Source of the DNA: an uncultured Acidobacteriota bacterium
Lineage (GTDB): Bacteria; Acidobacteriota; Thermoanaerobaculia; Multivoradales; UBA5704
DNA: 64,000 nt
NCBI GenBank assembly: GCA_963770895.1
Contig: CAVYRF010000002.1
Span: 3,456,001 to 3,520,000 of the forward strand
Reading direction: 5' to 3'
This document shows positions 1 through 64,000 of this stretch, piece by piece. The notes beneath the pieces were generated by a model. It was not told the origin of the DNA, ran no database searches, and worked only from the letters and a program-made list of their open reading frames with translations. Position 1 is the first letter of the stretch. Each line of letters starts with the position of its first letter. Made by a program: the position numbers and the translations under genes.

Positions 1-1947
1 GGGCAGCAGGTCTACGCCGCGACGTTGAACGGCCGTCAATACGCCTTCCTCGCCACCTCCACCGCCGACGGCCCCGGCGGGGTCTACATCTACGACCTGA
101 CCCAGGCGGTGCAGTACGACCACTGCACGGAGGCCGTGCCGCTCTCCGGAGCCAGCGTCAACTGTCCCGGCGTCTACCTGGGCCGGCTGGGCAGCCAGCA
201 GATCGCCTACTACGTCGCGGGCGTGGGCAGCTACGTGGTGCTGTCGAAGGGGTCGAGCGGCGGCTTCGAGATCTGGGACGTGTCGCAGCCCGCTGCCCCG
301 GTGCTGCGCCTTTCCGGGCTCACCTCGACCGCGGTCTACGGGGTCGCCATGTGGCAGGCGGGCGCCAGCACCTACCTGGCGCTGCGCACCAATACCGACG
401 GCCAAATCTACGACGTGAGCTGCATCGCCGCCGGCGGCGGCTGCGGCTCCGGCCTGGGGAGCCCGCTCGCCACGCGTTCGCTCGACACCGGCACGGCAAG
501 CTTCTTCGTCACCTTTTCGCAGAGCGGCGCCACGCCGTTTCTCTACTTCGGCTCGGACGACATCTGCCAAGGCGGCAGCCAGCGGGAGTGGCTGTTCGAC
601 GTGACCAATCCGGCGAGCCCGCTGGACGTGAGCCCGCCGAACTATTGGGGCTGGTACTACCGCGGCAACTCGACCGGCTTCAACAACGTGATGCCGCGCA
701 CCGGCAAGTTCGTCGGCGGCACCTTCTATCGCGCCGCGCTGTCGATCCTGGACATCCACAAATGGAACCCGGCCGGCAGCCCGACGCCGAACGTCTTCGT
801 CAGCGGTCCCGCCTACGGCCAGCCCGGGCAGCTGCTGACCTTCACCGCCACCACGGCGCTCTGCACCCCCAGCCCGTCGGGCTGGAGCTGGAGCGTCCCC
901 GGCGGATCGATCGCCGGCAGCGCCACGGGCAGCAGCGTGCAGGTGTCCTGGAGCGCCAACGGCCCACAGAGCGTCACCGCGGTCAACTCCGCTTGCGGCA
1001 CCGCCTCCGGCGTGCGCCAGGTCGCCATCGCGCCCGGCGGCGTCATCCTGGTGCCGCAAATCACCTACAGCCCTTCCGCTCCGGCGCCGGGCCAGGCCGT
1101 GACCTTCGACGCCGGCGGCTCCAGCGGCAACCCGACCGACTACCATTGGAGCTTCGGCGACGGCAGGGGCGGCACCGGGCGCACCGCCAGCCACACCTAC
1201 ACCACGGCGGGGACCTACAGCGTGAGGCTCACCATCGCGGCCGCCGGGTCCGGTCCGGCTTGTCCCACCGGCACCTGCACCGCGCAGACCACCACGGTCC
1301 TGGCGGTCGGTTCGACGCCGCCGCCGGACGCCAGCTTCACCACCAACGCCTCCTGCTCCGACCAGTTCGGCTTCCAGCAGTGCCAGGCCCAGGTCGGCGC
1401 GCCGGTTGCGTTCACCGCCACTTCGTCTCAAGCCAACACCTACACCTGGAACTTCGGCGACGGCAGCCAGGCGACCGGGCGCTCGGTGAGCCATGCCTGG
1501 AGCCAGGCCGGTTCCTACACGGTGACACTGACGGCCAGCAACGGCCAGCAGACCGCCGAGCAGACGATGCAGTTCCAGGTCGGCACCGCCGCGTCCGCCT
1601 GCACGGTCAGCGCGACCAACCTCTGTCTGCAGGCCGGCCGCTTCCAGGTGGACGTCGCCTGGACCACGCCGCAAGGCGCCAGCGGCGCCGGCCAGGCGGT
1701 GCCGCTCAGCGACGACACCGGCTACTTCTGGTTCTTCAGCGACACCAACGTCGAGATGGTGCTCAAGATCCTGAACGGCTGCGCCGTGAACCAGAACTTC
1801 TGGGTCTTCGCCGGCGGCCTGACCAACGTGCAGGTCGCCATCACCGTCACCGACACCGCGACCGGCAGCGTCCAGCACTACTCCAACCCGCAGGGGACTG
1901 CCTTCAAACCCATCCAGGACACCGGCGCCTTCGCCACCTGCCAGTGA
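1..1947 (+). CDS. Secreted PKD-domain protein with a conserved C-terminal GYFWFF...EMVLK...FWVFAGGLTNV domain (5' partial)
   Basis: The frame is open from base 1. PKD motifs: YHWSFGDG...SHTYTTAGTYSVRLT and YTWNFGDG...SHAWSQAGSYTVTLT. The C-terminal ~115 aa are paralogous to the end of 40183..41436. Confidence 0.85.
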   Translation, partial: GQQVYAATLNGRQYAFLATSTADGPGGVYIYDLTQAVQYDHCTEAVPLSGASVNCPGVYLGRLGSQQIAYYVAGVGSYVVLSKGSSGGFEIWDVSQPAAPVLRLSGLTSTAVYGVAMWQAGASTYLALRTNTDGQIYDVSCIAAGGGCGSGLGSPLATRSLDTGTASFFVTFSQSGATPFLYFGSDDICQGGSQREWLFDVTNPASPLDVSPPNYWGWYYRGNSTGFNNVMPRTGKFVGGTFYRAALSILDIHKWNPAGSPTPNVFVSGPAYGQPGQLLTFTATTALCTPSPSGWSWSVPGGSIAGSATGSSVQVSWSANGPQSVTAVNSACGTASGVRQVAIAPGGVILVPQITYSPSAPAPGQAVTFDAGGSSGNPTDYHWSFGDGRGGTGRTASHTYTTAGTYSVRLTIAAAGSGPACPTGTCTAQTTTVLAVGSTPPPDASFTTNASCSDQFGFQQCQAQVGAPVAFTATSSQANTYTWNFGDGSQATGRSVSHAWSQAGSYTVTLTASNGQQTAEQTMQFQVGTAASACTVSATNLCLQAGRFQVDVAWTTPQGASGAGQAVPLSDDTGYFWFFSDTNVEMVLKILNGCAVNQNFWVFAGGLTNVQVAITVTDTATGSVQHYSNPQGTAFKPIQDTGAFATCQ

Positions 1948-1949
1948 GC

Positions 1950-2045
1950 CGGGAGTCCCTGGAGGCCTGCCAGCGGGGCGAGGTCGGTCACTCCCTTGCA
2001 GCTCGACAGATCGAGGTTCTGAAGTCTCTGGAGGTTGGATATGGA
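1950..2045 (-). pseudogene. Leucine-rich-repeat fragment
   Basis: The minus strand translates to ISNLQRLQNLDLSSCKGVTDLAPLAGLQGL, about one LRR unit, with no plausible full gene around it. Confidence 0.45.
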
Positions 2046-2262
2046 GCGAGCTTCCTCAATCCGCAATCCGCCGCTCCGCCTCGGCCAGCTTTGTTTCCAC
2101 GATGCACGCATCTTAGCAAAATGAACTGGGGCCGTCGGTCGCCGCGTAGATGGGCGCAATGACAGAGGGCTTGCGTCACCTATGCGATCGGCGCTCCATC
2201 CTTTCGAGCCGAGATGGGTGATGGCGCCGTCAGAGGGTAGCGGCAGCGCTGGTGCGGTGCCG

Positions 2263-4047
2263 TCAGGGGTGCGGGGGCGTTCCTGGGCCGGGGGCCAGGT
2301 TGACCTGCTGCTCCGCTACGGGGAGCGGTGCGATCTGGCCGCTGCCTTTGGCGGCGACGGAGATCAGGTGACGGCCTGGTGGGATGCTGGCGGCGGGGAG
2401 GGTGGCGCGAAAGCCGGAGCTGGGCGGTTCCCCTGGGTCGTTGGCCGCCGGCGAGCGGTCGATGAAGCGAACCTGGGCCGGCACGCGGGTGCCGTCCACG
2501 TCGATCTCGAGCTCACGCGGCGGCACACCGTCGACGGTCGCCCATCCTTCTACCAGCAGCGGGTTGCCGGCGATCAGGGGCGCGGCGCCGCCGTTTGGCT
2601 GAGCGGGCGGGCCGCCGGCTGGCGCGATGCGGTCGATGGCGCCCCAGGCGCCGGTGTGGCGGTTCCAGAAGGCGAAGGCTGGATCGGGCCGGGCCAGGTT
2701 GTGCCTCAGCTCGACCAGGAAGGGGGTGTTGTCGAGATTCCAGGCGGCGTACATCGGACTGTGCCCGGGCACGATCTTGCGCAGCTTGAGATCGCTGGCG
2801 CCGATGTACCAGAAGGCGCCGATCGCCTGGATCGCCACGGCGGCAAGGACGCCGGCGGCGAACAGCGTGCGGCCGGGGGTGCGCAGCGTATCGAGCGCCG
2901 GCGGCAGCAGCCATACCAGGAGGGGCAGCAGGTCGGTGAGGAAGCGCGGCCCCCAGGACATGCCGGCGCGCCAATCGGTGTTGGCGTACAGCATCAGCTG
3001 GCCCAGCGCCGCTGCGCCGATCGCCAGGGTCAGGCGGCGCGGTCCCGGATCGGCATCGCGCAGGCCGCGGCGGACGGCTGGAAAGACCAGCAGCAGGAAC
3101 GGCGAGTAGACGAACAGACCGCGCGCCGGGCTGACCAGGAGCCCCGCGATGCCGCCCCACCAGTCGGCGTTGTTGAAGACCGCGTGGCTTGGGATGAGGG
3201 CGTAGGCGCCGAAGAGGCTGCCCACCCACCCCAGGTTGTAGACCAGGAGGAGGCCGAGCGGCAGCGCCCCACCCGCCAGCAGCCATCGCCAGCGCGGCCC
3301 CGTCCACCAGAGCGCATGGAGGCCGAGCGCCGCCGCCAGGATCGCGTCGGGTGGGCGGTTGGCGACCAGCAGCGCGCAGAGCGCTCCCAGCGCTGCGGCG
3401 CCACGCCGCCCGCTGCAAGGCTCGCTCAGCAGATAGAGCGCCCCGACCACCAGCAGCTCGGCCATCCCATGTTGCCAGAGCGCCTGGCTGCCGATCATCC
3501 AGGTGTCGGTGCCGAAGGCGAAGGCCAGCGCCAGCAGCAGCGCGCTCCAGCGCCGCGCCCGCCGCCGCAGCACCTGGTAAAAGAGCGCCACGGCCACCGC
3601 CGCCACCAGCGACGCCGACAGCTTTTCCATCAACGCCGCCACCCGCCGCAGCCGCCGCTCCGTCCAGCCGCGCAGGTCGAGGTAGGTCACCGCCGGCGCA
3701 TAGAGGGGCGCCACCGCCAGCGGCACTACGATCGGATAGAGCGACACCAGGTTCCAGTTGCGCCCCTGGGTGATCCAGTAGTGGTTGATGGCGTGACGCT
3801 CCAGGGTCGGCCGCTGGATCGGATTGAGCAGCACGCTCCCATAGCGCCAGATCCCGAACGGCAGGTAGCGCGCCGGCAGCGTGTCGCCGGCGCCGATGCA
3901 GCGCAAATTCGCGTTGTAGACCAAAAGACACAGGAGCAACAGCAGGGCGCTCGTCCGCCACTCGCGCCGATCGGTGCGGTCGAAGCCATCGCGCGCCTCG
4001 CGCCCGTCGCGCTCGGTGGGGATGGCGCCATGCGGTGTTGGCGGCAT
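2263..4047 (-). CDS. Multi-pass membrane protein, GT-C/PMT-like glycosyltransferase with a soluble C-terminal domain
   Basis: 594 aa with many TM helices and the motifs GDTLPARYLP, SQALWQHG, LLVSPARGLFVYSP and WGPRFL. The C-terminus is Ig-like (VEGWA...GRHLISV). Confidence 0.6.
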   Translation of the reverse strand: MPPTPHGAIPTERDGREARDGFDRTDRREWRTSALLLLLCLLVYNANLRCIGAGDTLPARYLPFGIWRYGSVLLNPIQRPTLERHAINHYWITQGRNWNLVSLYPIVVPLAVAPLYAPAVTYLDLRGWTERRLRRVAALMEKLSASLVAAVAVALFYQVLRRRARRWSALLLALAFAFGTDTWMIGSQALWQHGMAELLVVGALYLLSEPCSGRRGAAALGALCALLVANRPPDAILAAALGLHALWWTGPRWRWLLAGGALPLGLLLVYNLGWVGSLFGAYALIPSHAVFNNADWWGGIAGLLVSPARGLFVYSPFLLLVFPAVRRGLRDADPGPRRLTLAIGAAALGQLMLYANTDWRAGMSWGPRFLTDLLPLLVWLLPPALDTLRTPGRTLFAAGVLAAVAIQAIGAFWYIGASDLKLRKIVPGHSPMYAAWNLDNTPFLVELRHNLARPDPAFAFWNRHTGAWGAIDRIAPAGGPPAQPNGGAAPLIAGNPLLVEGWATVDGVPPRELEIDVDGTRVPAQVRFIDRSPAANDPGEPPSSGFRATLPAASIPPGRHLISVAAKGSGQIAPLPVAEQQVNLAPGPGTPPHP

Positions 4048-4056
4048 TGGCTAGGT

Positions 4057-7000
4057 CTACGGCGGTGCGCCGGCCAGTGTCACGTTCCTGACGTTGCCAT
4101 CCGGGGAGCGGCCGAGCAGCAGCGAGAAGGGGTCGATGCCTGCTTTTTCCGGCAGCTCGGCGGTCGCGAAGGTGAAGGTCGACAGGCGTTGGGAGATGTG
4201 CACGCGCTGGCGGTAGAGGGTGCCGCCGTACTGCGCGCCCGCCGCGGGCTTGCGGAAGGCGCCGAGGTCGATCCAGTCGTCCACCGGCACCTCGGTCTCC
4301 TTGCCGGCGCCATCCGCCTTGAACTTGCGCACTTCGACTTGCAGGGTGACGTCGTATCGCCCGTCGCTGCGGCGGGTCGCGGTGGCGGCCAAAGTGCGGT
4401 TCGCAAACAGGGTGATGTCGGCGAAGAGGTCCTGGAGCAGGTAGCGCCGGTCGGGCGGCGTCTCCTCGCGCAGGGCGTCGACCAGGGCGTAGGAGGTGGG
4501 GTAGGGCGGCGGCGCGTAGGCGTATTTTTCGACCAGCTTGCGCAGGGCGCGATTGACCGCCTCTTCGCCGATCGCCTCTTTCATCGCATAGAGCGCCACC
4601 GCGCCCTTTTGATAGAACACGTAGAACTGGCGGAGCTCGACCCGGAGGAGGGGCCGCTCGCGCAGCCTTTCCTGGCCGCGAGCGCTGAGGTATAGATCCT
4701 GCTCGTAACGCAGGAGCTTGCGCATCATGCCGCGGCCGTACTCCTTTTCCATCACCATCAAGGCGGAGTATTGCGCCAGGGTTTCGGACAGGAGCGTCGC
4801 ACCCTCCATGTCGGCGCCGATGACCTGTTCGTCCCACCACTGGTGCGCCGTCTCGTGCGCCACGACGAAGAAAACCGTATCGATGTCGCCTGGCTGGTTG
4901 CGATCGGCGATGAAGCCCAGGCCCTCCGAAAAGGGCATGCTGCCGGCGAAGGCCGCGGCAAAGCCGGCGACGCGGGGGAACTCGACGATGCGCGCCTGCT
5001 TGTGCCGGTAGGGCCCGAAGTTTTGCGAGCAGTAGTCGAGCGCCTTGCGCATGCCGTTCATCATCCGCCCGACGTTCCAGGGGTGCTCCTTGAGGTGGTA
5101 GACCTCGAGCTTGACGCCGTGCCACTCCTCGCGAGCGACCTCGTAGCGGGCCGCGGCGAAAAAGTAGAGATTCATCGAGGGGTGGTCGAGCCGGTAGGCG
5201 AAATAGCGGCGGCCGCCCTGCTGCCATTGCCCCACGAGCGACCCCGGAGCCACCGCGATCTGGTCGGGCGGCGTGCTGATGACGGCGCCGATGTCCACCC
5301 AATCGGCGTGGCCGGGAATGTAGGTGTCGCGGCAGCGGGCTGTGCAGTCCCGTTCCAGCGGCGGCATGAGGTCGACCTCGCGCAGGCCGTATCTCTTGCG
5401 GGTTGCGGCGTCGGTGAGCTCACGCCACGAGTCATAGCCGAGGACCGGGGCCAGGTAGTTGGCGCCGGTGACGAGCGAGCCCAGGTTGCTCAGGAAGGTG
5501 CCGTTCTCCACGATCTGCGCGTTGCTGAGCTCATTTTCGAATCCGCGATGTCTGCTCTGCACGGTGAAGCGCAGGGTGCGCAGTTCGCCGGGCGCCAGGG
5601 GGACGGCGAAGCGGTAGCGGCGGAAGGAGAGCCGCCGGTCGTCGTCGACCAACACCGCCCCCGGCAGGGAGATCGCCGTCTCGTAGCGCCGGTCGAGGGA
5701 AAAGTGCACCTCCGTCAGGGGGTAGGGATACGGATTGGCGATGAGCTCTTCGCCGCGAATTTCCACCCGGCGGCTGGCGGGGAACAGATCGATCGCGTAG
5801 CTGACGCTGCGCACGCGCGGCTCGGGCCGGCCGGCGAGCGGTTTGTAGGCTTTTTCATAGTCCGCCTGGAGCCGCTCGGCGTCCCGCGGTCCCAGCAGGG
5901 GGTTGAGGATCGCCGTGTCGTACCAGATGAAGCTGCCGCTTGCTGCCACGCCGAGCCCGCAGACGGCGGTCGCCGCCCGCCATCGCGGGCCGTATCGCCG
6001 GCGCGCGCTGTCGAGCCGCAGGCGCCAGGGTTCTGACCTGCCGCGCGGCCAGAACATCACTGTCGCGATGGCGAGGAGGGCGGCCCAGAGCAGCCAATAG
6101 AGCGTGAACCAGTTCCAGGCCAGCCGGTAGGGCGCGTCGCCGAAGAAGTCCGAATTGACGACCTTGGGCCTGCTGGCAAACTGCGCCAGGTGGGTCGCCA
6201 CGTCGAGCGCCGGCCAGAGGTAGGTATTGACCACATAGACGGCGATGAAAGCGACGTAACCAACGTACTTGTTGGGCGCCAGGACGTGGATGAAGAGCGC
6301 CAGAACCGCAAGGCACACGATGCCCGAGGCGTCGCGCAGAAAGAGCTCGTGCGCATAGAGACCCAGCTGGAAGCGGTAGTAGCCGTGCAGCGCCTGGGAA
6401 GCGATGCCCGCGATGAGCGCCACGGCCTGGATCGACATCACCATGCCGACCAGGGTGACCAGCCGGGCGGCATAGGACACCACCTCCGGCGTCGGCGTGG
6501 CGTCCAGGATGGCGTCCATTCGGTCGTCGCGGTCCTTCCACACCAGGGCACCGGAAAAATAGGTGATGATGACCAGCAGAAACAGGTCGATGGCCTGGCG
6601 GACGATCTCGATAACCTGATAGGTGACGGGCAGGACCCGATAGGTTTCGTTGCTCTGCAACTGCGTCGCCGGCTCGGCCAGGGCCAGGGCGCAAAGGCTG
6701 CAACCGATCGTCGCGATGACCACGAAGGCGGTGTTTTTCGCCATGCCCCGGAAGTGCAGCGTGCAGGAGCCCCAGAAGCGCGGCCACAGCGCCGCCGTGA
6801 GGCGCGGCCGCGGCGCTTCGTGGTCAGCCGGACCGGTTTGCGGTGCGGCGTCCGCGGCCGGCGCGCCGCGCTTTGCCGGGCGCTCGACGGTGCTGAAGCG
6901 GGCGTACGCCAGCGCCAAGGCGGCGCCCCCCACCGCGATCCAGACGCCGCGATTGAGCAGCAGCGGCCCGCCGAGGGCGATGGCCAGCGTCTTCTTGTCG

Positions 7001-7677
7001 GCCACCGTCCAGTACTTGGTGGCGAGGGCAAACGCCCGCACGCCGAAGGGGTCGAGCAGCGCCCGCAGGTTTTCCCAGCGCAGGTCCTGAAAGAGGCTGC
7101 CGGCCAGGGCGCGGCTGGTGAAGAGCGCGATGGCGGCGGCAAAGGATGCCAGCTCGCGGCGCCCCAGGACGGCGGCGGCAAAGAGCAGCGCGGCGCTGAC
7201 GAAGGTGTCGGGCAGGGCGAAAAGCGCAAAGGCCGTCGCATGCGCCTGCCAGTTGACCGCCCCCCAACGCTCGGGATCCACCCATGGCATGTGCTGGGCA
7301 AGGAGGATGCCGCACGAGACGCCGAGCATGGGGATCAGCGAAACCACGGTGGCGCCCACGAAGCGTCCCACCAGGAGGTCGCGCCGCCGCACGGGGGTTG
7401 AGAAGATCAGCGGCTGGGTGTTGTAGGCGAAGTCGCGCAACGCCGCATAGTTGATAAAAATGGCCGTCATGAGGAGAGTGAACATCCCCGCGGCGGCATA
7501 GGCGAAGGCGATGGCGAACGGCGCGTTGCGATAGGTATTGGCAAGACCGAGCTCCGCCATGACCTCGTCGGAGCTGCAGGCGCCACAGATCAGGAGGCCG
7601 ACCGTTAGCAGGCAGGCCCATAACAGGACGGAGCGGAGCCAGAAGCGAATCTCGAACCAGGCGACGCCCCAGAGCAT
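4057..7677 (-). CDS. ABC transporter permease / M1 aminopeptidase fusion
   Basis: Two ABC-2-type membrane blocks followed by HETAHQWW and the downstream SETLAQY zinc ligand. Adjacent to an ABC ATPase. Confidence 0.9.
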   Translation of the reverse strand: MLWGVAWFEIRFWLRSVLLWACLLTVGLLICGACSSDEVMAELGLANTYRNAPFAIAFAYAAAGMFTLLMTAIFINYAALRDFAYNTQPLIFSTPVRRRDLLVGRFVGATVVSLIPMLGVSCGILLAQHMPWVDPERWGAVNWQAHATAFALFALPDTFVSAALLFAAAVLGRRELASFAAAIALFTSRALAGSLFQDLRWENLRALLDPFGVRAFALATKYWTVADKKTLAIALGGPLLLNRGVWIAVGGAALALAYARFSTVERPAKRGAPAADAAPQTGPADHEAPRPRLTAALWPRFWGSCTLHFRGMAKNTAFVVIATIGCSLCALALAEPATQLQSNETYRVLPVTYQVIEIVRQAIDLFLLVIITYFSGALVWKDRDDRMDAILDATPTPEVVSYAARLVTLVGMVMSIQAVALIAGIASQALHGYYRFQLGLYAHELFLRDASGIVCLAVLALFIHVLAPNKYVGYVAFIAVYVVNTYLWPALDVATHLAQFASRPKVVNSDFFGDAPYRLAWNWFTLYWLLWAALLAIATVMFWPRGRSEPWRLRLDSARRRYGPRWRAATAVCGLGVAASGSFIWYDTAILNPLLGPRDAERLQADYEKAYKPLAGRPEPRVRSVSYAIDLFPASRRVEIRGEELIANPYPYPLTEVHFSLDRRYETAISLPGAVLVDDDRRLSFRRYRFAVPLAPGELRTLRFTVQSRHRGFENELSNAQIVENGTFLSNLGSLVTGANYLAPVLGYDSWRELTDAATRKRYGLREVDLMPPLERDCTARCRDTYIPGHADWVDIGAVISTPPDQIAVAPGSLVGQWQQGGRRYFAYRLDHPSMNLYFFAAARYEVAREEWHGVKLEVYHLKEHPWNVGRMMNGMRKALDYCSQNFGPYRHKQARIVEFPRVAGFAAAFAGSMPFSEGLGFIADRNQPGDIDTVFFVVAHETAHQWWDEQVIGADMEGATLLSETLAQYSALMVMEKEYGRGMMRKLLRYEQDLYLSARGQERLRERPLLRVELRQFYVFYQKGAVALYAMKEAIGEEAVNRALRKLVEKYAYAPPPYPTSYALVDALREETPPDRRYLLQDLFADITLFANRTLAATATRRSDGRYDVTLQVEVRKFKADGAGKETEVPVDDWIDLGAFRKPAAGAQYGGTLYRQRVHISQRLSTFTFATAELPEKAGIDPFSLLLGRSPDGNVRNVTLAGAPP

Positions 7678-7686
7678 GGAACCCGG

Positions 7687-8574
7687 CTAATTCCGCGCGC
7701 GGATGGCGGTGAAGAAGACGTCTTCGAGGTCTGGCGCGCAGGGGGTGAACCCGTCGCCGGGAGGCGAGTCGCTATGGACGTGCAGCAGGCGGCGGCCGGC
7801 GACCAGGCGGCTCGAAACGACCTGGTAGCGACTCTCGTAGGGGGCGAGCTCGCTGTTGGCGATCGAGATCTGCCAGATTTTTCCCGCCAGTTGGGCGATT
7901 GCATCCTGGGGGCGTCCCTGGTAGAGCACCTGGCCCCGGTGGAGGATCGCCGTCTTGGTGCACAGGTCCGTGACGTCCTCGACGATGTGGGTCGAAAGAA
8001 TCACGATCACCTGCTCGCCGATCTCGGCCAGGAGATTGTAGAAACGGTTGCGTTCGCCGGGGTCCAGCCCCGCGGTCGGCTCGTCGACGATGAGCAGCTG
8101 CGGGTTGCCGATGAGGGCCTGGGCGATGCCGAAGCGCTGGCGCATGCCGCCGGAGAAGCCGGTGAGCGCCTGCTTGCGGTGGTCGTATAGATTGCAGCGC
8201 TTGAGGAGCCAGGCGACGACCTCGCGCCGCTGCCTGGCGTTGGTGACGCCCTTGAGCAAGGCGATGTGGCCGAGCAGGTCCTGGGCCGAGGTGCGGGGGT
8301 AGACGCCGAAATCCTGCGGCAGGTAGCCGAGCCTCCGCCGCACTTCGTCCTTGCTCGCCAGGACGTCGACGTCGCCGAGCGCGATCGTGCCGCAGTCGGG
8401 CTCCTGCAGGGTGGCGAGCGTTCGCATCAGGGTGGACTTGCCGGCGCCGTTCGGACCGAGAAGCCCGAACATGCCGCTCGGGATGGTCAGCGAAACGTCG
8501 TCCAGGGCCTTGACCCCGTTGCCGTAGGTCTTCGAGAGGTGCGCGATGCGCAGCTCGATGTTCGCCGCGGCCAT
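7687..8574 (-). CDS. ABC transporter ATP-binding protein
   Basis: Walker A GPNGAGKST, signature FSGGMRQR, Walker B LLIVDEP. Start taken at MAAANIELR. Confidence 0.93.
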   Translation of the reverse strand: MAAANIELRIAHLSKTYGNGVKALDDVSLTIPSGMFGLLGPNGAGKSTLMRTLATLQEPDCGTIALGDVDVLASKDEVRRRLGYLPQDFGVYPRTSAQDLLGHIALLKGVTNARQRREVVAWLLKRCNLYDHRKQALTGFSGGMRQRFGIAQALIGNPQLLIVDEPTAGLDPGERNRFYNLLAEIGEQVIVILSTHIVEDVTDLCTKTAILHRGQVLYQGRPQDAIAQLAGKIWQISIANSELAPYESRYQVVSSRLVAGRRLLHVHSDSPPGDGFTPCAPDLEDVFFTAIRARN

Positions 8575-8728
8575 GAGTCGCTCTCCTGCTGCGGGATGTC
8601 CGTTGCGGTCGTCGTCGTGGCGGTTGCCGGGCCCAACGCCGCCCGCAAGGCGGGATGCTGTCCATACGCGCCGCGGCGGTGGTTGTTTCCGCGGCGCTGG
8701 GCGCCGCGGAGGCTGGAAGGGCGTACCC

Positions 8729-9889
8729 TTACGGGGCCGCGGCAGAGCCTGCGGGCGGCAGGTCGGCACCGGTGGCGAGGCCGCGGCCGGAGGCCAGGTA
8801 GACGGCGAAGCTGCCCAGCCAGTGGCCGCCCTCGTAGTGGGCGCCGGTCACGGCCGCCAGCCCGGCGGCGCGGTGCAGGGCGGCGGCGGCGCGCAGGGCG
8901 GGGAGGTGCGGGTCGCCGGCGGGAAGCGCGGTGGCGATGCCTTCGAGCATCCAGGCGCGCGACAGGTTGAGCCCGTCGAGGTGCGCCAGCTTGCCGTCGG
9001 TGGGATCGGTGACGACGCCGATCGGCAGCCAGTCGCCCGCCGCGGGGCCGGCGACCGGGATGGCCGGCAGGAAGCGGCCCAGCCAGGGGGCGAAGGCGGG
9101 CGGCGGCAGGATGCGGCGCATCAGGTCCGCCTCTGCCAGGCACGGCGAAAGGAAGTCTTCGCCCGAGGGTTCGTAGGCCAGCGGGCAGGCCTGGTCGTTG
9201 CCGTAGAGCTCCTGGGCTCGCCGCGCGAAGAGCGCCTCCGCCGCGGGGTCGCCCACGGTGCGCGCCCAATCGAGCGCCAGGCCGAGCGAAAAAGCGGTCT
9301 GGTTGTGCTCGCCGATGCGCACCGGGTGGGTGAGCTTGGGCAGCCACGCGGTCATCCGCGCCGCGACCGCCTGGGCGAGCGGCGAGACGGCCCTGGCCCA
9401 GCGCTCACCTTGCGGGTCGTGCCATTCGTGCAGCTCGGCGTCCAGCTGGAGCAGCCAGGCCAGGCCGTAGGGGCGCTCGAAGGTCTCGCGGCCGGCGGCC
9501 GTCAGGTAGGCCGTCTCCGCCGCCAGGTTGTCAGGCGTCAAGTGCCGGTCGAGGGCGGCGCGCACCCGCGCGGCGAACGGCGCGCCGGGGAACAGGCGCA
9601 GCAGGCGCACCAGCAGCCAGTGGCCATGGACAGCCGAATGCCAGTCGTAGCAGCCGAAAAAGGCCGGCGTCAGCTGGCGGGGTGGGCGGACGTCGGCATC
9701 CGAAGCCAGCGCGTGGGAGATCTTGTTGGGGTACTCCCGGTCGACACAGGCCAGGGCCAGGTCCGCGAACCGCTCGGCGGCGGCAGCGTCGAACGACGCC
9801 GCGGGCACCGCGGGCGCCGCGGCAACCGGCGCCGCCTGTGCAGCCGGCGGCACCGCCAGAACCATTCCCAGGAGCACGCCCGCGATCAC
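8729..9889 (-). CDS. DUF2891 family protein (secreted)
   Basis: Motifs REYPNK, PAFFGCYDWHSAVHGHW, HLDGLNLSRAW and YEGGHWLGSFA. Signal peptide present. Confidence 0.85.
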   Translation of the reverse strand: MIAGVLLGMVLAVPPAAQAAPVAAAPAVPAASFDAAAAERFADLALACVDREYPNKISHALASDADVRPPRQLTPAFFGCYDWHSAVHGHWLLVRLLRLFPGAPFAARVRAALDRHLTPDNLAAETAYLTAAGRETFERPYGLAWLLQLDAELHEWHDPQGERWARAVSPLAQAVAARMTAWLPKLTHPVRIGEHNQTAFSLGLALDWARTVGDPAAEALFARRAQELYGNDQACPLAYEPSGEDFLSPCLAEADLMRRILPPPAFAPWLGRFLPAIPVAGPAAGDWLPIGVVTDPTDGKLAHLDGLNLSRAWMLEGIATALPAGDPHLPALRAAAALHRAAGLAAVTGAHYEGGHWLGSFAVYLASGRGLATGADLPPAGSAAAP

Positions 9890-9984
9890 CGGCCGATGCT
9901 ATCACCGGCCCAGGCGCGCCGGCCTCACGGCGCCGCCGGGCCGGGCGGCTTCCGGCAGCGGCGGCGGGGGGCGGATGGACTGGT

Positions 9985-10371
9985 CTAGATCGCGGCCGCG
10001 CCGGTCTGGAGGCGGCGGTAGAAGAAGTACGACAGGCTCCAGAGGACGGCGGTGCCCACCGCCCAGCTCCACGTCGCGACGCCGTCGCCGACGGCGAAGT
10101 GGGCGACCAGCGCCGAAACCAGGTTGATGGCGAAGCCGGCGTAGGCCCACTCCTTGAGGCGGGCGGGGACCATGGGGATGAGCAGCGCGGCCACGCCCGC
10201 CAGCTTGGCCCACGAGAGCTCGACGCGGAAATAGGCGGGGAAGCCCAGGTGGACGAACTCCGCGGCCACCTGGGGGAGGTGCAGCTGGGCGTAGGCGGTG
10301 AAGCCCATCTGCAGCGCAAAGAGTGCGGTGGAGATCCAGAAGCATGCGACCAGCGCTTTGGAGGGCTTCAC
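9985..10371 (-). CDS. DoxX-like family membrane protein
   Basis: HLGFPAYF...LKEWAYAGF motif. GTG start lies immediately after the SRPBCC stop. Confidence 0.85.
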   Translation of the reverse strand: MKPSKALVACFWISTALFALQMGFTAYAQLHLPQVAAEFVHLGFPAYFRVELSWAKLAGVAALLIPMVPARLKEWAYAGFAINLVSALVAHFAVGDGVATWSWAVGTAVLWSLSYFFYRRLQTGAAAI

Positions 10372-10372
10372 C

Positions 10373-10798
10373 TTACACCACCCCGCCGAGCACCCGCTCC
10401 AGGTTGCCGAAGAAGTTCTGCCAGCCGTATTTTGCGCCTTGATACGCCGCCTGCTGATCGGCACGGAAGCCGGAGTGCTCCATGCGCAGGTGGGTGCCGC
10501 CCTCCGCGGGAGTCAACGTCCAGAGCACCACGGAGTCGTGCCCCATCGTGCTCCAGCTGTAGGAGAGCCGTTGCAAGGGATCGACGATCAGCACGTCGCA
10601 GTCGATGACGCCGCTCCAGTTGGGCACCGGTTCGGAGCGGAATTGGAACTTGTGTCCGACCTCCGGTTGAAAGTCATTTTTCAGCAGCCATTGCGCGATG
10701 AGCGTGTTGTCGGTGAGCGCCCGCCAGAGCTTTTCCGGCGGGTGGGGGAATACCCTTTCGATCACGACGGTACGATTGGTCTCAGCGGGAGTGCTCAT
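10373..10798 (-). CDS. SRPBCC (AHSA1-like) domain protein
   Basis: IERVFPHPPEKLWRALT...GTHLRMEHSGF...GW. Overlaps the ArsR stop. Confidence 0.9.
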   Translation of the reverse strand: MSTPAETNRTVVIERVFPHPPEKLWRALTDNTLIAQWLLKNDFQPEVGHKFQFRSEPVPNWSGVIDCDVLIVDPLQRLSYSWSTMGHDSVVLWTLTPAEGGTHLRMEHSGFRADQQAAYQGAKYGWQNFFGNLERVLGGVV

Positions 10799-11121
10799 TG
10801 CTCCATCCTTTCCAAGAGCTCCTCAAGGCGGTCAAAGCGGTTGCGCCAGAATGCGCCGTAGTGCTGCAGCCAGTCGACCAGCGGCGCCAGCGCATCGGGC
10901 TGGGCGCGATAGTGCGTTTCGCGTCCGGCGCGGCGATGCCGCACCAGCCTTGCCTTCTTGAGCACCGTCAGGTGCTTGGAGACGGCGGGCTGGGAGACGC
11001 CGGCGTAGCGGGTCAGTGCGTGGACGGTCTGTTCGCCCTGCCGGGTCAACTCCTCGAAGATGCCCCTGCGCGTCGGGTCGGCAAGCGCACGGAACACCTG
11101 GTTGGCCATGGCCGGCTGCAT
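10795..11121 (-). CDS. ArsR/SmtB family transcriptional regulator
   Basis: VFRALADPTRRGI...SQPAVSKHLTVL...W...FDRL. Confidence 0.92.
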   Translation of the reverse strand: MQPAMANQVFRALADPTRRGIFEELTRQGEQTVHALTRYAGVSQPAVSKHLTVLKKARLVRHRRAGRETHYRAQPDALAPLVDWLQHYGAFWRNRFDRLEELLERMEQ

Positions 11122-11127
11122 GTCCAA

Positions 11128-11156
11128 ACCATAACCGAATGGTGATGGGTTGTCAA
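11128..11156 (-). promoter_or_regulatory. Sigma70-type promoter (leaderless) with an overlapping palindromic operator
   Basis: The minus strand reads TTGACA-N17-TATGGT-N6-ATG(11121). The palindrome CCATAACC-GAAT-GGTGATGG (11129-11148) overlaps the -10 and the spacer. Confidence 0.7.
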
Positions 11157-11192
11157 GAGCAGCGGCCGGTGTCCGTCAAATCCTTGCGTGGC

Positions 11193-13514
11193 TCAGTCGG
11201 GCGACTGGGCGAGCGCGACGATCAGCCGCACCAGGTTTTCGACGTCGCGGAGGTCCGCGACCTCGATTGGCGAATGGGAGTAACGCCCGGGCCAGGAGAG
11301 CGGCAGGACGTCGGCGCCCAGCGAGATGAAGGGTACGCCGTCGGTGGCGCCGCCGGTGCGGCCGACCTGGACGGGGATCCGCTCGTCGCCGGCGAGGCGG
11401 AGGGCGTGGTCGACCAGGCGGCGCGGCGCGTAGGAGGCGTCGTCCATCGCGCGCAGCACCGGGCCGCTGCCCAGAGGGGCGAAGGCGACCCGCCGCGATT
11501 CCAGCGGCGAGTCGGCGGAAACGAAGGTGTCCACCGGGTAGACCCGCAGCGTCGCATCGCGCGGCAGGGGCGCCGCGGCCGCGCCGGCGGGTGCGACGCT
11601 TCCGCCCTGCCGCAGCCGGCTGGCGATGGCGGTGGCGCCTTCGAGGCCCACCTCTTCGCCGACCGTCCAGGCGAAGGTCACCTGGCGCCGCAGCTGGGCG
11701 CGGTCGAGCTGCCGCAGAGCCAGCAGCAGGGCGGTCGAGCCTACGCGGTCGTCCATGCTGCGGCCGACGGCGCGGTGGCGCCCGAGCCGCAGGAGCTGCT
11801 TGGGCATGGTCACCGTGCTGCCGGGTTTGACACCCAGCGCCCGTGCCTCGGCGGCGTCGGCGACGCCCAGCGACACGGTGAGCGCGGCGACCGGTCCGTG
11901 CTCGGCGCTCAGCCAGTCCGGGCGCGGCTCGAAGACGCCGGCCACGTCGCCGCGCTCGCCGTGGACCAGCGCCGGGTGCGCCTCCCAGACCGAGGGGAAG
12001 ACGCCGCCCCGCCGCTCCACCTTGAGGCGGCCGTCCGGCAGCACTTCCTGGACGCGGAATCCCACTTCGTCCAGGTGCGCCAGGAAGAGCACCGGGTGCG
12101 AGCCGGGGAGGGCGTGGCCGGTGGAGACGATGAGATTGCCCGCTGCGTCGGTCGCCGGGTTTGCCCACTCGGGCAGCTGGCGCGCTACCTCGGCTCGCAC
12201 CTCGCCCTCGGCGCCGCTCACGCCGTAGCGGGCGATGAGGGTGCCGAGCAGCGCGGCCTCACGCTCGTGCGAGGGAGCTGCCGCCGGGACGGGAAGCTCG
12301 ACCGGCGCGGCGGCGAGCGGCGGCCGTTGCGCGCGGATCGGTGCGTCTCCGCCGCGGCCGGGAGCGCCGGCCAGCAGGGCCGCCAGCTGCTCGACGTCGT
12401 GCAGCGCCACGGTTTCGACCGGGCTGCCTGGATACAGCGCCGGCAGCCCCAGGTGGGTGACCGGCGTCGAGCCCCACCGGTCGAACTCGGGGCGCTGGCG
12501 CAGGTCCAGGTAGGGGGCGGATTGCAGGGCGCCCGGCGCGGCACCGGGGAGCGGCCCGTCGCTCAGCAGGCCGGCGCCCGGGCCGGGCGTCGCCACCTGC
12601 CGGGCTCGACCCTGCTCGAGCTTCCAGCCCAGGCCCCAACCCAGGTCGATCGCCGAGGCGAACGGTCCTTGCCGGTGCAGCAGGTAGTCAAGCCCGGCGC
12701 CGTTGACCAGGTCGAGCGTCGTCCAGGCGAACACCACGCTGCCGGCGGCGCGCCGCGACGGAGCAGCCGCTGCCGCCTGGTACAGCTCGCGGGCGGCCTC
12801 GGCCGCGGCGATGCAGCCGGCCTTGACGCGGGCCGCCGGTGCCGAGATCAGGCCGTGGGCCAGGCGGACGGGCTGCTTGCGGAGCGCCACCGGATCGAGC
12901 AGGCGCACGCCGAGATCCGCCACCTGGTCGCCGTTCTCCGCTCCCACGTCGACATGGGCGTCGTCGATCGCCAGGGGCGGCGGCGCGGCGGCAGGGTCTC
13001 TTTGCAGGTGGATCGAGCGCAGCGCCACCGCGCCGGGCACCGGGCCCCGCGCGCCGCCGATCATCACGATCTGCCCGGAGTGGGCCTGTTCCCAGAGCGG
13101 CCCCGCCGCCGGGCCCACCGCCGCCAGACGCAGGTACCCGTCGGGTTCGATGCCGCTGACCACGAAGCCCGGCTCGTCCAGGGAACAGACGACCAGGCGC
13201 CGCGGTTCGCCGCTGCCCAACTGGAGCACCAGGTTGCCCAGCGCGTCGCGATGGACCGGCAGGCCCGCCAGCCGCTCAGCCATGAAATCGGCGGCCTGCC
13301 CCTCCCGCCCCGCCACCGCCGGCACCCGCAGGAACGCCGCAAGCTCCAGCCCGAGGTCCGCAGGCGCGGCGGACGCCTCGGACGACGCCACCCTGCCGCC
13401 GCCGATCGCGCCGATCGCGCCGATCGCGGTCATCGCGGCGGTCGCGGCGAGCACGACGGCGATCGCCACCGGCAAGCGCCACGCCGCAGGCGTTCTCCCC
13501 TTGCGTTGTGTCAT
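11193..13514 (-). CDS. Secreted M42-family peptidase with two tandem M42 domains
   Basis: The C-terminal domain has AHLDEVG, MDDRVG, GEEVG and RYSHS. The N-terminal copy is degenerate. Signal peptide follows MTQRKGR. Confidence 0.85.
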   Translation of the reverse strand: MTQRKGRTPAAWRLPVAIAVVLAATAAMTAIGAIGAIGGGRVASSEASAAPADLGLELAAFLRVPAVAGREGQAADFMAERLAGLPVHRDALGNLVLQLGSGEPRRLVVCSLDEPGFVVSGIEPDGYLRLAAVGPAAGPLWEQAHSGQIVMIGGARGPVPGAVALRSIHLQRDPAAAPPPLAIDDAHVDVGAENGDQVADLGVRLLDPVALRKQPVRLAHGLISAPAARVKAGCIAAAEAARELYQAAAAAPSRRAAGSVVFAWTTLDLVNGAGLDYLLHRQGPFASAIDLGWGLGWKLEQGRARQVATPGPGAGLLSDGPLPGAAPGALQSAPYLDLRQRPEFDRWGSTPVTHLGLPALYPGSPVETVALHDVEQLAALLAGAPGRGGDAPIRAQRPPLAAAPVELPVPAAAPSHEREAALLGTLIARYGVSGAEGEVRAEVARQLPEWANPATDAAGNLIVSTGHALPGSHPVLFLAHLDEVGFRVQEVLPDGRLKVERRGGVFPSVWEAHPALVHGERGDVAGVFEPRPDWLSAEHGPVAALTVSLGVADAAEARALGVKPGSTVTMPKQLLRLGRHRAVGRSMDDRVGSTALLLALRQLDRAQLRRQVTFAWTVGEEVGLEGATAIASRLRQGGSVAPAGAAAAPLPRDATLRVYPVDTFVSADSPLESRRVAFAPLGSGPVLRAMDDASYAPRRLVDHALRLAGDERIPVQVGRTGGATDGVPFISLGADVLPLSWPGRYSHSPIEVADLRDVENLVRLIVALAQSPD

Positions 13515-13657
13515 CGCGCCGCTCCTCCCGTCGTTCGCGTCACACCCGTCGTCCAAACGCGGGTGCGCGGTCGCTCGTGCGATGATGGTACAGCGCGGCT
13601 CGATGAAATCCTCCCAGACTTGAGAGCGGGGCACCCCGCGGCGAAAGGTTATTCCTG

Positions 13658-14188
13658 ATGAGACTTTTGGCAAGCATCCTGCTGCCGGGCCTGCTGCTGG
13701 TCTGCGGTGACGCATTCTGCGCCCAGGACGGCTTCAGCGGCGTCCGCTGCGGCGCTGACGTCGCCAAGGCGCTGCGCGGGCAGGTCATGTCCGATGAAGC
13801 GGTCGCGACGATCGAACACAGGCACAAGGACCTGGACCTCAAGGACCTGGGAGCGGAAGAGCTGGAAAATGGCTGGTCCCTGATCTCCTGGCGGATCTGT
13901 GGCAGTGAGCTCATGCTGATCGAGGACCATCATTCCAGAGTGCGCGACGTCCTGAAGGTCCCGCCGCATTCGCGGAGCGCGCCGGAAACCAGCGGGCCGT
14001 GCACGTTGAAGGGCGCAGCCATTCCTGGGGCCGTCGTCGCGATTCTCGACCCGAAACCGGGAGCTGCCGATCTCCCGGCATCCGCCGCCTGGAAGATCGA
14101 CGAAAAAGCCGGCACGTTCATCCCACTGCCCACGGCGGGGCTGCTCTGCTCGCGAGCCGGGATCCTCACCGTCGATGGCGGCAGCTAG
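13658..14188 (+). CDS. Secreted hypothetical protein
   Basis: 176 aa with a signal peptide, GC-biased codons and paired cysteines. Confidence 0.7.
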   Translation: MRLLASILLPGLLLVCGDAFCAQDGFSGVRCGADVAKALRGQVMSDEAVATIEHRHKDLDLKDLGAEELENGWSLISWRICGSELMLIEDHHSRVRDVLKVPPHSRSAPETSGPCTLKGAAIPGAVVAILDPKPGAADLPASAAWKIDEKAGTFIPLPTAGLLCSRAGILTVDGGS

Positions 14189-14242
14189 CCCGCGGCCGCG
14201 CCGCCACCGCGCAGCCGTGCGCGGCGGCGGGGGAGCTGCAGC

Positions 14243-14458
14243 TCAGGGAAGGGTGACGGGAGTGCCGCAGATGAACTTGCCGTTGCAGATGAAGCCGGCG
14301 CAGGAGCCGCCGCCGCCCACGAACTCCATGCAGGCCATGTAGATCGGGCAGCCATCGGCGCCCACCCGCGGGCTGGCAGCCGCGACCTGGGCCGGGACGA
14401 GCCACGTGATGGTGGCCAGGGTGAGGACAAGAGCGATCAGGAGCTTGACGCGCTTCAT
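14243..14458 (-). CDS. Small secreted Cys-rich peptide (71 aa)
   Basis: Signal peptide MKRVKLLIALVLTLATITWLVPAQVAAA followed by a 5-Cys mature region. GAGGT RBS and an AT-rich upstream region. Confidence 0.7.
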   Translation of the reverse strand: MKRVKLLIALVLTLATITWLVPAQVAAASPRVGADGCPIYMACMEFVGGGGSCAGFICNGKFICGTPVTLP

Positions 14459-14593
14459 GGGGCACCTCATTTCGGACACATCGTTTGCATAATTGAGACT
14501 TACTGTTCATAAGGGTGCATTGTGACGGCGGGGTCGTGACCACCCGAGCCGGCTCGCCACCCCGCGGCGCACGGCGCATCAACCTCCCGTTGC

Positions 14594-15943
14594 TCAGGCC
14601 CGCGCTTGCAGCTCGGCGGCTGGGGTGCCTTGGATGGCGGCGTCGAGGATCTGGATGGTGTGCAGCACCGGCAGGCGTCTGCCGGCGCGCTCCAGACCGG
14701 CGGCGAGCTGCATGAGGCAGCCGGGGTTGGCGGAGGCGACCAGGTCGGGGCGGGTGGAAAGGCAGTGGCTGACCTTGCGGTCGCCCAGCTGCTCCGCCGC
14801 TTCGGGCTGCACCAGGTTGTAGATGCCGGCCGAGCCGCAGCAGAGGGCGGCATCGGGGATCTCCAGCAGCTCCAGGTCGGGAATGGTGTTGAGCAGGCGG
14901 CGCGGCTGGGCGCGCACCCCCTGGGCGTGCTGCAGGTGGCAGGCGTCGTGGTAGGCCACGCGCAGGGGCAGCGGATGGCGCACGGCGCGCGGTTCGAGGT
15001 CCGCCAGCACCTCGGAGATATCCTTGCATTTGGCGGCGAAGGCGCGTGCGCGCTGGGCGTAGCGCGGATCGTCGCGCAGCAGGTGGCCGTATTCCTTCAT
15101 GGAGGAGCCGCAGCCGGCGGCGTTGGTGACGATGGTATCCACTCCGGCTTGTTCGAAGACGTCGATGAGGCGGCGCGCGAACGCCTGGGCCTGCTCTTCG
15201 AGGCCGGCATGGACCATGAGGGCGCCGCAGCAGCCTTGCTGGCGGGGGATGACCACCTCGCAGCCCTCGGCGGCGAGCACGCGCACGGTCGCCGCGTTGA
15301 CCCCGGAAAACAGCACCCGCTGCACGCACCCGGTCAGCAGGCCGACGCGCTTGCGCACCGCGCCTTGGGCCGGGACGTGCTCGGGCGGCTGGCGGGCGCC
15401 CAGGTCGCGCAGGGAGAGCGCCGGCAGCAGAGCCTCCATCGAGCGCAGCTTGTGGGGTAGCAGCTGCAGGAGCCGCGTGCCGCGCACCAGCGCGCGCAGC
15501 CCGGACGCCTGGTACGCCCACGCCGGCAGCAGGGCGGCGCGCAACCGTGCGGGATACGGGAACAGGCGGAAGATCAAGCCGCGGTGGAGGGCTTCGGCGG
15601 GCGAGCGCCGGTGGCGGCGCTGGATCTGGGCGCGCGTGGCCTCGATCAGCTGGTCGTAGCGCACGCCGGAGGGGCAGGAGGTCATGCAGGCCATGCAGCC
15701 CAGGCAGCGGTCGAAATGCTGCACGACGTTGGCGGTGAGACTGGCCTTGCCTTCGGCGGCGAGCTTCATCAGGTGGATGCGGCCGCGCGGCGAATCCATC
15801 TCTTCGCCCCAGATCGTGTAGGTGGGGCAGGTCGGCAGACAGAAGCCGCAATGGACGCACTTCTTGTATAGCTCCGCGGCCGGCGGATTGTGAGCGTCGA
15901 AAGCCGGATCGCGGTGGGTGGCGTCGTCGGTGGCTGTCGGCAT
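14594..15943 (-). CDS. glcF: Glycolate oxidase iron-sulfur subunit
   Basis: CVHCGFCLPTCP and CLGCMACMTSCP, plus two CCG domains. In an operon with glcD and glcE. Confidence 0.92.
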   Translation of the reverse strand: MPTATDDATHRDPAFDAHNPPAAELYKKCVHCGFCLPTCPTYTIWGEEMDSPRGRIHLMKLAAEGKASLTANVVQHFDRCLGCMACMTSCPSGVRYDQLIEATRAQIQRRHRRSPAEALHRGLIFRLFPYPARLRAALLPAWAYQASGLRALVRGTRLLQLLPHKLRSMEALLPALSLRDLGARQPPEHVPAQGAVRKRVGLLTGCVQRVLFSGVNAATVRVLAAEGCEVVIPRQQGCCGALMVHAGLEEQAQAFARRLIDVFEQAGVDTIVTNAAGCGSSMKEYGHLLRDDPRYAQRARAFAAKCKDISEVLADLEPRAVRHPLPLRVAYHDACHLQHAQGVRAQPRRLLNTIPDLELLEIPDAALCCGSAGIYNLVQPEAAEQLGDRKVSHCLSTRPDLVASANPGCLMQLAAGLERAGRRLPVLHTIQILDAAIQGTPAAELQARA

Positions 15944-17238
15944 CAGATTCCCCCGAGGAAGCGGCCCGGGCTCAACGTCCCGTCCGGATCGAAGCGCTGC
16001 TTGAGGCGTAGCATGACCGGCTGGGCGTCGGAAGCGGGGCCCCAGACGTCCAGGCCGCGCTTGACCTCAGGCGGGCAGCCGAGCGCGACGATCGTGCCGC
16101 CGGGCCTGGTCTGGCTGCTGCCGTTGTCGCCGTTGCCGGCCAGCTCCTGGCGCAGCTCGAGCAGCGTTGCGCGCAGCGCCGGCGGGTCGCCCTCCAGCCG
16201 CACGGCGCCGGCGCCGACGCCCTGCACCACCAGCCGCCAGGCCAGCGACCGCGCCGCGGCCGCACGCTCGATCAGCGTGCACACCGCGGCGATGCGCGCC
16301 GGCAGCAGGCTGACCTTGGCGACCAGCGCCGGGGCGGCGCCGTCCCAGATGGCCTGGTGCGAGGTCCAGACATCGGCCGGCGCGTCGGCGGGGGCCGGCG
16401 AGGCGGCGGCCAGCTGCAGCACCTGGTCGACCTGGGCCTGGATGCCGGCCGCCGTACCATCGAAACGGACGTCGAGCTGCGCGCCGCCGGGCGCCGCGCG
16501 CAGCTGCAGGCCGATGGGCGTCAACCTGGAAGCCAGGATCGACAGCAGCAGCTGGTTGAGCGCCGCGGGCGTGCCGTGGAAGGAGAGGCTGCGCGTCGCC
16601 CTGGGCAGGGGGTGGAGGCGGAAGACCGCCTGCACGATCACCCCCAGCGTGCCCAGCGCGCCGGTGAACAGCTTGGCCAGGTCGTAGCCGGCGACGTTCT
16701 TGACCACCTTGCCGCCGCTTTTGGCCAGCGTGCCGTCGGGCAGCGCGACGGTGATGCCGATGATGAGGTCGCGCAGCGAGCCGTAGCGGAGGCGCAGCGT
16801 GCCGCTGTCGTTGGTCGAGAGGATGCCGCCCAGGGTCGCCCGCTCGGGCCACAGGGGGTCGAGGGCCAGGTGCTGGCCGTGCCGGGCGAGAGCTGTTTGC
16901 AGGTCGGCGACCCGGCATCCGGCTTCGGCGATGACCGTCATGTCGGCCCAGGCATGCTCGAGGACGCCGTTGAGACGCGCCGTCGACAGCAGCAGGTCGC
17001 AGGCGGCGGGCGGATTGCCCCAGCCCATCTTGGTGCCGCCGCCCCGCGGCGTCACCTTGAGCCCGGCGCCGTGCGCCCAGCGCAGGCAGTGTGCCAGCTC
17101 CTCGGCGGTGCCGGGTTCGGCGATCCTTTGCGGCTCGACGCCGTCGACGGTGTCGGCCGCGGTGGCCGGCCGCAGGTGCTCCTGCCCGAGGATCGCCGCC
17201 AGCTCCGGCCACTCCACCTGCTGCCCCGCCGCTGGCAT
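15943..17238 (-). CDS. glcE: Glycolate oxidase FAD-binding subunit
   Basis: GGKVVKNVAGYDLAKLFTGALGTLG and C-terminal LKQRFDP...PGRF. Confidence 0.88.
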   Translation of the reverse strand: MPAAGQQVEWPELAAILGQEHLRPATAADTVDGVEPQRIAEPGTAEELAHCLRWAHGAGLKVTPRGGGTKMGWGNPPAACDLLLSTARLNGVLEHAWADMTVIAEAGCRVADLQTALARHGQHLALDPLWPERATLGGILSTNDSGTLRLRYGSLRDLIIGITVALPDGTLAKSGGKVVKNVAGYDLAKLFTGALGTLGVIVQAVFRLHPLPRATRSLSFHGTPAALNQLLLSILASRLTPIGLQLRAAPGGAQLDVRFDGTAAGIQAQVDQVLQLAAASPAPADAPADVWTSHQAIWDGAAPALVAKVSLLPARIAAVCTLIERAAAARSLAWRLVVQGVGAGAVRLEGDPPALRATLLELRQELAGNGDNGSSQTRPGGTIVALGCPPEVKRGLDVWGPASDAQPVMLRLKQRFDPDGTLSPGRFLGGI

Positions 17239-17263
17239 CGCCGGTTTCCCGCCTCGCCGCTGG

Positions 17264-18712
17264 CTAGAAGCGTTCCGCCACGCCCGCGGTTTCCAGCGGA
17301 TGCGGTTGGTACACGCCGGGCTTTTCGCCGCACAGGCGCGGACGGGGAAAGACCTTGTCGGGATTGGACAGGTGCTCGGGATCGAAGGCGCACCGCACCA
17401 GCTGCATGGTGGCCAGGTCGGGTTCGGCGAACATCTCGGACATGAACATCTTTTTCTCTTCGCCGACGCCGTGTTCGCCGGTGATGGAGCCGCCGGCCCG
17501 GATGCACAGGCGCAGGATCTCGCCGGCCAGCGCTTCGGCCAGCTTGTCCTGGCCGGGCACCGCGTCGTCGTAGAGGACCAGCGGGTGCAGGTTGCCGTCG
17601 CCGGCGTGGAAGACGTTGGCGACGCGCAGGCCCATTTCGGCGCTGAGCCGGCTGATCTCGCTCATGACGAAGGGCAGCGCCGTGCGCGGGACCACGCCGT
17701 CCTGCACGATGTAGGCGGGCGAGATGCGCCCCACGGCGGCAAACGCGGCCTTGCGTCCCGTCCAGACGCGGGCGCGCTCGTCATCCGACTGCGCCAGGCG
17801 GATCTCCCAGGCGCCGCACCGGGTGCAGGCCTCGACCACCTCTTCCATCAGGGCTTTGACCTCGGGCGCCGGCCCGTCGAGCTCGACCAGCAGCAGGCCG
17901 CCGCAATCGGGATAGTTGGCGTGCACCGCGGCCTCGGCGGCCTGGATCGCCAGGTTGTCCATCATTTCGATGGCCGCCGGCAGCATCCCGGCGGCGATGA
18001 TGGCGCTCACCGCGGCGCCCGCTTCATTGGTGGAATGGAACGCCGCGAGCAGCACCTGGACGACCTCCGGCCGCTTCATGATGCGGAGGGTGACCTTGGT
18101 GGCGATGCCGAGCGTGCCTTCCGAGCCGACGAAGACGCCGCACAGGTCGTAGCCGGGACGGTCGACGGTGGTGTCGCCGAAGTGAGCCAGCGAGCCGTCG
18201 GGCAGCACCACCTCCAGGCCAAGGACGTGCGTGGTGGTGAAGCCGTACTTCAGGCAGTGCGCGCCGCCCGAGTTCTCCGCGACGTTGCCGCCGATCGAGC
18301 AGACCTGCTGCGACGAGGGATCGGGCGCGTAGAAGTAGCCGTCCGCCGCCACCCGCGCGGTCACGTTGAGGTTCATCACGCCCGGTTCCACCACCACCCG
18401 CAGGTTGGGCAGGTCCACCTCCAGGATGCGGTTCATGCGCGACAGGGCGATGACGATGCCGTTGGCCGCCGGCAGCGCCCCGCCGCTCAGCCCCGTGCCC
18501 GAGCCGCGGGCCACGAACGGGATCTTTTCGCGGTGGCACACGCGCACGACCGCCTGCACCTCTGCGGTCGACGTCGGCAGCACCACCGCCTGCGGCAGCA
18601 CGCGGAACACGGTGAGGCCGTCGCACTCGTAGGTGCTGAGCTGCTCCGGCTCGGTGATCAGATCCGCCGCGCCGACGATGGCGCGAAGCTCATCGAGGAT
18701 CCTGGCTTCCAT
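17264..18712 (-). CDS. glcD: Glycolate oxidase subunit, FAD-linked
   Basis: RGSGTGLSGG, YAPDPSSQ, GAHCLKYG, HAGDGNLHP and GEHGVG. Start at MEARILDEL with an AGAGGAGG RBS. Confidence 0.92.
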   Translation of the reverse strand: MEARILDELRAIVGAADLITEPEQLSTYECDGLTVFRVLPQAVVLPTSTAEVQAVVRVCHREKIPFVARGSGTGLSGGALPAANGIVIALSRMNRILEVDLPNLRVVVEPGVMNLNVTARVAADGYFYAPDPSSQQVCSIGGNVAENSGGAHCLKYGFTTTHVLGLEVVLPDGSLAHFGDTTVDRPGYDLCGVFVGSEGTLGIATKVTLRIMKRPEVVQVLLAAFHSTNEAGAAVSAIIAAGMLPAAIEMMDNLAIQAAEAAVHANYPDCGGLLLVELDGPAPEVKALMEEVVEACTRCGAWEIRLAQSDDERARVWTGRKAAFAAVGRISPAYIVQDGVVPRTALPFVMSEISRLSAEMGLRVANVFHAGDGNLHPLVLYDDAVPGQDKLAEALAGEILRLCIRAGGSITGEHGVGEEKKMFMSEMFAEPDLATMQLVRCAFDPEHLSNPDKVFPRPRLCGEKPGVYQPHPLETAGVAERF

Positions 18713-18938
18713 GGGATGCCCTCCTCTTTGCCGCGGGTGGCCGGCGCCCACCCGACGCGGCCGTGGCGCCCGCCCCTGATCGCGCTTGCCCTGCACCTGG
18801 ACTGGAGGCTGGACGATCGGCATGACCCTACGCCAGGGCCGGCGCGGAATCAAGATGCGCCCGCGGGGCCGTCCGAGGCGAGGGCATGCCGGTGCGCATA
18901 TCGACATCCGCACCGGGATGCCGGATGCTGTTGCGGCC

Positions 18939-20966
18939 ATGCGGGCCGCTTTTGGTATCGGGGACGGCACTGTGCGGGCGGCGAAAGCGCGTTTGCGCGG
19001 CCGCCGGTTCCAGGCCGTGACATGGCTGGTCTTGCGCAGTGTGGGGGTGGCGGTCGTGTGCTGCACGCCGGTGGCGGCGCAGGTCGGGGTGGGGCCACAG
19101 CCCGCGCCGGCGGCGCCGGCGATCGCGGCGCCGCGCGACGTTGCGTTTGAGGGTGTCGTCGGGCTGAGCGTCGACGCCAGGGATACCGCGCACAAGATCT
19201 TCGCGGTGCACGAGACAGTGCCGGTGGCGGCGGGGGCGGAGGCGCCGGGCGAGATGGTGCTGCTGTATCCGCGGTGGGAGACGGGGAGCCACGCGGCGAC
19301 CGGCTCGGTTGCCAACCTGGCGGGGCTGATCGTGCGGGCGGCGGGGCGGCGGCTGGAGTGGCGGCGCGACCCGGTCGACGTGTTTGCGTTCTGGGTGGCA
19401 GTGCCGGCCGGTGCGCCGGCGCTGGAGGTGGATTTTCAGTACCTGTCGCCGCTGGCGCCGCGGGCGGGCGCGGTGGTGATGACGCCTGACATCGTGGTGG
19501 TGCCGTGGCAGCGGTTGGTGCTGGTTCCCGCGGGTTGGTTCCTGCGCGATATCCAGGTCCAGGCAGACCTCACCCTGCCGGCCGGTTTTCAGTCCGCGTC
19601 GTCTTTGGAAACCGCGCGCGTCGCCGGCGGGACGGTCTTTTTCCGCACGGCGACGGTCGAAACCCTGGTGGATTCGCCGGTCTACGCCGGCCGGTGGTTC
19701 CGGCGCCTGGTTCTGACGCCGCCGGGTGAGGCGCAGGTGGCGCTGGACGTCGTGGCCGACCGGGCCGCGGACCTGGAGGCGGCGCCGGGCGAGCTGGCAC
19801 GCTGGCGCGCCGTGGTCGCGCAGACGCTGCGGCTGTTTGGGTCGCGGCACTACGATCACTACGATCTGCTGGTTTCGGTGAGCGACATCCTGCCGAGCAG
19901 CGGCGGCCTGGAGCACCTGCGGTCGGGCGAGATCAACCTGCCGGCCGATTTTCTGCGCGCGCCGCAGGACCACCTGCTCGGCCAGGGCCTGTTGGCGCAC
20001 GAATACGTCCACTCCTGGAACGGCCGCCTCCGGCAGCCGGCCGATCTGTGGACGCCCGACCTCAACACGCCGATGCGGGACAGCCTGCTCTGGGTCTACG
20101 AAGGCCTGACCGAGCTGTGGGGCGACGTCCTGGCCGTCCGCGCGGGACTGCTCACTGCCGAGCAGGCGCGCGACGTCCTGGCGCTGGCCGCCGCCACGGC
20201 CCAGACCCGCGCCGGGCGATCCTGGAAGTCGCTCGCGGACAGCAACAACGATCCGCTGTTCGACGCCGGGCACCCGGTTTCCTGGCGGGACTGGCAGCGG
20301 CGCGAGGACTATTACGGCGAGGGGGCGCTGCTGTGGCTGGACGTCGACGCCCAGATCCGGCAGCGGACCGGCGGCGCGCGCAGCCTGGACGACTTCGCCC
20401 GCGCCTTCTTCGGGCCGCCCGACGGCGGCCAGGTCGTCCACACCTACACGGAAGAGCAGGTGTGCGCGGCGCTGGCCCGCATCGCGCCATTCGACTGGCA
20501 GGGCTACTTCCGCGGCCGGCTGCAAAGCCACGACGCGGACCAGGTCCTGGACGGCCTGGCGCGCGCGGGGTACCGGCTGGTCTATGCGCCGGAGCCCACC
20601 GCCGCCTTCCGCGAGAGCGAGGCGGAGGACGGCGTCGCAGCAGATCTTTCCTTTTCCATCGGCCTCGCCGTCGCCAAAACGGGCGTGGTGAAGAGCGTCG
20701 CCTGGGAGGGCGAGGCCTTTCGCGCCGGGCTCGCTCCCGGCGTGCAGATCACCGCGGTCGACGGCCGGCCTTTCGACGCCGGTGACCTGGTCCAGGCCGT
20801 CGCCCGGACGACCGATCCCCTGGACATCACCTTTGTGCAGGACGGGCAGACGCGCACCGCCCGCCTGGCCCACCAGGACGGCCTGCTCTATCCGCGCCTG
20901 GCCAGGCTCCCCGGCACAGCCGACGGCCTGGCCGCGCTCTGGGCGCCCCTGGGGGCTGTTCCCTGA
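18939..20966 (+). CDS. M61 glycyl aminopeptidase with a C-terminal PDZ-like domain (start uncertain)
   Basis: GGLEH, LLAHEYVHSWNG, LLWVYEGLT and DYYGEG. PDZ-like AFRAGLAPG...AVDG. Confidence 0.88.
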   Translation: MRAAFGIGDGTVRAAKARLRGRRFQAVTWLVLRSVGVAVVCCTPVAAQVGVGPQPAPAAPAIAAPRDVAFEGVVGLSVDARDTAHKIFAVHETVPVAAGAEAPGEMVLLYPRWETGSHAATGSVANLAGLIVRAAGRRLEWRRDPVDVFAFWVAVPAGAPALEVDFQYLSPLAPRAGAVVMTPDIVVVPWQRLVLVPAGWFLRDIQVQADLTLPAGFQSASSLETARVAGGTVFFRTATVETLVDSPVYAGRWFRRLVLTPPGEAQVALDVVADRAADLEAAPGELARWRAVVAQTLRLFGSRHYDHYDLLVSVSDILPSSGGLEHLRSGEINLPADFLRAPQDHLLGQGLLAHEYVHSWNGRLRQPADLWTPDLNTPMRDSLLWVYEGLTELWGDVLAVRAGLLTAEQARDVLALAAATAQTRAGRSWKSLADSNNDPLFDAGHPVSWRDWQRREDYYGEGALLWLDVDAQIRQRTGGARSLDDFARAFFGPPDGGQVVHTYTEEQVCAALARIAPFDWQGYFRGRLQSHDADQVLDGLARAGYRLVYAPEPTAAFRESEAEDGVAADLSFSIGLAVAKTGVVKSVAWEGEAFRAGLAPGVQITAVDGRPFDAGDLVQAVARTTDPLDITFVQDGQTRTARLAHQDGLLYPRLARLPGTADGLAALWAPLGAVP

Positions 20967-21114
20967 AAGCGGATGGCGGGAAAGGCGGCCCGGATTCAGT
21001 CCCCTGGTGCACCCCGCATCTTGGACCTGGGGGGAGGAGCGGTGTGCCGGGGCGGTCTCTGCGCCCGCCTGCCTTCCGGCGAGAGCCATCTCGCATTTTC
21101 AACGGAGACGCGAC

Positions 21115-21309
21115 ATGAAGAAGAACTTCAGGAAGCTGCAGCTGTGCCGTGAAACCTTGCACTTCTTGACCCCCGGCGATTCCGGGCTGCGCAATGCCAA
21201 GGGCGGCCTCATCACCTATGGCGGCCCTTGCACCATGACCGCTGCCAAGGACTGCACCGTCTGCACCAATTCTTGTCCGACAGAGTGCGGCGCGAACTGC
21301 CCCCAGTAG
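21115..21309 (+). CDS. RiPP (lanthipeptide-like) precursor peptide, 64 aa
   Basis: GGAG RBS. Leader MKKNFRKLQLCRETL...AKGG. The core has 6 Cys and 7 Ser/Thr. Confidence 0.75.
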   Translation: MKKNFRKLQLCRETLHFLTPGDSGLRNAKGGLITYGGPCTMTAAKDCTVCTNSCPTECGANCPQ

Positions 21310-21338
21310 CGGCCAGGCGATCCGATTGAACCTCAGTT

Positions 21339-21370
21339 CCGGCGGTGGCAGGAGGACTTGCCACCGCCGG
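21339..21370 (+). terminator. Hairpin after the precursor gene (terminator or RNA stabiliser)
   Basis: Perfect 12-bp inverted repeat CCGGCGGTGGCA/TGCCACCGCCGG, with no U-tract. Confidence 0.5.
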
Positions 21371-21937
21371 CTGCGATGCCGCCCGGAGGCTCCCAGGGTG
21401 GCGGCAACCCTCATTTCCGGGATGCAGATGACAGCCTCAAGCGGGTGGTTGCGGCGTGGCAGTGCGTCGGGCGCCCGGCAATCGCTGCGGTCGCGCGCAC
21501 ACGTGTCGGCGCCCGCCGCAGACTTTAGGAGTAAGCCCCGCGCCGGTGTCCCCCGCGGCTGAGCCTGCCGCGCTGTTACGAGTCGCGAAAGGGGGACACC
21601 GGCCGGCGAGCGCTGTGCGGCGCACTGCCGCAATCGCGGGCTCGCAGCAAGATCTGGCACAAGGGGGCGTCTCCTTGCGCCTCGTCAACGAAAGCATACG
21701 GACCGTCCGAGCAAGCAGGTGCGGTTCGTGTGCGAAGGGCTGGCTGTTGCCCGAGCGCGCACCGTGGGCTCAGGGTGTGGCGAGTGCGCGGTTGTGTGGG
21801 CAATGATCTTGCTGGGGCAGATGGATGGAGTGGCCGCTATCGGCAGGGGTGAGAAGCGCACGGGGGCCGCGGTGCGCGCGAGGCGAGAGACTCGAAGGAG
21901 ATCGGACGGGTGCCGTTCGTGCCGTCGATCTACATCT

Positions 21938-22354
21938 TCATGGATTTGGGGAGTACGCCTGAACCTTCATGGCGCGAAGCGCTTGAACGAGCCTTGTGTC
22001 AAGGGTAATCACCGCGGCTCCCTGGCGGCGCGCCAAGACGGCGTACATCATGTCGTAGACTGGATGGTGATAGGTCGCGGCGGCTACGAGCGCTTCGTGC
22101 GCCAAGACGGTTCCGGGTACCAGGGGCTGCCCGGCCAGGGCTAGTGCCATAGCCAGCCGGTCCATCGCCTCTTCGGCCGTGATGTCACCGTGCTCAACGT
22201 ACCTCCAGAGGCCGTTGGCAACCTCACTTGCGAAGAGGTCGGGCGCGGTCACGAGCTGGGCCTTGTCGAGACGCTCTGCGATTGCGTCAGAGCTTTTTCC
22301 ATCCATGACGAGATGAAGCGCCGCGGAGGCATCGAGGACGACCCGTGACTTCAC
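21938..22354 (-). CDS. vapC: PIN-domain (VapC-like) toxin
   Basis: VVLDASA...EVANGL...VYDMMY...ITLD. Confidence 0.88.
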   Translation of the reverse strand: MKSRVVLDASAALHLVMDGKSSDAIAERLDKAQLVTAPDLFASEVANGLWRYVEHGDITAEEAMDRLAMALALAGQPLVPGTVLAHEALVAAATYHHPVYDMMYAVLARRQGAAVITLDTRLVQALRAMKVQAYSPNP

Positions 22355-22596
22355 CGCTCGCGGTCCTCGCGGATGAGCTGCTCGGCAGGAATCGAAAGCT
22401 CCCGTAGGCCGCTCTCACGTCTCCGCTCGCGCAGCTCGGCGAGCACCTGCTTCCGGGTTTCGCGCACTGTGAGCTCAGGCAGACGGCGCAGCTCGACGAT
22501 CGCCTGCTGGGCCATGCTCCGGTTCTCTGCCTTGGCGCGAGCGGCCAGGGCCTCGTAAACATCCGGCGGTAGGTCCCTGATCTGAAGTGAAGCCAT
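22351..22596 (-). CDS. FitA-like ribbon-helix-helix antitoxin
   Basis: MASLQIRDLPPDVYEALAARAKAENRS...LIREDRER. 4-bp overlap with the PIN gene. Confidence 0.85.
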   Translation of the reverse strand: MASLQIRDLPPDVYEALAARAKAENRSMAQQAIVELRRLPELTVRETRKQVLAELRERRRESGLRELSIPAEQLIREDRER

Positions 22597-22796
22597 GGAT
22601 ACCCCTCTCTCTGTGCATCATATTGCATGCAGAATGGTGAGAGCAAGGGCTCCTCCGACATCCGTGGCGATCAACGGGTGCAGTAGCCCCGGCATGGCAC
22701 AGGTGGATTTCTTCGAGCCCACGGTCGATGCGGCGGCGAGCGAACTATGGCGCGTTGACAGTGGGAGAGGGTCGGGTCACAGTGGTACTCATGAGT

Positions 22797-23042
22797 ATGA
22801 GTAAGCGCATTCAGATCCCGGTTGGCGAGCAGGATTGCTCCCATTTCCAGGCCGCCGCGCGGCGCGCGGGTCTGCCGCTCGCCGAGTGGGCTCGGCGGCA
22901 GCTCCGCGAGAAAGCCGACGAGGCGCTGCGTAGGGAGGCCCTCTCCCCCACTGAGGCTCTCGCCAGGTTGAAGGAGCTCAAGGCGCCCATCGCCCCAATC
23001 GAGAAGATGCTCGACGAGTCGGTCACCGGACGCTACACGTGA
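22797..23042 (+). CDS. Putative antitoxin (RHH-like)
   Basis: MSKRIQIPV...LAEWARRQL. The palindrome TACTCATGAGTA lies at the start, and a PIN remnant follows. Confidence 0.65.
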   Translation: MSKRIQIPVGEQDCSHFQAAARRAGLPLAEWARRQLREKADEALRREALSPTEALARLKELKAPIAPIEKMLDESVTGRYT

Positions 23043-23274
23043 TCCGGCGGTCGCCTTCCAGCTCTTCGACGTGGCGACTCAGCTAGGCCTGCCGATCCTC
23101 GCGGTCACGGAGCGCTCGCTCCTGGAGGCCCGCAGGATTCTCGAAGATCACCCGCGCCTGTCCACCCGCAACGGCATTCATCTCGGCGTCATGCGCGAGC
23201 ATGGGATCGAAGAAGTGCTCTCCTACGATCGTGGCCTCTCGCAGGTGTCCTGGGTCAAACGCCTCGAGGCCTGA
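23039..23274 (+). pseudogene. PIN-domain toxin with the N-terminal half deleted
   Basis: Only the C-terminal PIN half remains (LSTRNGIHLGVM...VLSYDRG). The GTG overlapping the antitoxin stop is out of frame with it. Confidence 0.65.
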
Positions 23275-23355
23275 CGCCGGCGTCCAGAGACGGGTTGTCA
23301 TCTCGCCCTCGCAGATGATGAGCCGCTCTGCCGGAGTAGGTGAACAGTACCTGGA

Positions 23356-24102
23356 CTACGACGTCCCAGGTGGGCCGCCGGGGATTTGCAGCCTTTCCTC
23401 CCATTTCGCCAGGTCTACGCCCTTCACCAGGAGCCAGAGGGCTAGCGAGGACTCCGCGATGAGGGGCGGCAGCATGACGGCGGGGAAGAGCATCGATGCG
23501 AGCCCGGGGGCGAGAAGCAGCGCGAAGCTGTTCAGCAGGTAGCAAACGCCGGCGGCCTGCATCAGGAATCCGAGGGTTTTCGGCAGGAAGCCGGAGCGGC
23601 GGATCAGGTGGCCTTCGAGGAGGCACACCGCACCGAAGAAGATCAGCCCGATGCCGAAGCCGTGGTCATGGGCCCTGAGGCAGACGTACGTCAACGCATA
23701 GAGCTGCTGCGGCGTCCACGCCTGCAAGTACGCTGCGTCGCTCAACAGGAACAACGGCAGGACGAGCATGATCTTGTTGGCAACGAGCACGGCGGTCTGG
23801 ACCACGTTGAACAGCAACACGCTCAACGCCAGATTGCGGTTGACCGTCCTGAACAAGAGATACAAGGCCGTCATCACCACGACATCACAGAGATGCATCA
23901 ACAGGTCCGCCGCGATGCTTGCGCGCCACAACGATTGTGAAGCCACGATGTTGTGGGCGGTTGCCGCCGCGTCGCCGGTGACGATGATCTTGCCGCGGAC
24001 GAATACCTCCGCCCATCCTCCCGCCACGATGAGAACCAGGTAGAGAGCGCCGGCGATTCGTGCATAGAGCTGAGGTGACTGCTTTGCCGGAACCTTCGCC
24101 AT
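23356..24102 (-). CDS. DUF4386 family membrane protein
   Basis: ARIAGALYL...GDAAATAHNI...IFFG...SGFLPK...E..LALWLLVKG. Confidence 0.85.
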   Translation of the reverse strand: MAKVPAKQSPQLYARIAGALYLVLIVAGGWAEVFVRGKIIVTGDAAATAHNIVASQSLWRASIAADLLMHLCDVVVMTALYLLFRTVNRNLALSVLLFNVVQTAVLVANKIMLVLPLFLLSDAAYLQAWTPQQLYALTYVCLRAHDHGFGIGLIFFGAVCLLEGHLIRRSGFLPKTLGFLMQAAGVCYLLNSFALLLAPGLASMLFPAVMLPPLIAESSLALWLLVKGVDLAKWEERLQIPGGPPGTS

Positions 24103-24308
24103 TTCTTTTCCTTACCCGGCCGCGTCACTCTACCGATCGGGCGGGTGACTCGGTTGGTCGCTGTTGAAGTCACTACGGAGCGGCCGGTCGAATAGTTACA
24201 GGGTTGGGCAATCCAGGGCCCGTCCGGGTCCTTGTCCTATAACTTGGCGTCTGGAAACCACTAAGGGGGCAGCTCATCCAGAGCAAACGTCATGCGGAGG
24301 CAACGCAC

Positions 24309-25400
24309 ATGAGATCTCGCGCAATGTTCTACGCGCTCTCCCAGGCGGTCCGGGTCGGGGGGCAGGTCACGAGGTGGGCGCGGCGGCTTGCGCTCTTCGG
24401 CGTCGTGGCGGCGGTCGCCTTGCCCGCGGGGCTGGAAGCGCAGGCCTCGCGGCACTTGCAGCAGGCGGACATCTGGTTCCATCCCTTGCCGTCGGCGTCG
24501 GCGTGGCCCACCGGGGAGCCCGTCGGCGGGTCGACGGATTTTCGCGCGCTGTTCAAGGGCAACGCCCCATGGCCGCGGGCGATCGCGCGGGTCAAGGTGG
24601 TGGGGATGTACGCCGCCTGGATCGTTGCGGCCAGCGATCAGGAATTGAGACAAACTGTCAGTTTTCTCAACCAGCACCACATGGGGATCGAGATCGAAGC
24701 GCCGGCGCTGCAGGCGCCCCCCACCTGTGGCTCAGGCGTGGAAGGGTATGTGCCGTGGGGCCAGTCGCTCTACGATTTCACCCTTGCCTACCTGAATCGG
24801 TTGAAAGCGCTCGACGCCCAGGTGGCCTTCGTGAAGGTCGACGAACCGTTTTTCTTCGGCAGCATCTCGGACGACCCCCGCGCCTGCCGCCTGCCGGTCG
24901 AGGAGGTGGCCTTGGCGGTCGGGCAGTACGCGCGGCTGGTCAAGAGCGTCTATCCTCATGCCGACGTCGGCGACGTGGAACCGATCATCGAGGGCCCCTA
25001 CCCTGTCGATGTCGTGAGCGCGATGGCACAGTGGCACGACGCCTACCGGACGGTCACCGGGGCGCCGTTCCCGTTCTTCTTCGCGGACATCGATTTCAGC
25101 AACCCCGCGTGGCCGACGATCGTCAAGACCCTGGAGGACCAGACGCGGCAAAGCGGCATGCAATTCGGCATCATCTACATCGGCGACGAGCAGGACACCT
25201 CCGATGCGGAATGGGCGGACAAGGCCGTGGCGCGCTTTCGGATCTACCAGCAAGAGAGCGGCGGCCGGCCCGACCACGTGCTGTTCCAGTCCTGGGAGCC
25301 GCACCCGGCGCACTGCCTGCCGGAAACCGATCCAACCACCTTCACCGGCGTGATCGACGCCTACCTCCGCGAGATGACGCCCTACGGCAGCTGGCCCTAA
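24309..25400 (+). CDS. Secreted hypothetical protein (possibly a glycoside-hydrolase-like barrel)
   Basis: 363 aa with a signal peptide and the motifs VDEPFF, VGDVEP and LFQSW. Start uncertain. Confidence 0.65.
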   Translation: MRSRAMFYALSQAVRVGGQVTRWARRLALFGVVAAVALPAGLEAQASRHLQQADIWFHPLPSASAWPTGEPVGGSTDFRALFKGNAPWPRAIARVKVVGMYAAWIVAASDQELRQTVSFLNQHHMGIEIEAPALQAPPTCGSGVEGYVPWGQSLYDFTLAYLNRLKALDAQVAFVKVDEPFFFGSISDDPRACRLPVEEVALAVGQYARLVKSVYPHADVGDVEPIIEGPYPVDVVSAMAQWHDAYRTVTGAPFPFFFADIDFSNPAWPTIVKTLEDQTRQSGMQFGIIYIGDEQDTSDAEWADKAVARFRIYQQESGGRPDHVLFQSWEPHPAHCLPETDPTTFTGVIDAYLREMTPYGSWP

Positions 25401-25487
25401 CGGCTCGTTTCGGGCTCTGGCCAGCTGCTCTGAGCGGGACTGCTCCTGGATAAACGGCAAAGTGCGCCGGCCTGCGGCGCCGCCTGG

Positions 25488-25524
25488 CTTATGAACGCAG
25501 CCCCAGGGGTGTGTGCACCATTTC
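25488..25524. repeat. Quasi-palindromic putative recombination site S1
   Basis: CTTATGAACGCAG-CCC-CA-GGG-GTGTGTGCACCATTTC. Aligns without gaps to S2-S4 and marks the start of the low-GC block. Confidence 0.75.
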
Positions 25525-26031
25525 TTACTGACCCTTCGCGGGCGGCTTCCTCGCCCGGACTACCCCGAGAGTCGTAGAATCTGAAGACTCTTCCTTTTCA
25601 ACTTGCCTCGGAGACAGTCTATCCAAGACCAGATCCACTAGAATCCTGGCGGTCTTCTCTGAATCGGCAAATTGGCTTAAGTGACTTTTCACTTCAGCGA
25701 CCAACTCCTCTCTTGCGCCGCGCTCTGGCAAATTAATCGAGCTTCCGACAAACTCATGTAGCTCCTGTCGCAGCTGGTCCAACGACTTCTCTGCCTTGTC
25801 GCCAGTGCCGATGCGCTTTGAAATCAAACCGCTAGTGACGGCAACAAAGATCGGGATCAAAGCCTTGCAAACCAGTATATCCACGAGGATACTGCCATCT
25901 AGATTGAGCGCCTGGCCTACGCCTGATGCTCTGGCTGTAATGGTTGCTGTGATCACTTCGCCTGCTGCTTTAAAGCAGGTTGCAACTTCATGCCTAGTTA
26001 CGGTGGCGCGATTAGAACCTCCGGCATCCAT
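25525..26031 (-). CDS. Hypothetical protein (low GC, one hydrophobic segment)
   Basis: 168-aa ORF whose start overlaps the upstream gene stop and whose stop abuts site S1. Confidence 0.6.
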   Translation of the reverse strand: MDAGGSNRATVTRHEVATCFKAAGEVITATITARASGVGQALNLDGSILVDILVCKALIPIFVAVTSGLISKRIGTGDKAEKSLDQLRQELHEFVGSSINLPERGAREELVAEVKSHLSQFADSEKTARILVDLVLDRLSPRQVEKEESSDSTTLGVVRARKPPAKGQ

Positions 26032-27575
26032 CAGAACCTCCGCGTTTTGTAAAAGTCAGACCATACCTGTCTGGCGAAGCACTGTGGAATTTCGGATGAA
26101 TGCGGAATCGATTCGCAGCTTCCAGATCTAAGAGGGCAGGGATAAAACGCATACTGCGTAGCCACGGGGCAGCAGAATTCCGTTCCCGACCAAACGGACT
26201 CCGAGAGGCCAATGAAGATCAATCGCCCAAGATGGGTATCCATTACTGAATGGGGAGACGCCGGTATAGTGTAGGCCGTTCGTCCTTCCTTCGTCTTCTC
26301 TGCTGTAATGAAGAGCGGTGCCGCGAGTTCAACCCTTTCCTTAGTGCTGAACATCGGATGTAGGCCCAGATCCATCCCGATCGACAGAAAATGAGCTCGA
26401 TAAACGCGCAGCGGATCTTTTAGCAAGAGCTCCATGCCTTTGATTCGGGCCCGGTGAAAGATTTCAAAGAGGTCCCGCACGCCTGTTAACATGGCGAGCT
26501 TTAACAGCTCTTCAAAGAGCTGTATCCAACGCCTAGATACCTCGTCGTGACGAAGGAACGAAGTACCGCTGCTCGGTCCTGACGCAAGCCTGTTGCAGTA
26601 GTTGATATGATTTACAATCAACCCCATAAACTCAGTATGTAAATAAAGCTCGTTAAGGTTGAACTCATTACGATGCTCCATGATGCATGGCATCACCGAG
26701 CCTGCGAGCTTCAAGAAACGGACCGCTGGTACCACGTCTTGTAAGGCAGAGCCATTGTTGAACTCATCCCCCTCTGGCAAAGGGCAAGTATGGAGTGCAA
26801 GGTCAAGCAGGAAAAGAAGAAGGCCGAACTCCGCAGCCCGAGGACAGTGTGGATACAATTGGTGTTGTCTGTTGGCTGTATCGAAGCGAATGGCCTCGAC
26901 GTACTTTTTGAAGGTATGAATGACCCTTTGGCAAGAAGTCATTCGCTCAGGCCGGAAGTATGGGGCTAGATCATTCACAACAGATTTGCTGAAAGCGTCT
27001 TTATAATGGAGCATCAAGTGGGCGATGCGGCGTTCGGTCAAGATGGCAGCGTGGCATTCAAAGAGTTCTTGTCCGGTCAAGCCAAAGCTGATCTCCAATC
27101 TATCCGCGATCGACGGGTGAGCGCGACTTTCGGCTTCCAGCACCCTGTCGAGGGTCCGCGAAGAGTAGATAATCTCCTGGAGGAAATGCCCTTCTTGATG
27201 GCGACCGTGTATCCGATTAGCAAAAGAATTATCGACCATCTCAGGGCTACTGTCGCTACCGCGGTTAGATTCGGGCTTGAGTCCTTGGGAAGCGTGAACG
27301 GCTATCGCGTTTTCGTCGGCATTAAGCTGCACCCAGGCACAGATGCCGAGTGTGTGGTCCTGGATAAAGTGAGTGGACTCATGGAGGAGCGTTACGAGGC
27401 CGAGAAATGCATCATGAGTCTTGAATTCCGTGCCCTCTTTGAGGGTACCGTCCGGCTTGAAGAGGTCAAGAGGGTTGGACCTCTCAAATGCGGTATACCA
27501 CAGGCGGTCTCCAATCCTGTGATGGCCGAGTATTGGGTTGGTCATAGGAAACCTGTGAAGCATTGCCTCGGACAT
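26031..27575 (-). CDS. Hypothetical HEXXH metalloprotease-like protein (low GC)
   Basis: 514-aa ORF with LLHESTHFIQ, a downstream ELFECHA and a Cys-rich C-terminus. GC is clearly lower than the flanks. Confidence 0.7.
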   Translation of the reverse strand: MSEAMLHRFPMTNPILGHHRIGDRLWYTAFERSNPLDLFKPDGTLKEGTEFKTHDAFLGLVTLLHESTHFIQDHTLGICAWVQLNADENAIAVHASQGLKPESNRGSDSSPEMVDNSFANRIHGRHQEGHFLQEIIYSSRTLDRVLEAESRAHPSIADRLEISFGLTGQELFECHAAILTERRIAHLMLHYKDAFSKSVVNDLAPYFRPERMTSCQRVIHTFKKYVEAIRFDTANRQHQLYPHCPRAAEFGLLLFLLDLALHTCPLPEGDEFNNGSALQDVVPAVRFLKLAGSVMPCIMEHRNEFNLNELYLHTEFMGLIVNHINYCNRLASGPSSGTSFLRHDEVSRRWIQLFEELLKLAMLTGVRDLFEIFHRARIKGMELLLKDPLRVYRAHFLSIGMDLGLHPMFSTKERVELAAPLFITAEKTKEGRTAYTIPASPHSVMDTHLGRLIFIGLSESVWSGTEFCCPVATQYAFYPCPLRSGSCESIPHSSEIPQCFARQVWSDFYKTRRF

Positions 27576-28227
27576 TGAGCGATGTCCGACGAACGGATCT
27601 GTGCCAGGAGGTCAAAATCACACTATAGCGTCTCGGCCTTTCTTGGCTGAGAGAACCTTGGTGACGTGAGGTTCTCCTCCTCTCTTCACCGGCTTACACC
27701 AAATGATAACATAGTGCGGATTCCGGCGAAGGCGACCACCCATTCCGACGGAAGGCGACCACCCGTCGGAGCGAGGCGGTGAGCGGAGGCTCATGGTTGG
27801 TTGAGGTGGTCGGCTTGGGCTTCTCCTGTGGTCCTTTTTCAGTGTATATGACCTCGTCGCCGGGGTTGTGGAAGGTCGTGGTAACCGGCGAGGGCGGGTG
27901 GTGGAGGGCGGGTGTGGTGGGGGGCCGGGAGCCGGTTTCCAAGCGGCTGTGGGAACGGCGGACCGGGGGCCGCGGCGGGCGGGGGCAGCGGAGCGTAGCG
28001 ACGCGGGCGGCCCACGTTGGGTCCGCGGTTTCCATCAGCCGCGGCACCTTCCACAGCCCATGCGTGCGTTGGGGGGTGGTGGGGGTGGGTGGGGGACGGG
28101 CCGGGCGGTGGGGCGGCCGGGCGGCGGCCGGCCGCTGTCGAGGTCTCGCCGGACGCCATAGGCGAGGCGCTGGGGCTCGCGGGGGGGCGGGGGGCACCAG
28201 GCGCCGCCACGGCGCGCCGCGATCGCG

Positions 28228-28980
28228 TCACGACGGCCCCTGGGCCGGCGCCGGCGCCTTGTCCTTGCGCTTCGACTCGCCCTTAAGCGGCAGCTCGTAG
28301 GCGTTGTGCACCAGACGGTCGAGCACGGCGTCGGCCAGCGTGGCGTCGCCGATCGCATCGTGCCAGGCGGCGACCGGCAGCTGGCTCGTCACCACCGTCG
28401 AGCGCCTGCCGTAGCGATCTTCGAGGATCTCCAGCAGATCACGCCGCTGAGCGTCGGTGAACGGATGCAGACAGAGGTCGTCGAGCACGAGGACGTCGGC
28501 CCGGGCAAGGTTGGCCAGCAGCTTGGAGTACCGGCCGTCCGCTTTGCCGGTGGCAAGCTCGGACAGCAGCCGTGGCACACGGTGATACAGCGCGGTGAAG
28601 CCTTCCCTGCACGCTTTGTGCGCCAGCGCACAGGCCAGAAAGCTTTTCCCCGTGCCGGTTTTCCCCGTAATCAAAATGTTAAGGTGTTGGGTGATCCACT
28701 GGCATGAGCACAGTGCCAGGAACAGCGCCCGATCGAGACCGCGCGGCAGGCGCAGGTCCACGTCTTCGACCGCGGCGGCCTGGCGCAGCCGTGCCTTGGC
28801 GAGACGGTCCTTCAGTCGGCGGTTCTCGCGCTCCGTCATCTCGCGATCGACCAGCAGCCCCAGGCGCTCGGTGAAGCCAAGCTCGTCGATGCCGGTCATC
28901 TGCAGCTGCTCCTCGAGCCCCTTGGCCATGCCGGTCAGCCGCAGGGCCTGGAGCTTGTCGAGCGTCGGATGGGTCAGCAT
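28228..28980 (-). CDS. istB: IS21 helper ATPase IstB
   Basis: GKTGTGKS, LVLDD, LEILEDRY and ADAVLDRLVHNA. Confidence 0.95.
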   Translation of the reverse strand: MLTHPTLDKLQALRLTGMAKGLEEQLQMTGIDELGFTERLGLLVDREMTERENRRLKDRLAKARLRQAAAVEDVDLRLPRGLDRALFLALCSCQWITQHLNILITGKTGTGKSFLACALAHKACREGFTALYHRVPRLLSELATGKADGRYSKLLANLARADVLVLDDLCLHPFTDAQRRDLLEILEDRYGRRSTVVTSQLPVAAWHDAIGDATLADAVLDRLVHNAYELPLKGESKRKDKAPAPAQGPS

Positions 28981-30533
28981 GGCTTCTGCTCCCCGCCGTA
29001 GTACGAAGCGCCGCGCAGGTTCTCATGCACGAGGGGTCGCCGCGCCGACTCGGCGGCCAGATCCATCTGCCGATCCAGCCCTCCCTGCAGGATGGAGCGC
29101 ACGCTGCGGAACGACGCGCCTTCGATCTCCAGCGCCAGCTGGCACGCCGCTTCCAGCCGCTCGTTGCCATACCGCTGCCCGAGCCGCAAGATCCCCAAAC
29201 ACGAGCGGAAGCCATGCTGCGGGTGCACTCGCGTCGACATCACCTGCTCGATCAGGCCGGCGACCGATGGCCCCGTCGTCTGCGACCACTGCACCAGCCG
29301 CTCGGGCGTCCACTCCGCATACGCCCGATGCGGCCGCGGCATGTGCTCGTGCTGCGTCGTGTGGGCTCCCCGGCGAAAGCAGCGCACATGGCTCGCCACC
29401 CGCTTGCTCTTGGCGAAGAACTCCACCGTTCTCGCGCTCAGCCGCACGTCCAGCTGCTGGCTCACCAGCTGGTACGGCACGCTGTAATAGTGGCCGTCGA
29501 CTTCGACGTGGTAGTCCGCCACGACGCGCCCCTTTTTCCACTCGGCGTAGCTGAAGCCCGACGCCGGCAGCGCCCGCAGAGCCGGCCGCTCCATGCTCTC
29601 AAAGAGCGACCGGCGCGAGCCCTCAAGCTTGCGGAATTGACGCTCGTTCAAGCGTATCAAAAGCATTCCAATCGCCTCGTTGAGCTCAGCAAGAGAAAAG
29701 AACTTCCGGTGCCGCAATCGGGCCAGGATCCAGCGTTCGACGACCTGCACCCCCACCTCCACTTTGGCCTTGTCGCGGGGCCGCCGCACGCGCGCCGGCA
29801 TCACTGCCACGCCGTAGTGCAACGCCAAATCGTGATAGGTAGGGTTCAGCTCCGGCTCGTACCGGCACGGCCGGCTGACCGCCGACTTCAAGTTATCGGG
29901 AACCACCATTTCGGTTAGGCCGCCGGCGAACTCAAAAGCCCGCACGTGCGAGCCGATCCAGTCCGCCAATCCCTGACTCCACGTCGCCTCCGCGAAGGTG
30001 TAGTTGCTCGCCCCCCACACCGCCACGAAGATCTGCGCCGCGTGCACCTCTCCCGTGCCGGCGTCGACCACCGGCACCGTCGCGCCGCAGTAGTCGACGA
30101 ACAGCTTCTCGCCAGCCCGATGCACCTGGCGCATCGACAGGTCCACCCGCCCCCGCCACTGGCCGTACAGCTCGCAGTACCGGCTGTAGCCGTAGCCGTG
30201 AGGCTCCCTCTCCCGGTACTCCTCCCACAGCAGCGACAGGGTCACCCCTTTGCCCTTGAGCTCGCTGTGCACGGCCGCCCAGTCCACCGCTGGCCGTCGC
30301 GCCGCCGGCACCTGCTCGACCACCGGGTAGAGCCGACGCTCCAGCGCCTCCTCGCCCAGCTCCGCCGCCACGGACCAGTCCAGCCCGCTCCTGCGCGCAC
30401 GGGCCACGCACTCCACAACCGTCGTCTTGCCTATCCCGCAGCAGTCCGCCACCTGCCGCTGGCTCAGACCGCAGACCCACAGCAATCGCAACATCTCTCG
30501 AATCTTTCTCACGTTCACTCTCCGTGCCGGCAT
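28974..30533 (-). CDS. istA: IS21 transposase IstA
   Basis: GEKLFVDY, VPDNLKS, PRDKAKVE (DDE motif) and the C-terminal HENLRGASYY. Confidence 0.95.
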   Translation of the reverse strand: MPARRVNVRKIREMLRLLWVCGLSQRQVADCCGIGKTTVVECVARARRSGLDWSVAAELGEEALERRLYPVVEQVPAARRPAVDWAAVHSELKGKGVTLSLLWEEYREREPHGYGYSRYCELYGQWRGRVDLSMRQVHRAGEKLFVDYCGATVPVVDAGTGEVHAAQIFVAVWGASNYTFAEATWSQGLADWIGSHVRAFEFAGGLTEMVVPDNLKSAVSRPCRYEPELNPTYHDLALHYGVAVMPARVRRPRDKAKVEVGVQVVERWILARLRHRKFFSLAELNEAIGMLLIRLNERQFRKLEGSRRSLFESMERPALRALPASGFSYAEWKKGRVVADYHVEVDGHYYSVPYQLVSQQLDVRLSARTVEFFAKSKRVASHVRCFRRGAHTTQHEHMPRPHRAYAEWTPERLVQWSQTTGPSVAGLIEQVMSTRVHPQHGFRSCLGILRLGQRYGNERLEAACQLALEIEGASFRSVRSILQGGLDRQMDLAAESARRPLVHENLRGASYYGGEQKPC

Positions 30534-30989
30534 CTCGCTCCCTTCGTCGATGGAGACGAGCATGCCAGAGGTACGGAGCCGCCGCTTGTTGTCACCGCCC
30601 TTCTCGATCTCGATTCCGATCGAAGGCGACCACCCTTCCGGGGATGGCGACCACCCTTCCGGGCCAAGGGCTAAAAGTGGTCGCCTTCAGACTGGAATGG
30701 GGTGGTCGCCTTCCGTCGGAATCAGTGGTCGCCTTGCGACCGGAAACGGTGGTCGCCTTCGACCGGAATACGCATAACATAGCGCGGTAACGACACCGTG
30801 GGAGGGGTGCAGGCCGGAGCCCGTCCCACGGCCGGGCGCGCCGGTCGGAGCTCAGCGCCGCCGCCAGAAGCCTCGGTCCCTGGATACCTTTTCCGGTCCG
30901 GCGTTGGAGCGCGGCCTCTTCCTCGCGGAGGCACCTTCAGTCCGGGAACCCTCTTACCAGGAAGAAAACCCCGGAGCCGGAGCTATACG

Positions 30990-31229
30990 GTGTCATCTGC
31001 ACGCCGAAAATGGACCCAGTTGCAGGCTAAATTCCCCCCCTCGGAGGCAAGGGCGATGGAGCGGGAATGGTCCAAGCTCCCCGCGGCGCCTGAAGGCGCC
31101 GTGGAGCGGGAGTTGATCGGCGAACAGGTCTGGTCGGCGATGGAGGTCCTGCGGGGTAAGGCTTATCGAAGAAGGCGATTCGTCCGTCTGTACAAGAAGC
31201 CTTTGGCCTTTTTCCTCGACAGCGAGTGA
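30990..31229 (+). CDS. Small hypothetical protein
   Basis: 79-aa ORF from a GTG, convergent with the XRE gene. No recognisable motif. Confidence 0.3.
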   Translation: MSSARRKWTQLQAKFPPSEARAMEREWSKLPAAPEGAVERELIGEQVWSAMEVLRGKAYRRRRFVRLYKKPLAFFLDSE

Positions 31230-31242
31230 CGCCTGGCGAGGC

Positions 31243-31617
31243 TTACCCGCGCGAGGCAAGCCACCGCTCGAAAGCTCGCCGGATGCGCGGGCATGGGTGT
31301 TTAATCTCGTCGCGCTCCCAGGCAGAGACGGTCGATGGGTCGAGACCGAACCGGCGGGCCAGCGCTTCCGCAGAGAGTCCCGCGGCCTGCCGCGCGGCCC
31401 TCACGTGTCCGCCAAAGGTTTCTGGCTCCGGCCGGGGGTCGTAGCCGAGGAAGGCGAGGATGCCGGGCAGGAAGCGCAGCCCCGGCGTGCCCCGCCCCGC
31501 CTCCCAACTCGCGAGGCTCGGCTGCGAGCAGCCGATCTCGCGGGCCGCGTGTCGCTGGCGGAGGCCCCGGTCAAGGCGCGCCCGCCGGAGATGCTCGCCG
31601 AAGGTCGCCGGCGCCAC
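31243..31617 (-). CDS. XRE-family regulator with two HTH domains
   Basis: TFGEHLRRARLDRGLRQ...SWEAG and TFGGHVRAARQAAGLS...VSAWE. The frame stays open upstream through site S2. Confidence 0.8.
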   Translation of the reverse strand: MAPATFGEHLRRARLDRGLRQRHAAREIGCSQPSLASWEAGRGTPGLRFLPGILAFLGYDPRPEPETFGGHVRAARQAAGLSAEALARRFGLDPSTVSAWERDEIKHPCPRIRRAFERWLASRG

Positions 31618-31666
31618 CGGGTAACCCTGCGGATTCGACTTCCGTCCTCGTAAGCGGACACGAACA

Positions 31667-31703
31667 CTTATGCACGCAACCCAAGGGCTGCGTGCACCTT
31701 TTG
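31667..31703. repeat. Quasi-palindromic putative recombination site S2
   Basis: CTTATGCACGCAA-CCC-AA-GGG-CTGCGTGCACCTTTTG. The right arm is identical to S4 over 29 bp. Confidence 0.8.
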
Positions 31704-31915
31704 TGATCCGCTTGCGGGGCAGGATTCTTCGCCCTGGCTATCCTCAGAACCGTCGCACCCTGGGCGAGCACCTCAAGTAGCCGAAGTCCCAGGGGAGCCG
31801 AGGCGGAGGCGCCGGTGCACTTGGTAAGGAGCAGGGGCCGACGCAGTAATCTCGTCGCTCGGCCCGAGGTGTAGATGGGTTGCTATTCATGCGGTGAATG
31901 GATATCATTCGCGGC

Positions 31916-33151
31916 GTGAATGAACCATCCCGCACCCTGTCGCGATTCCTTGCGCCCCGCCTGGCCGTTCTCCTCAAGTCGTTTCCGGCAGTCGTCCTCA
32001 CCGGCGCCCGGCAGACCGGCAAGACAACCCTGGTGCAGCAACTGCCGAGCAAGCCGCAGCGAGCTTATCTCACCCTCGACGACCTGGATGTCCTGGAGCG
32101 CGCGCGGCTCGAACCGGCGGCGCTCGTTGCCAACGCCGAGGGGCCGCTGACGCTCGACGAGGTCCAGCGATCCCCGGACCTGCTATTGGCGGTCAAGCGG
32201 GCAATCGACCAGCGCCGCACGCCGGGCCGGTTCCTGCTCACTGGTTCTGCCAACCTGCTTCTGATGCGGCGAATCTCCGAATCGCTTGCGGGGCGGGCTG
32301 CCTATCTCACGCTCTGGCCGCTCACTCGTCGTGAGCAGCTTGGCTTGGGGACCACCGGTGCTTGGTCGCGCTTGCTGGCGGCCGCTGATCGCGACTGGCC
32401 TGCGGTGCTTTCCGCCGAGACTGCCCCGGAGGAGGACTGGCGCGCGCTGGCGCGACGCGGCGGCTATCCGACCCCCGCCCACGAGTTGGACGATGCCGAG
32501 GCGCGGTCCGCCTGGTTCGCCGGCTATGTCAGAACCTACCTCGAACGCGATCTGCTGGAGATCTCGGCGGTGGCGTCGCTGGTGGATGTTCGGCGACTGA
32601 TGCGGGCGATCTGCCTGCGGCTCGGGGGCCTGCTCAATCAGACGGAGGTGGCCCGCGATATCGGGATGTCCCAACCCACGGTGCATCGCCACCTCAACCT
32701 GCTCGAGACCACCTACCAACTGGTCCGCCTGCCTGCCTTCACTGTCAACCGCACGAAGCGCCTGCTCAAGACCCCCCGAGTCTTCTGGTGCGATACGGGT
32801 CTGGCGATGCACCTGGCAGGCGAAACGACACCGCAGGGCGCTCACCTCGAAAGCCTGGTGCTTCAGGATCTGCTGGCCTGGCGGGACTCATCACCGGTGG
32901 AGGCCGAGATCCTGTACTGGCGCACCGTGGCGGGCGACGAAGTGGACTTTGTCATCGAGCAGGATGGGATGCTGCTTCCCATCGAGGTGAAGACCGGGCG
33001 CCGCCCTTCCCTTGCGGATGTGCGCTCGCTCAAGTTGTTCCGGCAGGAGTACGCGGACCGTGCACGCCCCGGCCTGCTGCTGCACACCGGAAGCGAGATT
33101 GCCTGGCTGGCCGACGGAGTGCTGGCAGCGCCATGGTGGCGGGTCTTCTAG
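31916..33151 (+). CDS. AAA+ ATPase with a DUF4143 (PD-(D/E)xK-like) C-terminus
   Basis: GARQTGKT, LDEVQR, LLTGSA, GGYP and EVDFV...IEVK. Confidence 0.9.
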   Translation: MNEPSRTLSRFLAPRLAVLLKSFPAVVLTGARQTGKTTLVQQLPSKPQRAYLTLDDLDVLERARLEPAALVANAEGPLTLDEVQRSPDLLLAVKRAIDQRRTPGRFLLTGSANLLLMRRISESLAGRAAYLTLWPLTRREQLGLGTTGAWSRLLAAADRDWPAVLSAETAPEEDWRALARRGGYPTPAHELDDAEARSAWFAGYVRTYLERDLLEISAVASLVDVRRLMRAICLRLGGLLNQTEVARDIGMSQPTVHRHLNLLETTYQLVRLPAFTVNRTKRLLKTPRVFWCDTGLAMHLAGETTPQGAHLESLVLQDLLAWRDSSPVEAEILYWRTVAGDEVDFVIEQDGMLLPIEVKTGRRPSLADVRSLKLFRQEYADRARPGLLLHTGSEIAWLADGVLAAPWWRVF

Positions 33152-33342
33152 CCCAGCGGCCCGTGACGAGAATGCGGAATCCGACGATGGCGGTACCCGT
33201 TTCGCCCGCAAGGCGACCATCCTGGTCGGAGCGCAGCGACGGTGAAGCTCGGATTGGGTCAAGCTGCGATGATGGCCTTTCAACGACTCGCCTGATCGCT
33301 CATCGGAAAGCCAAGGCCGCGATCTTCGGCAAACGACCACCG

Positions 33343-34593
33343 ATGAGGCAGAAACGAAGCAGCGAGAAGGAAGCGGCAGCCCTCGATCAGCTGATCGCCG
33401 AAATCATCGTCGACGCTTACGGCGACGACGAGCAGTTGTGGGCTTTCCGCGAAGCGTTCGAGCAGAACGTCGACCTGCCGTGCGACGGGTTCGTGATCGG
33501 TGAGCCGGTGTCCGTCACAGCGTTCGACTACGACGGCAACCCGCGGCGCGGCCTGATCGCCACTTGTCGTCGTGACGACGGATCGAACCACGTGATGGCG
33601 GCGGCCGATGTCGCCTTCCCCTCGCAGTCCATCGGCGGGCGGCACATTGCAGCCTACCGGAGGTGGCTCGGCCTCGAGGCACTGCCTCCTGAGGTCGAAC
33701 CCGAATCTGGCCGCAGGCGCGGGCACAAGTCCGCGGCGAGCCACCTCAACCCGACGGGGCCAGTCGAGCTCGTCGCTCTCTCGGTCAAGGAGAGGGCCGC
33801 GCGTTGCCGCCTTCTCGGAAGCGAGCGCGTCCTCACTCTGCGTGCAAGCCGGCTGTGGGAAGTCGTCCCAGGTGAGGTCCTGACCGTCCGTCCGCGCAGG
33901 CAATGGAGCTACGCCGGCCATCCGTATCTTTCGGGTGAAGTCGAGTCGTCGCGGCTCGACGTGGCGGCGCTGGGGCTCGTTCCGCTCAGGATGGAGAACC
34001 GTGGAATCTGGAACCCGGCGGACGAGTACTGGGGAGAGGCGGACGAGCCGGTCGAGGAGTGGGCCAAGTCGATCATTGCCGGTGGCCGCCGACCGGCGTT
34101 CGAAATGGAACAAATCCTGCCGTCGTCAGATCCAGATGATCCCGACTCCGACCCAATCTGCGTGTCCAACGACCTCAAGGAGGCCGGTGCAATCAGCGAA
34201 GCGCGAGCTCTGTTGATGAAGCTCTGCGAAGCAGATCTACGCTGCTTGGACGCGCACGCCCATCTCGGCAATCTTGTGTTCGACGACAGTCCCAAGCAGG
34301 CGATCCGGCACTACGAAGCCGGCGTTCGCATCGGGGAACTCTCGCTTGGCCCCACGTTCGACGGCCTACTGCCATGGGGCCTCATGGACAACCGTCCGTT
34401 CATCCGCTGCATGCATGGATTCGGCCTGTGCCTCTGGCGACTCGGTCGATTCGACGAGGCAGGGAGCGTCTTCGACCGGATGCTTTGGTCGAACCCTTCG
34501 GACAACCAAGGCGTGCGATTCCTGATCGACGAAGTGCGTCGTCATACGCGCTGGGAAGATCGTGCGTCGGAGCGGCAGCGGCCTTCCTTATAG
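33343..34593 (+). CDS. CcbP-like N-terminal domain plus TPR-like protein
   Basis: EIIVDAYGDDEQ...IAAYRRW, with C-terminal LDAHAHLG...NRPFIR...NPSDNQGVR. Confidence 0.7.
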   Translation: MRQKRSSEKEAAALDQLIAEIIVDAYGDDEQLWAFREAFEQNVDLPCDGFVIGEPVSVTAFDYDGNPRRGLIATCRRDDGSNHVMAAADVAFPSQSIGGRHIAAYRRWLGLEALPPEVEPESGRRRGHKSAASHLNPTGPVELVALSVKERAARCRLLGSERVLTLRASRLWEVVPGEVLTVRPRRQWSYAGHPYLSGEVESSRLDVAALGLVPLRMENRGIWNPADEYWGEADEPVEEWAKSIIAGGRRPAFEMEQILPSSDPDDPDSDPICVSNDLKEAGAISEARALLMKLCEADLRCLDAHAHLGNLVFDDSPKQAIRHYEAGVRIGELSLGPTFDGLLPWGLMDNRPFIRCMHGFGLCLWRLGRFDEAGSVFDRMLWSNPSDNQGVRFLIDEVRRHTRWEDRASERQRPSL

Positions 34594-34675
34594 GAGGGGC
34601 CGGCGTCGACTCTCTCACGGTCCGAGGCACTTCTCGCAGCTCGGGTGCGGGTAACGTGCCCTCAAAATGAGACGG

Positions 34676-34715
34676 CAAATTGCCAACAAACCCCCAGGGG
34701 TTCATAGATAAGTTG
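34676..34715. repeat. Quasi-palindromic putative recombination site S3
   Basis: CAAATTGCCAACAAAC-CCC-CA-GGG-GTTCATAGATAAGTTG. The left arm extension CCTCAAAATGAGACGGCAAA matches S4. Confidence 0.75.
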
Positions 34716-34936
34716 CCATGTCATCCTTCGAGGACGAAAAGTAAGCCGGGGGTTATCCCGCGGACCCAAAAGACTCCGGGCGAGCACCTGCGGTGGATCT
34801 CCGTTGCGTCTCCCGCCCGAAAGCGACGATCTATTCCGACGAGACAAGCACCGATTCCATGGGAGAGACTCAACCCGAGTCGTTTCGCGGATCATGGAGC
34901 GATTCGATCACAGGCGGAGCAGCAGCACGAAGTAGG

Positions 34937-35317
34937 TTATTCCGGCGGCTGCCGTGAGACCGATGACAACCTTCTCCTGCATGGGGAACCACACAAATTG
35001 GCGATTCTTTGTTCGGTTGTAAGCTGGTAATGACCAGCCAGGCCAAGCGCTTGACCAACAAAGAGAAGAACGCCGATACCAAAAGCTGCACGTGCCATTG
35101 GGGTCGTGGCGAGACCGAGGACAGGTAGCAGGACGACACCCGCCACAAACGTTAGCATTCCCACTATATTTACATAATCAGATGGAACGAGCCATGGGAT
35201 ACTGCCCTCGTCCCCTACTGCGGCTTCCCGTTCCAGCCGCCATTTGAAGAATGTTACCTGAAAACCGAGAATCAACCCTGTGGGCGTCCATAGGTCACGA
35301 AGAACTGGGTCTATCAT
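34937..35317 (-). CDS. Small membrane protein (low GC)
   Basis: 126 aa with three hydrophobic segments. The 3' end may be frameshifted. Confidence 0.55.
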   Translation of the reverse strand: MIDPVLRDLWTPTGLILGFQVTFFKWRLEREAAVGDEGSIPWLVPSDYVNIVGMLTFVAGVVLLPVLGLATTPMARAAFGIGVLLFVGQALGLAGHYQLTTEQRIANLCGSPCRRRLSSVSRQPPE

Positions 35318-35350
35318 CCACTATCCTCAATTCTGCTGCTCTGTGAAAGA

Positions 35351-35773
35351 TCACGTTTCTCCTTCGGCAGCGCGCAAAGCGGCCAGGACTGCCCTGCATG
35401 CGTCGATCAGATCACCGAGCAGCGTTTCGTTGATGTCGAGGATTCCCTCGTATTCCGCGAGATTCCGTTTCTCGTGGGCCTTAGCCAGTACTCGCCACAC
35501 TGAGGGTGGGATGCCGAGGGTATGTGGGAGCGTTTGAAAAACGAGATAGCGGCTCTCAGAGCGATAGCCTAAACGGCGCAACGCAGCAAGTGCGAGGACG
35601 TGTGCAGCGTTATAAGCGAGATCAAAGCGGCTCTCGATCGAAAGCTCCGGCTTCGGGGCGTCAGCCAAGCGGGCCTCTCCCGACTGTCGAAGGCCCGCGA
35701 TCTCACCGGCCGAGGGCGCTTCGTGCTTGAGCTTGCCGGCCCGTACCAGATTCTCCAGCTCAGGTGAGGTCAT
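35351..35773 (-). CDS. HEPN-like protein
   Basis: RFDLAYNAAH...HEKRNLAEYEG. Overlaps the upstream nucleotidyltransferase. Confidence 0.75.
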   Translation of the reverse strand: MTSPELENLVRAGKLKHEAPSAGEIAGLRQSGEARLADAPKPELSIESRFDLAYNAAHVLALAALRRLGYRSESRYLVFQTLPHTLGIPPSVWRVLAKAHEKRNLAEYEGILDINETLLGDLIDACRAVLAALRAAEGET

Positions 35774-36362
35774 CGTCTGACCCGATCACGAAGAGCTTTC
35801 GCTGTGAAGCGATCCGGGCCGCAAACGAGTCGTCTTGCGCGACCTTGGCTCGCCAGTCGGCAAGGCTCACTATCGTCGGATTGACTGGACGAGCCAGGAG
35901 GGCTTCAGCCTGCTGCAATGCCTCGAACAGATCCGGGTAATGAAGCAAGTCGGAGATCACCATGAGGTCGATGTCGCTTCGGGCGTGGTCGTTTCCCTTG
36001 GCAACGGAGCCAAAGACGAATGCGGCGCGGATGCTTTCTGCCATCGCGCTCAGAGCATCCCGAAGTGGGTCAACGATGCCCACAGTCTTTGCGACTAGAC
36101 CTTGCAGCTCAGAGAATACCGGCGATCCTCGCCGGGCCTGGTAGTGCTTCTGATTCCCGACGCGAGTCACCTCGACCAACCCCGCCTCCTCCAAACGTGA
36201 GAGCTGACGGTGGACTGCGCCAACGCCGCCATTCACCAACCGGATTAACTCGGAGCTTTGGAAGCGGCGGTCGGGCTGTCCGAATAGGAATCTTAGAACA
36301 CGCTGCTGAATGGGCGTGAAGAGCGCATCGGCCAGGCCGCTCTCGGAGGTCTCTCTTCCCAT
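35760..36362 (-). CDS. HTH-nucleotidyltransferase (MNT) protein
   Basis: LADALF...wHTH, then AFVFGSVAKG...SDIDLMVI. Confidence 0.85.
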   Translation of the reverse strand: MGRETSESGLADALFTPIQQRVLRFLFGQPDRRFQSSELIRLVNGGVGAVHRQLSRLEEAGLVEVTRVGNQKHYQARRGSPVFSELQGLVAKTVGIVDPLRDALSAMAESIRAAFVFGSVAKGNDHARSDIDLMVISDLLHYPDLFEALQQAEALLARPVNPTIVSLADWRAKVAQDDSFAARIASQRKLFVIGSDDDLT

Positions 36363-36503
36363 TTCGGGTAGGATTATACCCAATCGGAAGCTGGTGGGCG
36401 ATGGCTGAGTGCGCCCAAGGCGCCCCTTCAGGAGGCGGTTACCGAGGGTCCGGGGGTGCCGCTGGGCTCCTGGACGGGGAAGGGCGTCCTCAGAATGAGA
36501 CGG

Positions 36504-36543
36504 CAAAAGGGCAACACACCCCCAGGGCTGCGTGCACCTTTTG
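36504..36543. repeat. Quasi-palindromic putative recombination site S4
   Basis: CAAAAGGGCAACACAC-CCC-CA-GGG-CTGCGTGCACCTTTTG. Confidence 0.8.
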
Positions 36544-36624
36544 TGATCCGCTGCGGGGCCGGCTTCCACGCCCTATTTGCCACTCCATCTCTCCGCACCC
36601 ATTTGCCGACCACCTGAAGAGCGT

Positions 36625-36897
36625 CCGGCCTCCGTCCAGGAAGCTCGCGGAGGCGGGCCAGAACTCGTGATACTCCGTCGCCGTCGCTCGGCGCAGAAGC
36701 TCGACCGCAACCATCGGAGAGACCGGGCTCGGATAGCGAGACTGGCTGAGCACGCGGATGAAGCCGTTCTGCGTCACGGCACACGAGGCCCAGCCCAGGC
36801 GGATCTCGGTCGAGATCCACTCGCGGGCGTGGCGGTGATCGACGTGATCGCGATCGAGCAAGGCGACCAGCGCGTTGACATCGAGCAGAGCGCGCAC
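36625..36897 (-). pseudogene. 3'-truncated PIN (VapC) toxin
   Basis: MRALLDVNALVALLD...TQNGFIRVLSQ...HEFWP. PIN-like sequence stops near aa 90, and the ORF then reads through S4. Confidence 0.7.
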
Positions 36898-37040
36898 TAC
36901 CCGAGATCCTCCTCGCGGAGACGGTCGACCATCTCGTTCGAGATGACGGTGCCTCGGGGAGGGAGAGGTTGGAAGCCGTAGAAGGCTTCAGATTCAGCGA
37001 AGTCGCCGGCTTGGCCCTGCGGGTGACACCTGAGCCCCGC
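36897..37040 (-). pseudogene. 5'-truncated VapB-like antitoxin
   Basis: Reads ...EAFYGFQPLPPRGTVISNEMVDRLREEDLG*, with an upstream in-frame stop and no start codon. Confidence 0.55.
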
Positions 37041-37055
37041 TGCTCAACTGTTCGG

Positions 37056-40025
37056 TCAGGATTTCGCCACATTCTTGGAAGCGTCTGCCGGGGGGCGCTC
37101 CGGGCCGGCGGCTGCCAGGCTTTCGGCTTTGCGGGCGATGAGCAGGTGGCCGGCGGCGCGGGCGTCGCGGGCCAGGGCTTGCAGGTAGGCTTTGGCGGGC
37201 TGGGGATGGCGGCGGAAGTCGATTTCCCCCTGGACCAGGCGGGCTTCCAGGACCAGGGCCAGGGCGCGGGTTTTTTCGGCTTTGGCCTGGGCGGCCTGGG
37301 CGAGGGCTTGGGCTTGGTCCAGGCGGCCGGCGGCGGCGGCGGCGCGGGCCTGGGCCAGCATGACGAAGAGGTTGGGGAGGGTCTGGTGGTTGGCGCGGAG
37401 GGCGTCGGCGGCTCGCGCGCAGTCGGCGGCGGCGGCGGCGTCCTGGTGGAGCTTGATCTCGGCCAGGGCGGCGAGGGCCAGGGCGAGGGCGCTGTTGCCG
37501 GACTCGTGGGTGAGCGCGAAGGCCTGGGCGGCCTGGCGAGCCATGGTCAGGGCTTCGGCGGGACGGCCCTGCTCGATGCGCAGCTGCGCCAGGTCGAGGC
37601 GGGACTGCGCCACGGTGTCCTGGTCGCCGAGGAGCTGGCGGCTGGCGAGGGAGGAGCTGAGGAAGCGGTCGGCTTCGCCCAGGCGGTCCTGGGCCATGAA
37701 GACCATGCCCAGGTCGTCGTCGTGCCGTGAGGTGCCGCTCGGGTCGTGCAGGGCCTGGCTGAGAGCGAGCGCCTCCTGGTAGCCGCGCAGGGCCTGGTCG
37801 AGCTTGCCGGCGGCAAACTGCGTGTCGGCGATCGAGCCGATGCAGAAGGCGGCGTACTCGCGGTCGCCGATCTGGCGGCTGATCGCCAGCGCTTCCTGCT
37901 GCATGGCCAGAGCCTTGTCGATGTCGCCTTGGTCGGCGAGGGCGTTACCGGTGGCGGAGAGCCCCCAGACGATGCCGCGGCGGTCGTTGATCTCGCGGCT
38001 CAGGGCGAGCGCCTGGCCGGCGCTGTGCAGGCACTCTTCGACGTTGCCTTGCATCCAGTCGGTGTTGGCGATGTCGCTCCAGGCGTGGGCGGCGCCCTTG
38101 CGGTTGCCGGTGCTCTGGAAGGTGGCGAGCGCCTGGCGGTAATCGGCGATGGCGCCGTCGTAGTCGCCGCGGCTCCCCTTGGCGTTGGCGATGCCGACGA
38201 GGGCTTCGGCTTCGCGGTTGGTGTCGCCCAGGCCGTGGAAGATGCGCACGGCTTCCCCCCAGGCGGCGTCGGCGTCGGCGACCTGGCCGAGATTGCCCGC
38301 CGCCGAGGCGGCGGCCAGCAGCGCCTCGCCCAGCAGCAGCGGCAGCCCGCGCGCCCGCCCCACCAGGATGGCGCGCTGGGCGGCGCCCAGCTCGTCGCGC
38401 CAATCGGAGAGCGCGGCGCTGGCGGCGGCTTCCGCCAAGTCGATGCGCGGGTCGCGGCTGGCCGCGGGCGACCGCTGGCGCAGGGAGGCGATGACGGTGA
38501 GCGCTTCCTCGGCCCGGCCGCCCGCGACCTCGGTGCGGACCAGGTTGAGGCCGTATTCCAGGTTGTCGGGAAAGAAGGCGAGGAGGGCGCGGTCGGTGTT
38601 GGCGGCAGCGGCCCAATCCTTTTGCGCTTCGGCCAGCGCCGCGGCGATCTCCAGTTGCTGCTCGCGCGTCAGCTGGTGCGACAGCGCCAGGGCCTGCCTG
38701 GCCTCGTCCACCGCCAGCTGGTCGTAGCCCAGGGTGGCGAGCGCCTGGCTCAAGGCGGCGTGGGCGAGCGGGAAGCCCGGCTCGATGGCGGCCGCCTGGG
38801 CCAGCCGGGCGCGGGCGCCCAGGGCGTCGTACTGGCGGAGCTTTTCCAGCCCCTCGGCGTAGAGGCGTGTGGCCCCTTCGCTGGCGGGCAGCGCGGCGGC
38901 GGCGGCGGCGATGCTCTGCACGGCGGCGCCTTCCAGTCCCAGCCTGGCGCGCAGCAGGTGGGCGGTTTCGTCGACCAGCAGGAAGAGGCGGTGGCTGGCG
39001 CCGGTGCGCGACACGGTGCAGAGCGTCTCTCCCGACGCGGCGCTCTGCAGCACGACGTCGAGCCGCATCTGCTCGCCGTCGGGCCCCGGCGTGGTGGCGT
39101 AGAACCCCTTGACCACGAAATCCGTCGCCAGCTGCCAGCGCGCCGCGGCCAGGGCGTCCCGCGCCAGGGCCCCCGGCTCCGGCGGCAGGGTGCGGGCGAA
39201 CCGCGCCGCTTCGGCGCCCGGCACCAGCCTGAGCTTTTCGCCGGCGGCGAGGTCGGCGCTCATCATCTCGGCCAGTGCCGTGGCCATCCACTCCGACTCG
39301 CTGTGGTGGGTGAGGTTTTCGAAGCCCAGCACCGCGACGGCGGGCCGCGACGGCAGAGGCGCCGCCGCCAGCGGCGGGGCCGCCCCGGCGCGGGCCGCCC
39401 GACCCTGGCCGTGGCCGTGGGCGCCGCCGACGGCCCACCAGACGGCGGCCGCCACGGCCAGGCAGCCGGCAGCGGCGGCCGCCGCTCTGGCACGCCATGG
39501 GCGCCGGGGACGCTGCGGCGCCGCGTCCCCGCGCCGCGGCGCCGGTTCCGCCGGTTCAGCCACTGCCGGTCCGGCTGGCTCCGCCGCCAGTTCAGCCGCC
39601 ACCGATCCAGCCGCTGCCGGTCCAGCCGCCACCGATCCCGCTGCCTCCACCGCCGGTGCAGCCGCTGCCGGGTCGGCCGGCGCCACCACCTCTGCCTGGC
39701 TGAGGTCGGTGCGCTGGACCGGCGCGACGAAGCGGTAGCCGATGCGCGTGACCGTTTCGACGAAGGTGGTGTCGGCGTCCACCTTTGCCAGGGCGCGGCG
39801 GATGAGCCACACGTTCTTGGCGAGGTTGCTCTCCTCGACGACCGTGTCCGGCCAGACCCTGGCGAACAGCTCCTCCTTGGTGACCAGGTGTCCGGCGCGT
39901 TCGACCAGGCAGAGCAGCACGTCGAAGGACCGCGGCTTGAGCGCGATCGCGGTGCCGCCGGCCAGCAGCCGGCGCTCGCGCGCTTCCAGCAGGAAGCTGC
40001 CGAAGCGGTAGCTTTCGGGATGCAC
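37056..40025 (-). CDS. Winged-HTH (OmpR/CadC-type) + TM + TolB-N-like + TPR regulator
   Basis: YRFGSF...LVTKEELFARVWPDTVVEESNL...RIGYRF, then a TM segment, VAVLGFEN and many TPRs. Start approximate. Confidence 0.88.
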   Translation of the reverse strand: MHPESYRFGSFLLEARERRLLAGGTAIALKPRSFDVLLCLVERAGHLVTKEELFARVWPDTVVEESNLAKNVWLIRRALAKVDADTTFVETVTRIGYRFVAPVQRTDLSQAEVVAPADPAAAAPAVEAAGSVAAGPAAAGSVAAELAAEPAGPAVAEPAEPAPRRGDAAPQRPRRPWRARAAAAAAGCLAVAAAVWWAVGGAHGHGQGRAARAGAAPPLAAAPLPSRPAVAVLGFENLTHHSESEWMATALAEMMSADLAAGEKLRLVPGAEAARFARTLPPEPGALARDALAAARWQLATDFVVKGFYATTPGPDGEQMRLDVVLQSAASGETLCTVSRTGASHRLFLLVDETAHLLRARLGLEGAAVQSIAAAAAALPASEGATRLYAEGLEKLRQYDALGARARLAQAAAIEPGFPLAHAALSQALATLGYDQLAVDEARQALALSHQLTREQQLEIAAALAEAQKDWAAAANTDRALLAFFPDNLEYGLNLVRTEVAGGRAEEALTVIASLRQRSPAASRDPRIDLAEAAASAALSDWRDELGAAQRAILVGRARGLPLLLGEALLAAASAAGNLGQVADADAAWGEAVRIFHGLGDTNREAEALVGIANAKGSRGDYDGAIADYRQALATFQSTGNRKGAAHAWSDIANTDWMQGNVEECLHSAGQALALSREINDRRGIVWGLSATGNALADQGDIDKALAMQQEALAISRQIGDREYAAFCIGSIADTQFAAGKLDQALRGYQEALALSQALHDPSGTSRHDDDLGMVFMAQDRLGEADRFLSSSLASRQLLGDQDTVAQSRLDLAQLRIEQGRPAEALTMARQAAQAFALTHESGNSALALALAALAEIKLHQDAAAAADCARAADALRANHQTLPNLFVMLAQARAAAAAGRLDQAQALAQAAQAKAEKTRALALVLEARLVQGEIDFRRHPQPAKAYLQALARDARAAGHLLIARKAESLAAAGPERPPADASKNVAKS

Positions 40026-40182
40026 CTCGGTCACATGCGGCGCCTCGGGGGCTGGTGAAAGTAAGAGGAAGCGGCGAAGAACGTTCGCCCAGGACAAGTC
40101 TAGCCTTCGCGTTCGATGCTCTGCAAGGCGAGCGAGATCTGCCCGCCATTTGGGCGAGGCGGTCACGCCTCAGGAGGAGAAC

Positions 40183-41436
40183 ATGCGACGAACCGCGACA
40201 GCCTTTGCGCTTCCGATGATTCTGGCCTTGACTCTGGCCCTGGCGGGCGGCTCCCGCGCGCACGCCGGCGTGCTGTACGCCGTGGGCGACCCCGGAATCA
40301 TGAAGATCGACACCAACACCGGCGCGGTGCTCGGCGTGCTGGCGGCGCAACCGCCGACTGGCGAATTCTTCAGCCACATCCTGCTCGACCGCAAGGGCGA
40401 GCTCCTGGCTCAAATCGGACCGGACGATACGGGCACCGCCGCAGCAGCCGGCCAGGTCGTGCGCATCTCTCCGCTGACCGGCGCCATCACCGGCACCTTT
40501 GTCACCGCCGGCAGCGGCGGCCTGGCCAATCCGGACGGCATGGCGTTCGGCGCGGACGGCAACCTGTACGTGCTGGACTTCGCCGAGGACAACCTCTGGG
40601 TCTTGCGCAAGTACGACGGCACCAGCGGCGCCTTCCTGGGAGTCGTCGCCAATATCGCCACCGGCTTTCTGACCGGGCCGGTCTTCGGTCCGGACGGCAC
40701 GATCTACCTGACCGACAATTCCATGGGTACCATCCGCAAGTTCGACGGCGCCACCGGCGCGCCGATCGGCTTCGTGGTGCCCGCCAACGAGGCTCCCGAC
40801 GCCTACGGCCTGACGTTCGGTCCGGACGGCAACCTGTGGGTGTCGGTGAGCGCGCCGACGCCCAGGCTGCGCGTCTATAACCCGGCCAACGGCCAGCTGG
40901 TGCGCGACGTGACGCCGATCAACTTTCCGCGCTCCAACAACCTGCAGTTTGCCGCCGACGGTTCGCTCTACATCACCACGCCGGAGGTGCCGCCCGGCGG
41001 CATCCTGAAGCTGGCTCCCGGCGCCGGCTCGGTGACGCAGCTGGTGGCGAGCAGCGTCACCATCGTGGCGGAAGCGTTGAGCCTCACCTGCAATCCGGAG
41101 GTCAACCAGGTCTGCATGCTGGACGGCAGGTTCCGTGCCGAGGTCAGCTGGCAGACCGCCGCCGGCCAGCAGGGCCAGGGCCGGCCGATCTCCTATTCGG
41201 ACGACACCAGCGAGTTCTGGTTCTTCGGTCCCGGCAATCTCGAAATGGTTGTCAAGATGATCGACGGCTGTTCGCTCAACCAGCACTATTGGATGTTCGC
41301 CGGCGGCTTGACCAACGTCGCCGTCACCTTGACCGTCACCGATACGCAGACCGGCATCGTGAAGACCTACAGCAATGCACAGAACGCGGCGTTCAAACCG
41401 ATCCAGGACACGCAGGCATTCGCCAACTGCTCCTGA
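40183..41436 (+). CDS. Secreted NHL/Vgb-like beta-propeller protein with the conserved C-terminal domain
   Basis: AGGAGG RBS, signal peptide and repeated FGPDG/FGADG blades. The C-terminus is paralogous to 1600..1947. Confidence 0.88.
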   Translation: MRRTATAFALPMILALTLALAGGSRAHAGVLYAVGDPGIMKIDTNTGAVLGVLAAQPPTGEFFSHILLDRKGELLAQIGPDDTGTAAAAGQVVRISPLTGAITGTFVTAGSGGLANPDGMAFGADGNLYVLDFAEDNLWVLRKYDGTSGAFLGVVANIATGFLTGPVFGPDGTIYLTDNSMGTIRKFDGATGAPIGFVVPANEAPDAYGLTFGPDGNLWVSVSAPTPRLRVYNPANGQLVRDVTPINFPRSNNLQFAADGSLYITTPEVPPGGILKLAPGAGSVTQLVASSVTIVAEALSLTCNPEVNQVCMLDGRFRAEVSWQTAAGQQGQGRPISYSDDTSEFWFFGPGNLEMVVKMIDGCSLNQHYWMFAGGLTNVAVTLTVTDTQTGIVKTYSNAQNAAFKPIQDTQAFANCS

Positions 41437-41464
41437 GCGCGCAGAGAAAGAATCGAGTGGAGCC

Positions 41465-41998
41465 ATGAAAGACATGCACGGTACCCTCGCCGCCTTCCTT
41501 GCCCTTGCAGGCCTGCTCGCCGCCTGTAACAGCCGTCCGGCCGTCCAGGGGAGCGGTGCGCCGTCTTCCCACGCCGGCGGGGCGGCGGCGAGCGCCGGGA
41601 CCCCCTGCGATCGCCAGCTGATCACCGCCGCCGACCTGGCCGGCATCCTCGAGTCACCGATCATCGGCAGCAAGAACCTGCAAGGAGATCCGCAGTCCTG
41701 TTCCTTCACGACCGGTAGCTTCCCGGCCGTCGAAATCAGCCTGCGGCCGACCAACGGCCGGATCACCGTCGAAACCTGGAACTCCGGCAAGATGCCGCTG
41801 GCCGCCACGCCGCTGGCCGGCGTCGGCGACCACGCCGCATGGGTGCCCAGCCTCAACGAGCTGGACGCCGAAAAGGACGACGTCCTGTGCGTCATTGGAG
41901 CGCCCGCGCCAAGCCAGCACTATCGCAACGCGCAGGCCGAGCTGCAGCAGCGCCTGGGCGCGTTGTGCAACAAGATCTTCGCCGCCAACGCCCGCTGA
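41465..41998 (+). CDS. Lipoprotein, hypothetical
   Basis: Lipobox LLAAC followed by a low-complexity linker. Confidence 0.75.
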   Translation: MKDMHGTLAAFLALAGLLAACNSRPAVQGSGAPSSHAGGAAASAGTPCDRQLITAADLAGILESPIIGSKNLQGDPQSCSFTTGSFPAVEISLRPTNGRITVETWNSGKMPLAATPLAGVGDHAAWVPSLNELDAEKDDVLCVIGAPAPSQHYRNAQAELQQRLGALCNKIFAANAR

Positions 41999-42148
41999 CG
42001 CAGTGCGGCGCGCACTGCCGCCGTGGCGGCCGGCGGCAGTGCGTTGATCGATACGGTCTCGCTCTCGCTAAAAATGATCAGTTGCGCGACGAAGCGCTGT
42101 TGTGAGGCGGTTCCTTGATATATGGTCGCGCCGCGAGAGGAGACATCC

Positions 42149-43867
42149 ATGCTGAGGAGCCGCGTACGTTTCATACCCGTGCGGAAGGCCGGCCGGCGCC
42201 CGGAGCGCCGGCGTTGCGGGTCGCTGCTGCTGGCCGCGGCCGTCGGGTTGCTGGCGGCCCGGGTGGGCGCGGCGCAGTCGATCACGATCGATGATTTTTC
42301 GACCAACCAGTCGGCCCTCACGCTGACCTACCCGCCGGCGGGGACCTCGGCTTCGTCAAGCGTCTCCGGGACGGGCATCCTGGGTGGCGAGCGCGATCTG
42401 CAGCTCAACCTGACCGGCGGCGTGATCGCCGGCAATACGGTGTCGGCCACGGTGTCCAGCGGGTTCTTCTCCTACTCCCAGGATGCCACGATCGCGGGCA
42501 GCGCCGTCGTGCAGTGGGACGGCACGGACGGCTCTCCCTCCCTGGCCCCCACCGGCCTGGGCGGCGTCGACCTGACGGTCGGCGGGGCGCAGGACGCCCT
42601 TGTGTTGTCGGTCTTCTATGACGACCTTCCCATCTCGGTCACCTTGCAGGTCTATACCGACGCGTCCCACGCCTCCCAGGCGGTGATCAGCCTGCCGGGC
42701 CTGCTCTTTTCCTCGACGTCGTTCGTCGTGCCCTACTCGGCCTTCACGCCCACGATCGGTTCGGGCGCCGACTTCACCAACGTCGGCGCGATCGTCATGC
42801 AGATGGGCTCGAAGGTCACCGCGCCGGACGTGGTGCTGGACTTCCTGCAGACCACGTCGACCCTGAGCGCGTTGCAGAGCGTCGCAATCTCCAACGACGT
42901 GAACGGCAATGGCATGGCCGACCCGGGCGACACCCTGCGCTACACGGCGATCGTGAGCAATCCGACCGACGCCGCGGGCTTTTCCGCAACCGGCGTGGCG
43001 TTTGCCAGCGCCATCGATCCTGACGTCAGCCTGGTGGTGGGCTCCGTGACCACCACGCAGGGCACCGTGACGACCGGCGACGCGGCCGGCGACGGCAGCG
43101 TCGCCGTCAACATCGGCACGATCGCCGACGGGGGCTCGGTCACCATCACGTTCGACGTCGTCATCAAGAGCCCGCTGCCGGCCGGGGTGACGCAGATCAG
43201 CGACCAGGGGAAGGTCACCAGCAGCAGTCTGTCCAACCTGCTGACCGACGACCCCTCTCAGCCTGGCGCCGCCGATCCGACCGTGATCGCGGTCGTCAGC
43301 TCTCCCGCCGTCGCCGCCACCCTGACCTACGCCCTGGCCGTCGACGCCAACCTCAACGGCAAGGTCGACCCCGGCGACACCGTCAAGTACACGGCGGTGA
43401 TCAACGACAGCGGCGACCAGAACGCGGCGGCCGTCGTCTTCGCCGCCAGCATCGACCCCAACGCCAGGCTGGTCGCTGGCTCGGTGACGACCACGGCGGG
43501 CTCGGTGACGACCGGCAACGGCGCCGGGGACGCCAGCGTCGCGGTCGCGTTGGGCACCCTGCCGGGCAACGGCGGCACCGCGACGGTGACCTTTGAGGTA
43601 CAGGTCGACGACCCGCTGCCGCCGGCCGTGACGCAGATCTCCGAGCAGGGGACGGTGATCGGCTCCAACTTCGCCTCCACGCCGACCAACGACCCCACGA
43701 CCCCGGCTCCCCTGGACGCGACGGTGACGCCGATCAACCGGGAGGCCATTGCCCAGGTGCCGACGCTGGGCGGCTGGGGCCTGCTGGCGCTCGCCGCGGC
43801 GCTGCTGGCCCTGGGCCTGCACCGGATGCGCCGCACCGCCACCCCGCACGCGCCGTATCGGAATTAG
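42149..43867 (+). CDS. Secreted DUF11-type repeat protein with an IPTL-CTERM-like sorting signal
   Basis: Two PGDTL/VxYT repeats. C-terminal VPTLGGWGLLALAAALLALGLHRMRR. Confidence 0.85.
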   Translation: MLRSRVRFIPVRKAGRRPERRRCGSLLLAAAVGLLAARVGAAQSITIDDFSTNQSALTLTYPPAGTSASSSVSGTGILGGERDLQLNLTGGVIAGNTVSATVSSGFFSYSQDATIAGSAVVQWDGTDGSPSLAPTGLGGVDLTVGGAQDALVLSVFYDDLPISVTLQVYTDASHASQAVISLPGLLFSSTSFVVPYSAFTPTIGSGADFTNVGAIVMQMGSKVTAPDVVLDFLQTTSTLSALQSVAISNDVNGNGMADPGDTLRYTAIVSNPTDAAGFSATGVAFASAIDPDVSLVVGSVTTTQGTVTTGDAAGDGSVAVNIGTIADGGSVTITFDVVIKSPLPAGVTQISDQGKVTSSSLSNLLTDDPSQPGAADPTVIAVVSSPAVAATLTYALAVDANLNGKVDPGDTVKYTAVINDSGDQNAAAVVFAASIDPNARLVAGSVTTTAGSVTTGNGAGDASVAVALGTLPGNGGTATVTFEVQVDDPLPPAVTQISEQGTVIGSNFASTPTNDPTTPAPLDATVTPINREAIAQVPTLGGWGLLALAAALLALGLHRMRRTATPHAPYRN

Positions 43868-43959
43868 CCGCGGACCGCTGGCTGGCCCCTGCCGGTGGGA
43901 TCGGCCGGCGGTGGCGAAGGGCCGGACGGTGCTACCCTGGGCGCAAAAGGAGGGTCCCC

Positions 43960-44310
43960 ATGCACCGACCAGATGCGGTGGGCCGCCGGTGGGCGGGTTG
44001 GGTAGGGCTTTGGGCGCTCGTGCTCCTGCTGGCGCCGCTTGGCGGCTGCCGGCAGCGCCCGGCTTCCGCTGGCGCGCCTGTGGGCGCCGGCGGGGATGCC
44101 CCGGCCGCCGGTAACCAGAGCGAAGCCGAGAAGACCCGCCAGATGGAGGAGAAGGCCCGGCAGCTGAACGACCAGGCGAGCGACATCAAGAACATGCAGG
44201 GCACCGAGCAGGAGAAGATCGACGCCGTGAACAAGCTCGAGCAGGAGCGCCAGGATCTCAACAAGACCGGCGGCGACGGCGGAACGCCCGCGGCGCCGCC
44301 CCCGCAGTGA
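43960..44310 (+). CDS. Small lipoprotein
   Basis: AGGAGG RBS, LGGC lipobox and a coiled-coil region. Confidence 0.7.
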   Translation: MHRPDAVGRRWAGWVGLWALVLLLAPLGGCRQRPASAGAPVGAGGDAPAAGNQSEAEKTRQMEEKARQLNDQASDIKNMQGTEQEKIDAVNKLEQERQDLNKTGGDGGTPAAPPPQ

Positions 44311-44463
44311 GTCAAAAAGGGCGCGTGAGCGTGGGCGCAGGCTCCTTGCATTCCATGGGGATTGACCTCAAACTACGCTCAGGGAGTACCCCCACCAGCG
44401 ACTCGACCCTCTAGCCTTGAGTCGACGGGTCGCCCGGGGCGCTCCACAAGGGGGACCAGGCAC

Positions 44464-46422
44464 ATGTCGAAAGGCACCATGCGGCTCCAGACTCCTCTCG
44501 TGCGGGACAACGGCGTTCTGCGGCCGGCCAGCTGGGACGAGGCTTTGGAGCGCGCTGCCCAGGGTTTTCGCGCGGCGGTGGAACGGAAGGGACCGCAGGC
44601 GTTCGGTCTCTTCAGCTGCTCGAAGACCACCAACGAGATGAACTTCATGGCACAGAAGTTCGCTCGCGTGGCTTTGGGCAGCAACAATATCGACAGCTGC
44701 AACCGTACCTGACACGCCCCCAGCGTCGTCGGTCTGGCGACGGTCTTCGGAATGGGCGGTGGGACGACCTCCTACCAGGAGATCCACGAGACGGATCTGC
44801 TCGTGCTGTGGGGCAGCAACGCCCGCGAGACGCATCCGATCTTCTTCCATCACGTCCTCAAGGGGATCCACAACGGCGCGCGGCTGTACGTCGTCGATCC
44901 GCGGCGGACCACCTCCGCCGAATGGGCGGTGGGGCACATGGCGCTCAGCGTGGGGACCGACATCGCCCTGGCCAACACCCTGGCGCGCGAGATCCTGGTC
45001 TCGGGGCTGGAAAACCGCTCGTTCATCGAAAACGCCACCAGCGGCTTCGACGAATACCGCGCCAGCATCATCGACGAATGGACCCTGGAGCGGGGCGCGG
45101 CGGTGACCGGGGTGCCGCCGGCGGCGATCCGCGACATGGCGCACGCCTACGCGCGCGCCGATCGCGCGGTGATCTGCTGGACGCTCGGCATCACCGAGCA
45201 TCACAACGCGGTCGACAACGTGCGGGCGCTGATCAACCTGGCGCTGCTCACCGGCCACGTCGGGCGCTACGGCTCCGGGCTGTCGCCTTTGCGCGGCCAG
45301 AACAACGTGCAGGGCGGCGGCGACATGGGCGCCCTGCCGGACCGCCTGGCGGGCTTCCAGCACGTCGAAAACGACGAGGTGCGCGGCCGCTTCGAGCGCG
45401 CCTGGGGAGTGCGCATCCCGCCGAAGAAGGGCTGGCACCTGAGCGGCATGTTCGACGCCATGGAGCGCGGCGACATGACGGCGCTCTACGTCATCGGCGA
45501 AAATCCGGCCAGCTCCGAGGCCGACCAGCATCGCACCGTGCGGCTGCTGTCGGGGCTCGACACGCTGGTGGTGCAGGACATGGTGATGACGCGCACGGCC
45601 GAGCTGGCCGACGTGGTGCTGCCGGCCGCCGCCGGGTGGTGCGAATCCGACGGCACGGTGACCAACAGCGAGCGGCGGGTGCAGCGGGTGCGGCGCGCCC
45701 TGCCGCCGCCGGAAGGGGTGCGCGACGACATCCAGATCATCCTTGGCCTGGCGCGGCACCTGGGATGCGACCTCGGCGACCCGACGCCGGAACAGATCTG
45801 GGACGAAGTGCGGTCGCTGAGCCCGATGCACGGCGGCATGTCGTATGCGCGGCTGGAGGGCGGCGGCCTGCAGTGGCCGTGCTACGACGACTCGCATCCG
45901 GGCGAGCTGTTCCTGCACGCGCGCCTGTGGGAGCGCCCGGTGCTCGGGCCGCGGGCGCCTTTCGGCGTCGTGATCGACGAGCCGCCGGTCGAAGAGCTGA
46001 GCGCAGAGTTCCCGCTGCGCCTGACCACCGGCCGGCGCCTGGATTCCTACAACACCGGGGTGCAGACGGGCCTTTTCGCCTCGCCGCTGCGGCGCCGCGA
46101 AACGCTCGACCTGGCGGCCGCGGATGCGCGGCGGCTGGGCATCGCCGACGGCGACATGGTGCGCATCGTGTCGCGGCGCGGCACCGTGCTGGCGCCGGCG
46201 CGCATCGATCCGGGGATGCTGGAAGGACTGGTGTTCCTGACGCTGCACTTCCCCGACCAGGTGGCGACCAACGAGCTGACGGTCGATTTTGTCGACCCGC
46301 TGTCCGGCACCTCCGAGTTCAAAGCCGCGGCGGTGCGGGTCGAGCCCGCCGGCGTGCCGCTCGCGGCAGAGGCAACCGCGGCGGCGGCCAAGCCGGCGCA
46401 CCACCTGGCGCCGGTCGGTTGA
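44464..46422 (+). CDS. fdhF: Selenocysteine-containing molybdopterin oxidoreductase (formate dehydrogenase alpha, FdhF-like)
   Basis: In-frame TGA at 44710-44712 in SCNRT-U-HAPS, plus LRGQNNVQG and RLTTGR. The two listed ORFs share one frame. Confidence 0.88.
44724..44742 (+). promoter_or_regulatory. Bacterial SECIS element
   Basis: Hairpin CGTCGTC-GGTCT-GGCGACG starting 11 nt after the UGA, as in E. coli fdhF. Confidence 0.8.
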
Positions 46423-46483
46423 GGGCTGTCGGCGCGCGGCGCGGCGGACCGCGGATCTCGAGCTGCTTGCCAGGCTGACCGGC

Positions 46484-48595
46484 ATGGACCTGCACTTCAC
46501 TGGCGATTCGCCTTCCGCAGAGGAGCAAGACGCCGTCGACGCCTGCCTTGCCGCGTTGACCGGCGGGGCCGTCCCCGCCGCTCCGCCGGAGGGGGCCGCG
46601 GCGATGGCATTCGTGGCCTCGCCGCAGGGGTTGCGCCAGTACCTGCTGCCGGCGCTGCATGCCCTGCAGGGCCGGATGGGATGGATCAGCCCCGGCGGCC
46701 TCAACCACGTGTGCCGGCGGCTGGGCGTGGCGCCGGCCGACGCGTTCGGCGTGGCCGGCTTCTACGCCCTGTTCCAGACCCGCCCGCAGCCCCCGGTCGC
46801 CGTCCACGTCTGCGACGACATCGGCTGCCGCTTCGCGCCGGCCGGCGGCGAGGCCCTGTGCGCCGCGCTCGCCCAGGTGCTCGGTCCCGAGGGCGGCGGC
46901 GCGCACGCCGCCCCGGCGCGCGGCCAGGCCCCCGGCGCTGCCGGCGATGTCGCCGCTGGCGGTGATGGCGGCGAGGGTAGCGCCGCCGGCGATGGTGGCG
47001 GGCCTGGGAGGCGCGCCGACGCCCGCGCCGGCGGCAACGGCCACGGCGATGGCGGCGCCGGGATGCCCGGCCTGGCCGGCGTCACCTGGCATCGCAGCCC
47101 CTGCCTGGGCCTGTGCGAGCGGGCGCCGGCGGCGCTGGTGATCGCCGCCGGCAGCTCGCCGCGCGAACGGGCGGTGGCGCCGGCCTCCGTGGCCGCGCTG
47201 GTGGACCTGGCGGCGGCATGGGCCAAGGAGGGGGAGGAGACCGGAGGCGGCGCCGCCGGCGAGCCGGCTGCGGGCCAGGCTGCGGCCCGCGAGACCGAGT
47301 CGCCGGCCCAGGCGGTGGCCGTTTCCGTGCCGCAGGTCGGCGGCAAGGAGGAGCCGGGCGGCCCGCTGCGGCTGCTGGCCCGCGTCGGCCGGATCGACCC
47401 CGGAAGCCTGGACGACTACCGCGCCGCGGACGGCATGCTGGCGCTGCGCCGCGCCCTGGAGATGGGGCCGGAGCGGGTGGTGCGCGAAGTGCTCGATGCC
47501 AAGCTGGTGGGGCGCGGCGGCGCCGCCTTCCCCACCGGCCAGAAGTGGCAGGGCGTGCGCTCGGCGGTGCTGCCGCGCTTCCTGGTCTGCAACGCCGACG
47601 AATCCGAGCCGGGGACGTTCAAGGACCGGGTGCTGATGGAGGGCGACCCCTACACCCTGATCGAGGCGATGGCGATCGCCGGCTTCGCCACCGGCTGCGA
47701 GCAGGGGTACCTCTACATCCGCGGCGAATACCCGCTGGCGACCGAGCGGCTGGCGCACGCCATCCGGCGCTGCCGCGACCACGGTTTCCTGGGCCCCGAC
47801 CTGCTGGGCCACGGCGTGCGCTTCGACATCGAGCTGCGGCGCGGCGCCGGCGCCTACATCTGCGGCGAGGAGATGGCGCTGCTCAACTCGCTGGAAGGCC
47901 GCCGCGGCGAGCCGCGCAACAAGCCGCCCTTTCCCACCCAGGTGGGCCTGTTCGGCAAACCCACGGTGATCAACAACGTCGAAACGCTCTACAACATCCC
48001 GGCGATCGTGATCGGCGGCGGCAAGGCCTTTGCCGCCCTGGGCACCGAGCGCTCGACCGGTCCCAAGCTGTTTTGCGTCTCCGGCCACGCGCGGCGCCCG
48101 GGCGTCTACGAAGTGACGTTCGGTGTGACGCTGCGCCAGCTGCTCGACCTGGCCGGCGGCATCGGCGGCAGCGGCCGGCTCCAGGCCGTGCTGCTGGGCG
48201 GCGCGGCGGGCGGCTTCGTCACCCCCGAGGAGCTGGACGTGCCGCTGACCTTCGAAGGCACCCGCGCCGCCGGCGCCAGCCTGGGCTCCGGCGTGATCAT
48301 GCCGTTCGACGACACCGTCGACCTGCGCCAGGTGCTGCGGCGCATCGCGCAGTTTTTCCGCGACGAGTCGTGCGGTCAGTGCGTGCCCTGCCGCGTCGGC
48401 GTGGTGCGCCAGGAGGAGGTTCTGCACCGCCTCGCGGTCGACCGCCCGCTGGGATCGATCCGCCAGGAGGTGGGTCTGCTCAAGGAGCTGGGCCAGGTGA
48501 TGCGCGACGCGTCGATCTGCGGCCTGGGCCAGACGGCGTCGTCCGCGGTGGAGTCGGCGCTGGCCAAGTTCCCCATCTTCCAGGAGGCGCAATGA
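46484..48595 (+). CDS. NuoE-NuoF fusion (NAD/FMN-binding subunit)
   Basis: VCDDIGC and CLGLCERAP (2Fe-2S), then GRGGAAFP, NADESEPGTFKDR, GAYICGEE and ESCGQCVPCR. Confidence 0.9.
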   Translation: MDLHFTGDSPSAEEQDAVDACLAALTGGAVPAAPPEGAAAMAFVASPQGLRQYLLPALHALQGRMGWISPGGLNHVCRRLGVAPADAFGVAGFYALFQTRPQPPVAVHVCDDIGCRFAPAGGEALCAALAQVLGPEGGGAHAAPARGQAPGAAGDVAAGGDGGEGSAAGDGGGPGRRADARAGGNGHGDGGAGMPGLAGVTWHRSPCLGLCERAPAALVIAAGSSPRERAVAPASVAALVDLAAAWAKEGEETGGGAAGEPAAGQAAARETESPAQAVAVSVPQVGGKEEPGGPLRLLARVGRIDPGSLDDYRAADGMLALRRALEMGPERVVREVLDAKLVGRGGAAFPTGQKWQGVRSAVLPRFLVCNADESEPGTFKDRVLMEGDPYTLIEAMAIAGFATGCEQGYLYIRGEYPLATERLAHAIRRCRDHGFLGPDLLGHGVRFDIELRRGAGAYICGEEMALLNSLEGRRGEPRNKPPFPTQVGLFGKPTVINNVETLYNIPAIVIGGGKAFAALGTERSTGPKLFCVSGHARRPGVYEVTFGVTLRQLLDLAGGIGGSGRLQAVLLGGAAGGFVTPEELDVPLTFEGTRAAGASLGSGVIMPFDDTVDLRQVLRRIAQFFRDESCGQCVPCRVGVVRQEEVLHRLAVDRPLGSIRQEVGLLKELGQVMRDASICGLGQTASSAVESALAKFPIFQEAQ

Positions 48596-49665
48596 GCGGC
48601 AGCGGCGGCGACACCTCGGCAACTCCGGTCACCTCGGCGAACCCCGACGACACCGGCCCCCGGGCGCTCATCCCGGTGCCGCGCGGCCCGGTGCCGGTGG
48701 CGCCGCCGCCGCGCCCGCGCGCCCAGGTCGAGCTGACCATCGACGGCCGCCCGGTCACGGTGCCGGAAGGGTCCACCCTGCTCGACGCGGCGCGCCGCCT
48801 GGCGATCGACACGCCCACCCTCTGCTTCCTGGAGAACCTGACCCCGGTCAACGTCTGCCGCGTCTGCGTCGTCGAGGTCGAGGGCGCCCGCACCCTGGTG
48901 CCCGCCTGCTCGCGCAAGGCCGAAGCCGGCATGGTCGTGCACACCGATTCGCCGCGCGTGCGGCTCAGCCGGCGCCTGGTCCTGGAGCTGCTCTCTTCGT
49001 CGGTGGACGTATCGACCGCGCCGCAGCTCCAGCGCTACATGCGCGACTACGACGCCGCGCCCGAGCGCTTCGGCCCCGCGGCGCCGCCCGCCGCGGCCGG
49101 CGAGCGCGACGCCGCCCGCCCGGGCCACCACCACGCGCCGCCCGTCGAAGACGGTGCCGGCGCGCCGGAAGGGGCGGCCGTGGCGGCGCCGGCCGCGGCG
49201 ACCGTCGGCCAGCCGGTCAAGGTGGACAACGACCTCTACGTGCGCGACTACTCGAAATGCATCCTCTGCTACAAGTGCGTCGAGGCGTGCGGCACGGATG
49301 CCCAGAACACCTTCGCCATCGCCCTGGCCGGCCGCGGCTTCGACGCCCGCATCTCGACCGAGTACGACGTGCCGTTGACCGATTCGGCCTGCGTCTACTG
49401 CGGCAACTGCATCGGCGTCTGCCCGACCGGCGCCCTGATGTTCAAGAGCGAGCACGACCTGCGCCAGGCCGGCGCCTGGGACGAGCCCGCCCAGACCCAG
49501 GCCGACACCATCTGCCCCTACTGCGGCGTCGGCTGCACTCTCACCGTGCACGTCCAGGAAGAGCGTATCGTCAAGGTGACTTCGCCGATCGAGAGCAGCG
49601 TTACCAACGGCCACCTCTGTATCAAAGGGCGTTTCGGCTGGGAGTGGGTGAACCTGCGCAAATAG
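48592..49665 (+). CDS. Fe-S subunit (NuoG N-terminal-like 2Fe-2S + 2x4Fe-4S + Mo-Fe4S4 domain)
   Basis: IDTPTLC...CRVCVVE, CILCYKCVEAC, CVYCGNCIGVCP and terminal CPYCGVGC...HLCIKGRFG. Confidence 0.9.
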   Translation: MSGSGGDTSATPVTSANPDDTGPRALIPVPRGPVPVAPPPRPRAQVELTIDGRPVTVPEGSTLLDAARRLAIDTPTLCFLENLTPVNVCRVCVVEVEGARTLVPACSRKAEAGMVVHTDSPRVRLSRRLVLELLSSSVDVSTAPQLQRYMRDYDAAPERFGPAAPPAAAGERDAARPGHHHAPPVEDGAGAPEGAAVAAPAAATVGQPVKVDNDLYVRDYSKCILCYKCVEACGTDAQNTFAIALAGRGFDARISTEYDVPLTDSACVYCGNCIGVCPTGALMFKSEHDLRQAGAWDEPAQTQADTICPYCGVGCTLTVHVQEERIVKVTSPIESSVTNGHLCIKGRFGWEWVNLRK

Positions 49666-49677
49666 CGCGCCGCGGCG

Positions 49678-50469
49678 TCAGCGCCGGCCGAGCTGCGGCA
49701 GGGTCACGTCACCCGCGGGGCAGTGGAGGCTGAGACGCAGCGAGGCGTTTTCGGCGGCCAGCACCTTGACCGGCTCTCCCAGGTCCGCCGCCAGGCGGTC
49801 CAGCCCGGCGGTTTCGGCCGCGGGGCCCAGAACGGTCAGAGATACCAGGGTGCAGCCGGCAGGCGAGTCGACGGCGGGGTGGGTGGTGGTGGGGCTCCAT
49901 TCGATCAGGAAGGGTTTGAGCCTGCCGTCGGGGAGGATCTCCGCGGTGCGCCACGCGAGCAGCTTGCCATCGGGCCGCAGGCGCGAGCCCGGCTGCAGCG
50001 GGCCGGTCTGGATGCCGTCCGCCTGGAGGCGGGCGATCGCCGCGTCGGCGTGACGGGCGCCGACGGCCCAGCCGACAGGCGTCAGCTCATGCAGCTGCGA
50101 TAGCGCCTGCGCCAGGCCATCCGCGCCCGCGCCAGGCTGGGGCGCGATGAGCTCCAGGTAGGTGTGCGGCCCCAGGCTGAGCAGCGCATTGCGGGTGCCG
50201 CGGCCGGGGTGCTGGCCGCCGCGTGCCGGAGCCACGCCGGTGAGCGCGGTCAGCTGGCGGATGCCGGCATCCAGGTCGGCAATCCCAACAAGGACGTGGT
50301 CGAGGGTCAGTTTGGACATGGTGGTGTCAGCGGACATGACCGGCGCGGCCGCGACGGGGCTCAATCCCAGAACTGGCGCGAACCCCACGGCGCCGCAGAC
50401 CAGCAGGACGCCGAACGGAACCGCCACGGCGGTCGTCCGGCGCTGGTGCTTTCGGCGGCGCCCCGGCAT
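49678..50469 (-). CDS. VOC / glyoxalase-like protein
   Basis: LDHVLVG...GGQHPGRGTRNALLSLG...YLELIA...PFLIEW. Start uncertain. Confidence 0.85.
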   Translation of the reverse strand: MPGRRRKHQRRTTAVAVPFGVLLVCGAVGFAPVLGLSPVAAAPVMSADTTMSKLTLDHVLVGIADLDAGIRQLTALTGVAPARGGQHPGRGTRNALLSLGPHTYLELIAPQPGAGADGLAQALSQLHELTPVGWAVGARHADAAIARLQADGIQTGPLQPGSRLRPDGKLLAWRTAEILPDGRLKPFLIEWSPTTTHPAVDSPAGCTLVSLTVLGPAAETAGLDRLAADLGEPVKVLAAENASLRLSLHCPAGDVTLPQLGRR

Positions 50470-50689
50470 CGATTGATACTAGCGGAAAAAGGCGGCGCTT
50501 GCCGCGCCGACGTCCAACGGTGGCGAAGCGAAGCGTCTCTCCCATGGCAACTCCGCGCCCCAGGCGCTGGCAGCCATGGCCGCGAGGAACGCCCGTAGCC
50601 ATCTATCTATAGGCTTGTGTCCAAACAGGGCTCTCAATAGAATTTTTGCGGTACCTTCATCGTATAGCCATGGCTGGAAGGGCTTCGGA

Positions 50690-53600
50690 ATGCGACTTTG
50701 CATGTGTCCTTGGACACGAAAGGCGCGATCGCTCACCACGCTCGTCTTGCTCTGGACGGCGCTCACGACCGGTGGAGCCGAAGCCTCTGGTCCGGCCGTG
50801 GTATCCAGCTTGTTGCTGACGCCGGTATCGGAGGACTTCGAAATCTGCGAAGGGGGCGCCGCTGCCTGGGGATGGACATCCGACACAGCGCACCGCAACG
50901 ATCTCTATTTCGTAAGCTCCGCCGGTAAGGTGAAGTCTTCGTGGACGTTGGGTGATCCTATTCAGCGGGTTTTCACGATCTCGAACTGCAAGACCATTTG
51001 GGTTCTCTCTTCCAACTTGAAGCATCTCTCAACGATCAACAGAGAGACCGACGACCCCCACTCGACGCCACCGTCGGTGACCACGGACGATGAGATCAAA
51101 CTGGTGATCCCATCTGAAACCGGCGACAAAGCTTGGGTGATTTACCAATCCAGGCGTCCCGATGTTGCGTTAGCCATGCGAGAGGGGAACCGGGTCATCG
51201 TCAAAGCGCTATCAGGCCTGGCGAAGGACCTGCAAACCTCGTACTCCGCAAGCGCGGAACACGGCAACAAGCTATGGGTGGTGCCGTTCAACGGCAACGG
51301 CGTCTTGCTCCTCGATGGCCGCAACGTGCGCAGGTACTTTAATGTTGAGATGGCGGCAATCAATGCAAGTAATGACCAGGCGCTCGCTTGGGCATTGCCG
51401 AGGCCGCCACGGAAAGGAGTCTACGCACTTACCGCGCGCGGTGAGATCCTCAACCAGGGCAGGCCGTTTCTCGACGACGTGGAATTTCACAGTCTCGAGA
51501 TCAGGAAAGGAGAAGGTGCGTATATCTGGGCGATCAGCCACGACGACCAACTTTACGTGCTGGAATCGAGGCCGTCCGGTGGTTCTTGGCAAGTGAAGGT
51601 CGTCAGCCGCCCCAGGCTGGGTGGCCAGGTGCGCGCTGGAACGATCGTATCCGTAGGCGACGGCGCCGCTGCATGGCTGGTTCCTCCCGCTAGAAGCGGA
51701 ACCCGCCAGAGGTGGAACCAGCTCTGGCGCTTGGAGGTTCGCGACGAGAACGTCGAGATCGAACTTGTGCCGCCCGACCTGTACGATGGCAAGCCAATCC
51801 GGCAGCTCTATTGGAGCGCTGAGGATCGCGGCCACTTCTGGATCATGAACTCTGATCTGTCGATTTACGAGATTGCTGTGTCGGCCGGGATCGCACCGTC
51901 CACAGCCAAGAAAGTGGTCGACTTCCCCTTGTCGAGCCTGAGCCTGGAAGGCATTTACCCCACGAATCTTGTCAACCATTACTGGGTCAAGACAGCGTCC
52001 TTTTGCTCGCTCATGAATACGGCGCCCGACATCGGGGTCGCCCAGGTCGTCTTGGGCGACACGACCTTCGATCTCGAGACGCATCCGTTGCCCATTATCC
52101 GGCATCAGATCGCCGCCGGCCGGACGGTTGACGCAAGCATCCGGCTGCCGGGTGTGCTTGCGGTGACTCGCGCGGCCAGCCCTGCGGGGCTGCAAGGGAC
52201 CGCTGGCATGCACTTGGAGCTGACCCTACTGAAGCAAGGCGGGCAAAACGCCTCCGCCTTCGCCGGCGGTGAGGGCGGGCTGGGGGACGGCGTTGCGTTC
52301 CTGCCGTTGTGGGTCAACGGCAAGCGCGCCTGGGGCGACGTCTTTGACATGGAGCTGCACGGTCACGACGCCGAGGGAGGCTCTGATGTTCGCATCCGGT
52401 GGAGAGGCATCAAGTTCTCGCCTACTTTGGCTGAAGCGATACTCGCGAGCCCTTACCTCAAGGGCCTGGTGATCTTCCTCCTGCCCACGCTGCTGCTCTT
52501 GGTGGTGCTGAAGAAAGAGATCGCGGGCCGGCGCTGGATTCCGATCGCGATCCCGTTGCTCGAAATGCTGTTCCTCAAGTGGCTTCCGGACAGCGCCGTG
52601 GTTTCGCCTGCCGAGCTGGCGACCGTGGCCTGCGCTTCGCTGGCTGCGCTGCTGCCGGTGGGCGCCTTCTCACCCCGGCTGTTCCGCGAGTTGGCATCAC
52701 TGCTGCCCTATCGGCTGGCGGCGCCCTTTGCCATGCAGGTGCGGGCTATCCGCGGCCGGGTCTTCGCCGACTACTGCACAGAGCTGGAGGACCGGCTGGA
52801 GATCCTGCGTCGGGATGCCAATGACGAAAGCTATATCGCAGCCCCAGTGAAGATCGTCGAAGGCTCGCCAAGGACCTCGCCGCCCGTTGGTGCGACGCTG
52901 CGGGTGGGTGACGTGCACAGCCTGCAGCAAGACGCCAGTGAACGCAGCAGCGTCTTGATTGTCGCCCCTGGGGGACGTGGCAAGAGCGCGCTCTGGAACG
53001 AGCTTCTATGGCGAAGCCTGAAGGCCTTTAAGGCCGACCCTTTCTGCCCGTTGCCGGTGATTGGTGATGCCGGCGGTACCACGGTCGAGAAGATGATCGA
53101 GGCGGGGCTGGGGCGATACGCGATTTCCGCGGAGCATACCGCTACCCAGTTGGCCGCCGGCGAGCTCATGGTGTGGGTTGACAATGCCAGCACCACCAAC
53201 TTGGCGGTGTCCGTGCTGGAGGCGTTCTTGCGTTCAAAGAACGGTGAGTGGACCCGATTGTGCTTGGCGACACGGCCGAACAGAGATTTTCGAGCCGCGT
53301 TGCAACAAGGTGCATCCAAGTGGGTGGCGATAGAGCCGTGCGGCCTCGACGAGGAATCAGCAAAGGCTTTTTATTGGGAGTATGCAAAGCAGGACGCTGC
53401 GCATCTCAAGAAAGAGTTCAATGCTGACGCGGTACGTCGCCGGCGAGACCGGCTCCTGCCCGCCTGCCGCGGCAAGGACGGTAGCTATTTACCACTGCTC
53501 GTCAGGCTCTGCAGCCGTGCCGACACCGACGAAGCGAGCTCCATCAACGAGATCTATCGGATCACGCTTGAAAAACTGATTGAGAGAGTTACCGGCGGCG

Positions 53601-54283
53601 CCACCGAGGCGACCGCAAAGATGGTGCGAGGCGCGGAACAGCTGGCGCTGGATAGCTATTGGGAGGATCAATCCCGCAGCTTCTCGCGGGAGCGCCCCGC
53701 TCCTGAACAGACGCAGCTGGTCGACGATCTCTTGCGCGCGGGTGTCCTGGCGGTTGCCGATAGCCAGGATTGGCGGCAGCACGTATCGTCAAATCCTCAG
53801 TATGTTCGCTTCTTTCACGAATCAGTACAGTCGTACCTGACGGCGAAGGGGCTCGCGAATGCGAAGAGCTGGAAATGTTTTGGCAGAGCTGCGGGCGATC
53901 GGGATTTCTTGAAGGCAGAAATCGATCTGGGCGACGGAGTCGGACCAGAATTGTTTCAGATGTGTCTCCACGTGTTTGAACCGAAATGGAAGCTCAGGCA
54001 GACACTGGAGGCAGAGCTGATGCAATGGACCGAGATCTATCGCGAAGTACTGAGGATAGTGGACGTGAAAAAGGGGTTGACCCCTGCCGACCAGCTGGCG
54101 CTCGAGGCAAAGCTGACAGGGCCACCGAGCGATGCCTCCGGGTACCTCCGTCTGGCCGTCAAGCTGGCGCTGGAAGAGGATGCGAAGAACGATAGTGCGG
54201 AGCACCTGGGCCGTCTATTTGCCCAGGTCGCGCCAATTGCGTGGGAGCAAGCGGTGGCGAACAACCTGGTGAGAGTCGCATGA
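50690..54283 (+). CDS. Large low-GC protein: beta-rich N-terminus, TM helices and a NACHT/STAND-like P-loop domain
   Basis: Signal-like N-terminus, repeated W-V/W-A strands, 2-3 TM segments, Walker A APGGRGKS, Walker B-like LMVWVDN, and YLPLL and RFFHESVQSYL. Confidence 0.7.
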   Translation: MRLCMCPWTRKARSLTTLVLLWTALTTGGAEASGPAVVSSLLLTPVSEDFEICEGGAAAWGWTSDTAHRNDLYFVSSAGKVKSSWTLGDPIQRVFTISNCKTIWVLSSNLKHLSTINRETDDPHSTPPSVTTDDEIKLVIPSETGDKAWVIYQSRRPDVALAMREGNRVIVKALSGLAKDLQTSYSASAEHGNKLWVVPFNGNGVLLLDGRNVRRYFNVEMAAINASNDQALAWALPRPPRKGVYALTARGEILNQGRPFLDDVEFHSLEIRKGEGAYIWAISHDDQLYVLESRPSGGSWQVKVVSRPRLGGQVRAGTIVSVGDGAAAWLVPPARSGTRQRWNQLWRLEVRDENVEIELVPPDLYDGKPIRQLYWSAEDRGHFWIMNSDLSIYEIAVSAGIAPSTAKKVVDFPLSSLSLEGIYPTNLVNHYWVKTASFCSLMNTAPDIGVAQVVLGDTTFDLETHPLPIIRHQIAAGRTVDASIRLPGVLAVTRAASPAGLQGTAGMHLELTLLKQGGQNASAFAGGEGGLGDGVAFLPLWVNGKRAWGDVFDMELHGHDAEGGSDVRIRWRGIKFSPTLAEAILASPYLKGLVIFLLPTLLLLVVLKKEIAGRRWIPIAIPLLEMLFLKWLPDSAVVSPAELATVACASLAALLPVGAFSPRLFRELASLLPYRLAAPFAMQVRAIRGRVFADYCTELEDRLEILRRDANDESYIAAPVKIVEGSPRTSPPVGATLRVGDVHSLQQDASERSSVLIVAPGGRGKSALWNELLWRSLKAFKADPFCPLPVIGDAGGTTVEKMIEAGLGRYAISAEHTATQLAAGELMVWVDNASTTNLAVSVLEAFLRSKNGEWTRLCLATRPNRDFRAALQQGASKWVAIEPCGLDEESAKAFYWEYAKQDAAHLKKEFNADAVRRRRDRLLPACRGKDGSYLPLLVRLCSRADTDEASSINEIYRITLEKLIERVTGGATEATAKMVRGAEQLALDSYWEDQSRSFSRERPAPEQTQLVDDLLRAGVLAVADSQDWRQHVSSNPQYVRFFHESVQSYLTAKGLANAKSWKCFGRAAGDRDFLKAEIDLGDGVGPELFQMCLHVFEPKWKLRQTLEAELMQWTEIYREVLRIVDVKKGLTPADQLALEAKLTGPPSDASGYLRLAVKLALEEDAKNDSAEHLGRLFAQVAPIAWEQAVANNLVRVA

Positions 54284-54287
54284 GGTC

Positions 54288-56012
54288 GTGACCGAGCATG
54301 GCGCGGCGGAGCGGCCGACGATCGCTGCGCGGTTGGCGGCGGGGCTGAGCGGCGACGGCGCCTTCTATGCGCTGTTGACGCTGCTGGTCTGGGGGGCGAC
54401 GGCGCCGCTGGCCGGGTTGTGGCAGGACGACACGTCGCTGCTGTTTATCGCCTTGCAGCGGCATGGGCGGGGGCTGGCGACGCTGCTGGCGCCGGCCGTC
54501 GGCCCGCTGCGGCGGCTGAACGATCTGCCGTACGCCCTGGCGCTGGACACGCCGCACCCGGTGCGGGCGCTGCAGGGGATGTGCGGGGCGCTGTGGGTGG
54601 GGCAGGCGCTGGTCGCGGGCTGGATCGCGGGGCTGCTGCTGCCACGGCGGCCGCTGGCGCGGCTGCTGGTGGTGGCGTTGACGCTGACGGCGACCAGCGA
54701 CTACCTGACCGACAACCTGACGGCGGTGGGCTACAACTTCGGGGTGCTCACCTTCCTGGTCTCCCTGGGCAGCGGGCTGCGCTTCCTGCGCTGCGGCGGC
54801 GCGGCCTGGCTGGCGGCCGCCGTGACGGCGCTGGCGGTGAGCCTGCTGACCCTGGAGGTGTGCATGCCCGCGCTGCCGTTCCTGCCCCTTCTGGTTGCCT
54901 GGCTGGCGGGGCCGCGGCCGCGGCGACGGTCGGTGGCGCTGCTGGTGGCCTGGGGGGCGGTGGCGGCGCCGCTGGTGCTGATCGAATGGCGTTACCTGCA
55001 CGATGCCACGGGCTACGCCGCGGTGGCGATGCTGCCGATGAGCCGCGCCCAGTTTGTCGGCCGCGCGCTGGACCTGTGGACCGCCAACTTCCTGCCGTGG
55101 CGGTGGGCTTTTCGCCCCGAGGTTTGGTTTCCCAGGCCGCCCGCCGTCATCCCCGGCGCGCTGATGGCGGCCGCGGCGGTCGTCGCCGTCGCCGCTCTGG
55201 CGGTGCGCGTGCGGCGCACGCTGGGCGCGGCGCCGCAGGCGGAGCCGCCGCCGGCCAGCGCGCTGCGGGTGCTGGGGCTCGCGGCGCTGCTGGCGCTCAT
55301 GGCGCTGGCCGCCAACGCCGCGTTCGCCCAGGTGCAGATGGCCGAGATCCACTACCGCACCCACGTGCTGTCGCGGATCTGGGTGTCGCTCGCGCTCGGC
55401 ATCGTGGCGGCCTGGGGCGCGGCGCGCTGGCCGCGCCGGCGGCTGGCGTGGCTGGTGGTGCCGGCGCTGTTCGTCGGGTTTGGCACCTGGGGCGGCCTGG
55501 ACCGCCAGGACCAGTGGCTTGCGACCTGGCGCCAGCACCGGCGCGAGCTGCTGTCCATCGTCAGCGCCGCGCCGGCGGTGCGCCAGGGCACCGCGGTGAT
55601 CCTGCGCAGCGATCCGCTGCCGCCGCGGTACCTGGCGACCCAGGTCGACTACTTGGCGCACGACTGGATGGCGCTGCTGTACGACCAGCCGGACATCGAC
55701 AGCCTGCGGCTCGATGCGCGCCTGGGCAGCGGCTGCCGGCCGCTGGCGAACGGGCTGGACTGCTGGCACATGGGCAAGGCCGCATGTTTTGCCGCGCAGA
55801 CCTGCCCGCCCGACCACATCGCCTTCGACCGCCTGCTGGTGTTCGATTTTGACGCGGCGGCCGGGGTCTACCGGCTGCGGCAGTCGCTGACCGGCGACCC
55901 GCTGGCGGCCGGAGTCGCGGCGCCGGCCGCGGCGGCGTCCTACCGGCCCGCCGCGCGCATCGTGGAGCGGCCGCTGACCACGGCGCAGCGCCGCCTGCTG
56001 CTGCTGCCTTGA
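54288..56012 (+). CDS. Multi-pass membrane protein (GT-C/GtrII-like)
   Basis: About 12 TM segments, WQDD after the first TM, and a soluble C-terminus. Confidence 0.6.
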   Translation: MTEHGAAERPTIAARLAAGLSGDGAFYALLTLLVWGATAPLAGLWQDDTSLLFIALQRHGRGLATLLAPAVGPLRRLNDLPYALALDTPHPVRALQGMCGALWVGQALVAGWIAGLLLPRRPLARLLVVALTLTATSDYLTDNLTAVGYNFGVLTFLVSLGSGLRFLRCGGAAWLAAAVTALAVSLLTLEVCMPALPFLPLLVAWLAGPRPRRRSVALLVAWGAVAAPLVLIEWRYLHDATGYAAVAMLPMSRAQFVGRALDLWTANFLPWRWAFRPEVWFPRPPAVIPGALMAAAAVVAVAALAVRVRRTLGAAPQAEPPPASALRVLGLAALLALMALAANAAFAQVQMAEIHYRTHVLSRIWVSLALGIVAAWGAARWPRRRLAWLVVPALFVGFGTWGGLDRQDQWLATWRQHRRELLSIVSAAPAVRQGTAVILRSDPLPPRYLATQVDYLAHDWMALLYDQPDIDSLRLDARLGSGCRPLANGLDCWHMGKAACFAAQTCPPDHIAFDRLLVFDFDAAAGVYRLRQSLTGDPLAAGVAAPAAAASYRPAARIVERPLTTAQRRLLLLP

Positions 56013-56028
56013 CCTTGGACCTGGGGGC

Positions 56029-56784
56029 TCAGCGGTGGGCGGCGAGCCAGGTGGTGAGGGGGTCGATCCAGGCGGGATTGGGGCGATAGAAGGTGCCGTG
56101 ACCCTGGCCGACGTGCAGGACGGTTTCGCTGTGCTCGAAGGGGGTCCTGGAGGCGGCGAAGAACTTGGCGCAGCTGGTCGAGAGATCGTCGGCGGCGTCG
56201 TAGAGCGACAGGACGGGGCTGGCGAAGCTGAGGTGATAGGGATTGAGCCAGTCGCCGCAGCCGGCCAGGCTGACGGTGCGGACGCCGGCATGGTGGAGCC
56301 TGGCGGCGGCGAGGAGCGCGATCGCGCCGCCTTTGGAGAAGCCGACGACGGCAACGTGATGCGGCGGAACGCCGGCGGCGAGCAGGGCGGCGACCTGGGC
56401 CGCGACCTTGGCGGCGTAGGCCGTGGAGTCGGTGTCCTTGGGGCGCACCTGGCTGACGACGGTGAAGCCGCGGGCGGCCAGGGCGTCCAGGATCTGGCGG
56501 TATTCGTAGACCCCGAAGCGCGGGCTGGTAGGTCGCGGGCCCTGGTCTTCGATGATTCTGCCGTGCAGATAGATCAGGTAGTCGGCGCGCGGATCGACGT
56601 GCGCCGGCAGCTCGGGCAGGACGCTGCCGCCCGGCGCCGCCGCGGCCGCGTGCCGGACCGGCAACAGGCACAGTGCGCCCGCCGCCGCCAGGCAGAGACC
56701 CAGGCGCCGCAGCCGACCGAGGACGCGGGAGCGCCGGCGGCGCGGCCGCGGCGTCGGGGAGTTGTCGGCGGTTGGATGTGCCAT
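56029..56784 (-). CDS. Secreted alpha/beta hydrolase
   Basis: IYLHGRI, nucleophile elbow VGFSKGG, and terminal GHG. Confidence 0.82.
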   Translation of the reverse strand: MAHPTADNSPTPRPRRRRSRVLGRLRRLGLCLAAAGALCLLPVRHAAAAAPGGSVLPELPAHVDPRADYLIYLHGRIIEDQGPRPTSPRFGVYEYRQILDALAARGFTVVSQVRPKDTDSTAYAAKVAAQVAALLAAGVPPHHVAVVGFSKGGAIALLAAARLHHAGVRTVSLAGCGDWLNPYHLSFASPVLSLYDAADDLSTSCAKFFAASRTPFEHSETVLHVGQGHGTFYRPNPAWIDPLTTWLAAHR

Positions 56785-56819
56785 GGCTTTGGCGATCGTA
56801 TCAAGGGTGCGATGCGTCC

Positions 56820-56860
56820 GCCGCGACTGCCGCGACTGCCGCGACTGCCGCGACCGCCGC
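56820..56860. repeat. 9-bp tandem repeat (GCCGCGACT), about 4 copies
   Basis: Read directly in the divergent intergenic region. Confidence 0.7.
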
Positions 56861-56946
56861 GTCCGCCGCGGTGTCGCAGGCGCGAAGGGTTCATGCATGG
56901 GCTGTACAATACCCCTTGGGATCATCCGGGCACTTGGAGGAGCGTG

Positions 56947-59871
56947 ATGCGAAAACCCCTTGCAGGTTGGCTGGTCGCCGGTCTGGCGCTGCTGGCTGCC
57001 ACGGCCGGCGCCCTGGCTCCGGCCGCCGGCGATCCGGCGGCGCCCGGCCGTCCGGCGGCGGCCCCCGGCGATGCGCCGGCGGTGTCCGGCGATCCGGCGG
57101 TGGCGCTGCCGGTCGACCCGGCGGTGAGCAGCGGGCGGTTTGCCAACGGTTTGACCTGGTATATCCGCGACAACGCCCGGCCCGAGAAGCGGGCGGAGCT
57201 GTGGCTGGCGGTCAATGCCGGCTCGGCGCTGGAGGACCAGGACCAGAAGGGGCTGGCGCATTTTGTCGAGCACATGTGCTTTGACGGCACGCGGCGGTTT
57301 CCGCGCCAGGCGATCGTCAAGTACCTGGAGTCGATCGGCATGCGTTTCGGGCCGGACTTGAACGCCTTCACCAGCTTCGACGAGACCGTGTACACGATCA
57401 AGGTTCCGACCGACCAGCCGGAGTTCGTCGACAAGGGGATCGAGATCCTGTCGGAGTGGGCGCACGCGGTGAGCTTCGAGGCGCAGGAATTCGAGCGCGA
57501 GCGGGGGGTGGTGATCGAGGAGTGGCGCTCGCGGCGCGGCGCCGACGCGCGGATGCGCGATCTGCAGCTGCCGATCGTGCTGGCCGGGTCGCGGTACGCC
57601 GACCGGCTGCCGATCGGCACCCTGGACAGCCTGCAGCATGCCCGGCGCGAGGAGCTGGCGCGCTTCTACCACGATTGGTATCGCCCCGACCTGATGGCGG
57701 TGATCGCCGTCGGCGACTTTGGCGCCTATGGCCGCGCCCGGCTCGAAAAGCAGCTGCGCGACGGCTTTGCCGGGTTGGCCAACCCTTCGCCCGAGCGCCC
57801 GCGCGCGAGCTTTGCGGTGCCGGCGCACGACGCCACCCGGTTTGCCATCGCCACCGACAGCGAGGCGACGACCAGCCGCGCGGCGATCGAGGTGCAGCAA
57901 CCCCGGCAGTCCGATCTGCGTGTCGGCGACTTCCGCCGCAAGCTGATCGAAAGCCTGTACCACGGCATGTTGAACGCCCGCCTGTCCGAGGTGGCGAAAC
58001 GTCCCGACGCGCCGTTCCAGGTCGCGTTTTCGTTCGCCGGTTCGCCGGTGCGCCCGCTGGAGTCGGAGACCGCGACGGCGGTGATGCGCAACGGCGCTCT
58101 GCTGCCCGGCGTGCAGGCGCTGCTCACCGAGGTGGAGCGGGTGCACCGGCACGGCTTCTCGGCCGCCGAGCTGGAACGCCAGAAGGCGATCCGCCTGCGC
58201 CAGCTGGAAAAGCGCCTGGCCGAAAGCGACAAGTCCGAGTCGGGCCAGCGCGCCGCCGAGATCCTGCAGCTGTTCCTGGAGTCCGAGCCGGTGCCCGGCG
58301 AGGCGTTCGAGCTGGCGCTCACTCGCCAGCTGCTGGGCAGCATCGAGCTGGCCGAGGTGAACCGCCTGGCCGCCGGCTGGAGCGGCGAAGCCAACCGCGT
58401 GATCGAAATCGACGCGCCCGCCAAGCCGGACGTGCCGGTGCCCAGCGAAGCGCAGCTGCGGCAGGCATTCGCCGCGGTGCAGGCGAGCACGGTCGCCGCC
58501 TGGGAGGATCGCACGCAGGAGGGACCGCTGGTGCCGCATCCGCCACGGCCCGGCACGGTGGTTGCGGAGACGCGGATCGCCGAGCTGGGAATGACCGAAT
58601 GGCGGCTCGACAACGGCGTGCGCGTGGTGCTCAAGCCGACCGACTTCAAGAACGACGAGATCCTGCTGTCCGGCTTCGGTCCTGGCGGCATGTCGCTGGT
58701 CCCCGACGCACAGGTCACCTCCGCGGAGCTGGCAACCACGGTGGTCAGGGCTGGCGGCCTGGGAACCTTTGACGACGTGACCCTGCGCAAGGCGCTGGCC
58801 GGCAAGTCGGCCAGCGCCAGCGTTTCGATCGCCGGCTTCGATCAGCGGGTGCGAGGCACGGCATCGCCGCGCGACGTGGAGACGATGTTCCAGCTGCTCT
58901 ATCTTTCGTTCACCGCGCCGCGCCGCGACCCGGATGCCTACCAATCCACGCACGCGCTGCTCACGACGGTGCTGGAAAATCGCTCCGCCGAACCGCGAGA
59001 AGTGTTCAATGACGCGATGCAGGCAGCGCTCCATCCGGGCGACCCGCGCGAGCGTCCGCTGACCATCGAGCGGCTGCGCGAGCTGGACTACGACACCGCC
59101 TTCCGTCTCTACCAGGAGCGCTTCGCCGACGCCGGCCAATTTACCTTCGTCCTGGTGGGCAGCTTCACGCCGGACACCATCCGGCCGCTGGTGCTCACCT
59201 GGCTTGGCGGTCTGCCCAGCACGGCAAGCAAACAGAGCTGGCGCCCGGTCGGCGGTCCGCTGCCGGCAGGGGTCGTGCGGGTCTCCACGGTGCAGGGCAA
59301 GGAGCCCAAGAGCGCGGTGCGGCTGGTCTTCACCGGCGAGAGCCGCTATTCGGTGGACGACGCCCACCAGCACACGGCGCTGCTGGAGCTGCTCCAGCTG
59401 CGCCTGCGCGAGGTCTTGCGCGACGACATGGGCGGTGTCTACGGTGCCAGCGTGTCCGGCAACCTCGCCTTCCGGCCCTGGGGCCACTATTCGGTAAGCA
59501 TCGGGTTTTCGTGCGCACCCGAAAACGTCGACAGCCTGACCCGCGCCGTGTTCCGCGAGATCGCGGCGATCAAGGACCAGGGCGTCGACGCCGAGCACGT
59601 CGCCAAGCTGAAGGCAGCGGCTCGCCGCACGCGGGAAACCAACGTCAAGGAAAACTCTTTCTGGAGCAACATCCTGACGGTCTACTACCTGTCCGGCTGG
59701 GACCCGCGCGAGATCCTGCACTTTGACGCGCGCGTCGAGCAGACGACCTCCGCCACCCTGCAGGCCGCGGCCCGCCAGTACCTTGTCGACAACCGCTACG
59801 TCCTGGGCGTGCTTTCGCCCGCCGCCGCCGGCGCGCCGGCGGGCGCTGCCACCAAGGGGAGCGGCATGTAG
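56947..59871 (+). CDS. pqqL: M16 zinc protease (PqqL-like)
   Basis: GLAHFVEHM, LNAFTSFDETVY, ERERGVVIEEWR and LDNGVRVVLKPTDFK. Confidence 0.9.
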   Translation: MRKPLAGWLVAGLALLAATAGALAPAAGDPAAPGRPAAAPGDAPAVSGDPAVALPVDPAVSSGRFANGLTWYIRDNARPEKRAELWLAVNAGSALEDQDQKGLAHFVEHMCFDGTRRFPRQAIVKYLESIGMRFGPDLNAFTSFDETVYTIKVPTDQPEFVDKGIEILSEWAHAVSFEAQEFERERGVVIEEWRSRRGADARMRDLQLPIVLAGSRYADRLPIGTLDSLQHARREELARFYHDWYRPDLMAVIAVGDFGAYGRARLEKQLRDGFAGLANPSPERPRASFAVPAHDATRFAIATDSEATTSRAAIEVQQPRQSDLRVGDFRRKLIESLYHGMLNARLSEVAKRPDAPFQVAFSFAGSPVRPLESETATAVMRNGALLPGVQALLTEVERVHRHGFSAAELERQKAIRLRQLEKRLAESDKSESGQRAAEILQLFLESEPVPGEAFELALTRQLLGSIELAEVNRLAAGWSGEANRVIEIDAPAKPDVPVPSEAQLRQAFAAVQASTVAAWEDRTQEGPLVPHPPRPGTVVAETRIAELGMTEWRLDNGVRVVLKPTDFKNDEILLSGFGPGGMSLVPDAQVTSAELATTVVRAGGLGTFDDVTLRKALAGKSASASVSIAGFDQRVRGTASPRDVETMFQLLYLSFTAPRRDPDAYQSTHALLTTVLENRSAEPREVFNDAMQAALHPGDPRERPLTIERLRELDYDTAFRLYQERFADAGQFTFVLVGSFTPDTIRPLVLTWLGGLPSTASKQSWRPVGGPLPAGVVRVSTVQGKEPKSAVRLVFTGESRYSVDDAHQHTALLELLQLRLREVLRDDMGGVYGASVSGNLAFRPWGHYSVSIGFSCAPENVDSLTRAVFREIAAIKDQGVDAEHVAKLKAAARRTRETNVKENSFWSNILTVYYLSGWDPREILHFDARVEQTTSATLQAAARQYLVDNRYVLGVLSPAAAGAPAGAATKGSGM

Positions 59872-59928
59872 GTAGTTCACAACGCCGTCCCGAACGTTCT
59901 GGCGTTCCGGTGGTGCGGGCTGCCGGGC

Positions 59929-61491
59929 TCAGGGCAGCTGCAGAAAGTCGCTCAAGCCGTCGGCGTCGGCGCGGCCGATGGCGCGGGCCAGGTTGAGCTT
60001 GGCGAGGTTGTGGGCGAACAGGCTGTTGATGCGGTCCAGCTCGGCGGCGGCCAGGGACTCTTCGGTCTGCACGACTTCCAGGTTGTCGGTGACGCCGGCG
60101 GCGAAGCGCTGGCGGGTCAGGTCCAGGCTTTCGCGGGTGACGTCGAGGTTGCGCTGGGCGAGGTCGACCTGGCTGGCGGCGGCTTGCAGGTCCAGGTAGG
60201 CCTTGCGGACTTCGGCTTCGACCTGGGCGGTGAGGTCGGCCAGCTCGGCGCGCCGCTGGTCGAGCGCGGCGGCGGCGGAGTCGGCGTGGCCGCCGGCGCG
60301 GCCGCCTTCCCAGATGGGCACGTGCAGGATGCCCACCAGGGTGTAGGTGGGCTGTGAATCGGCCAGGGTGGTGCCGATCTTGCCGTAGTCGGCGTTGAAC
60401 GACAGCGAGGGGAGGCGCTCGTCGTGGGCGGCGGCCAGCGCCAGCTCGGCGGCGCGCACCTGGGCGCCGGCGGATTGCAGGTCGGCGCGCTGGCCGGCGG
60501 CCTGACGCAGGGCGTCGTCCAGGGCGAGCGCCGGGGCGGCGGCGAAGGGGATCTCCTGGTCCAGGTCGTAGCGATCGGTGGGGGGCAGGCCGATCATGCG
60601 CGCCAGGTCGATCTTCTGCTTGGCAAAATCGTTTTGCAGCGAGGTGAGGCGCTGCTGCTCGGCGAGCTCCTGCACCTGGGCGCGATTGACGTCGAGCTGG
60701 GCGACCAGGCCGACGGAGCGCTGCTGGGCGGTCTGCTGGTGGAAGGCCCGCGCGCTGTCCAGGCGGGCGCTGGCCGATTCCATGCGAGCCCGCGCGGCGC
60801 AGGCTTGCAGGTAGGCGCCGCCGACGCCCAGGACGATCTCGGCGCGGGCGTCGGTCATCGCCAGGCGGTTGGCGCGCAGGGTCTGGGCGGCGGCGCGGTA
60901 GTTGTTCCAGGCGACCAGGTTGAGCACCTGCTGCGACAGGCGCGCCCGCAGGTCGAAGTAGTGAAACGGTCCCACCACGCTGGGCAGCGCGAAGCCGGGG
61001 GCGTGCAGGCTGGTGAAGCCGAAGGCCGCCAGGTCGACCTTTTCGTCGGTGCCGGTCAGGTCGCCGGTGAGGTTGGGCAGCAGCGCGCTGAGCGCGGCGC
61101 GGCTCTGGCCCGCCGCCTGGTGCACCGCCTGGGTCAGGCCGACGATGCCGAGGTTGTAATCGAGGCCGCGGCGGACGGCGTCGCGCAAGGTGAGCTTGCC
61201 GGCGAGCGGCGCGCCGGTTGCCGGGACGCTGCCGGTGTAGGCGCCGCCGATCTGCAGGCCGGGATTGAGGGTGTCGACGCTCGCGGTGGTGCCGGGAACC
61301 GGCGACTGGATCGCCGTCACCGACCCGCCTGGCGCGCCGCGGCCGGACAGCGGCAGCGGCGCGGCCTGGGTGGTGGCGCCGCCGCCGCCGCCCGGCGCCT
61401 GGGCGGCTGAAGGCGCCGCGGCAGCCAGCAGCGCCGCGACGGCAAGAGCGGCGGCAAGGCCGCTGGGTTTAGCCGGGAGCTTCCCGCACAT
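59929..61491 (-). CDS. TolC-family outer membrane efflux protein
   Basis: Two OEP repeats (LLPNL, RLPSL...VPIWEGG...RFAAGV) and a signal peptide. Confidence 0.88.
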   Translation of the reverse strand: MCGKLPAKPSGLAAALAVAALLAAAAPSAAQAPGGGGGATTQAAPLPLSGRGAPGGSVTAIQSPVPGTTASVDTLNPGLQIGGAYTGSVPATGAPLAGKLTLRDAVRRGLDYNLGIVGLTQAVHQAAGQSRAALSALLPNLTGDLTGTDEKVDLAAFGFTSLHAPGFALPSVVGPFHYFDLRARLSQQVLNLVAWNNYRAAAQTLRANRLAMTDARAEIVLGVGGAYLQACAARARMESASARLDSARAFHQQTAQQRSVGLVAQLDVNRAQVQELAEQQRLTSLQNDFAKQKIDLARMIGLPPTDRYDLDQEIPFAAAPALALDDALRQAAGQRADLQSAGAQVRAAELALAAAHDERLPSLSFNADYGKIGTTLADSQPTYTLVGILHVPIWEGGRAGGHADSAAAALDQRRAELADLTAQVEAEVRKAYLDLQAAASQVDLAQRNLDVTRESLDLTRQRFAAGVTDNLEVVQTEESLAAAELDRINSLFAHNLAKLNLARAIGRADADGLSDFLQLP

Positions 61492-61529
61492 CGATCTCTC
61501 CTTGGCGCTTCAGGGCGGCGTCCACGGTG

Positions 61530-62738
61530 TCAGCCGAGCTGCTGCCGGAAGCGCCAGACGCTGGTCGACACCAGCAGCAGAGCGAACAGCAGCAGCGCCA
61601 GCAGGTGGGGCCACAGCGTGACGAAGCCGCTGCCCTTGATCATGTTGGCGCGCGCGATGACGCCGAAGTGGAAGACGGGGTTGAAGACGGTGAACGGTTG
61701 CATCCAGCGCGGCATGGCTTCGGCGGGGGTGAGCGCGCCCGACAGCGAGGACAGCGGCGGCGTGAGGAAGAACGTCACCAGCTGCGCCTGCTGGGCCGAC
61801 TTGGTGAAGGTGGCGATGAAGGTGCCGATGCCGATGCCGGTGAGCAGGCAGAGCGCGGCGCCCACCACGACGACCAGGATGTTGCCGCGAAAGGGCACGT
61901 GAAAGACGAAGCGGATGATGGCGATCGCCGTCAGCGTCATGCCGCAGAGCAGCACGAAGGGGGGCGCGATCTTGGCGACGATGATTTCAGAGGTGCTGGC
62001 GGGGGTCATCAGCAGCTGCTCGAGCGTGCCCGCTTCGCGCTCCTTGACCATGGTGGTCGAGGCGATGATCGAACCGTTCATGATCAGCAGCATGCCGAAC
62101 AGGCCGGTGACCACGAACCAGCTGGTGGTCAGCGCGGGATTGAACAGGAACGCCGGCACCAGCACCGCCTGGCCGCGCATGCCGGCTGTCGGTGGCGGTG
62201 GAGCGGACAGCGCCGCCTGTCCCGCCGGTGTCGCCGGCGCCGGCGGCAGCGGGGCGCGGATGCCGGCGGCGGCCAGGCCCTGGTTGTAGCTCTGCACGAT
62301 GCCGGTGGCGTAGCCGGCGCCGAGCGCCGCGGTGTTGGCGTTGACCGCGTTGAGCAGCACCTGGATGGTGGGCGCGCGGCCGCGGCGCAGGTCGCGGGCG
62401 AAGCCGTAGGGGATCACCACGCCGGCATCCAGGCTGCCGCGGCTGATCGCGTCGCCGAGCGCGGCGGGCGAGGCGTACGAGCCGGACAGCTGAAACGCCT
62501 TGCTTTCGGTGAGCGCTGCCGACAGCTCGCGGCTTTCGGGAGTGCGGCTGTCATCGACCACGCCCAGGTGGAGATTGGCTACCGCCGGGCTGAGCACGCT
62601 GCCGAACAACAGCAGCTGCAGGACGGGCGGCAGGATGAGCGACATGAGCACCCGCCGGTCGCGGCGGATCTGGTCCAGCTCCTTGGCGACCAGGGCCCGC
62701 ATCCGGTGATTCAACCAGCCGCGCAAAAGGTTTCGCAT
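61530..62738 (-). CDS. ABC-2 transporter permease (YbhR-like)
   Basis: KELDQIRRD, VKEREAGTLEQLLMTP and LSG..TP.EAMP. Confidence 0.9.
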   Translation of the reverse strand: MRNLLRGWLNHRMRALVAKELDQIRRDRRVLMSLILPPVLQLLLFGSVLSPAVANLHLGVVDDSRTPESRELSAALTESKAFQLSGSYASPAALGDAISRGSLDAGVVIPYGFARDLRRGRAPTIQVLLNAVNANTAALGAGYATGIVQSYNQGLAAAGIRAPLPPAPATPAGQAALSAPPPPTAGMRGQAVLVPAFLFNPALTTSWFVVTGLFGMLLIMNGSIIASTTMVKEREAGTLEQLLMTPASTSEIIVAKIAPPFVLLCGMTLTAIAIIRFVFHVPFRGNILVVVVGAALCLLTGIGIGTFIATFTKSAQQAQLVTFFLTPPLSSLSGALTPAEAMPRWMQPFTVFNPVFHFGVIARANMIKGSGFVTLWPHLLALLLFALLLVSTSVWRFRQQLG

Positions 62739-62768
62739 CGCTCGCTCGATTCGCCGGCTCGATCCGGT

Positions 62769-63950
62769 TCAATAGGGCAGCTGCATGCGCCGCAGGGTGC
62801 GCCAGCCGAGGGTGTAGAACAGCGTGCCGCTGGCGCCGATGATCAGGACCTTGTACCAGGTGGCCGGCCAGCCGCCGCCCTGGAGCAGCGCGTCGCGCAC
62901 GATTTCCACGTAGTAGCGGCCCCAGACGAAGTTGGACAGCCAGCGCAGCCCGACGGGGATGTTGGCGACCGGGTAGAGCAGCCCTGACAGCATGAAGACC
63001 AGCAGGAAGCCGCCCAGCAGCACGGCCTGCATCGCCGCCAGCTGGTTGGGGATCGCGGCGCCGACCATGGTGCCGAACGCCGAGACGCAGAAGGCGTACA
63101 GGACGGTCGCGACCAGGAACGGCGTCGGATCGCCGACGAAGCCGACGCCGAACAGGGTGAAGAGCAGCCCGATGAGCAGCGCGCACTCGCCGAAGGTCAC
63201 GATCATGAAGGAAAAAATCTTGCCTAGCAGCAGCTCGTGGGCGGAAATATTCGATACGTACACCTGCAGGATCGTTTTCTGTTCGCCTTCCTTGGCCATC
63301 GCCAGGCTTGCCAGGAGCGGTGGGAACATCGACACGGCGAGCACGAAGATGCCCGGCCCGAAGAACTTCTTGGACGACAGCCCGGGGTTGTACCAGAGCC
63401 GCACCACCGGCCGCACGCCGGGGGCGCCGGCGCCCGCGCCGCCCGCGCCGCCGGGGCCAGCCGGCGCCCGCGCCGCCGCGCCGGCTGCGCCGCCGGGGCC
63501 GGCGGCAGTGGCGTTGAACGCCGCGGTGACGCTGGCGGCGTAGGCGCCGATGAGCTTGGCGGTGTTGGCGTCCGAGGCGTCGACCAGCATCTGCACCGGT
63601 GCGGCGGCGCCGCGCGCCAGGTCGCGGCCGAAGTGCGGCGGGATGATGAGGGCGCCGCGCGCGGCGCTCGCAACCAGGGCGGATTCGGGCGAGCGGTCGG
63701 GCGGCCACGCCACGACGCGGAAGGTGAGCGAGGCGCGGAAGGCGTCGGCAAGACGCAGCGACGCCGGCGAACCGTCCAGGTCCTGGATGAGGATGGGGAG
63801 GTCGGAGACGGTGAGCGACAAGGCCGACCCGATCAGCACCAGCTGCAGCAGCGGCAGCCCGAGCGCCAGCGCCACGGCGAGCGGGTCGCGCAGCAGCTGG
63901 GTGAGCTCCTTGCGGGTCTGGGCGACGATGCGTCGCAGGGGATTGTGCAT
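62769..63950 (-). CDS. ABC-2 transporter permease (YbhS-like)
   Basis: KELTQLLRD, VRLWYNPGL, AKEGEQKT and MLSGLLYP. Confidence 0.9.
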   Translation of the reverse strand: MHNPLRRIVAQTRKELTQLLRDPLAVALALGLPLLQLVLIGSALSLTVSDLPILIQDLDGSPASLRLADAFRASLTFRVVAWPPDRSPESALVASAARGALIIPPHFGRDLARGAAAPVQMLVDASDANTAKLIGAYAASVTAAFNATAAGPGGAAGAAARAPAGPGGAGGAGAGAPGVRPVVRLWYNPGLSSKKFFGPGIFVLAVSMFPPLLASLAMAKEGEQKTILQVYVSNISAHELLLGKIFSFMIVTFGECALLIGLLFTLFGVGFVGDPTPFLVATVLYAFCVSAFGTMVGAAIPNQLAAMQAVLLGGFLLVFMLSGLLYPVANIPVGLRWLSNFVWGRYYVEIVRDALLQGGGWPATWYKVLIIGASGTLFYTLGWRTLRRMQLPY

Positions 63951-63968
63951 GGCTGGCTGGTCGCTCCC

Positions 63969-64000
63969 TCAGTCTTCGGCCGCCACCTTGCCTTGCAGGC
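63969..64000 (-). CDS. 3' end of the upstream gene (probably an ABC ATPase), partial
   Basis: Reads LQGKVAAED*, followed by the GAGGGAG RBS for the next gene. Identity is inferred from operon context only. Confidence 0.4.
   Translation of the reverse strand, partial: LQGKVAAED

Follow-up and report, generated by a model that had tools for sequence, protein, structure and literature searches.

SCC-like tandem cassettes and accretion of the CIME type are the closest analogues of the locus described here. The account of SCC/SCCmec in staphylococci given in PMC11470126 describes recombinase-less tandem segments, often with defence cargo, that are bounded by att sites and mobilised in trans by large serine recombinases (LSRs; CcrAB/CcrC) of an adjacent or another element. 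Comparable trans-mobilised segments, the ECC of enterococci, are presented in PMC6222049. For CIMEs and ICE-IME accretion of the ICESt1/ICESt3 type, PMC5704250 outlines how decayed elements retain att sites and newcomers integrate, giving tandem composites.

We analysed a window of 64,000 nucleotides (contig C2, positions 3456001-3520000) in the 8.16-Mb genome of an uncultured Acidobacteriota bacterium from soil. The window contains four quasi-palindromic sites, S1 to S4, that delimit gene blocks. With a probability of roughly two in three, we regard the four sites as att sites of one LSR family and the window as a stack of partly decayed element pieces. We favour this reading because the half-sites reassort at the dyad, sit in the 3' ends of LSR genes and form junctions with comM.

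All four sequences were confirmed at the positions where the earlier note had placed them, and they align without gaps around CCC-CA-GGG (Table 1). The consensus of the 11-6-11 core is RTGCACGCANC CCC/AGG GNTGCGTGCAY. S2 is the exception, reading CCA-AGG around its centre; judged from this sequence, with AA replacing CA, the site is probably inactive. Of 23 aligned sites, all except S2 have CA (TG on the opposite strand) as the central dinucleotide (22 of 23); in a second set of 34 located sites, 33 have CA or TG (5 sites are common to both sets; 1 of the 34 is in G000). Within the window, the right-arm pattern is matched 3 times for 0.31 expected (at least 3 matches in 1 of 100 shuffles) and the left-arm 14-mer twice for 0.15 expected. 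Core arms and the flanking CTTTTG-type bases align gaplessly as inverted half-sites. Phage LSR sites consist of inverted half-sites of ~20-25 bp around two central bases, which are not palindromic and have to be the same in both partners. The sites studied here likewise combine inverted ~20-25-bp half-sites with a common central 2 bp, where crossover presumably takes place.

Table 1. Features of the site array (window positions)
Feature	Position	Strand	Remarks
S1 core (11-6-11)	25491..25518	no strand	central CA at 25504-25505; left side not a family arm
S1 right arm, a' type	25505..25579	+	fits common arm profile for 75 nt, then stops
W1 cargo ORF, 168 aa	25525-26031	-	no Pfam or NCBIfam family
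W1 cargo ORF, 514 aa	26031-27575	-	no Pfam or NCBIfam family
IS21-family insertion sequence inside W1	27715..30774	-	IstB 28228-28980, IstA 28974-30563
Double-HTH XRE-family gene, intact	31243..31617	-	reads away from S2; leader is the S2 left (c-type) arm
S2 core (11-6-11)	31670..31697	no strand	centre 31683-31684 is AA, not CA
S2 right arm, a type, 112 nt	31684..31795	+	ends as XRE-start remnant (..TLGEHLK, then stop)
AAA_14/DUF4143 ATPase gene	31898..33151	+	
ORF with sub-threshold TPR and CcbP matches only	33268..34593	+	E 0.05 and 0.013; candidate start
S3 left arm, b type	34649..34695	+	
S3 core (11-6-11)	34682..34709	no strand	central CA at 34695-34696
S3 right arm, c' type	34696..34796	+	XRE-start remnant (..PGEHLR)
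W3 cargo ORF, 126 aa	34937-35317	-	no family found
W3 cargo ORF, 140 aa	35351-35773	-	no family found
S4 left arm, b type	36410..36523	-	arm-profile match weak, over 114 nt
S4 core (11-6-11)	36510..36537	no strand	central CA at 36523-36524
S4 right arm, a type, 106 nt	36524..36629	+	abuts PIN fragment
PIN toxin/antitoxin fragment	36626..37023	-	89% identical to C1:123591-123988; both genes truncated

The site family is not a genome-wide repeat. The genome holds 16 related sites at six loci; 28 of the 32 matches to the half-site profile fall on these 16 sites, and a search with model R1 returned the same sites plus one weak match. When related genomes were scanned, as the earlier note had proposed, every one of the 10 same-genus genomes had sites, which often form arrays with a spacing of 0.7-5 kb. 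Four of these genomes, which are 84-89% complete and fragmented, gave no LSR match to the query used.

The sites are mosaics. On one side, 26 pairs of sites reach 80% identity or more; in 25 of these the opposite side does not exceed 57%. Between paralogous sites the identity switches at the centre, mismatches beginning within 5 nt of the dyad; C2_5379 and C2_4642, for instance, are 100% identical on the left and first differ at +5. In the window, the right arms of S2 and S4 are identical over 29 nt and the left arms of S3 and S4 are 87.5% identical across 40 nt, both as previously noticed. The left arm that S1 was said to share with S2 extends over ~13-16 nt only, and the left side of S1 lies outside the arm family. 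The right arm of S3, described as the inverted S1/S2 left type, groups with the inverted S2-left (c) type. The left core arm of S4, GGCAACACACC, is identical to an arm within the LSR gene of contig C1. The reassortment and the switch within ±5 nt of the dyad uphold the view that the sites are crossover products of site-specific recombination.

Because its left arm is not a family arm, S1 probably forms the array's outer junction. It is located between two convergent gene ends, and the GC content falls there from 0.648 to 0.592 and 0.509, in agreement with the earlier observation; the W1 cargo behind it (25525..27575) has a low GC of 0.51-0.59. Synteny also breaks at S1: in G001 and G003 another gene adjoins the left-flank gene's orthologue, and the G000 copy of the G003 neighbour is 47 kb off and inverted. 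The window flanks are non-syntenic in both G001 and G003.

Beyond the half-site, most arms contain a conserved leader, CCTnnGAGGnCGG followed by GGCTACCCCGAGA, and then the initial codons (..GEHLK) of an XRE repressor gene of the double-HTH type, which reads into the segment. In most arms the gene start lies ~70-85 nt from the dyad, and most segments carry such XRE-type arms at both ends, facing inward. The palindromes might thus be mere operators or promoters of adjacent XRE repressor genes, duplicated along with them and without any role in recombination; the intact XRE gene that begins 53 nt downstream of S2 fits this idea. However, the halves assort independently and switch at the dyad, sites occur in LSR 3' ends and comM junctions with no XRE gene on that side, and S1 separates convergent genes. 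We consider the operator-only explanation most improbable, as it is largely refuted by the junction variation; an operator role in addition to an att role is possible.

A search for Resolvase domains gave 8 matches in the genome, none of them in the window. Two intact LSR genes are found elsewhere, at C1:121838-123496 and C2:5378285-5379850, each with a matching half-site in its own 3' end, and an LSR remnant (C2:4642361-4642666) also has a site in its 3' coding end, making three of three in this genome. The recombinase had been postulated to act in trans from outside the window, and the two intact serine-type enzymes are candidates for this. At such loci a cognate LSR gene lies beside one att site, but not inside the window. 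The same arrangement was seen in 7 of 7 full-length LSR homologues that were fetched (L024-L030) and for 8 of 9 LSR matches in the six relative genomes having both LSR and R1 site matches. In 8 genomes of other genera, 9 further LSR matches were accompanied by no R1 site match. The LSRs have 521-552 aa, Resolvase and Recombinase domains and an RVST motif, and their best solved relatives are serine integrases including those of TP901-1 and SPbeta. An analogy with the hix/gix sites of DNA invertases had been drawn, and inverted arms, a 2-bp core and serine-recombinase chemistry are indeed common to both. It does not hold for the enzymes, as invertases have ~190 aa and the half-sites are longer here; moreover, no small invertase adjoins the sites, and neither an enhancer nor an invertible promoter logic is evident.

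In three homologues from other phyla-level relatives (L027, a Caulobacter segnis record; L028, a Sphingobacterium MAG; L029, a Flaviaesturariibacter MAG), the half-site opposite the LSR belongs to a Mg_chelatase/ComM-like gene. This gene is cut at the dyad, at profile position 158-159 of 207 (..MNP). Together with the ±5 nt switch within the genome, these cuts place the element/target junction at the site centre. The comM gene of the studied genome is intact and unoccupied (C2:5026474-5028006), and comM looks like the ancestral target of these elements. The LSR and comM contexts also bear on the possibility that the sites are Xer-type, delimiting dif-module-like units similar to the pdif modules of Acinetobacter plasmids. 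The 11-6-11 geometry is that of dif, and the modules contain toxin-antitoxin genes and occur in both orientations. Yet all cases examined have the site lying within an LSR gene, it is an element/comM junction in three other lineages, and no tyrosine recombinase adjoins any of the six loci among the TIGR02249 matches whose positions are listed. Thus, a tyrosine recombinase is very unlikely to be responsible.

A gene for a TraG/TrwB-like T4SS coupling protein lies upstream of each LSR gene. The LSR-bearing elements contain neither VirB4 (PF03135) nor a PF03432 relaxase, the single PF03135 and the four PF03432 matches being elsewhere. To the left of the coupling-protein gene, 17 ORFs were called over 20 kb; the 10 of them that were searched gave no T4SS family. 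By these two families, the elements do not have the T4SS and relaxase of an integrative conjugative element.

The segments of the window contain two to four genes or more, their own regulators among them, and W1 to W4 encode no recombinase other than IS21. Among the labels first given to the gene blocks, the insertion sequence (IS21 IstA/IstB), the XRE gene, the ATPase and a truncated PIN are supported. The CcbP-TPR assignment remains below threshold and the MNT-HEPN pair has no Pfam or NCBIfam match; of the supposed HEXXH pair, the 514-aa ORF has one motif and the 168-aa ORF none. The IS21 copy is 99.9% identical to C2:1639678-1642736. Module 31259-31865 has three genomic copies with 90-94% identity. 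Block 31864-33267 closes with a solo IS21-like terminal repeat (33173-33263) and recurs in inverted orientation at C2:5355350-5356752 with 99.6% identity. Homologues of the W3 interior (35364-36380), 75-76% identical, exist in three genomes of the genus; G003 alone was compared with the list of sites and has none of them within 500 kb of its homologue. There is no closing site between the PIN fragment and the TPR regulator gene (37056-40166). The IS21 insertion, the truncated PIN and the mutated S2 core are signs of decay.

That the arms are inverted, ~50-100 nt long and start with GGGG, as do the ends of Tn3-family transposons, and that they face inward on the segments, could suggest the terminal repeats of a non-autonomous MITE-/Tn3-like transposon moved by a DDE transposase, the sites being abutting ends. 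This seems hardly credible: the genome has no Tn3-family transposase, no target-site duplication separates abutting arms, which in nearly all cases have exactly CA between CCC and GGG, one arm is the coding end of an LSR gene, and IS21, the sole transposase in the window, has different repeats of its own.

The system was initially proposed to be new and integron-like. It does share with integrons arrays of short cassettes split by imperfect palindromes, in which toxin-antitoxin cargo is common. On the other hand, the linked enzyme is a serine and not a tyrosine recombinase, and the multi-gene segments with their own regulators, several of them visibly decayed, differ from mostly single promoterless ORFs. 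No IntI (TIGR02249) exceeds the cut-off of 265 bits (best 77.6), none of the 17 matches listed being within 300 kb of the window, and inspection by eye revealed no attC layout R''-L''...L'-R' with RYYYAAC/GTTRRRY boxes, the palindrome being continuous through its centre. The proposal was overstated, since PMC11470126 and PMC5704250 already describe segments that lack a recombinase and lie between LSR att sites.

A related idea is a dedicated platform, the serine-recombinase counterpart of the integron, whose non-autonomous cassettes have standardised ends and are captured, excised and inverted in trans by element-borne LSRs, giving genus-wide toxin-antitoxin and defence arrays. The 0.7-5 kb arrays in many same-genus genomes, the inward-facing arms of one family at both ends of most segments, and sites outnumbering LSR genes per genome speak for it. 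So does the better conservation of arms than cargo: in same-genus genomes the arms are 80-91% conserved with differing cargo, and 8 of the 9 other genomes have the S1 right arm at 80-88% conservation, with no homologue of the cargo behind it. Finally, the 81 candidate ORFs of 25 segments include PIN (4), NTP_transf_2 (2), HepT, MazF/PemK, UPF0175, DUF433 (2), CHAT (2), TIR_2 and AAA-type NTPases. Against it, arm lengths are scattered over 17-124 model positions and show no sharp boundary (at least 110 in 31 of 76 anchored arms), as decay would lead one to expect. The decay of the window copy, the W3-interior homologues, one of them checked and far from any listed site, and the multi-gene segments with regulators argue in the same direction. 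Contigs of 4 public runs, which drop rare variants, contain neither circles or empty sites nor, over 24800-37400, site-to-site joints. We therefore hold a dedicated platform to be rather unlikely.

Under the att-site reading, the LSRs would be carried by integrative elements of the genus. Each site comprises two inverted half-sites of ~25 nt, in which CTTTTG-type bases come before an 11-nt core arm and CCC, and the non-palindromic CA between them, the presumed 2-bp crossover, would set its polarity. The segments between S1 and S4 would be element pieces stacked by successive LSR recombination into pre-existing att sites; elements with the opposite polarity of the central dinucleotide could enter inverted. 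Ordinary decay would have followed, with the IS21 insertion and deletions that shortened arms and a PIN gene, and the C-to-A change in S2 should kill that site. The intact LSRs of C1 and C2 could act in trans on the window sites. S1, S3 and S4 are direct CA repeats, and segment W3 (1,828 bp) is therefore predicted to be excisable as a circle.

Several points weigh against this reading. No recombination event was seen directly and the window has no LSR. Phage-type LSRs normally tell attP from attB, whereas the half-sites here all look alike, so that directionality and partner choice are not accounted for. Conservation of the arms past ~25 nt could reflect XRE promoter/operator function instead of recombination. 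Simple head-to-tail accretion of elements running from an XRE end to an LSR end would need extra deletions or inversions to yield inward XRE-type arms at both ends.

Compared with phage-type integrases (Bxb1, phiC31, TP901-1, SPbeta SprA), the linked LSRs have the same domain make-up; besides the lack of a clear attP/attB distinction, the recombinase's own coding sequence forms one half-site here and there are many sites per genome. The CIME model cases rely on tyrosine integrases, with direct repeats at the end of a gene. The present system differs in having an LSR as its enzyme, quasi-palindromic sites built on a 2-bp polarity core, and frequent inverted junctions. What the locus has in common with SCC is segments without a recombinase, flanked by att sites whose LSRs are encoded elsewhere. 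SCC arrays are anchored at the 3' end of rlmH, whereas the sites here occupy at least six loci, those examined not being in a recognised conserved target gene, so that anchoring at one conserved chromosomal gene was not found. Further differences from SCC are arms of up to ~100 nt that include an XRE gene start, half-sites in both orientations, and excision that is a prediction in this unrelated lineage. The LSR-less stack looks like a known kind of island in an unfamiliar lineage.

The array in the window is probably an array of serine-recombinase att sites akin to those of SCC and CIME elements, here in a new lineage. The four sites described in the earlier note are present at the positions claimed for them. 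They share a common frame, in which two inverted arms of 11 nt flank a centre of 6 nt. The core of S4 reads GGCAACACACC CCC·AGG GCTGCGTGCAC and that of S2 reads ATGCACGCAAC CCA·AGG GCTGCGTGCAC, the dot marking the dyad (site centre). The right-arm pattern is found 3 times in the window, for 0.31 expected, and the left-arm 14-mer twice, for 0.15 expected. As reported earlier, the right arms of S2 and S4 share 29 identical bases, the left arms of S3 and S4 are alike (87.5% identity over 40 bases) and the GC content drops directly after S1, from 0.65 to 0.51. The left arm attributed to both S1 and S2 stands only in part: the likeness extends over ~13-16 nt, and the left side of S1 lies outside the arm family.

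Pattern, BLAST and profile searches of the source genome (8.16 Mb, 70.6% GC, three contigs) revealed 16 related sites at six loci (Table). With E values up to 50, 28 of 32 hits of the half-site profile in the genome fall on these 16 sites. The sites form a small family and are no genome-wide repeat. The half-site types, called a, a', b, c and c', are found on either side of the sites, in most combinations. A further type, ..TCGCCRAR GTGNCCGCAGGGNC·, recurs opposite family arms and may be a chromosomal target-type arm.

Table. Sites, recombinase genes, window segments and arm elements. S1-S4 and W1-W3 are the sites and segments of the window; C1 and C2 are contigs, the window being C2:3456001-3520000; L numbers are fetched loci.
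Feature	Position	Description
Site locus 1	C1 near 68 and 72 kb	
Site locus 2	C1 near 123 and 125 kb	
Site locus 3	C1 near 1,999.6 and 2,002.6 kb	
Site locus 4	the window	S1-S4
Site locus 5	C2 near 4,620.6 and 4,642.6 kb	
Site locus 6	C2 near 5,348.6, 5,357.8, 5,379.8 and 5,381.1 kb	
..TCGCCRAR half-site	L071 dyads 417 and 4401; L024 dyad 7507; C2:5381081-5381108	
LSR gene	C1:121838-123496	552 aa, Resolvase and Recombinase domains
LSR gene	C2:5378285-5379850	521 aa, Resolvase and Recombinase domains
Second-family LSR gene	C2:5362351-5363982 (= L086:5351-6982) and C1:93191	
759-aa serine-recombinase genes	C1:1496435, C2:764394, C2:3311949	
Tyrosine-recombinase-like genes	C2:3826687-3830414	
IS21-family element	window 27715-30774; C2:1639678-1642736; C1:1493837-1500253	
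S1		non-family left arm and 75-nt a' arm; opens W1
W1		two low-GC ORFs without family, IS21 element (27715-30774), 143-aa ORF, intact XRE gene
S2		c and a arms, AA centre
W2, start		112-nt a arm; XRE start ends in a stop
W2, middle	31864-33267	1.4-kb block with AAA_14/DUF4143 ATPase, ending in a solo IS21-like terminal repeat (33173-33263)
W2, end		ORF of no assigned function, then b arm
S3		b and c' arms
W3		1,828 bp between dyads; two small ORFs, no family recognised
S4		b and a arms
3' of S4		106-nt a arm fused directly to a PIN/antitoxin pair fragment
Arm: core arm	~1-14 from dyad	
Arm: CTTTTGTGATCC or variant	15-26 from dyad	
Arm: conserved CCTnnGAGGnCGG block	~30-45 from dyad	
Arm: GGCTACCCCGAGA	~55-70 from dyad	
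Arm: TGGGCGAGCACCTCAAG		encodes ..GEHLK; beginning of a double-HTH XRE-family gene directed into the segment

The halves of the sites assort INDEPENDENTLY, with the switch at the dyad; the junction variation that the earlier note had proposed as a test of its recombination hypothesis is indeed found. In 26 pairs of sites, identity across the 40 nt on one side of the dyad reaches 80% or more; for 25 of these pairs it does not exceed 57% on the other side. The sole pair alike on both sides is formed by S2 and C2_5357 (sites outside the window are designated here by contig and kb). Mismatches set in within 5 nt of the dyad. C2_5379 and C2_4642 are 100% identical on the left with a first mismatch at +5, as are C2_4620 and C2_5357, and S2 and S4 are identical on the right from +1 to +25 and differ from -1 leftwards. 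The switch is mapped no finer than this because the CCC/GGG flanks are conserved. Such a half-site mosaic is the pattern that crossovers at the site centre would be expected to leave.

When sites are oriented by their centre, C·A is found at the dyad in 22 of the 23 aligned sites, the exception being S2 with A·A. C·A or T·G is also found in 33 of 34 separately located sites (one in the source genome, and five already among the 23 aligned). On the + strand, the centre is CA in S1, S3 and S4 and in all four C1 sites near 68-125 kb, and TG in C2_4620 and C2_4642; the C2 5.35-Mb locus has three TG sites and one CA. In serine integrases, polarity is set by the central dinucleotide, which has to be the same in both partner sites. 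By this rule S2 should be inactive, and S1, S3 and S4 form direct repeats. A spacing shift between half-site classes, in the fashion of attP versus attB, was a by-eye impression and was dropped as not robust.

Eight Resolvase-domain hits were found in the genome, none of them in the window. Two intact large serine recombinase (LSR) genes lie on C1 and C2, each directly 3' of a gene for a TraG/TrwB-like coupling protein. The two proteins are 69% identical to each other. An RVST motif is present in the C1 protein, which among proteins of solved structure is closest to serine integrases and resolvases, TP901-1, SPbeta and a 500-aa integrase among them. Both genes contain a site within their final 50-130 coding nucleotides, and the left half-site thus encodes the C-terminal tail of the protein. 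A 98% identical remnant of the 3' end of the C2 gene (C2:4642361-4642666) also ends in a site. Eight loci with LSR relatives were fetched and one, a 27% match in a Ruminococcus record, was excluded; all seven retained relatives (50-69% identity) have a site at the gene 3' end. In the six relative genomes with both types of hit, 8 of 9 LSR hits coincide with a site at the 3' end, the ninth being a fragment at a contig start. Among the 40 relatives searched, 9 more LSR hits in 8 genomes of other genera have no site match. A tblastn search with both LSRs revealed no LSR pseudogene remnants in the window. The LSR-linked half-sites, together with a window devoid of Resolvase matches, support the earlier proposal of a serine-type recombinase acting in trans from outside the window. 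We read the sites as probable att sites of this LSR family, and infer the crossover itself from sequence. VirB4 (PF03135) and relaxase (PF03432) matches are located elsewhere, so the label ICE was rejected and the LSR elements are named integrative elements instead.

In three of the fetched loci, from a Caulobacter segnis record (L027), a Sphingobacterium MAG (L028) and a Flaviaesturariibacter MAG (L029), the end of a Mg_chelatase/ComM-like gene forms the half-site that faces the LSR. The cut in this gene lies at profile position 158-159 of 207, and the reading frame ends with ..MNP, precisely at the dyad. In these loci the site is therefore the junction between an LSR element inserted in comM and its target. 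In the source genome, comM is intact (C2:5026474-5028006) and the family has evidently shifted to other targets.

Other recombinases were also observed. The islands that hold the first LSR family also contain a second one, whose members have 543-590 aa and a Zn_ribbon_recom domain. Repeated DNA adjoining IS21-like sequence holds three further serine-recombinase genes, each with a 759-aa open frame and all with the same score; they may be part of a composite mobile element unrelated to the studied sites. About four adjacent tyrosine-recombinase-like genes are located some 335 kb downstream of the window. No IntI was found above the cut-off; an integron was rejected on this ground, and the label "integron-like" of the earlier note is not supported. 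A Tn3-type transposon was rejected for lack of any DDE_Tnp_Tn3 match.

Read outward from the dyad, 52 of 98 arms fall into one similarity cluster and 17 into a second (b) cluster. Intact XRE genes, members of a repressor family, are found at the S2 left arm (31243-31617; HTH_31, and HTH_3 twice) and at many arms of other genomes; another, encoding a 154-aa DicA/RstR-like protein, sits at the C1 element's inner left end. The LSR-coding arms match the XRE arms over the first 30-40 nt only. Among 76 anchored arms, 31 extend to model position 110 or beyond, and the others stop at scattered points from position 17 to 110 without favouring any boundary. A discrete arm boundary was rejected because of this scatter, which looks like deletion decay and not like a designed module edge. 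Hairpin covariation was rejected, inspection of the arm alignment (A3) revealing the conserved CCTnnGAGGnCGG motif and no clearly covarying stems.

Seven of the eight window arms are family arms facing into their own segments, and the leader of the W1 XRE gene is the S2 left arm. The W2 ATPase block has a copy of 99.6% identity at C2:5355350-5356752, which lies in the opposite orientation with respect to the adjacent XRE-site module. The PIN/antitoxin fragment after S4 is 89% identical to C1:123591-123988, with both genes cut. It is followed by the stop of a gene for a 1,036-aa TPR regulator, with no closing site. The MNT-HEPN pair formerly assigned to W3 corresponds to no family (Pfam, E up to 1; NCBIfam, 0.01). 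A structured RNA or a tRNA as target was rejected: the Rfam search of the window gave only a chance mir-584 match, on IS21 repeats, and the window has no tRNA genes. The IS21-family element (IstA/IstB) carries short GGTGGTCGCCTTC-type repeats several times at both ends; a 99.9% identical copy exists elsewhere and many solo end-repeats are scattered over the genome. A second lower-GC patch, 51000-54000 (0.59-0.66), contains no site of the studied family.

Synteny breaks at S1. In two relatives, G001 and G003, the left-flank gene adjoins another gene, and the source-genome copy of the G003 neighbour is located 47 kb off, inverted, at C2:3528389-3529822. A search for an empty attB found the flanks of the window locus apart in both relatives. 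Homology ends at the end of the left gene, ~100 nt before S1, so the breakpoint is not mappable to the dyad. A same-genus site (G007:C528:9438-9488; L079 dyad 5464) lies ~150 nt from a homologue of the window DUF4386 gene (23356-24102, left of S1), which may be cassette cargo elsewhere.

Logan contigs, not raw reads, represent 20 public runs, of which four were compared (X1, X3, X4 and X20). Their contigs contain no joints between S sites. The only joint outside the IS21 element is a 770-nt skip from 33679 to 34450, with 7 other letters between the ends, in X3 and X20, which come from different studies. It is a deletion variant inside the W2 ORF, away from any site. Loose contig ends are found in X3 at 31661 and 34682; the letters at 31661 match the LSR 3' end beside the C2:5379798 site, and the contig therefore looks paralogous. 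No contig covers 25642-27325 in the four runs or 34904-36166 in X20, holes that carry no weight.

The model R1, which describes the 60-nt site by sequence alone, was applied to 41 genomes. It matches all 10 same-genus genomes, 3-20 times each with both strands counted, gives a single match each in G012 and G030, and none in the other 29. The LSR query matches 15 of the 41 genomes and 6 of the 10 same-genus ones, the remaining four being 84-89% complete and highly fragmented. Arrays in the fetched stretches have a site spacing of 0.7-5.2 kb. The arms beside S1, S3 and S4 are 77-91% identical to other same-genus arms. W1 cargo has no homologue in the nine other same-genus genomes. Homologues of the W3 interior (75-76%) occur in three of them and, in G003, the sole genome compared with the R1 site list, no listed site is nearby. 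In 25 inter-site segments, 81 candidate ORFs were called. Counting the 25 most frequent of 50 families, the commonest Pfam matches are PIN (4), HTH_31 (3), CHAT (2), NTP_transf_2 (2) and DUF433 (2); single matches include HepT, PemK/MazF, UPF0175, TIR_2, AAA_35, AAA_14/DUF4143 and NUDIX.

The array is probably the product of repeated LSR recombination into att sites already present, with decay afterwards. In ten LSR genes the site could be oriented, 5 sites being CA and 5 TG relative to the gene. An element of one polarity class entering a site of opposite polarity would have to insert inverted, giving head-to-head junctions of two XRE arms, as in S2. Sites of opposite polarity within a locus, such as C2_5357 among TG sites, would support inversion, and inversion between them may explain the inverted ATPase block.

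Related systems are described in three articles. SCC-like elements include att-flanked, recombinase-less cassettes moved in trans by LSRs, among them defence-rich tandems (PMC11470126). CIMEs are decayed elements retaining att sites, and accretion into those sites has been reviewed (PMC5704250). Enterococcal ECC elements have att sites of ~50 bp (PMC6222049). The arrays described here are not anchored to a single target, their arms carry XRE, and there are two polarity classes. Titles and abstracts, mostly from outside subscription journals, yielded no description of such arrays or of this LSR family in Acidobacteriota.

The att-site model leaves poorly explained the XRE-type arms at both ends of most segments and LSR partner choice among look-alike half-sites. 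These two points leave room for an active system: the genus might run a serine-recombinase cassette platform with arm-bounded non-autonomous segments, LSRs acting in trans, a polarity code and XRE coupling, which we consider unlikely. In such a platform, dozens of non-autonomous segments would carry toxin-antitoxin and defence genes. Their interchangeable arms would each combine an LSR half-site with an XRE-repressor promoter. Capture, excision and inversion of the segments in trans would fall to LSRs carried on elements. Orientation would be dictated by the CA/TG code, and cassette expression would be tied to recombination state through the XRE arms. If real, such a platform would amount to a functional counterpart of integrons that relies on another enzyme. 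The window copy of the att-site array is partly fossil; if only fossil, it would represent ordinary island decay.

The att-site array accounts for the synteny break and the low-GC island in the source genome. In Caulobacter and Bacteroidota records the LSR family has comM as its target, and the array connects it with a radiation of att sites released from that gene. If active, the sites would be ready-made natural LSR substrates with a simple polarity code, offering many arms, one central dinucleotide and, in S2, a built-in negative control. The SCC-like stacking of cassettes that lack a recombinase and carry toxin-antitoxin and defence genes, known from staphylococci, would with this array extend to a soil lineage.

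Follow-up and report, generated by a model that had tools for sequence, protein, structure and literature searches.

The four sites S1 to S4 in the analysed window, a stretch of 64,000 nucleotides from an uncultured Acidobacteriota bacterium, probably serve as attachment sites for integrative elements of one family, which would be mobilised by a large serine recombinase (LSR). The window contains four sites and three cassettes with toxin-antitoxin and accessory genes plus an IS21, and XRE-side arms that point inward delimit each cassette. Thus, cassettes in a soil Acidobacterium are flanked by stubs of XRE gene starts, and a regulator gene would start inside the docking site.

Site S1 (25483..25590) is centred on CA at C25504-A25505, S2 (31589..31781) on AA at A31683-A31684, S3 (34638..34796) on CA at C34695-A34696 and S4 (36416..36628) on CA at C36523-A36524, all read on the + strand. 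Their inner halves are palindromic, and the central dinucleotide is the predicted cleavage position. S1, S3 and S4 share the same polarity. The deviating AA centre of S2 would be incompatible with the neighbouring CA sites. At S1 the left half is degenerate and half-site-like over the inner ~20 nt only (13–22 nt; inverted repeats I4 and I10), while S1R is an XRE-side arm of type A' with an in-frame stop, truncated ~85 nt from the centre. S2L (type B) runs on into the intact XRE gene and faces S2R, a type A stub that is ended by a TAG right after ..GEHLK. S3 joins a type C arm of ~57 nt on the left to a frameshifted type D arm of ~100 nt on the right. S4L (type C, 108 nt) is an XRE stub followed by a nucleotidyltransferase gene, and S4R (type A, 104 nt) adjoins a truncated PIN gene. 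One arm in the window is still joined to an intact XRE gene and six are stubs. Outward translation from the centres gave VRLRGRKSNPQGYPVAPATFGEHL for S2L, continuing into the XRE open reading frame 31243-31617(-), FVIRLRGRILRPGYPQNRRTLGEHLK followed by a stop for S2R and LTLRGRLPRPDYPESRRI followed by a stop for S1R. S4L gave ..PRTLGNRLL, S3L CRLILRARYP and S4R PLRGRLPRP; S3R was frameshifted. A preliminary description of this DNA had placed four sites at these positions and had read versions of one peptide-like motif outward from them; both the positions and the peptide strings were reproduced.

The homology of the arms was examined with an nhmmer profile built from 23 XRE-upstream stretches of other genomes, this genome's sequence being left out. 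The profile matched the 64-kb window at exactly seven places (E 5e-14 to 2e-4), namely S2R (5e-14), S2L (1.7e-12), S4L (1e-9), S3R (5e-7), S4R (2.7e-6), S3L (1.5e-5) and S1R (2.1e-4). No match to this independent profile was obtained for S1L in the 64-kb window. This agrees with the earlier count of seven related arms out of eight. As a pairwise control, each arm was locally aligned with S2L alone and compared with 500 dinucleotide shuffles over the extended part (nt 23–110). Only S2R (p<=0.010) and S3R (p<=0.004) beat the shuffles; S1R, S1L, S3L, S4R and S4L aligned with S2L no better than shuffled sequence (p 0.27–0.82). The postulated arm alignment thus stands at profile level for seven arms and fails pairwise against S2L, except for S2R and S3R. 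At the sequence level, the arms are diverged types with homology visible only to a profile. A 330-nt model was matched over its full length by S2L alone, and S2R, S3R, S4R and S4L stopped 98–108 nt from the centre. With a 120-nt profile S3L was matched out to 34638 (~57 nt from the centre) and S1R to 25590 (~85 nt). Across the genus the stub ends are scattered over model positions 62–235. The ending of four window stubs within 98–108 nt is unexpected under random decay and counts against the explanation preferred here.

The XRE gene (31243..31689, - strand) encodes two Cro/C1-type HTH domains. Its canonical open reading frame (31243-31617) begins with GTG, and the frame of an N-terminal extension stays open up to the site centre (~31689), where no canonical start codon is present. 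The 124-aa product contains two HTH stretches (Pfam HTH_31, 5.5e-21; HTH_3, 1.2e-19) with P22 C2, 434 repressor/Cro, HipB and ICEBs1 ImmR as relatives in the PDB. Unlike this HTH part, the N-terminal extension gave no match. Either a regulator or a directionality factor had been suggested for XRE; as a double-HTH protein of the Cro/C1 type, it would fit the role of an element regulator. The outer arm encodes a conserved XRE N-terminal extension of ~30 residues (PFC..LRGR..P.P.GYP..P.TLGEHL). In a comparison of codon-level with DNA-level conservation, the arms contained 0 stops in the XRE frame, whereas 15 and 7 were counted when the other frames were read. Variation among the arms peaked at codon position 3, whichever frame was aligned. 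This pattern indicates coding constraint, and the outer arm reads as true coding sequence that evolves as protein. The alternative proposal of a non-coding DNA-binding array is consequently not supported; only the inner 30–35 nt also behave as a half-site. The putative crossover centre precedes the earliest conserved codons of XRE by 10–20 nt. Whether a half-site always precedes XRE homologues had been raised as well. In this genome it does for seven of eight tblastn hits, all of which cover the N-terminus; the eighth, lacking the N-terminus, comprises residues 59–122 only (35% identity). Of 24 XRE homologues from other genomes, 22 possess the conserved upstream extension, L056 and L060 being without a recognisable one.

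The inner 30–35 nt on each side of the central CA or TG correspond to the half-site found at LSR genes. Twelve LSR homologues occur in six of the ten genomes of the genus, one of them (L032) cut short. The half-site is present at all 12 intact LSR gene ends that were examined, 11 within the genus and one (L086) from another genus. Its register is fixed, with AAGATN and 23 nt preceding a CA at six loci and a TG at the other six. The LSR reading frame ends in ..EIEFSL.CLP..PPP.., runs into the half-site and carries a tail past the centre that differs at each locus. The proteins contain the Pfam domains Resolvase and Recombinase. Their catalytic domain resembles TP901-1 integrase (2e-24), with a longer match to SPbeta SprA/YokA (1e-9). 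The best NCBIfam matches were CcrB (4.5e-36), CcrC (9.3e-28) and XisF, all under the family cut-offs. Assignment to CcrA/CcrB/CcrC was rejected, CcrB scoring 124.6 bits and CcrC 97 bits against cut-offs of 900. The LSR genes of this genome lie at C1 121838-123367 and C2 5378252-5379748. The recombinase is thus located outside the window and had been missed by the preliminary description. Around the array, a Pfam search of 35 open reading frames (14169-48622) detected no LSR or other site-specific recombinase, and only IS21 was found.

Eleven XRE/LSR pairs share a contig, and in ten of them LSR follows XRE in the same orientation at a distance of 22–50 kb; the exception is C2 5357771/5378252. 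XRE is thus found at one end of these elements and LSR at the other, which supports the earlier suggestion that the element terminus coincides with the 5' end of XRE. The order was represented by 201 genomes, which are related and hence not an independent sample; 14 contained both genes, 4 LSR only, 13 XRE only and 170 neither. Split target genes were met in two relatives. In G066 XRE comes directly after the 5' part of comM (Mg_chelatase profile 1-163), and the 3' text of this gene (NPCPCGHLGD..) is found behind LSR. In G015 a RAYT-like gene is divided into two parts (NF047646 positions 9-68, E 0.003, and 79-144, E 4.9e-8), between which a 29-kb XRE...LSR unit is situated. Hybrid sites in a split target were encountered in these relatives only, and the window array yielded no split target. 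This genome has an intact comM gene, and its site text is unlike the comM-type target. The second candidate element of this genome (C2 5357840 to 5379810) has ends of opposite polarity when both are read on one strand, the first with CA and the last with TG or the reverse, and LSR would therefore invert rather than excise it. Among 65 open reading frames (>=150 aa) of two candidate elements no relaxase or VirB4 family was detected at E<=1e-5; the search yielded only TrwB/TraG-like ATPases, a primase, a methylase, RadC and DUF932, and conjugative transfer is thus not supported. In the metagenome contigs of four public runs, which stop at the sites without alternative joints, no excision, inversion or empty-site junction was found.

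This genome contains 21 arms at 14 arm-defined sites, plus two LSR-linked sites. They are clustered, lie beside toxin-antitoxin genes and coincide with XRE gene starts at no fewer than 14 loci; some sites are without any XRE gene. A blastn search detected the repeat in all 9 congeners and in none of 51 genomes from other genera. Similar cassette arrays are present on C1, on C2 and in congeners, and the C1 array (68144, 71846, 123380, 125324) has CA at all its centres. The arms always face a partner at a palindromic centre of fixed geometry, and over the whole genome four arm types occur in the pairings B+A, C+D, C+A, A'+C, A'+B and B+D. S2 and S4 have an identical right arm from the centre onward and different left arms (types B and C). 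S3 and S4 have their left arms in common up to the centre and differ on the right (types D and A). Since the sharing switches at the centre, we take this position as the putative exchange point.

These observations bear on another explanation, according to which the palindrome serves XRE genes as operator/promoter alone and is bound by the double-HTH protein, the opposed stubs derive from divergent XRE paralogues by decay and no site-specific recombination occurs. The site is located where a promoter is expected, two Cro/C1-type HTH domains suit a pseudo-symmetric operator, and the palindrome lies upstream of every XRE hit of this genome that covers the N-terminus. Nevertheless we regard this explanation as improbable. 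It does not account for the switching of arm types exactly at the centre, for sites without an XRE gene, for the fixed-register half-site at 12 of 12 LSR ends or for the split comM and RAYT-like genes around XRE...LSR units. The two functions are not exclusive, as XRE may also bind the recombination site.

Cassette 1 (25506..31682) is of low G+C content and consists of two open reading frames, an inserted IS21 copy and the XRE gene. The two frames, of 168 aa (25525-26031, - strand) and 514 aa (26031-27575, - strand), contain no Pfam family. The IS21 copy (27715-30774, istA/istB) is 99.9% identical to C2 1639678-1642736, and its inverted repeats (27729-27764 and 30700-30735) are unrelated to the arms. 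Cassette 2 (31685..34694) carries an AAA_14/DUF4143 ATPase gene (31898-33151, + strand) and a solitary IS21-like end (33173-33263). It also includes a long open reading frame without Pfam family that reaches 34593. Its segment 31864-33267 is 99.6% identical, in inverted orientation, to C2 5355350-5356752. Cassette 3 (34697..36522) contains two small open reading frames on the - strand, of 126 aa (34937-35317) and 140 aa (35351-35773, without Pfam match), as well as a gene for a wHTH-nucleotidyltransferase that lies within 35760-36569 on the - strand (Polbeta 1.6e-8, NTP_transf_2 4.6e-6). This layout resembles an MNT-type toxin-antitoxin pair. Beyond S4 lies an antitoxin and PIN toxin module (36626..37023, - strand), whose PIN gene is cut at 36626, the start of arm S4R, and covers only positions 2-80 of the 120-position profile. 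The module is 89% identical to C1 123591-123988, where an intact antitoxin and PIN copy (C1 123591-124146) is located beside a site.

Diverged inverted ends had been proposed to bound each cassette, and the arms do point inward at all three. Inward-pointing homologous ends also occur at no fewer than three further cassettes of the genome, and genes beside arms are truncated (PIN at 36626, DUF885 at C1 1999610), as would be expected if the cassettes were transposon- or MITE-like units with terminal inverted repeats of 60–110 bp whose transposase inserts beside existing ends. We consider such units very unlikely, because the sole transposase of the cassettes belongs to IS21 with its own unrelated inverted repeats, the arms are always paired at a palindromic centre of fixed geometry and consist of XRE coding sequence, and LSR genes end in the same half-site. 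An integron-like array, in which a tyrosine integrase acts on attC-type sites in their folded single-stranded form, would share the promoter-poor, toxin-antitoxin-rich cassettes split by imperfect palindromes, but is the least credible explanation, since no tyrosine-family integrase was found around the array, single-strand folding beats shuffles only at S2 (z -3.3) and S3 (z -2.9), with pairing within ~+/-30 nt, and not at S1 (z -0.07) or S4 (z -0.30), and each site joins arms that differ in type and hence are not co-evolving stems.

To return to the preferred explanation, a complete element carries at one end the two-HTH XRE gene, which reads inward, and at the other LSR, which reads outward. 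Its site is a pseudo-palindrome in which a C-run and a G-run enclose the central CA (or TG), with a half-site of ~30–35 nt on each side, strand exchange presumably taking place at the central dinucleotide. The LSR-side half-site encodes the last LSR codons, and the XRE-side half-site overlaps the first codons of the ~30-residue XRE extension, so that any junction with an element's XRE end would carry an XRE gene start. The array may have been built by repeated integration of circles into existing sites, with subsequent deletion and decay. Most likely the cassettes represent accreted remnants and not one element type with terminal inverted repeats. The elements fall into two polarity classes, CA or TG when read from the LSR side to the XRE side, and an element of one class could enter the XRE-end junction of the other only inverted. 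The head-to-head arms would arise, we infer, because there are two such classes. XRE-side arms at both ends of a cassette are not the canonical attL/attR product, which counts against the preferred explanation. The LSRs at C1 121838-123367 and C2 5378252-5379748 might in principle act in trans to excise or reshuffle these cassettes, S1, S3 and S4 having the same polarity.

SCC elements and composite islands of staphylococci are moved by the large serine recombinases CcrAB or CcrC and integrate at the 3' end of rlmH (orfX). They form tandem cassettes bounded by copies of the attachment sequence, and many of the cassettes have no recombinase and rely on supply in trans. The present system likewise has a large serine recombinase, with CcrB and CcrC as its best NCBIfam matches, and the window array likewise consists of att-flanked cassettes without a recombinase. 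The array would fit accretion and decay as in SCC-type composite islands. In contrast to SCC, the LSR is no Ccr protein, integration would take place at the XRE-side junctions that resident elements provide (in relatives, at comM or a RAYT-like gene), the sites are pseudo-palindromic with an arm encoding a regulator N-terminus, and the host is an Acidobacterium. In the ICESt1/ICESt3 family of Streptococcus thermophilus, ICEs and IMEs accrete into resident att sites and decay to CIMEs that can be mobilised by a related recombinase. Successive integration at a resident att site and small att-flanked remnants would be common to both systems, whereas ICESt1/ICESt3 rely on tyrosine integrases and on att cores in direct repeat at the 3' end of a tRNA or gene instead of a serine recombinase and head-to-head XRE-side arms.

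Phage large serine integrases act on short, imperfectly palindromic sites whose polarity is set by the central dinucleotide. The LSR shares the catalytic, recombinase and zinc-ribbon/coiled-coil regions of the integrases of TP901-1, A118 and SPbeta (SprA). Unlike phage sites, the site described here overlaps two element genes (LSR 3' end and XRE 5' end), and in place of distinct attP and attB its half-sites are all alike and the elements occur with both central-dinucleotide polarities. The myxophage Mx8 gene intP contains attP inside the integrase coding region, Mx8 Int being a tyrosine recombinase. Similarly, the LSR 3' end overlaps its own predicted attachment site, and the C-terminal tail therefore depends on the junction that it faces. 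A regulator gene start built into the other half of the site distinguishes the present system from Mx8. The ssrA-specific genomic islands of Dehalococcoides are reported to have a serine recombinase as well, with several islands at one site, and unlike the elements described here they target the tmRNA gene (PMC3146451).

The host genome comprises 8.16 Mb in three contigs with 71% G+C, and the window corresponds to positions 3456001-3520000 of contig C2. Four imperfect palindromes (S1 to S4) lie between 25.5 and 36.6 kb of the window, where the G+C content around the sites is lower than elsewhere (0.51–0.66 versus about 0.70). This region carries an IS21 copy (27715-30774), the minus-strand XRE gene for a Cro/C1-type protein with two HTH motifs (31243-31617), a DUF4143 ATPase gene, a nucleotidyltransferase gene with a small partner ORF, a truncated PIN module and several ORFs without a Pfam family. 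The IS21 transposase was the only recombinase found among the 35 ORFs at 14169-48622. The preliminary description had read versions of one peptide-like motif outward from the site centres and proposed that each cassette is bounded by inverted ends. The readings were reproduced for seven of the eight arms, and inward-pointing XRE-side arms indeed bound each of the three cassettes. The left arm of S2 (S2L) still has the XRE gene attached. S2R is a stub, an arm without the rest of the gene, which ends at TAG after GEHLK; the same stop occurs in a copy of the related genome G003. S4L is an XRE stub ahead of the nucleotidyltransferase gene, and S4R adjoins the PIN gene, which is cut at 36626. An intact PIN copy adjoins a site on contig C1 and, in the relative G007, sits between two sites about 1 kb apart. 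Four stubs of the window end 98–108 nt from the centre (model positions 126–136), which is tighter than decay predicts. Since stub ends across the genome and its congeners spread over model positions 62–235, a fixed outer arm boundary or a functional 100-nt arm is not claimed.

Homology of the arms to the XRE gene start was determined with an nhmmer profile built from 23 XRE homologues of other genomes, covering the 120 nt that end with the ..GEHL codons. In the 64-kb window this profile matched at exactly seven places, S2R, S2L, S4L, S3R, S4R, S3L and S1R, with E-values from 5e-14 to 2.1e-4, and gave no match to S1L. The proposed homology of seven of the eight arms is thus borne out independently, and this profile, free of any sequence from the genome under study, is decisive for arm homology. 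Pairwise alignment to S2L alone, beyond the core and against 500 dinucleotide shuffles, upheld the similarity for S2R (p <= 0.010) and S3R (p <= 0.004) and failed to do so for the other five arms; this comparison was too weak for five of seven arms, and the profile test was used instead. An iterated profile revealed 21 arms at 14 arm-defined, mostly clustered sites in the whole genome, which holds two further sites linked to a recombinase gene. With blastn, all nine congeners gave matches to the repeat, in most cases more than one, and no match was obtained in a sample of 51 genomes representing other genera of the same family and order.

For the sites and their arm motif, an attC- or REPIN-like structure, a conserved DNA-binding array, as the preliminary description had offered, and coding sequence of XRE were considered. 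Single-stranded folding was better than that of shuffles for S2 and S3 only, over about ±30 nt, which argues against the structural site and adds nothing to the recombinase model set out below. An Rfam search of 24000-38000 returned only two sub-threshold matches to miRNA models, inside the IS21 end repeats. The DNA-binding array gave way to coding constraint when codon-level and DNA-level conservation were compared. For this comparison the 26 codons before ..TLGEHL were taken from 27 XRE-upstream regions (22 of other genomes, five of this one), leaving out L056 and L060, whose extensions do not align, and the copy at C2 5357, a near-duplicate of S2. The XRE frame contained no stop codon, while the two alternative frames had 15 and 7. 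When the DNA was simply aligned as such, the pairwise differences amounted to 0.41, 0.47 and 0.62 at the first, second and third codon positions, respectively, and after alignment through a wrong frame the peak of variation followed the true third position. Consequently, the arm motif is a real N-terminal extension of XRE.

This extension is conserved down to 35–40% identity across the order, with a consensus of roughly (L/W)PFC.(L/V).LRGR(I/K)P.P.GYP..P.TLG(E/D)HL. Judged from the aligned genes, its start codon has no fixed position. Among 30 sequences, 12 have a TTG at or next to the L that precedes PFC or its equivalent, several more have a start codon elsewhere, and six (L041, L042, L044, L048, L049 and L052) lack a canonical start between the centre and GEHL. 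The XRE gene of the window has a GTG only after the extension. The annotation of the XRE genes is corrected accordingly, as the called start leaves out 30 conserved N-terminal residues encoded upstream of it.

Outside the window, two sites of this genome directly follow a gene encoding Resolvase and Recombinase domains, which is itself preceded by a TrwB/TraG-like ATPase gene. By its domains the encoded protein is a large serine recombinase (LSR). The catalytic domain matches the TP901-1 integrase (2e-24) and residues 149–443 align with SPbeta SprA; the best NCBIfam matches were CcrB, CcrC and XisF, all far below cut-offs. Twelve LSR homologues, one of them cut short (L032), were found in six of the ten genomes of the genus. 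At the other 11 genus loci and at L086 of another genus, the LSR frame enters the half-site in one register: AAGATN, 23 nt, a central CA (6 loci) or TG (6 loci), then a G-run and the second half. The second half is an XRE-type arm of type A, C or D, an intact XRE gene (L039) or unrelated DNA (L030, L038). An LSR gene end followed by AAGATN, 23 nt and CA/TG thus provides a simple marker for the element family. Complex prediction for LSR (alignment A1) and XRE with its extension (alignment A2) gave scores of 0.02 and 0.03, which speak neither for nor against XRE as a directionality factor.

In a sample of 201 genomes of the order, XRE homologues occurred in 27 and close LSR homologues in 18 (both in 14, LSR only in 4, XRE only in 13, neither in 170), counts which are descriptive only, as the genomes are related. 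Where both genes lay on one contig within 60 kb, XRE was upstream of LSR on the same strand at a distance of 22–50 kb in 10 of 11 pairs, the exception being C2 5357771/5378252. Split target genes were observed at the element ends in relatives. In G066 the 5' part of comM (ChlI and Mg_chelatase profile positions 1–163 of 207) lies directly ahead of XRE, and on another contig LSR is followed by the comM text NPCPCGHLGD... In G129 the 3' part of comM (profile positions 158–206 and Mg_chelatase_C) adjoins XRE in opposite orientation; this XRE gene is present four times with identical search scores (L054; C5 695060, C5 708220, C6 3616685 and C6 3634209). In G015 a 29-kb unit from XRE to LSR lies between two fragments of a RAYT-like gene, which match complementary parts of the NCBIfam model for REP-associated tyrosine transposases (9–68, E 0.003, and 79–144, E 4.9e-8; both below cut-off). 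Pfam gave nothing meaningful on these fragments, and the complementary matches come from NCBIfam only. In the genome studied here comM is intact, and where the comM-type site would be its sequence is different; the elements of this genome sit at sites made of element ends.

Two candidate elements were delimited in this genome. The first, at C1 71846-123380 (51.5 kb), has CA on the plus strand at both ends. It begins with XRE, a second HTH gene, RadC and DUF932, continues with several TrwB/HerA-like ATPases, a primase, a methylase, a second serine recombinase and several IS, and ends with a kinase-TPR gene, an ECF sigma factor, a large PKD/He_PIG protein, a TrwB/TraG-like ATPase and LSR. The kinase, sigma factor, PKD, TrwB and LSR backbone is shared with the second candidate, C2 5357840-5379810. 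Because the end sites of the latter have opposite central dinucleotides, it would invert as delimited, not excise. Next to LSR (L072:2021-10025, L073:4500-12453) the backbone encodes a Ser/Thr kinase of 911–931 aa with TPR repeats, the ECF sigma factor, an ORF of 328–371 aa and the PKD/He_PIG protein of 1138–1149 aa. No relaxase or VirB4 family was reported among the 65 ORFs of the candidate elements, and they are therefore termed integrative with no claim of conjugation.

The position of strand exchange is indicated by sites that have one arm type in common and differ in the other arm, the switch being the centre. The right arms of S2 and S4 are identical from the G-run outward and their left arms belong to types B and C; in S3 and S4 the left arm is the same as far as the centre, and the right arms belong to types D and A. 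The four arm types are paired genome-wide as B+A, C+D, C+A, A'+C, A'+B and B+D. Within arrays the orientation of the central dinucleotide is constant, with CA in S1, S3 and S4 and in the four sites of the C1 array; the centre of S2 is AA. Repeated integration of circles into existing sites would produce an arm switch at the centre and one dinucleotide orientation per array, exactly the pattern observed. The window array points to accretion and deletion, which left remnants without a recombinase, and in this resembles composite SCC islands and CIMEs. The lack of a recombinase in the window, the narrow spread of the four stub ends and the findings on unoccupied sites and public soil runs given below count against this reading.

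After canonical integration only one end would carry an XRE-side arm, and the opposite end would carry the LSR-side half. As elements exist in two polarity classes, we infer that an element of one class could enter an XRE-end junction of the other only inverted, giving head-to-head XRE arms. A circle excised between two head-to-head sites would itself carry such a site and propagate the pattern. The outer halves of the first and last C1-array sites, at C1 68144 (L001) and C1 125324 (L002), are reverse complements of one another at 11 of the 12 inner bases, as would be expected if the whole 57-kb array had been inserted into a single palindromic target and had separated its halves.

The XRE reading frame crosses the crossover point. 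Some arm types, namely type B, to which the XRE of the window belongs, and the type of G003 L041, have no canonical start on the XRE side. The partner half offers an in-phase ATG or GTG 27 nt before the centre, with ATG in 7 of 12 LSR-side halves; in L029 a GTG lies one codon further in the LSR-side half, and at the site at C2 4620618 an in-phase GTG is present in the partner arm. It is conceivable, and in our estimate improbable, that the attachment site acts as a translational switch, that integration state is sensed through the two genes in it, and that the recombinase-less, arm-bounded cassettes form a serine-recombinase system mobilisable in trans. In that case, synthesis of full-length XRE with its conserved extension would require an XRE end linked to an LSR-side half or one like it, as in an excised circle or at tandem junctions, and the C-terminal tail of LSR would change in the same events.

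Serine-recombinase elements, attachment sites overlapping the end of a recombinase gene and arrays of att-flanked remnants are known, for example from SCC/Ccr, CIMEs and Mx8 intP; the Dehalococcoides ssrA islands are reportedly a further case. To our knowledge, little has been described of mobile elements in Acidobacteriota. A search of the openly accessible literature gave no description of this element family or of LSR integration into comM; the "comM" matches in PMC8627217 and PMC12286644 were the word "common". Distinctive here are a regulator gene with a conserved N-terminus encoded inside an att half-site, mutually similar half-sites with two polarities and the resulting head-to-head cassette arrays. 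The analysis defines a family of serine-recombinase integrative elements of soil Acidobacteriota together with the anatomy of its attachment site and its targets, namely comM, a RAYT-like gene and the ends of resident elements. It explains the arrays of toxin-antitoxin and accessory genes separated by 200-bp palindromes in these genomes. As one att site holds both the start of a regulator gene and the end of a recombinase gene, a link between integration state and expression is directly testable. Interchangeable half-sites with two polarities could also interest users of serine integrase tools.

Unoccupied sites could not be reconstructed by synteny, because synteny is not kept in the orthologous flanks of relatives. 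In the near-complete congener G003, the best matches to the two sides of the window array fall on separate contigs or at a great distance from each other, and in five congeners there is hardly any conservation of the sequence flanking the C1 array. Logan contigs of four public soil runs, checked over 24500-37500, break off at the sites, as repeats would lead one to expect. At S2 all loose contig ends derive from the paralogous site at C1 1999659. Joints without a cassette or with an inverted one were not seen in these runs, which is no proof of their absence. In cassette 1, the part with 0.51 G+C (25802-27537), which comprises a 514-aa ORF and the end of a 168-aa ORF, both without a Pfam family, had no cover in any of the four runs covering the rest; it may be strain-specific or else have been filtered out. 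Cassette 2 has a structural variant: contigs of three runs (X2, X3 and X20) skip 770 bp in a long unannotated ORF at 33679-34450 and have seven different letters where the ends join.

Further repeats were observed in the window. A repeat of about 200 bp at 21709-21913, unrelated to the sites, has more than 15 copies of 80–89% identity on C1 and C2 (e.g., C1 2036823, 2042802 and 809727; C2 756668 and 4747959). The segment 21462-21603, which contains a GC-rich hairpin, is 89% identical, inverted, to C1 125381-125522, the flank just outside the outermost C1-array site. It is followed at about 21645-21672 by a possible relic half-site, judged by eye. If this is real, the left edge of the island may be near 21.67 kb, and the island would then include PIN modules, a DUF4386 gene and a 363-aa ORF. 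Inside the IS21 copy about 250 bp (27841-28095) encode proline-rich ORFs; this segment also stands alone at many places in the genome and in congeners with 85–92% identity, so that the IS seems to contain a small nested repeat element. Finally, the DUF4143/AAA_14 ATPase module (31864-33267) has an inverted copy of 99.6% identity at C2 5355350-5356752, beside a paralogous XRE site. Since the XRE and site there are only 94% identical to those of the window, the ATPase module was moved or converted recently and independently.
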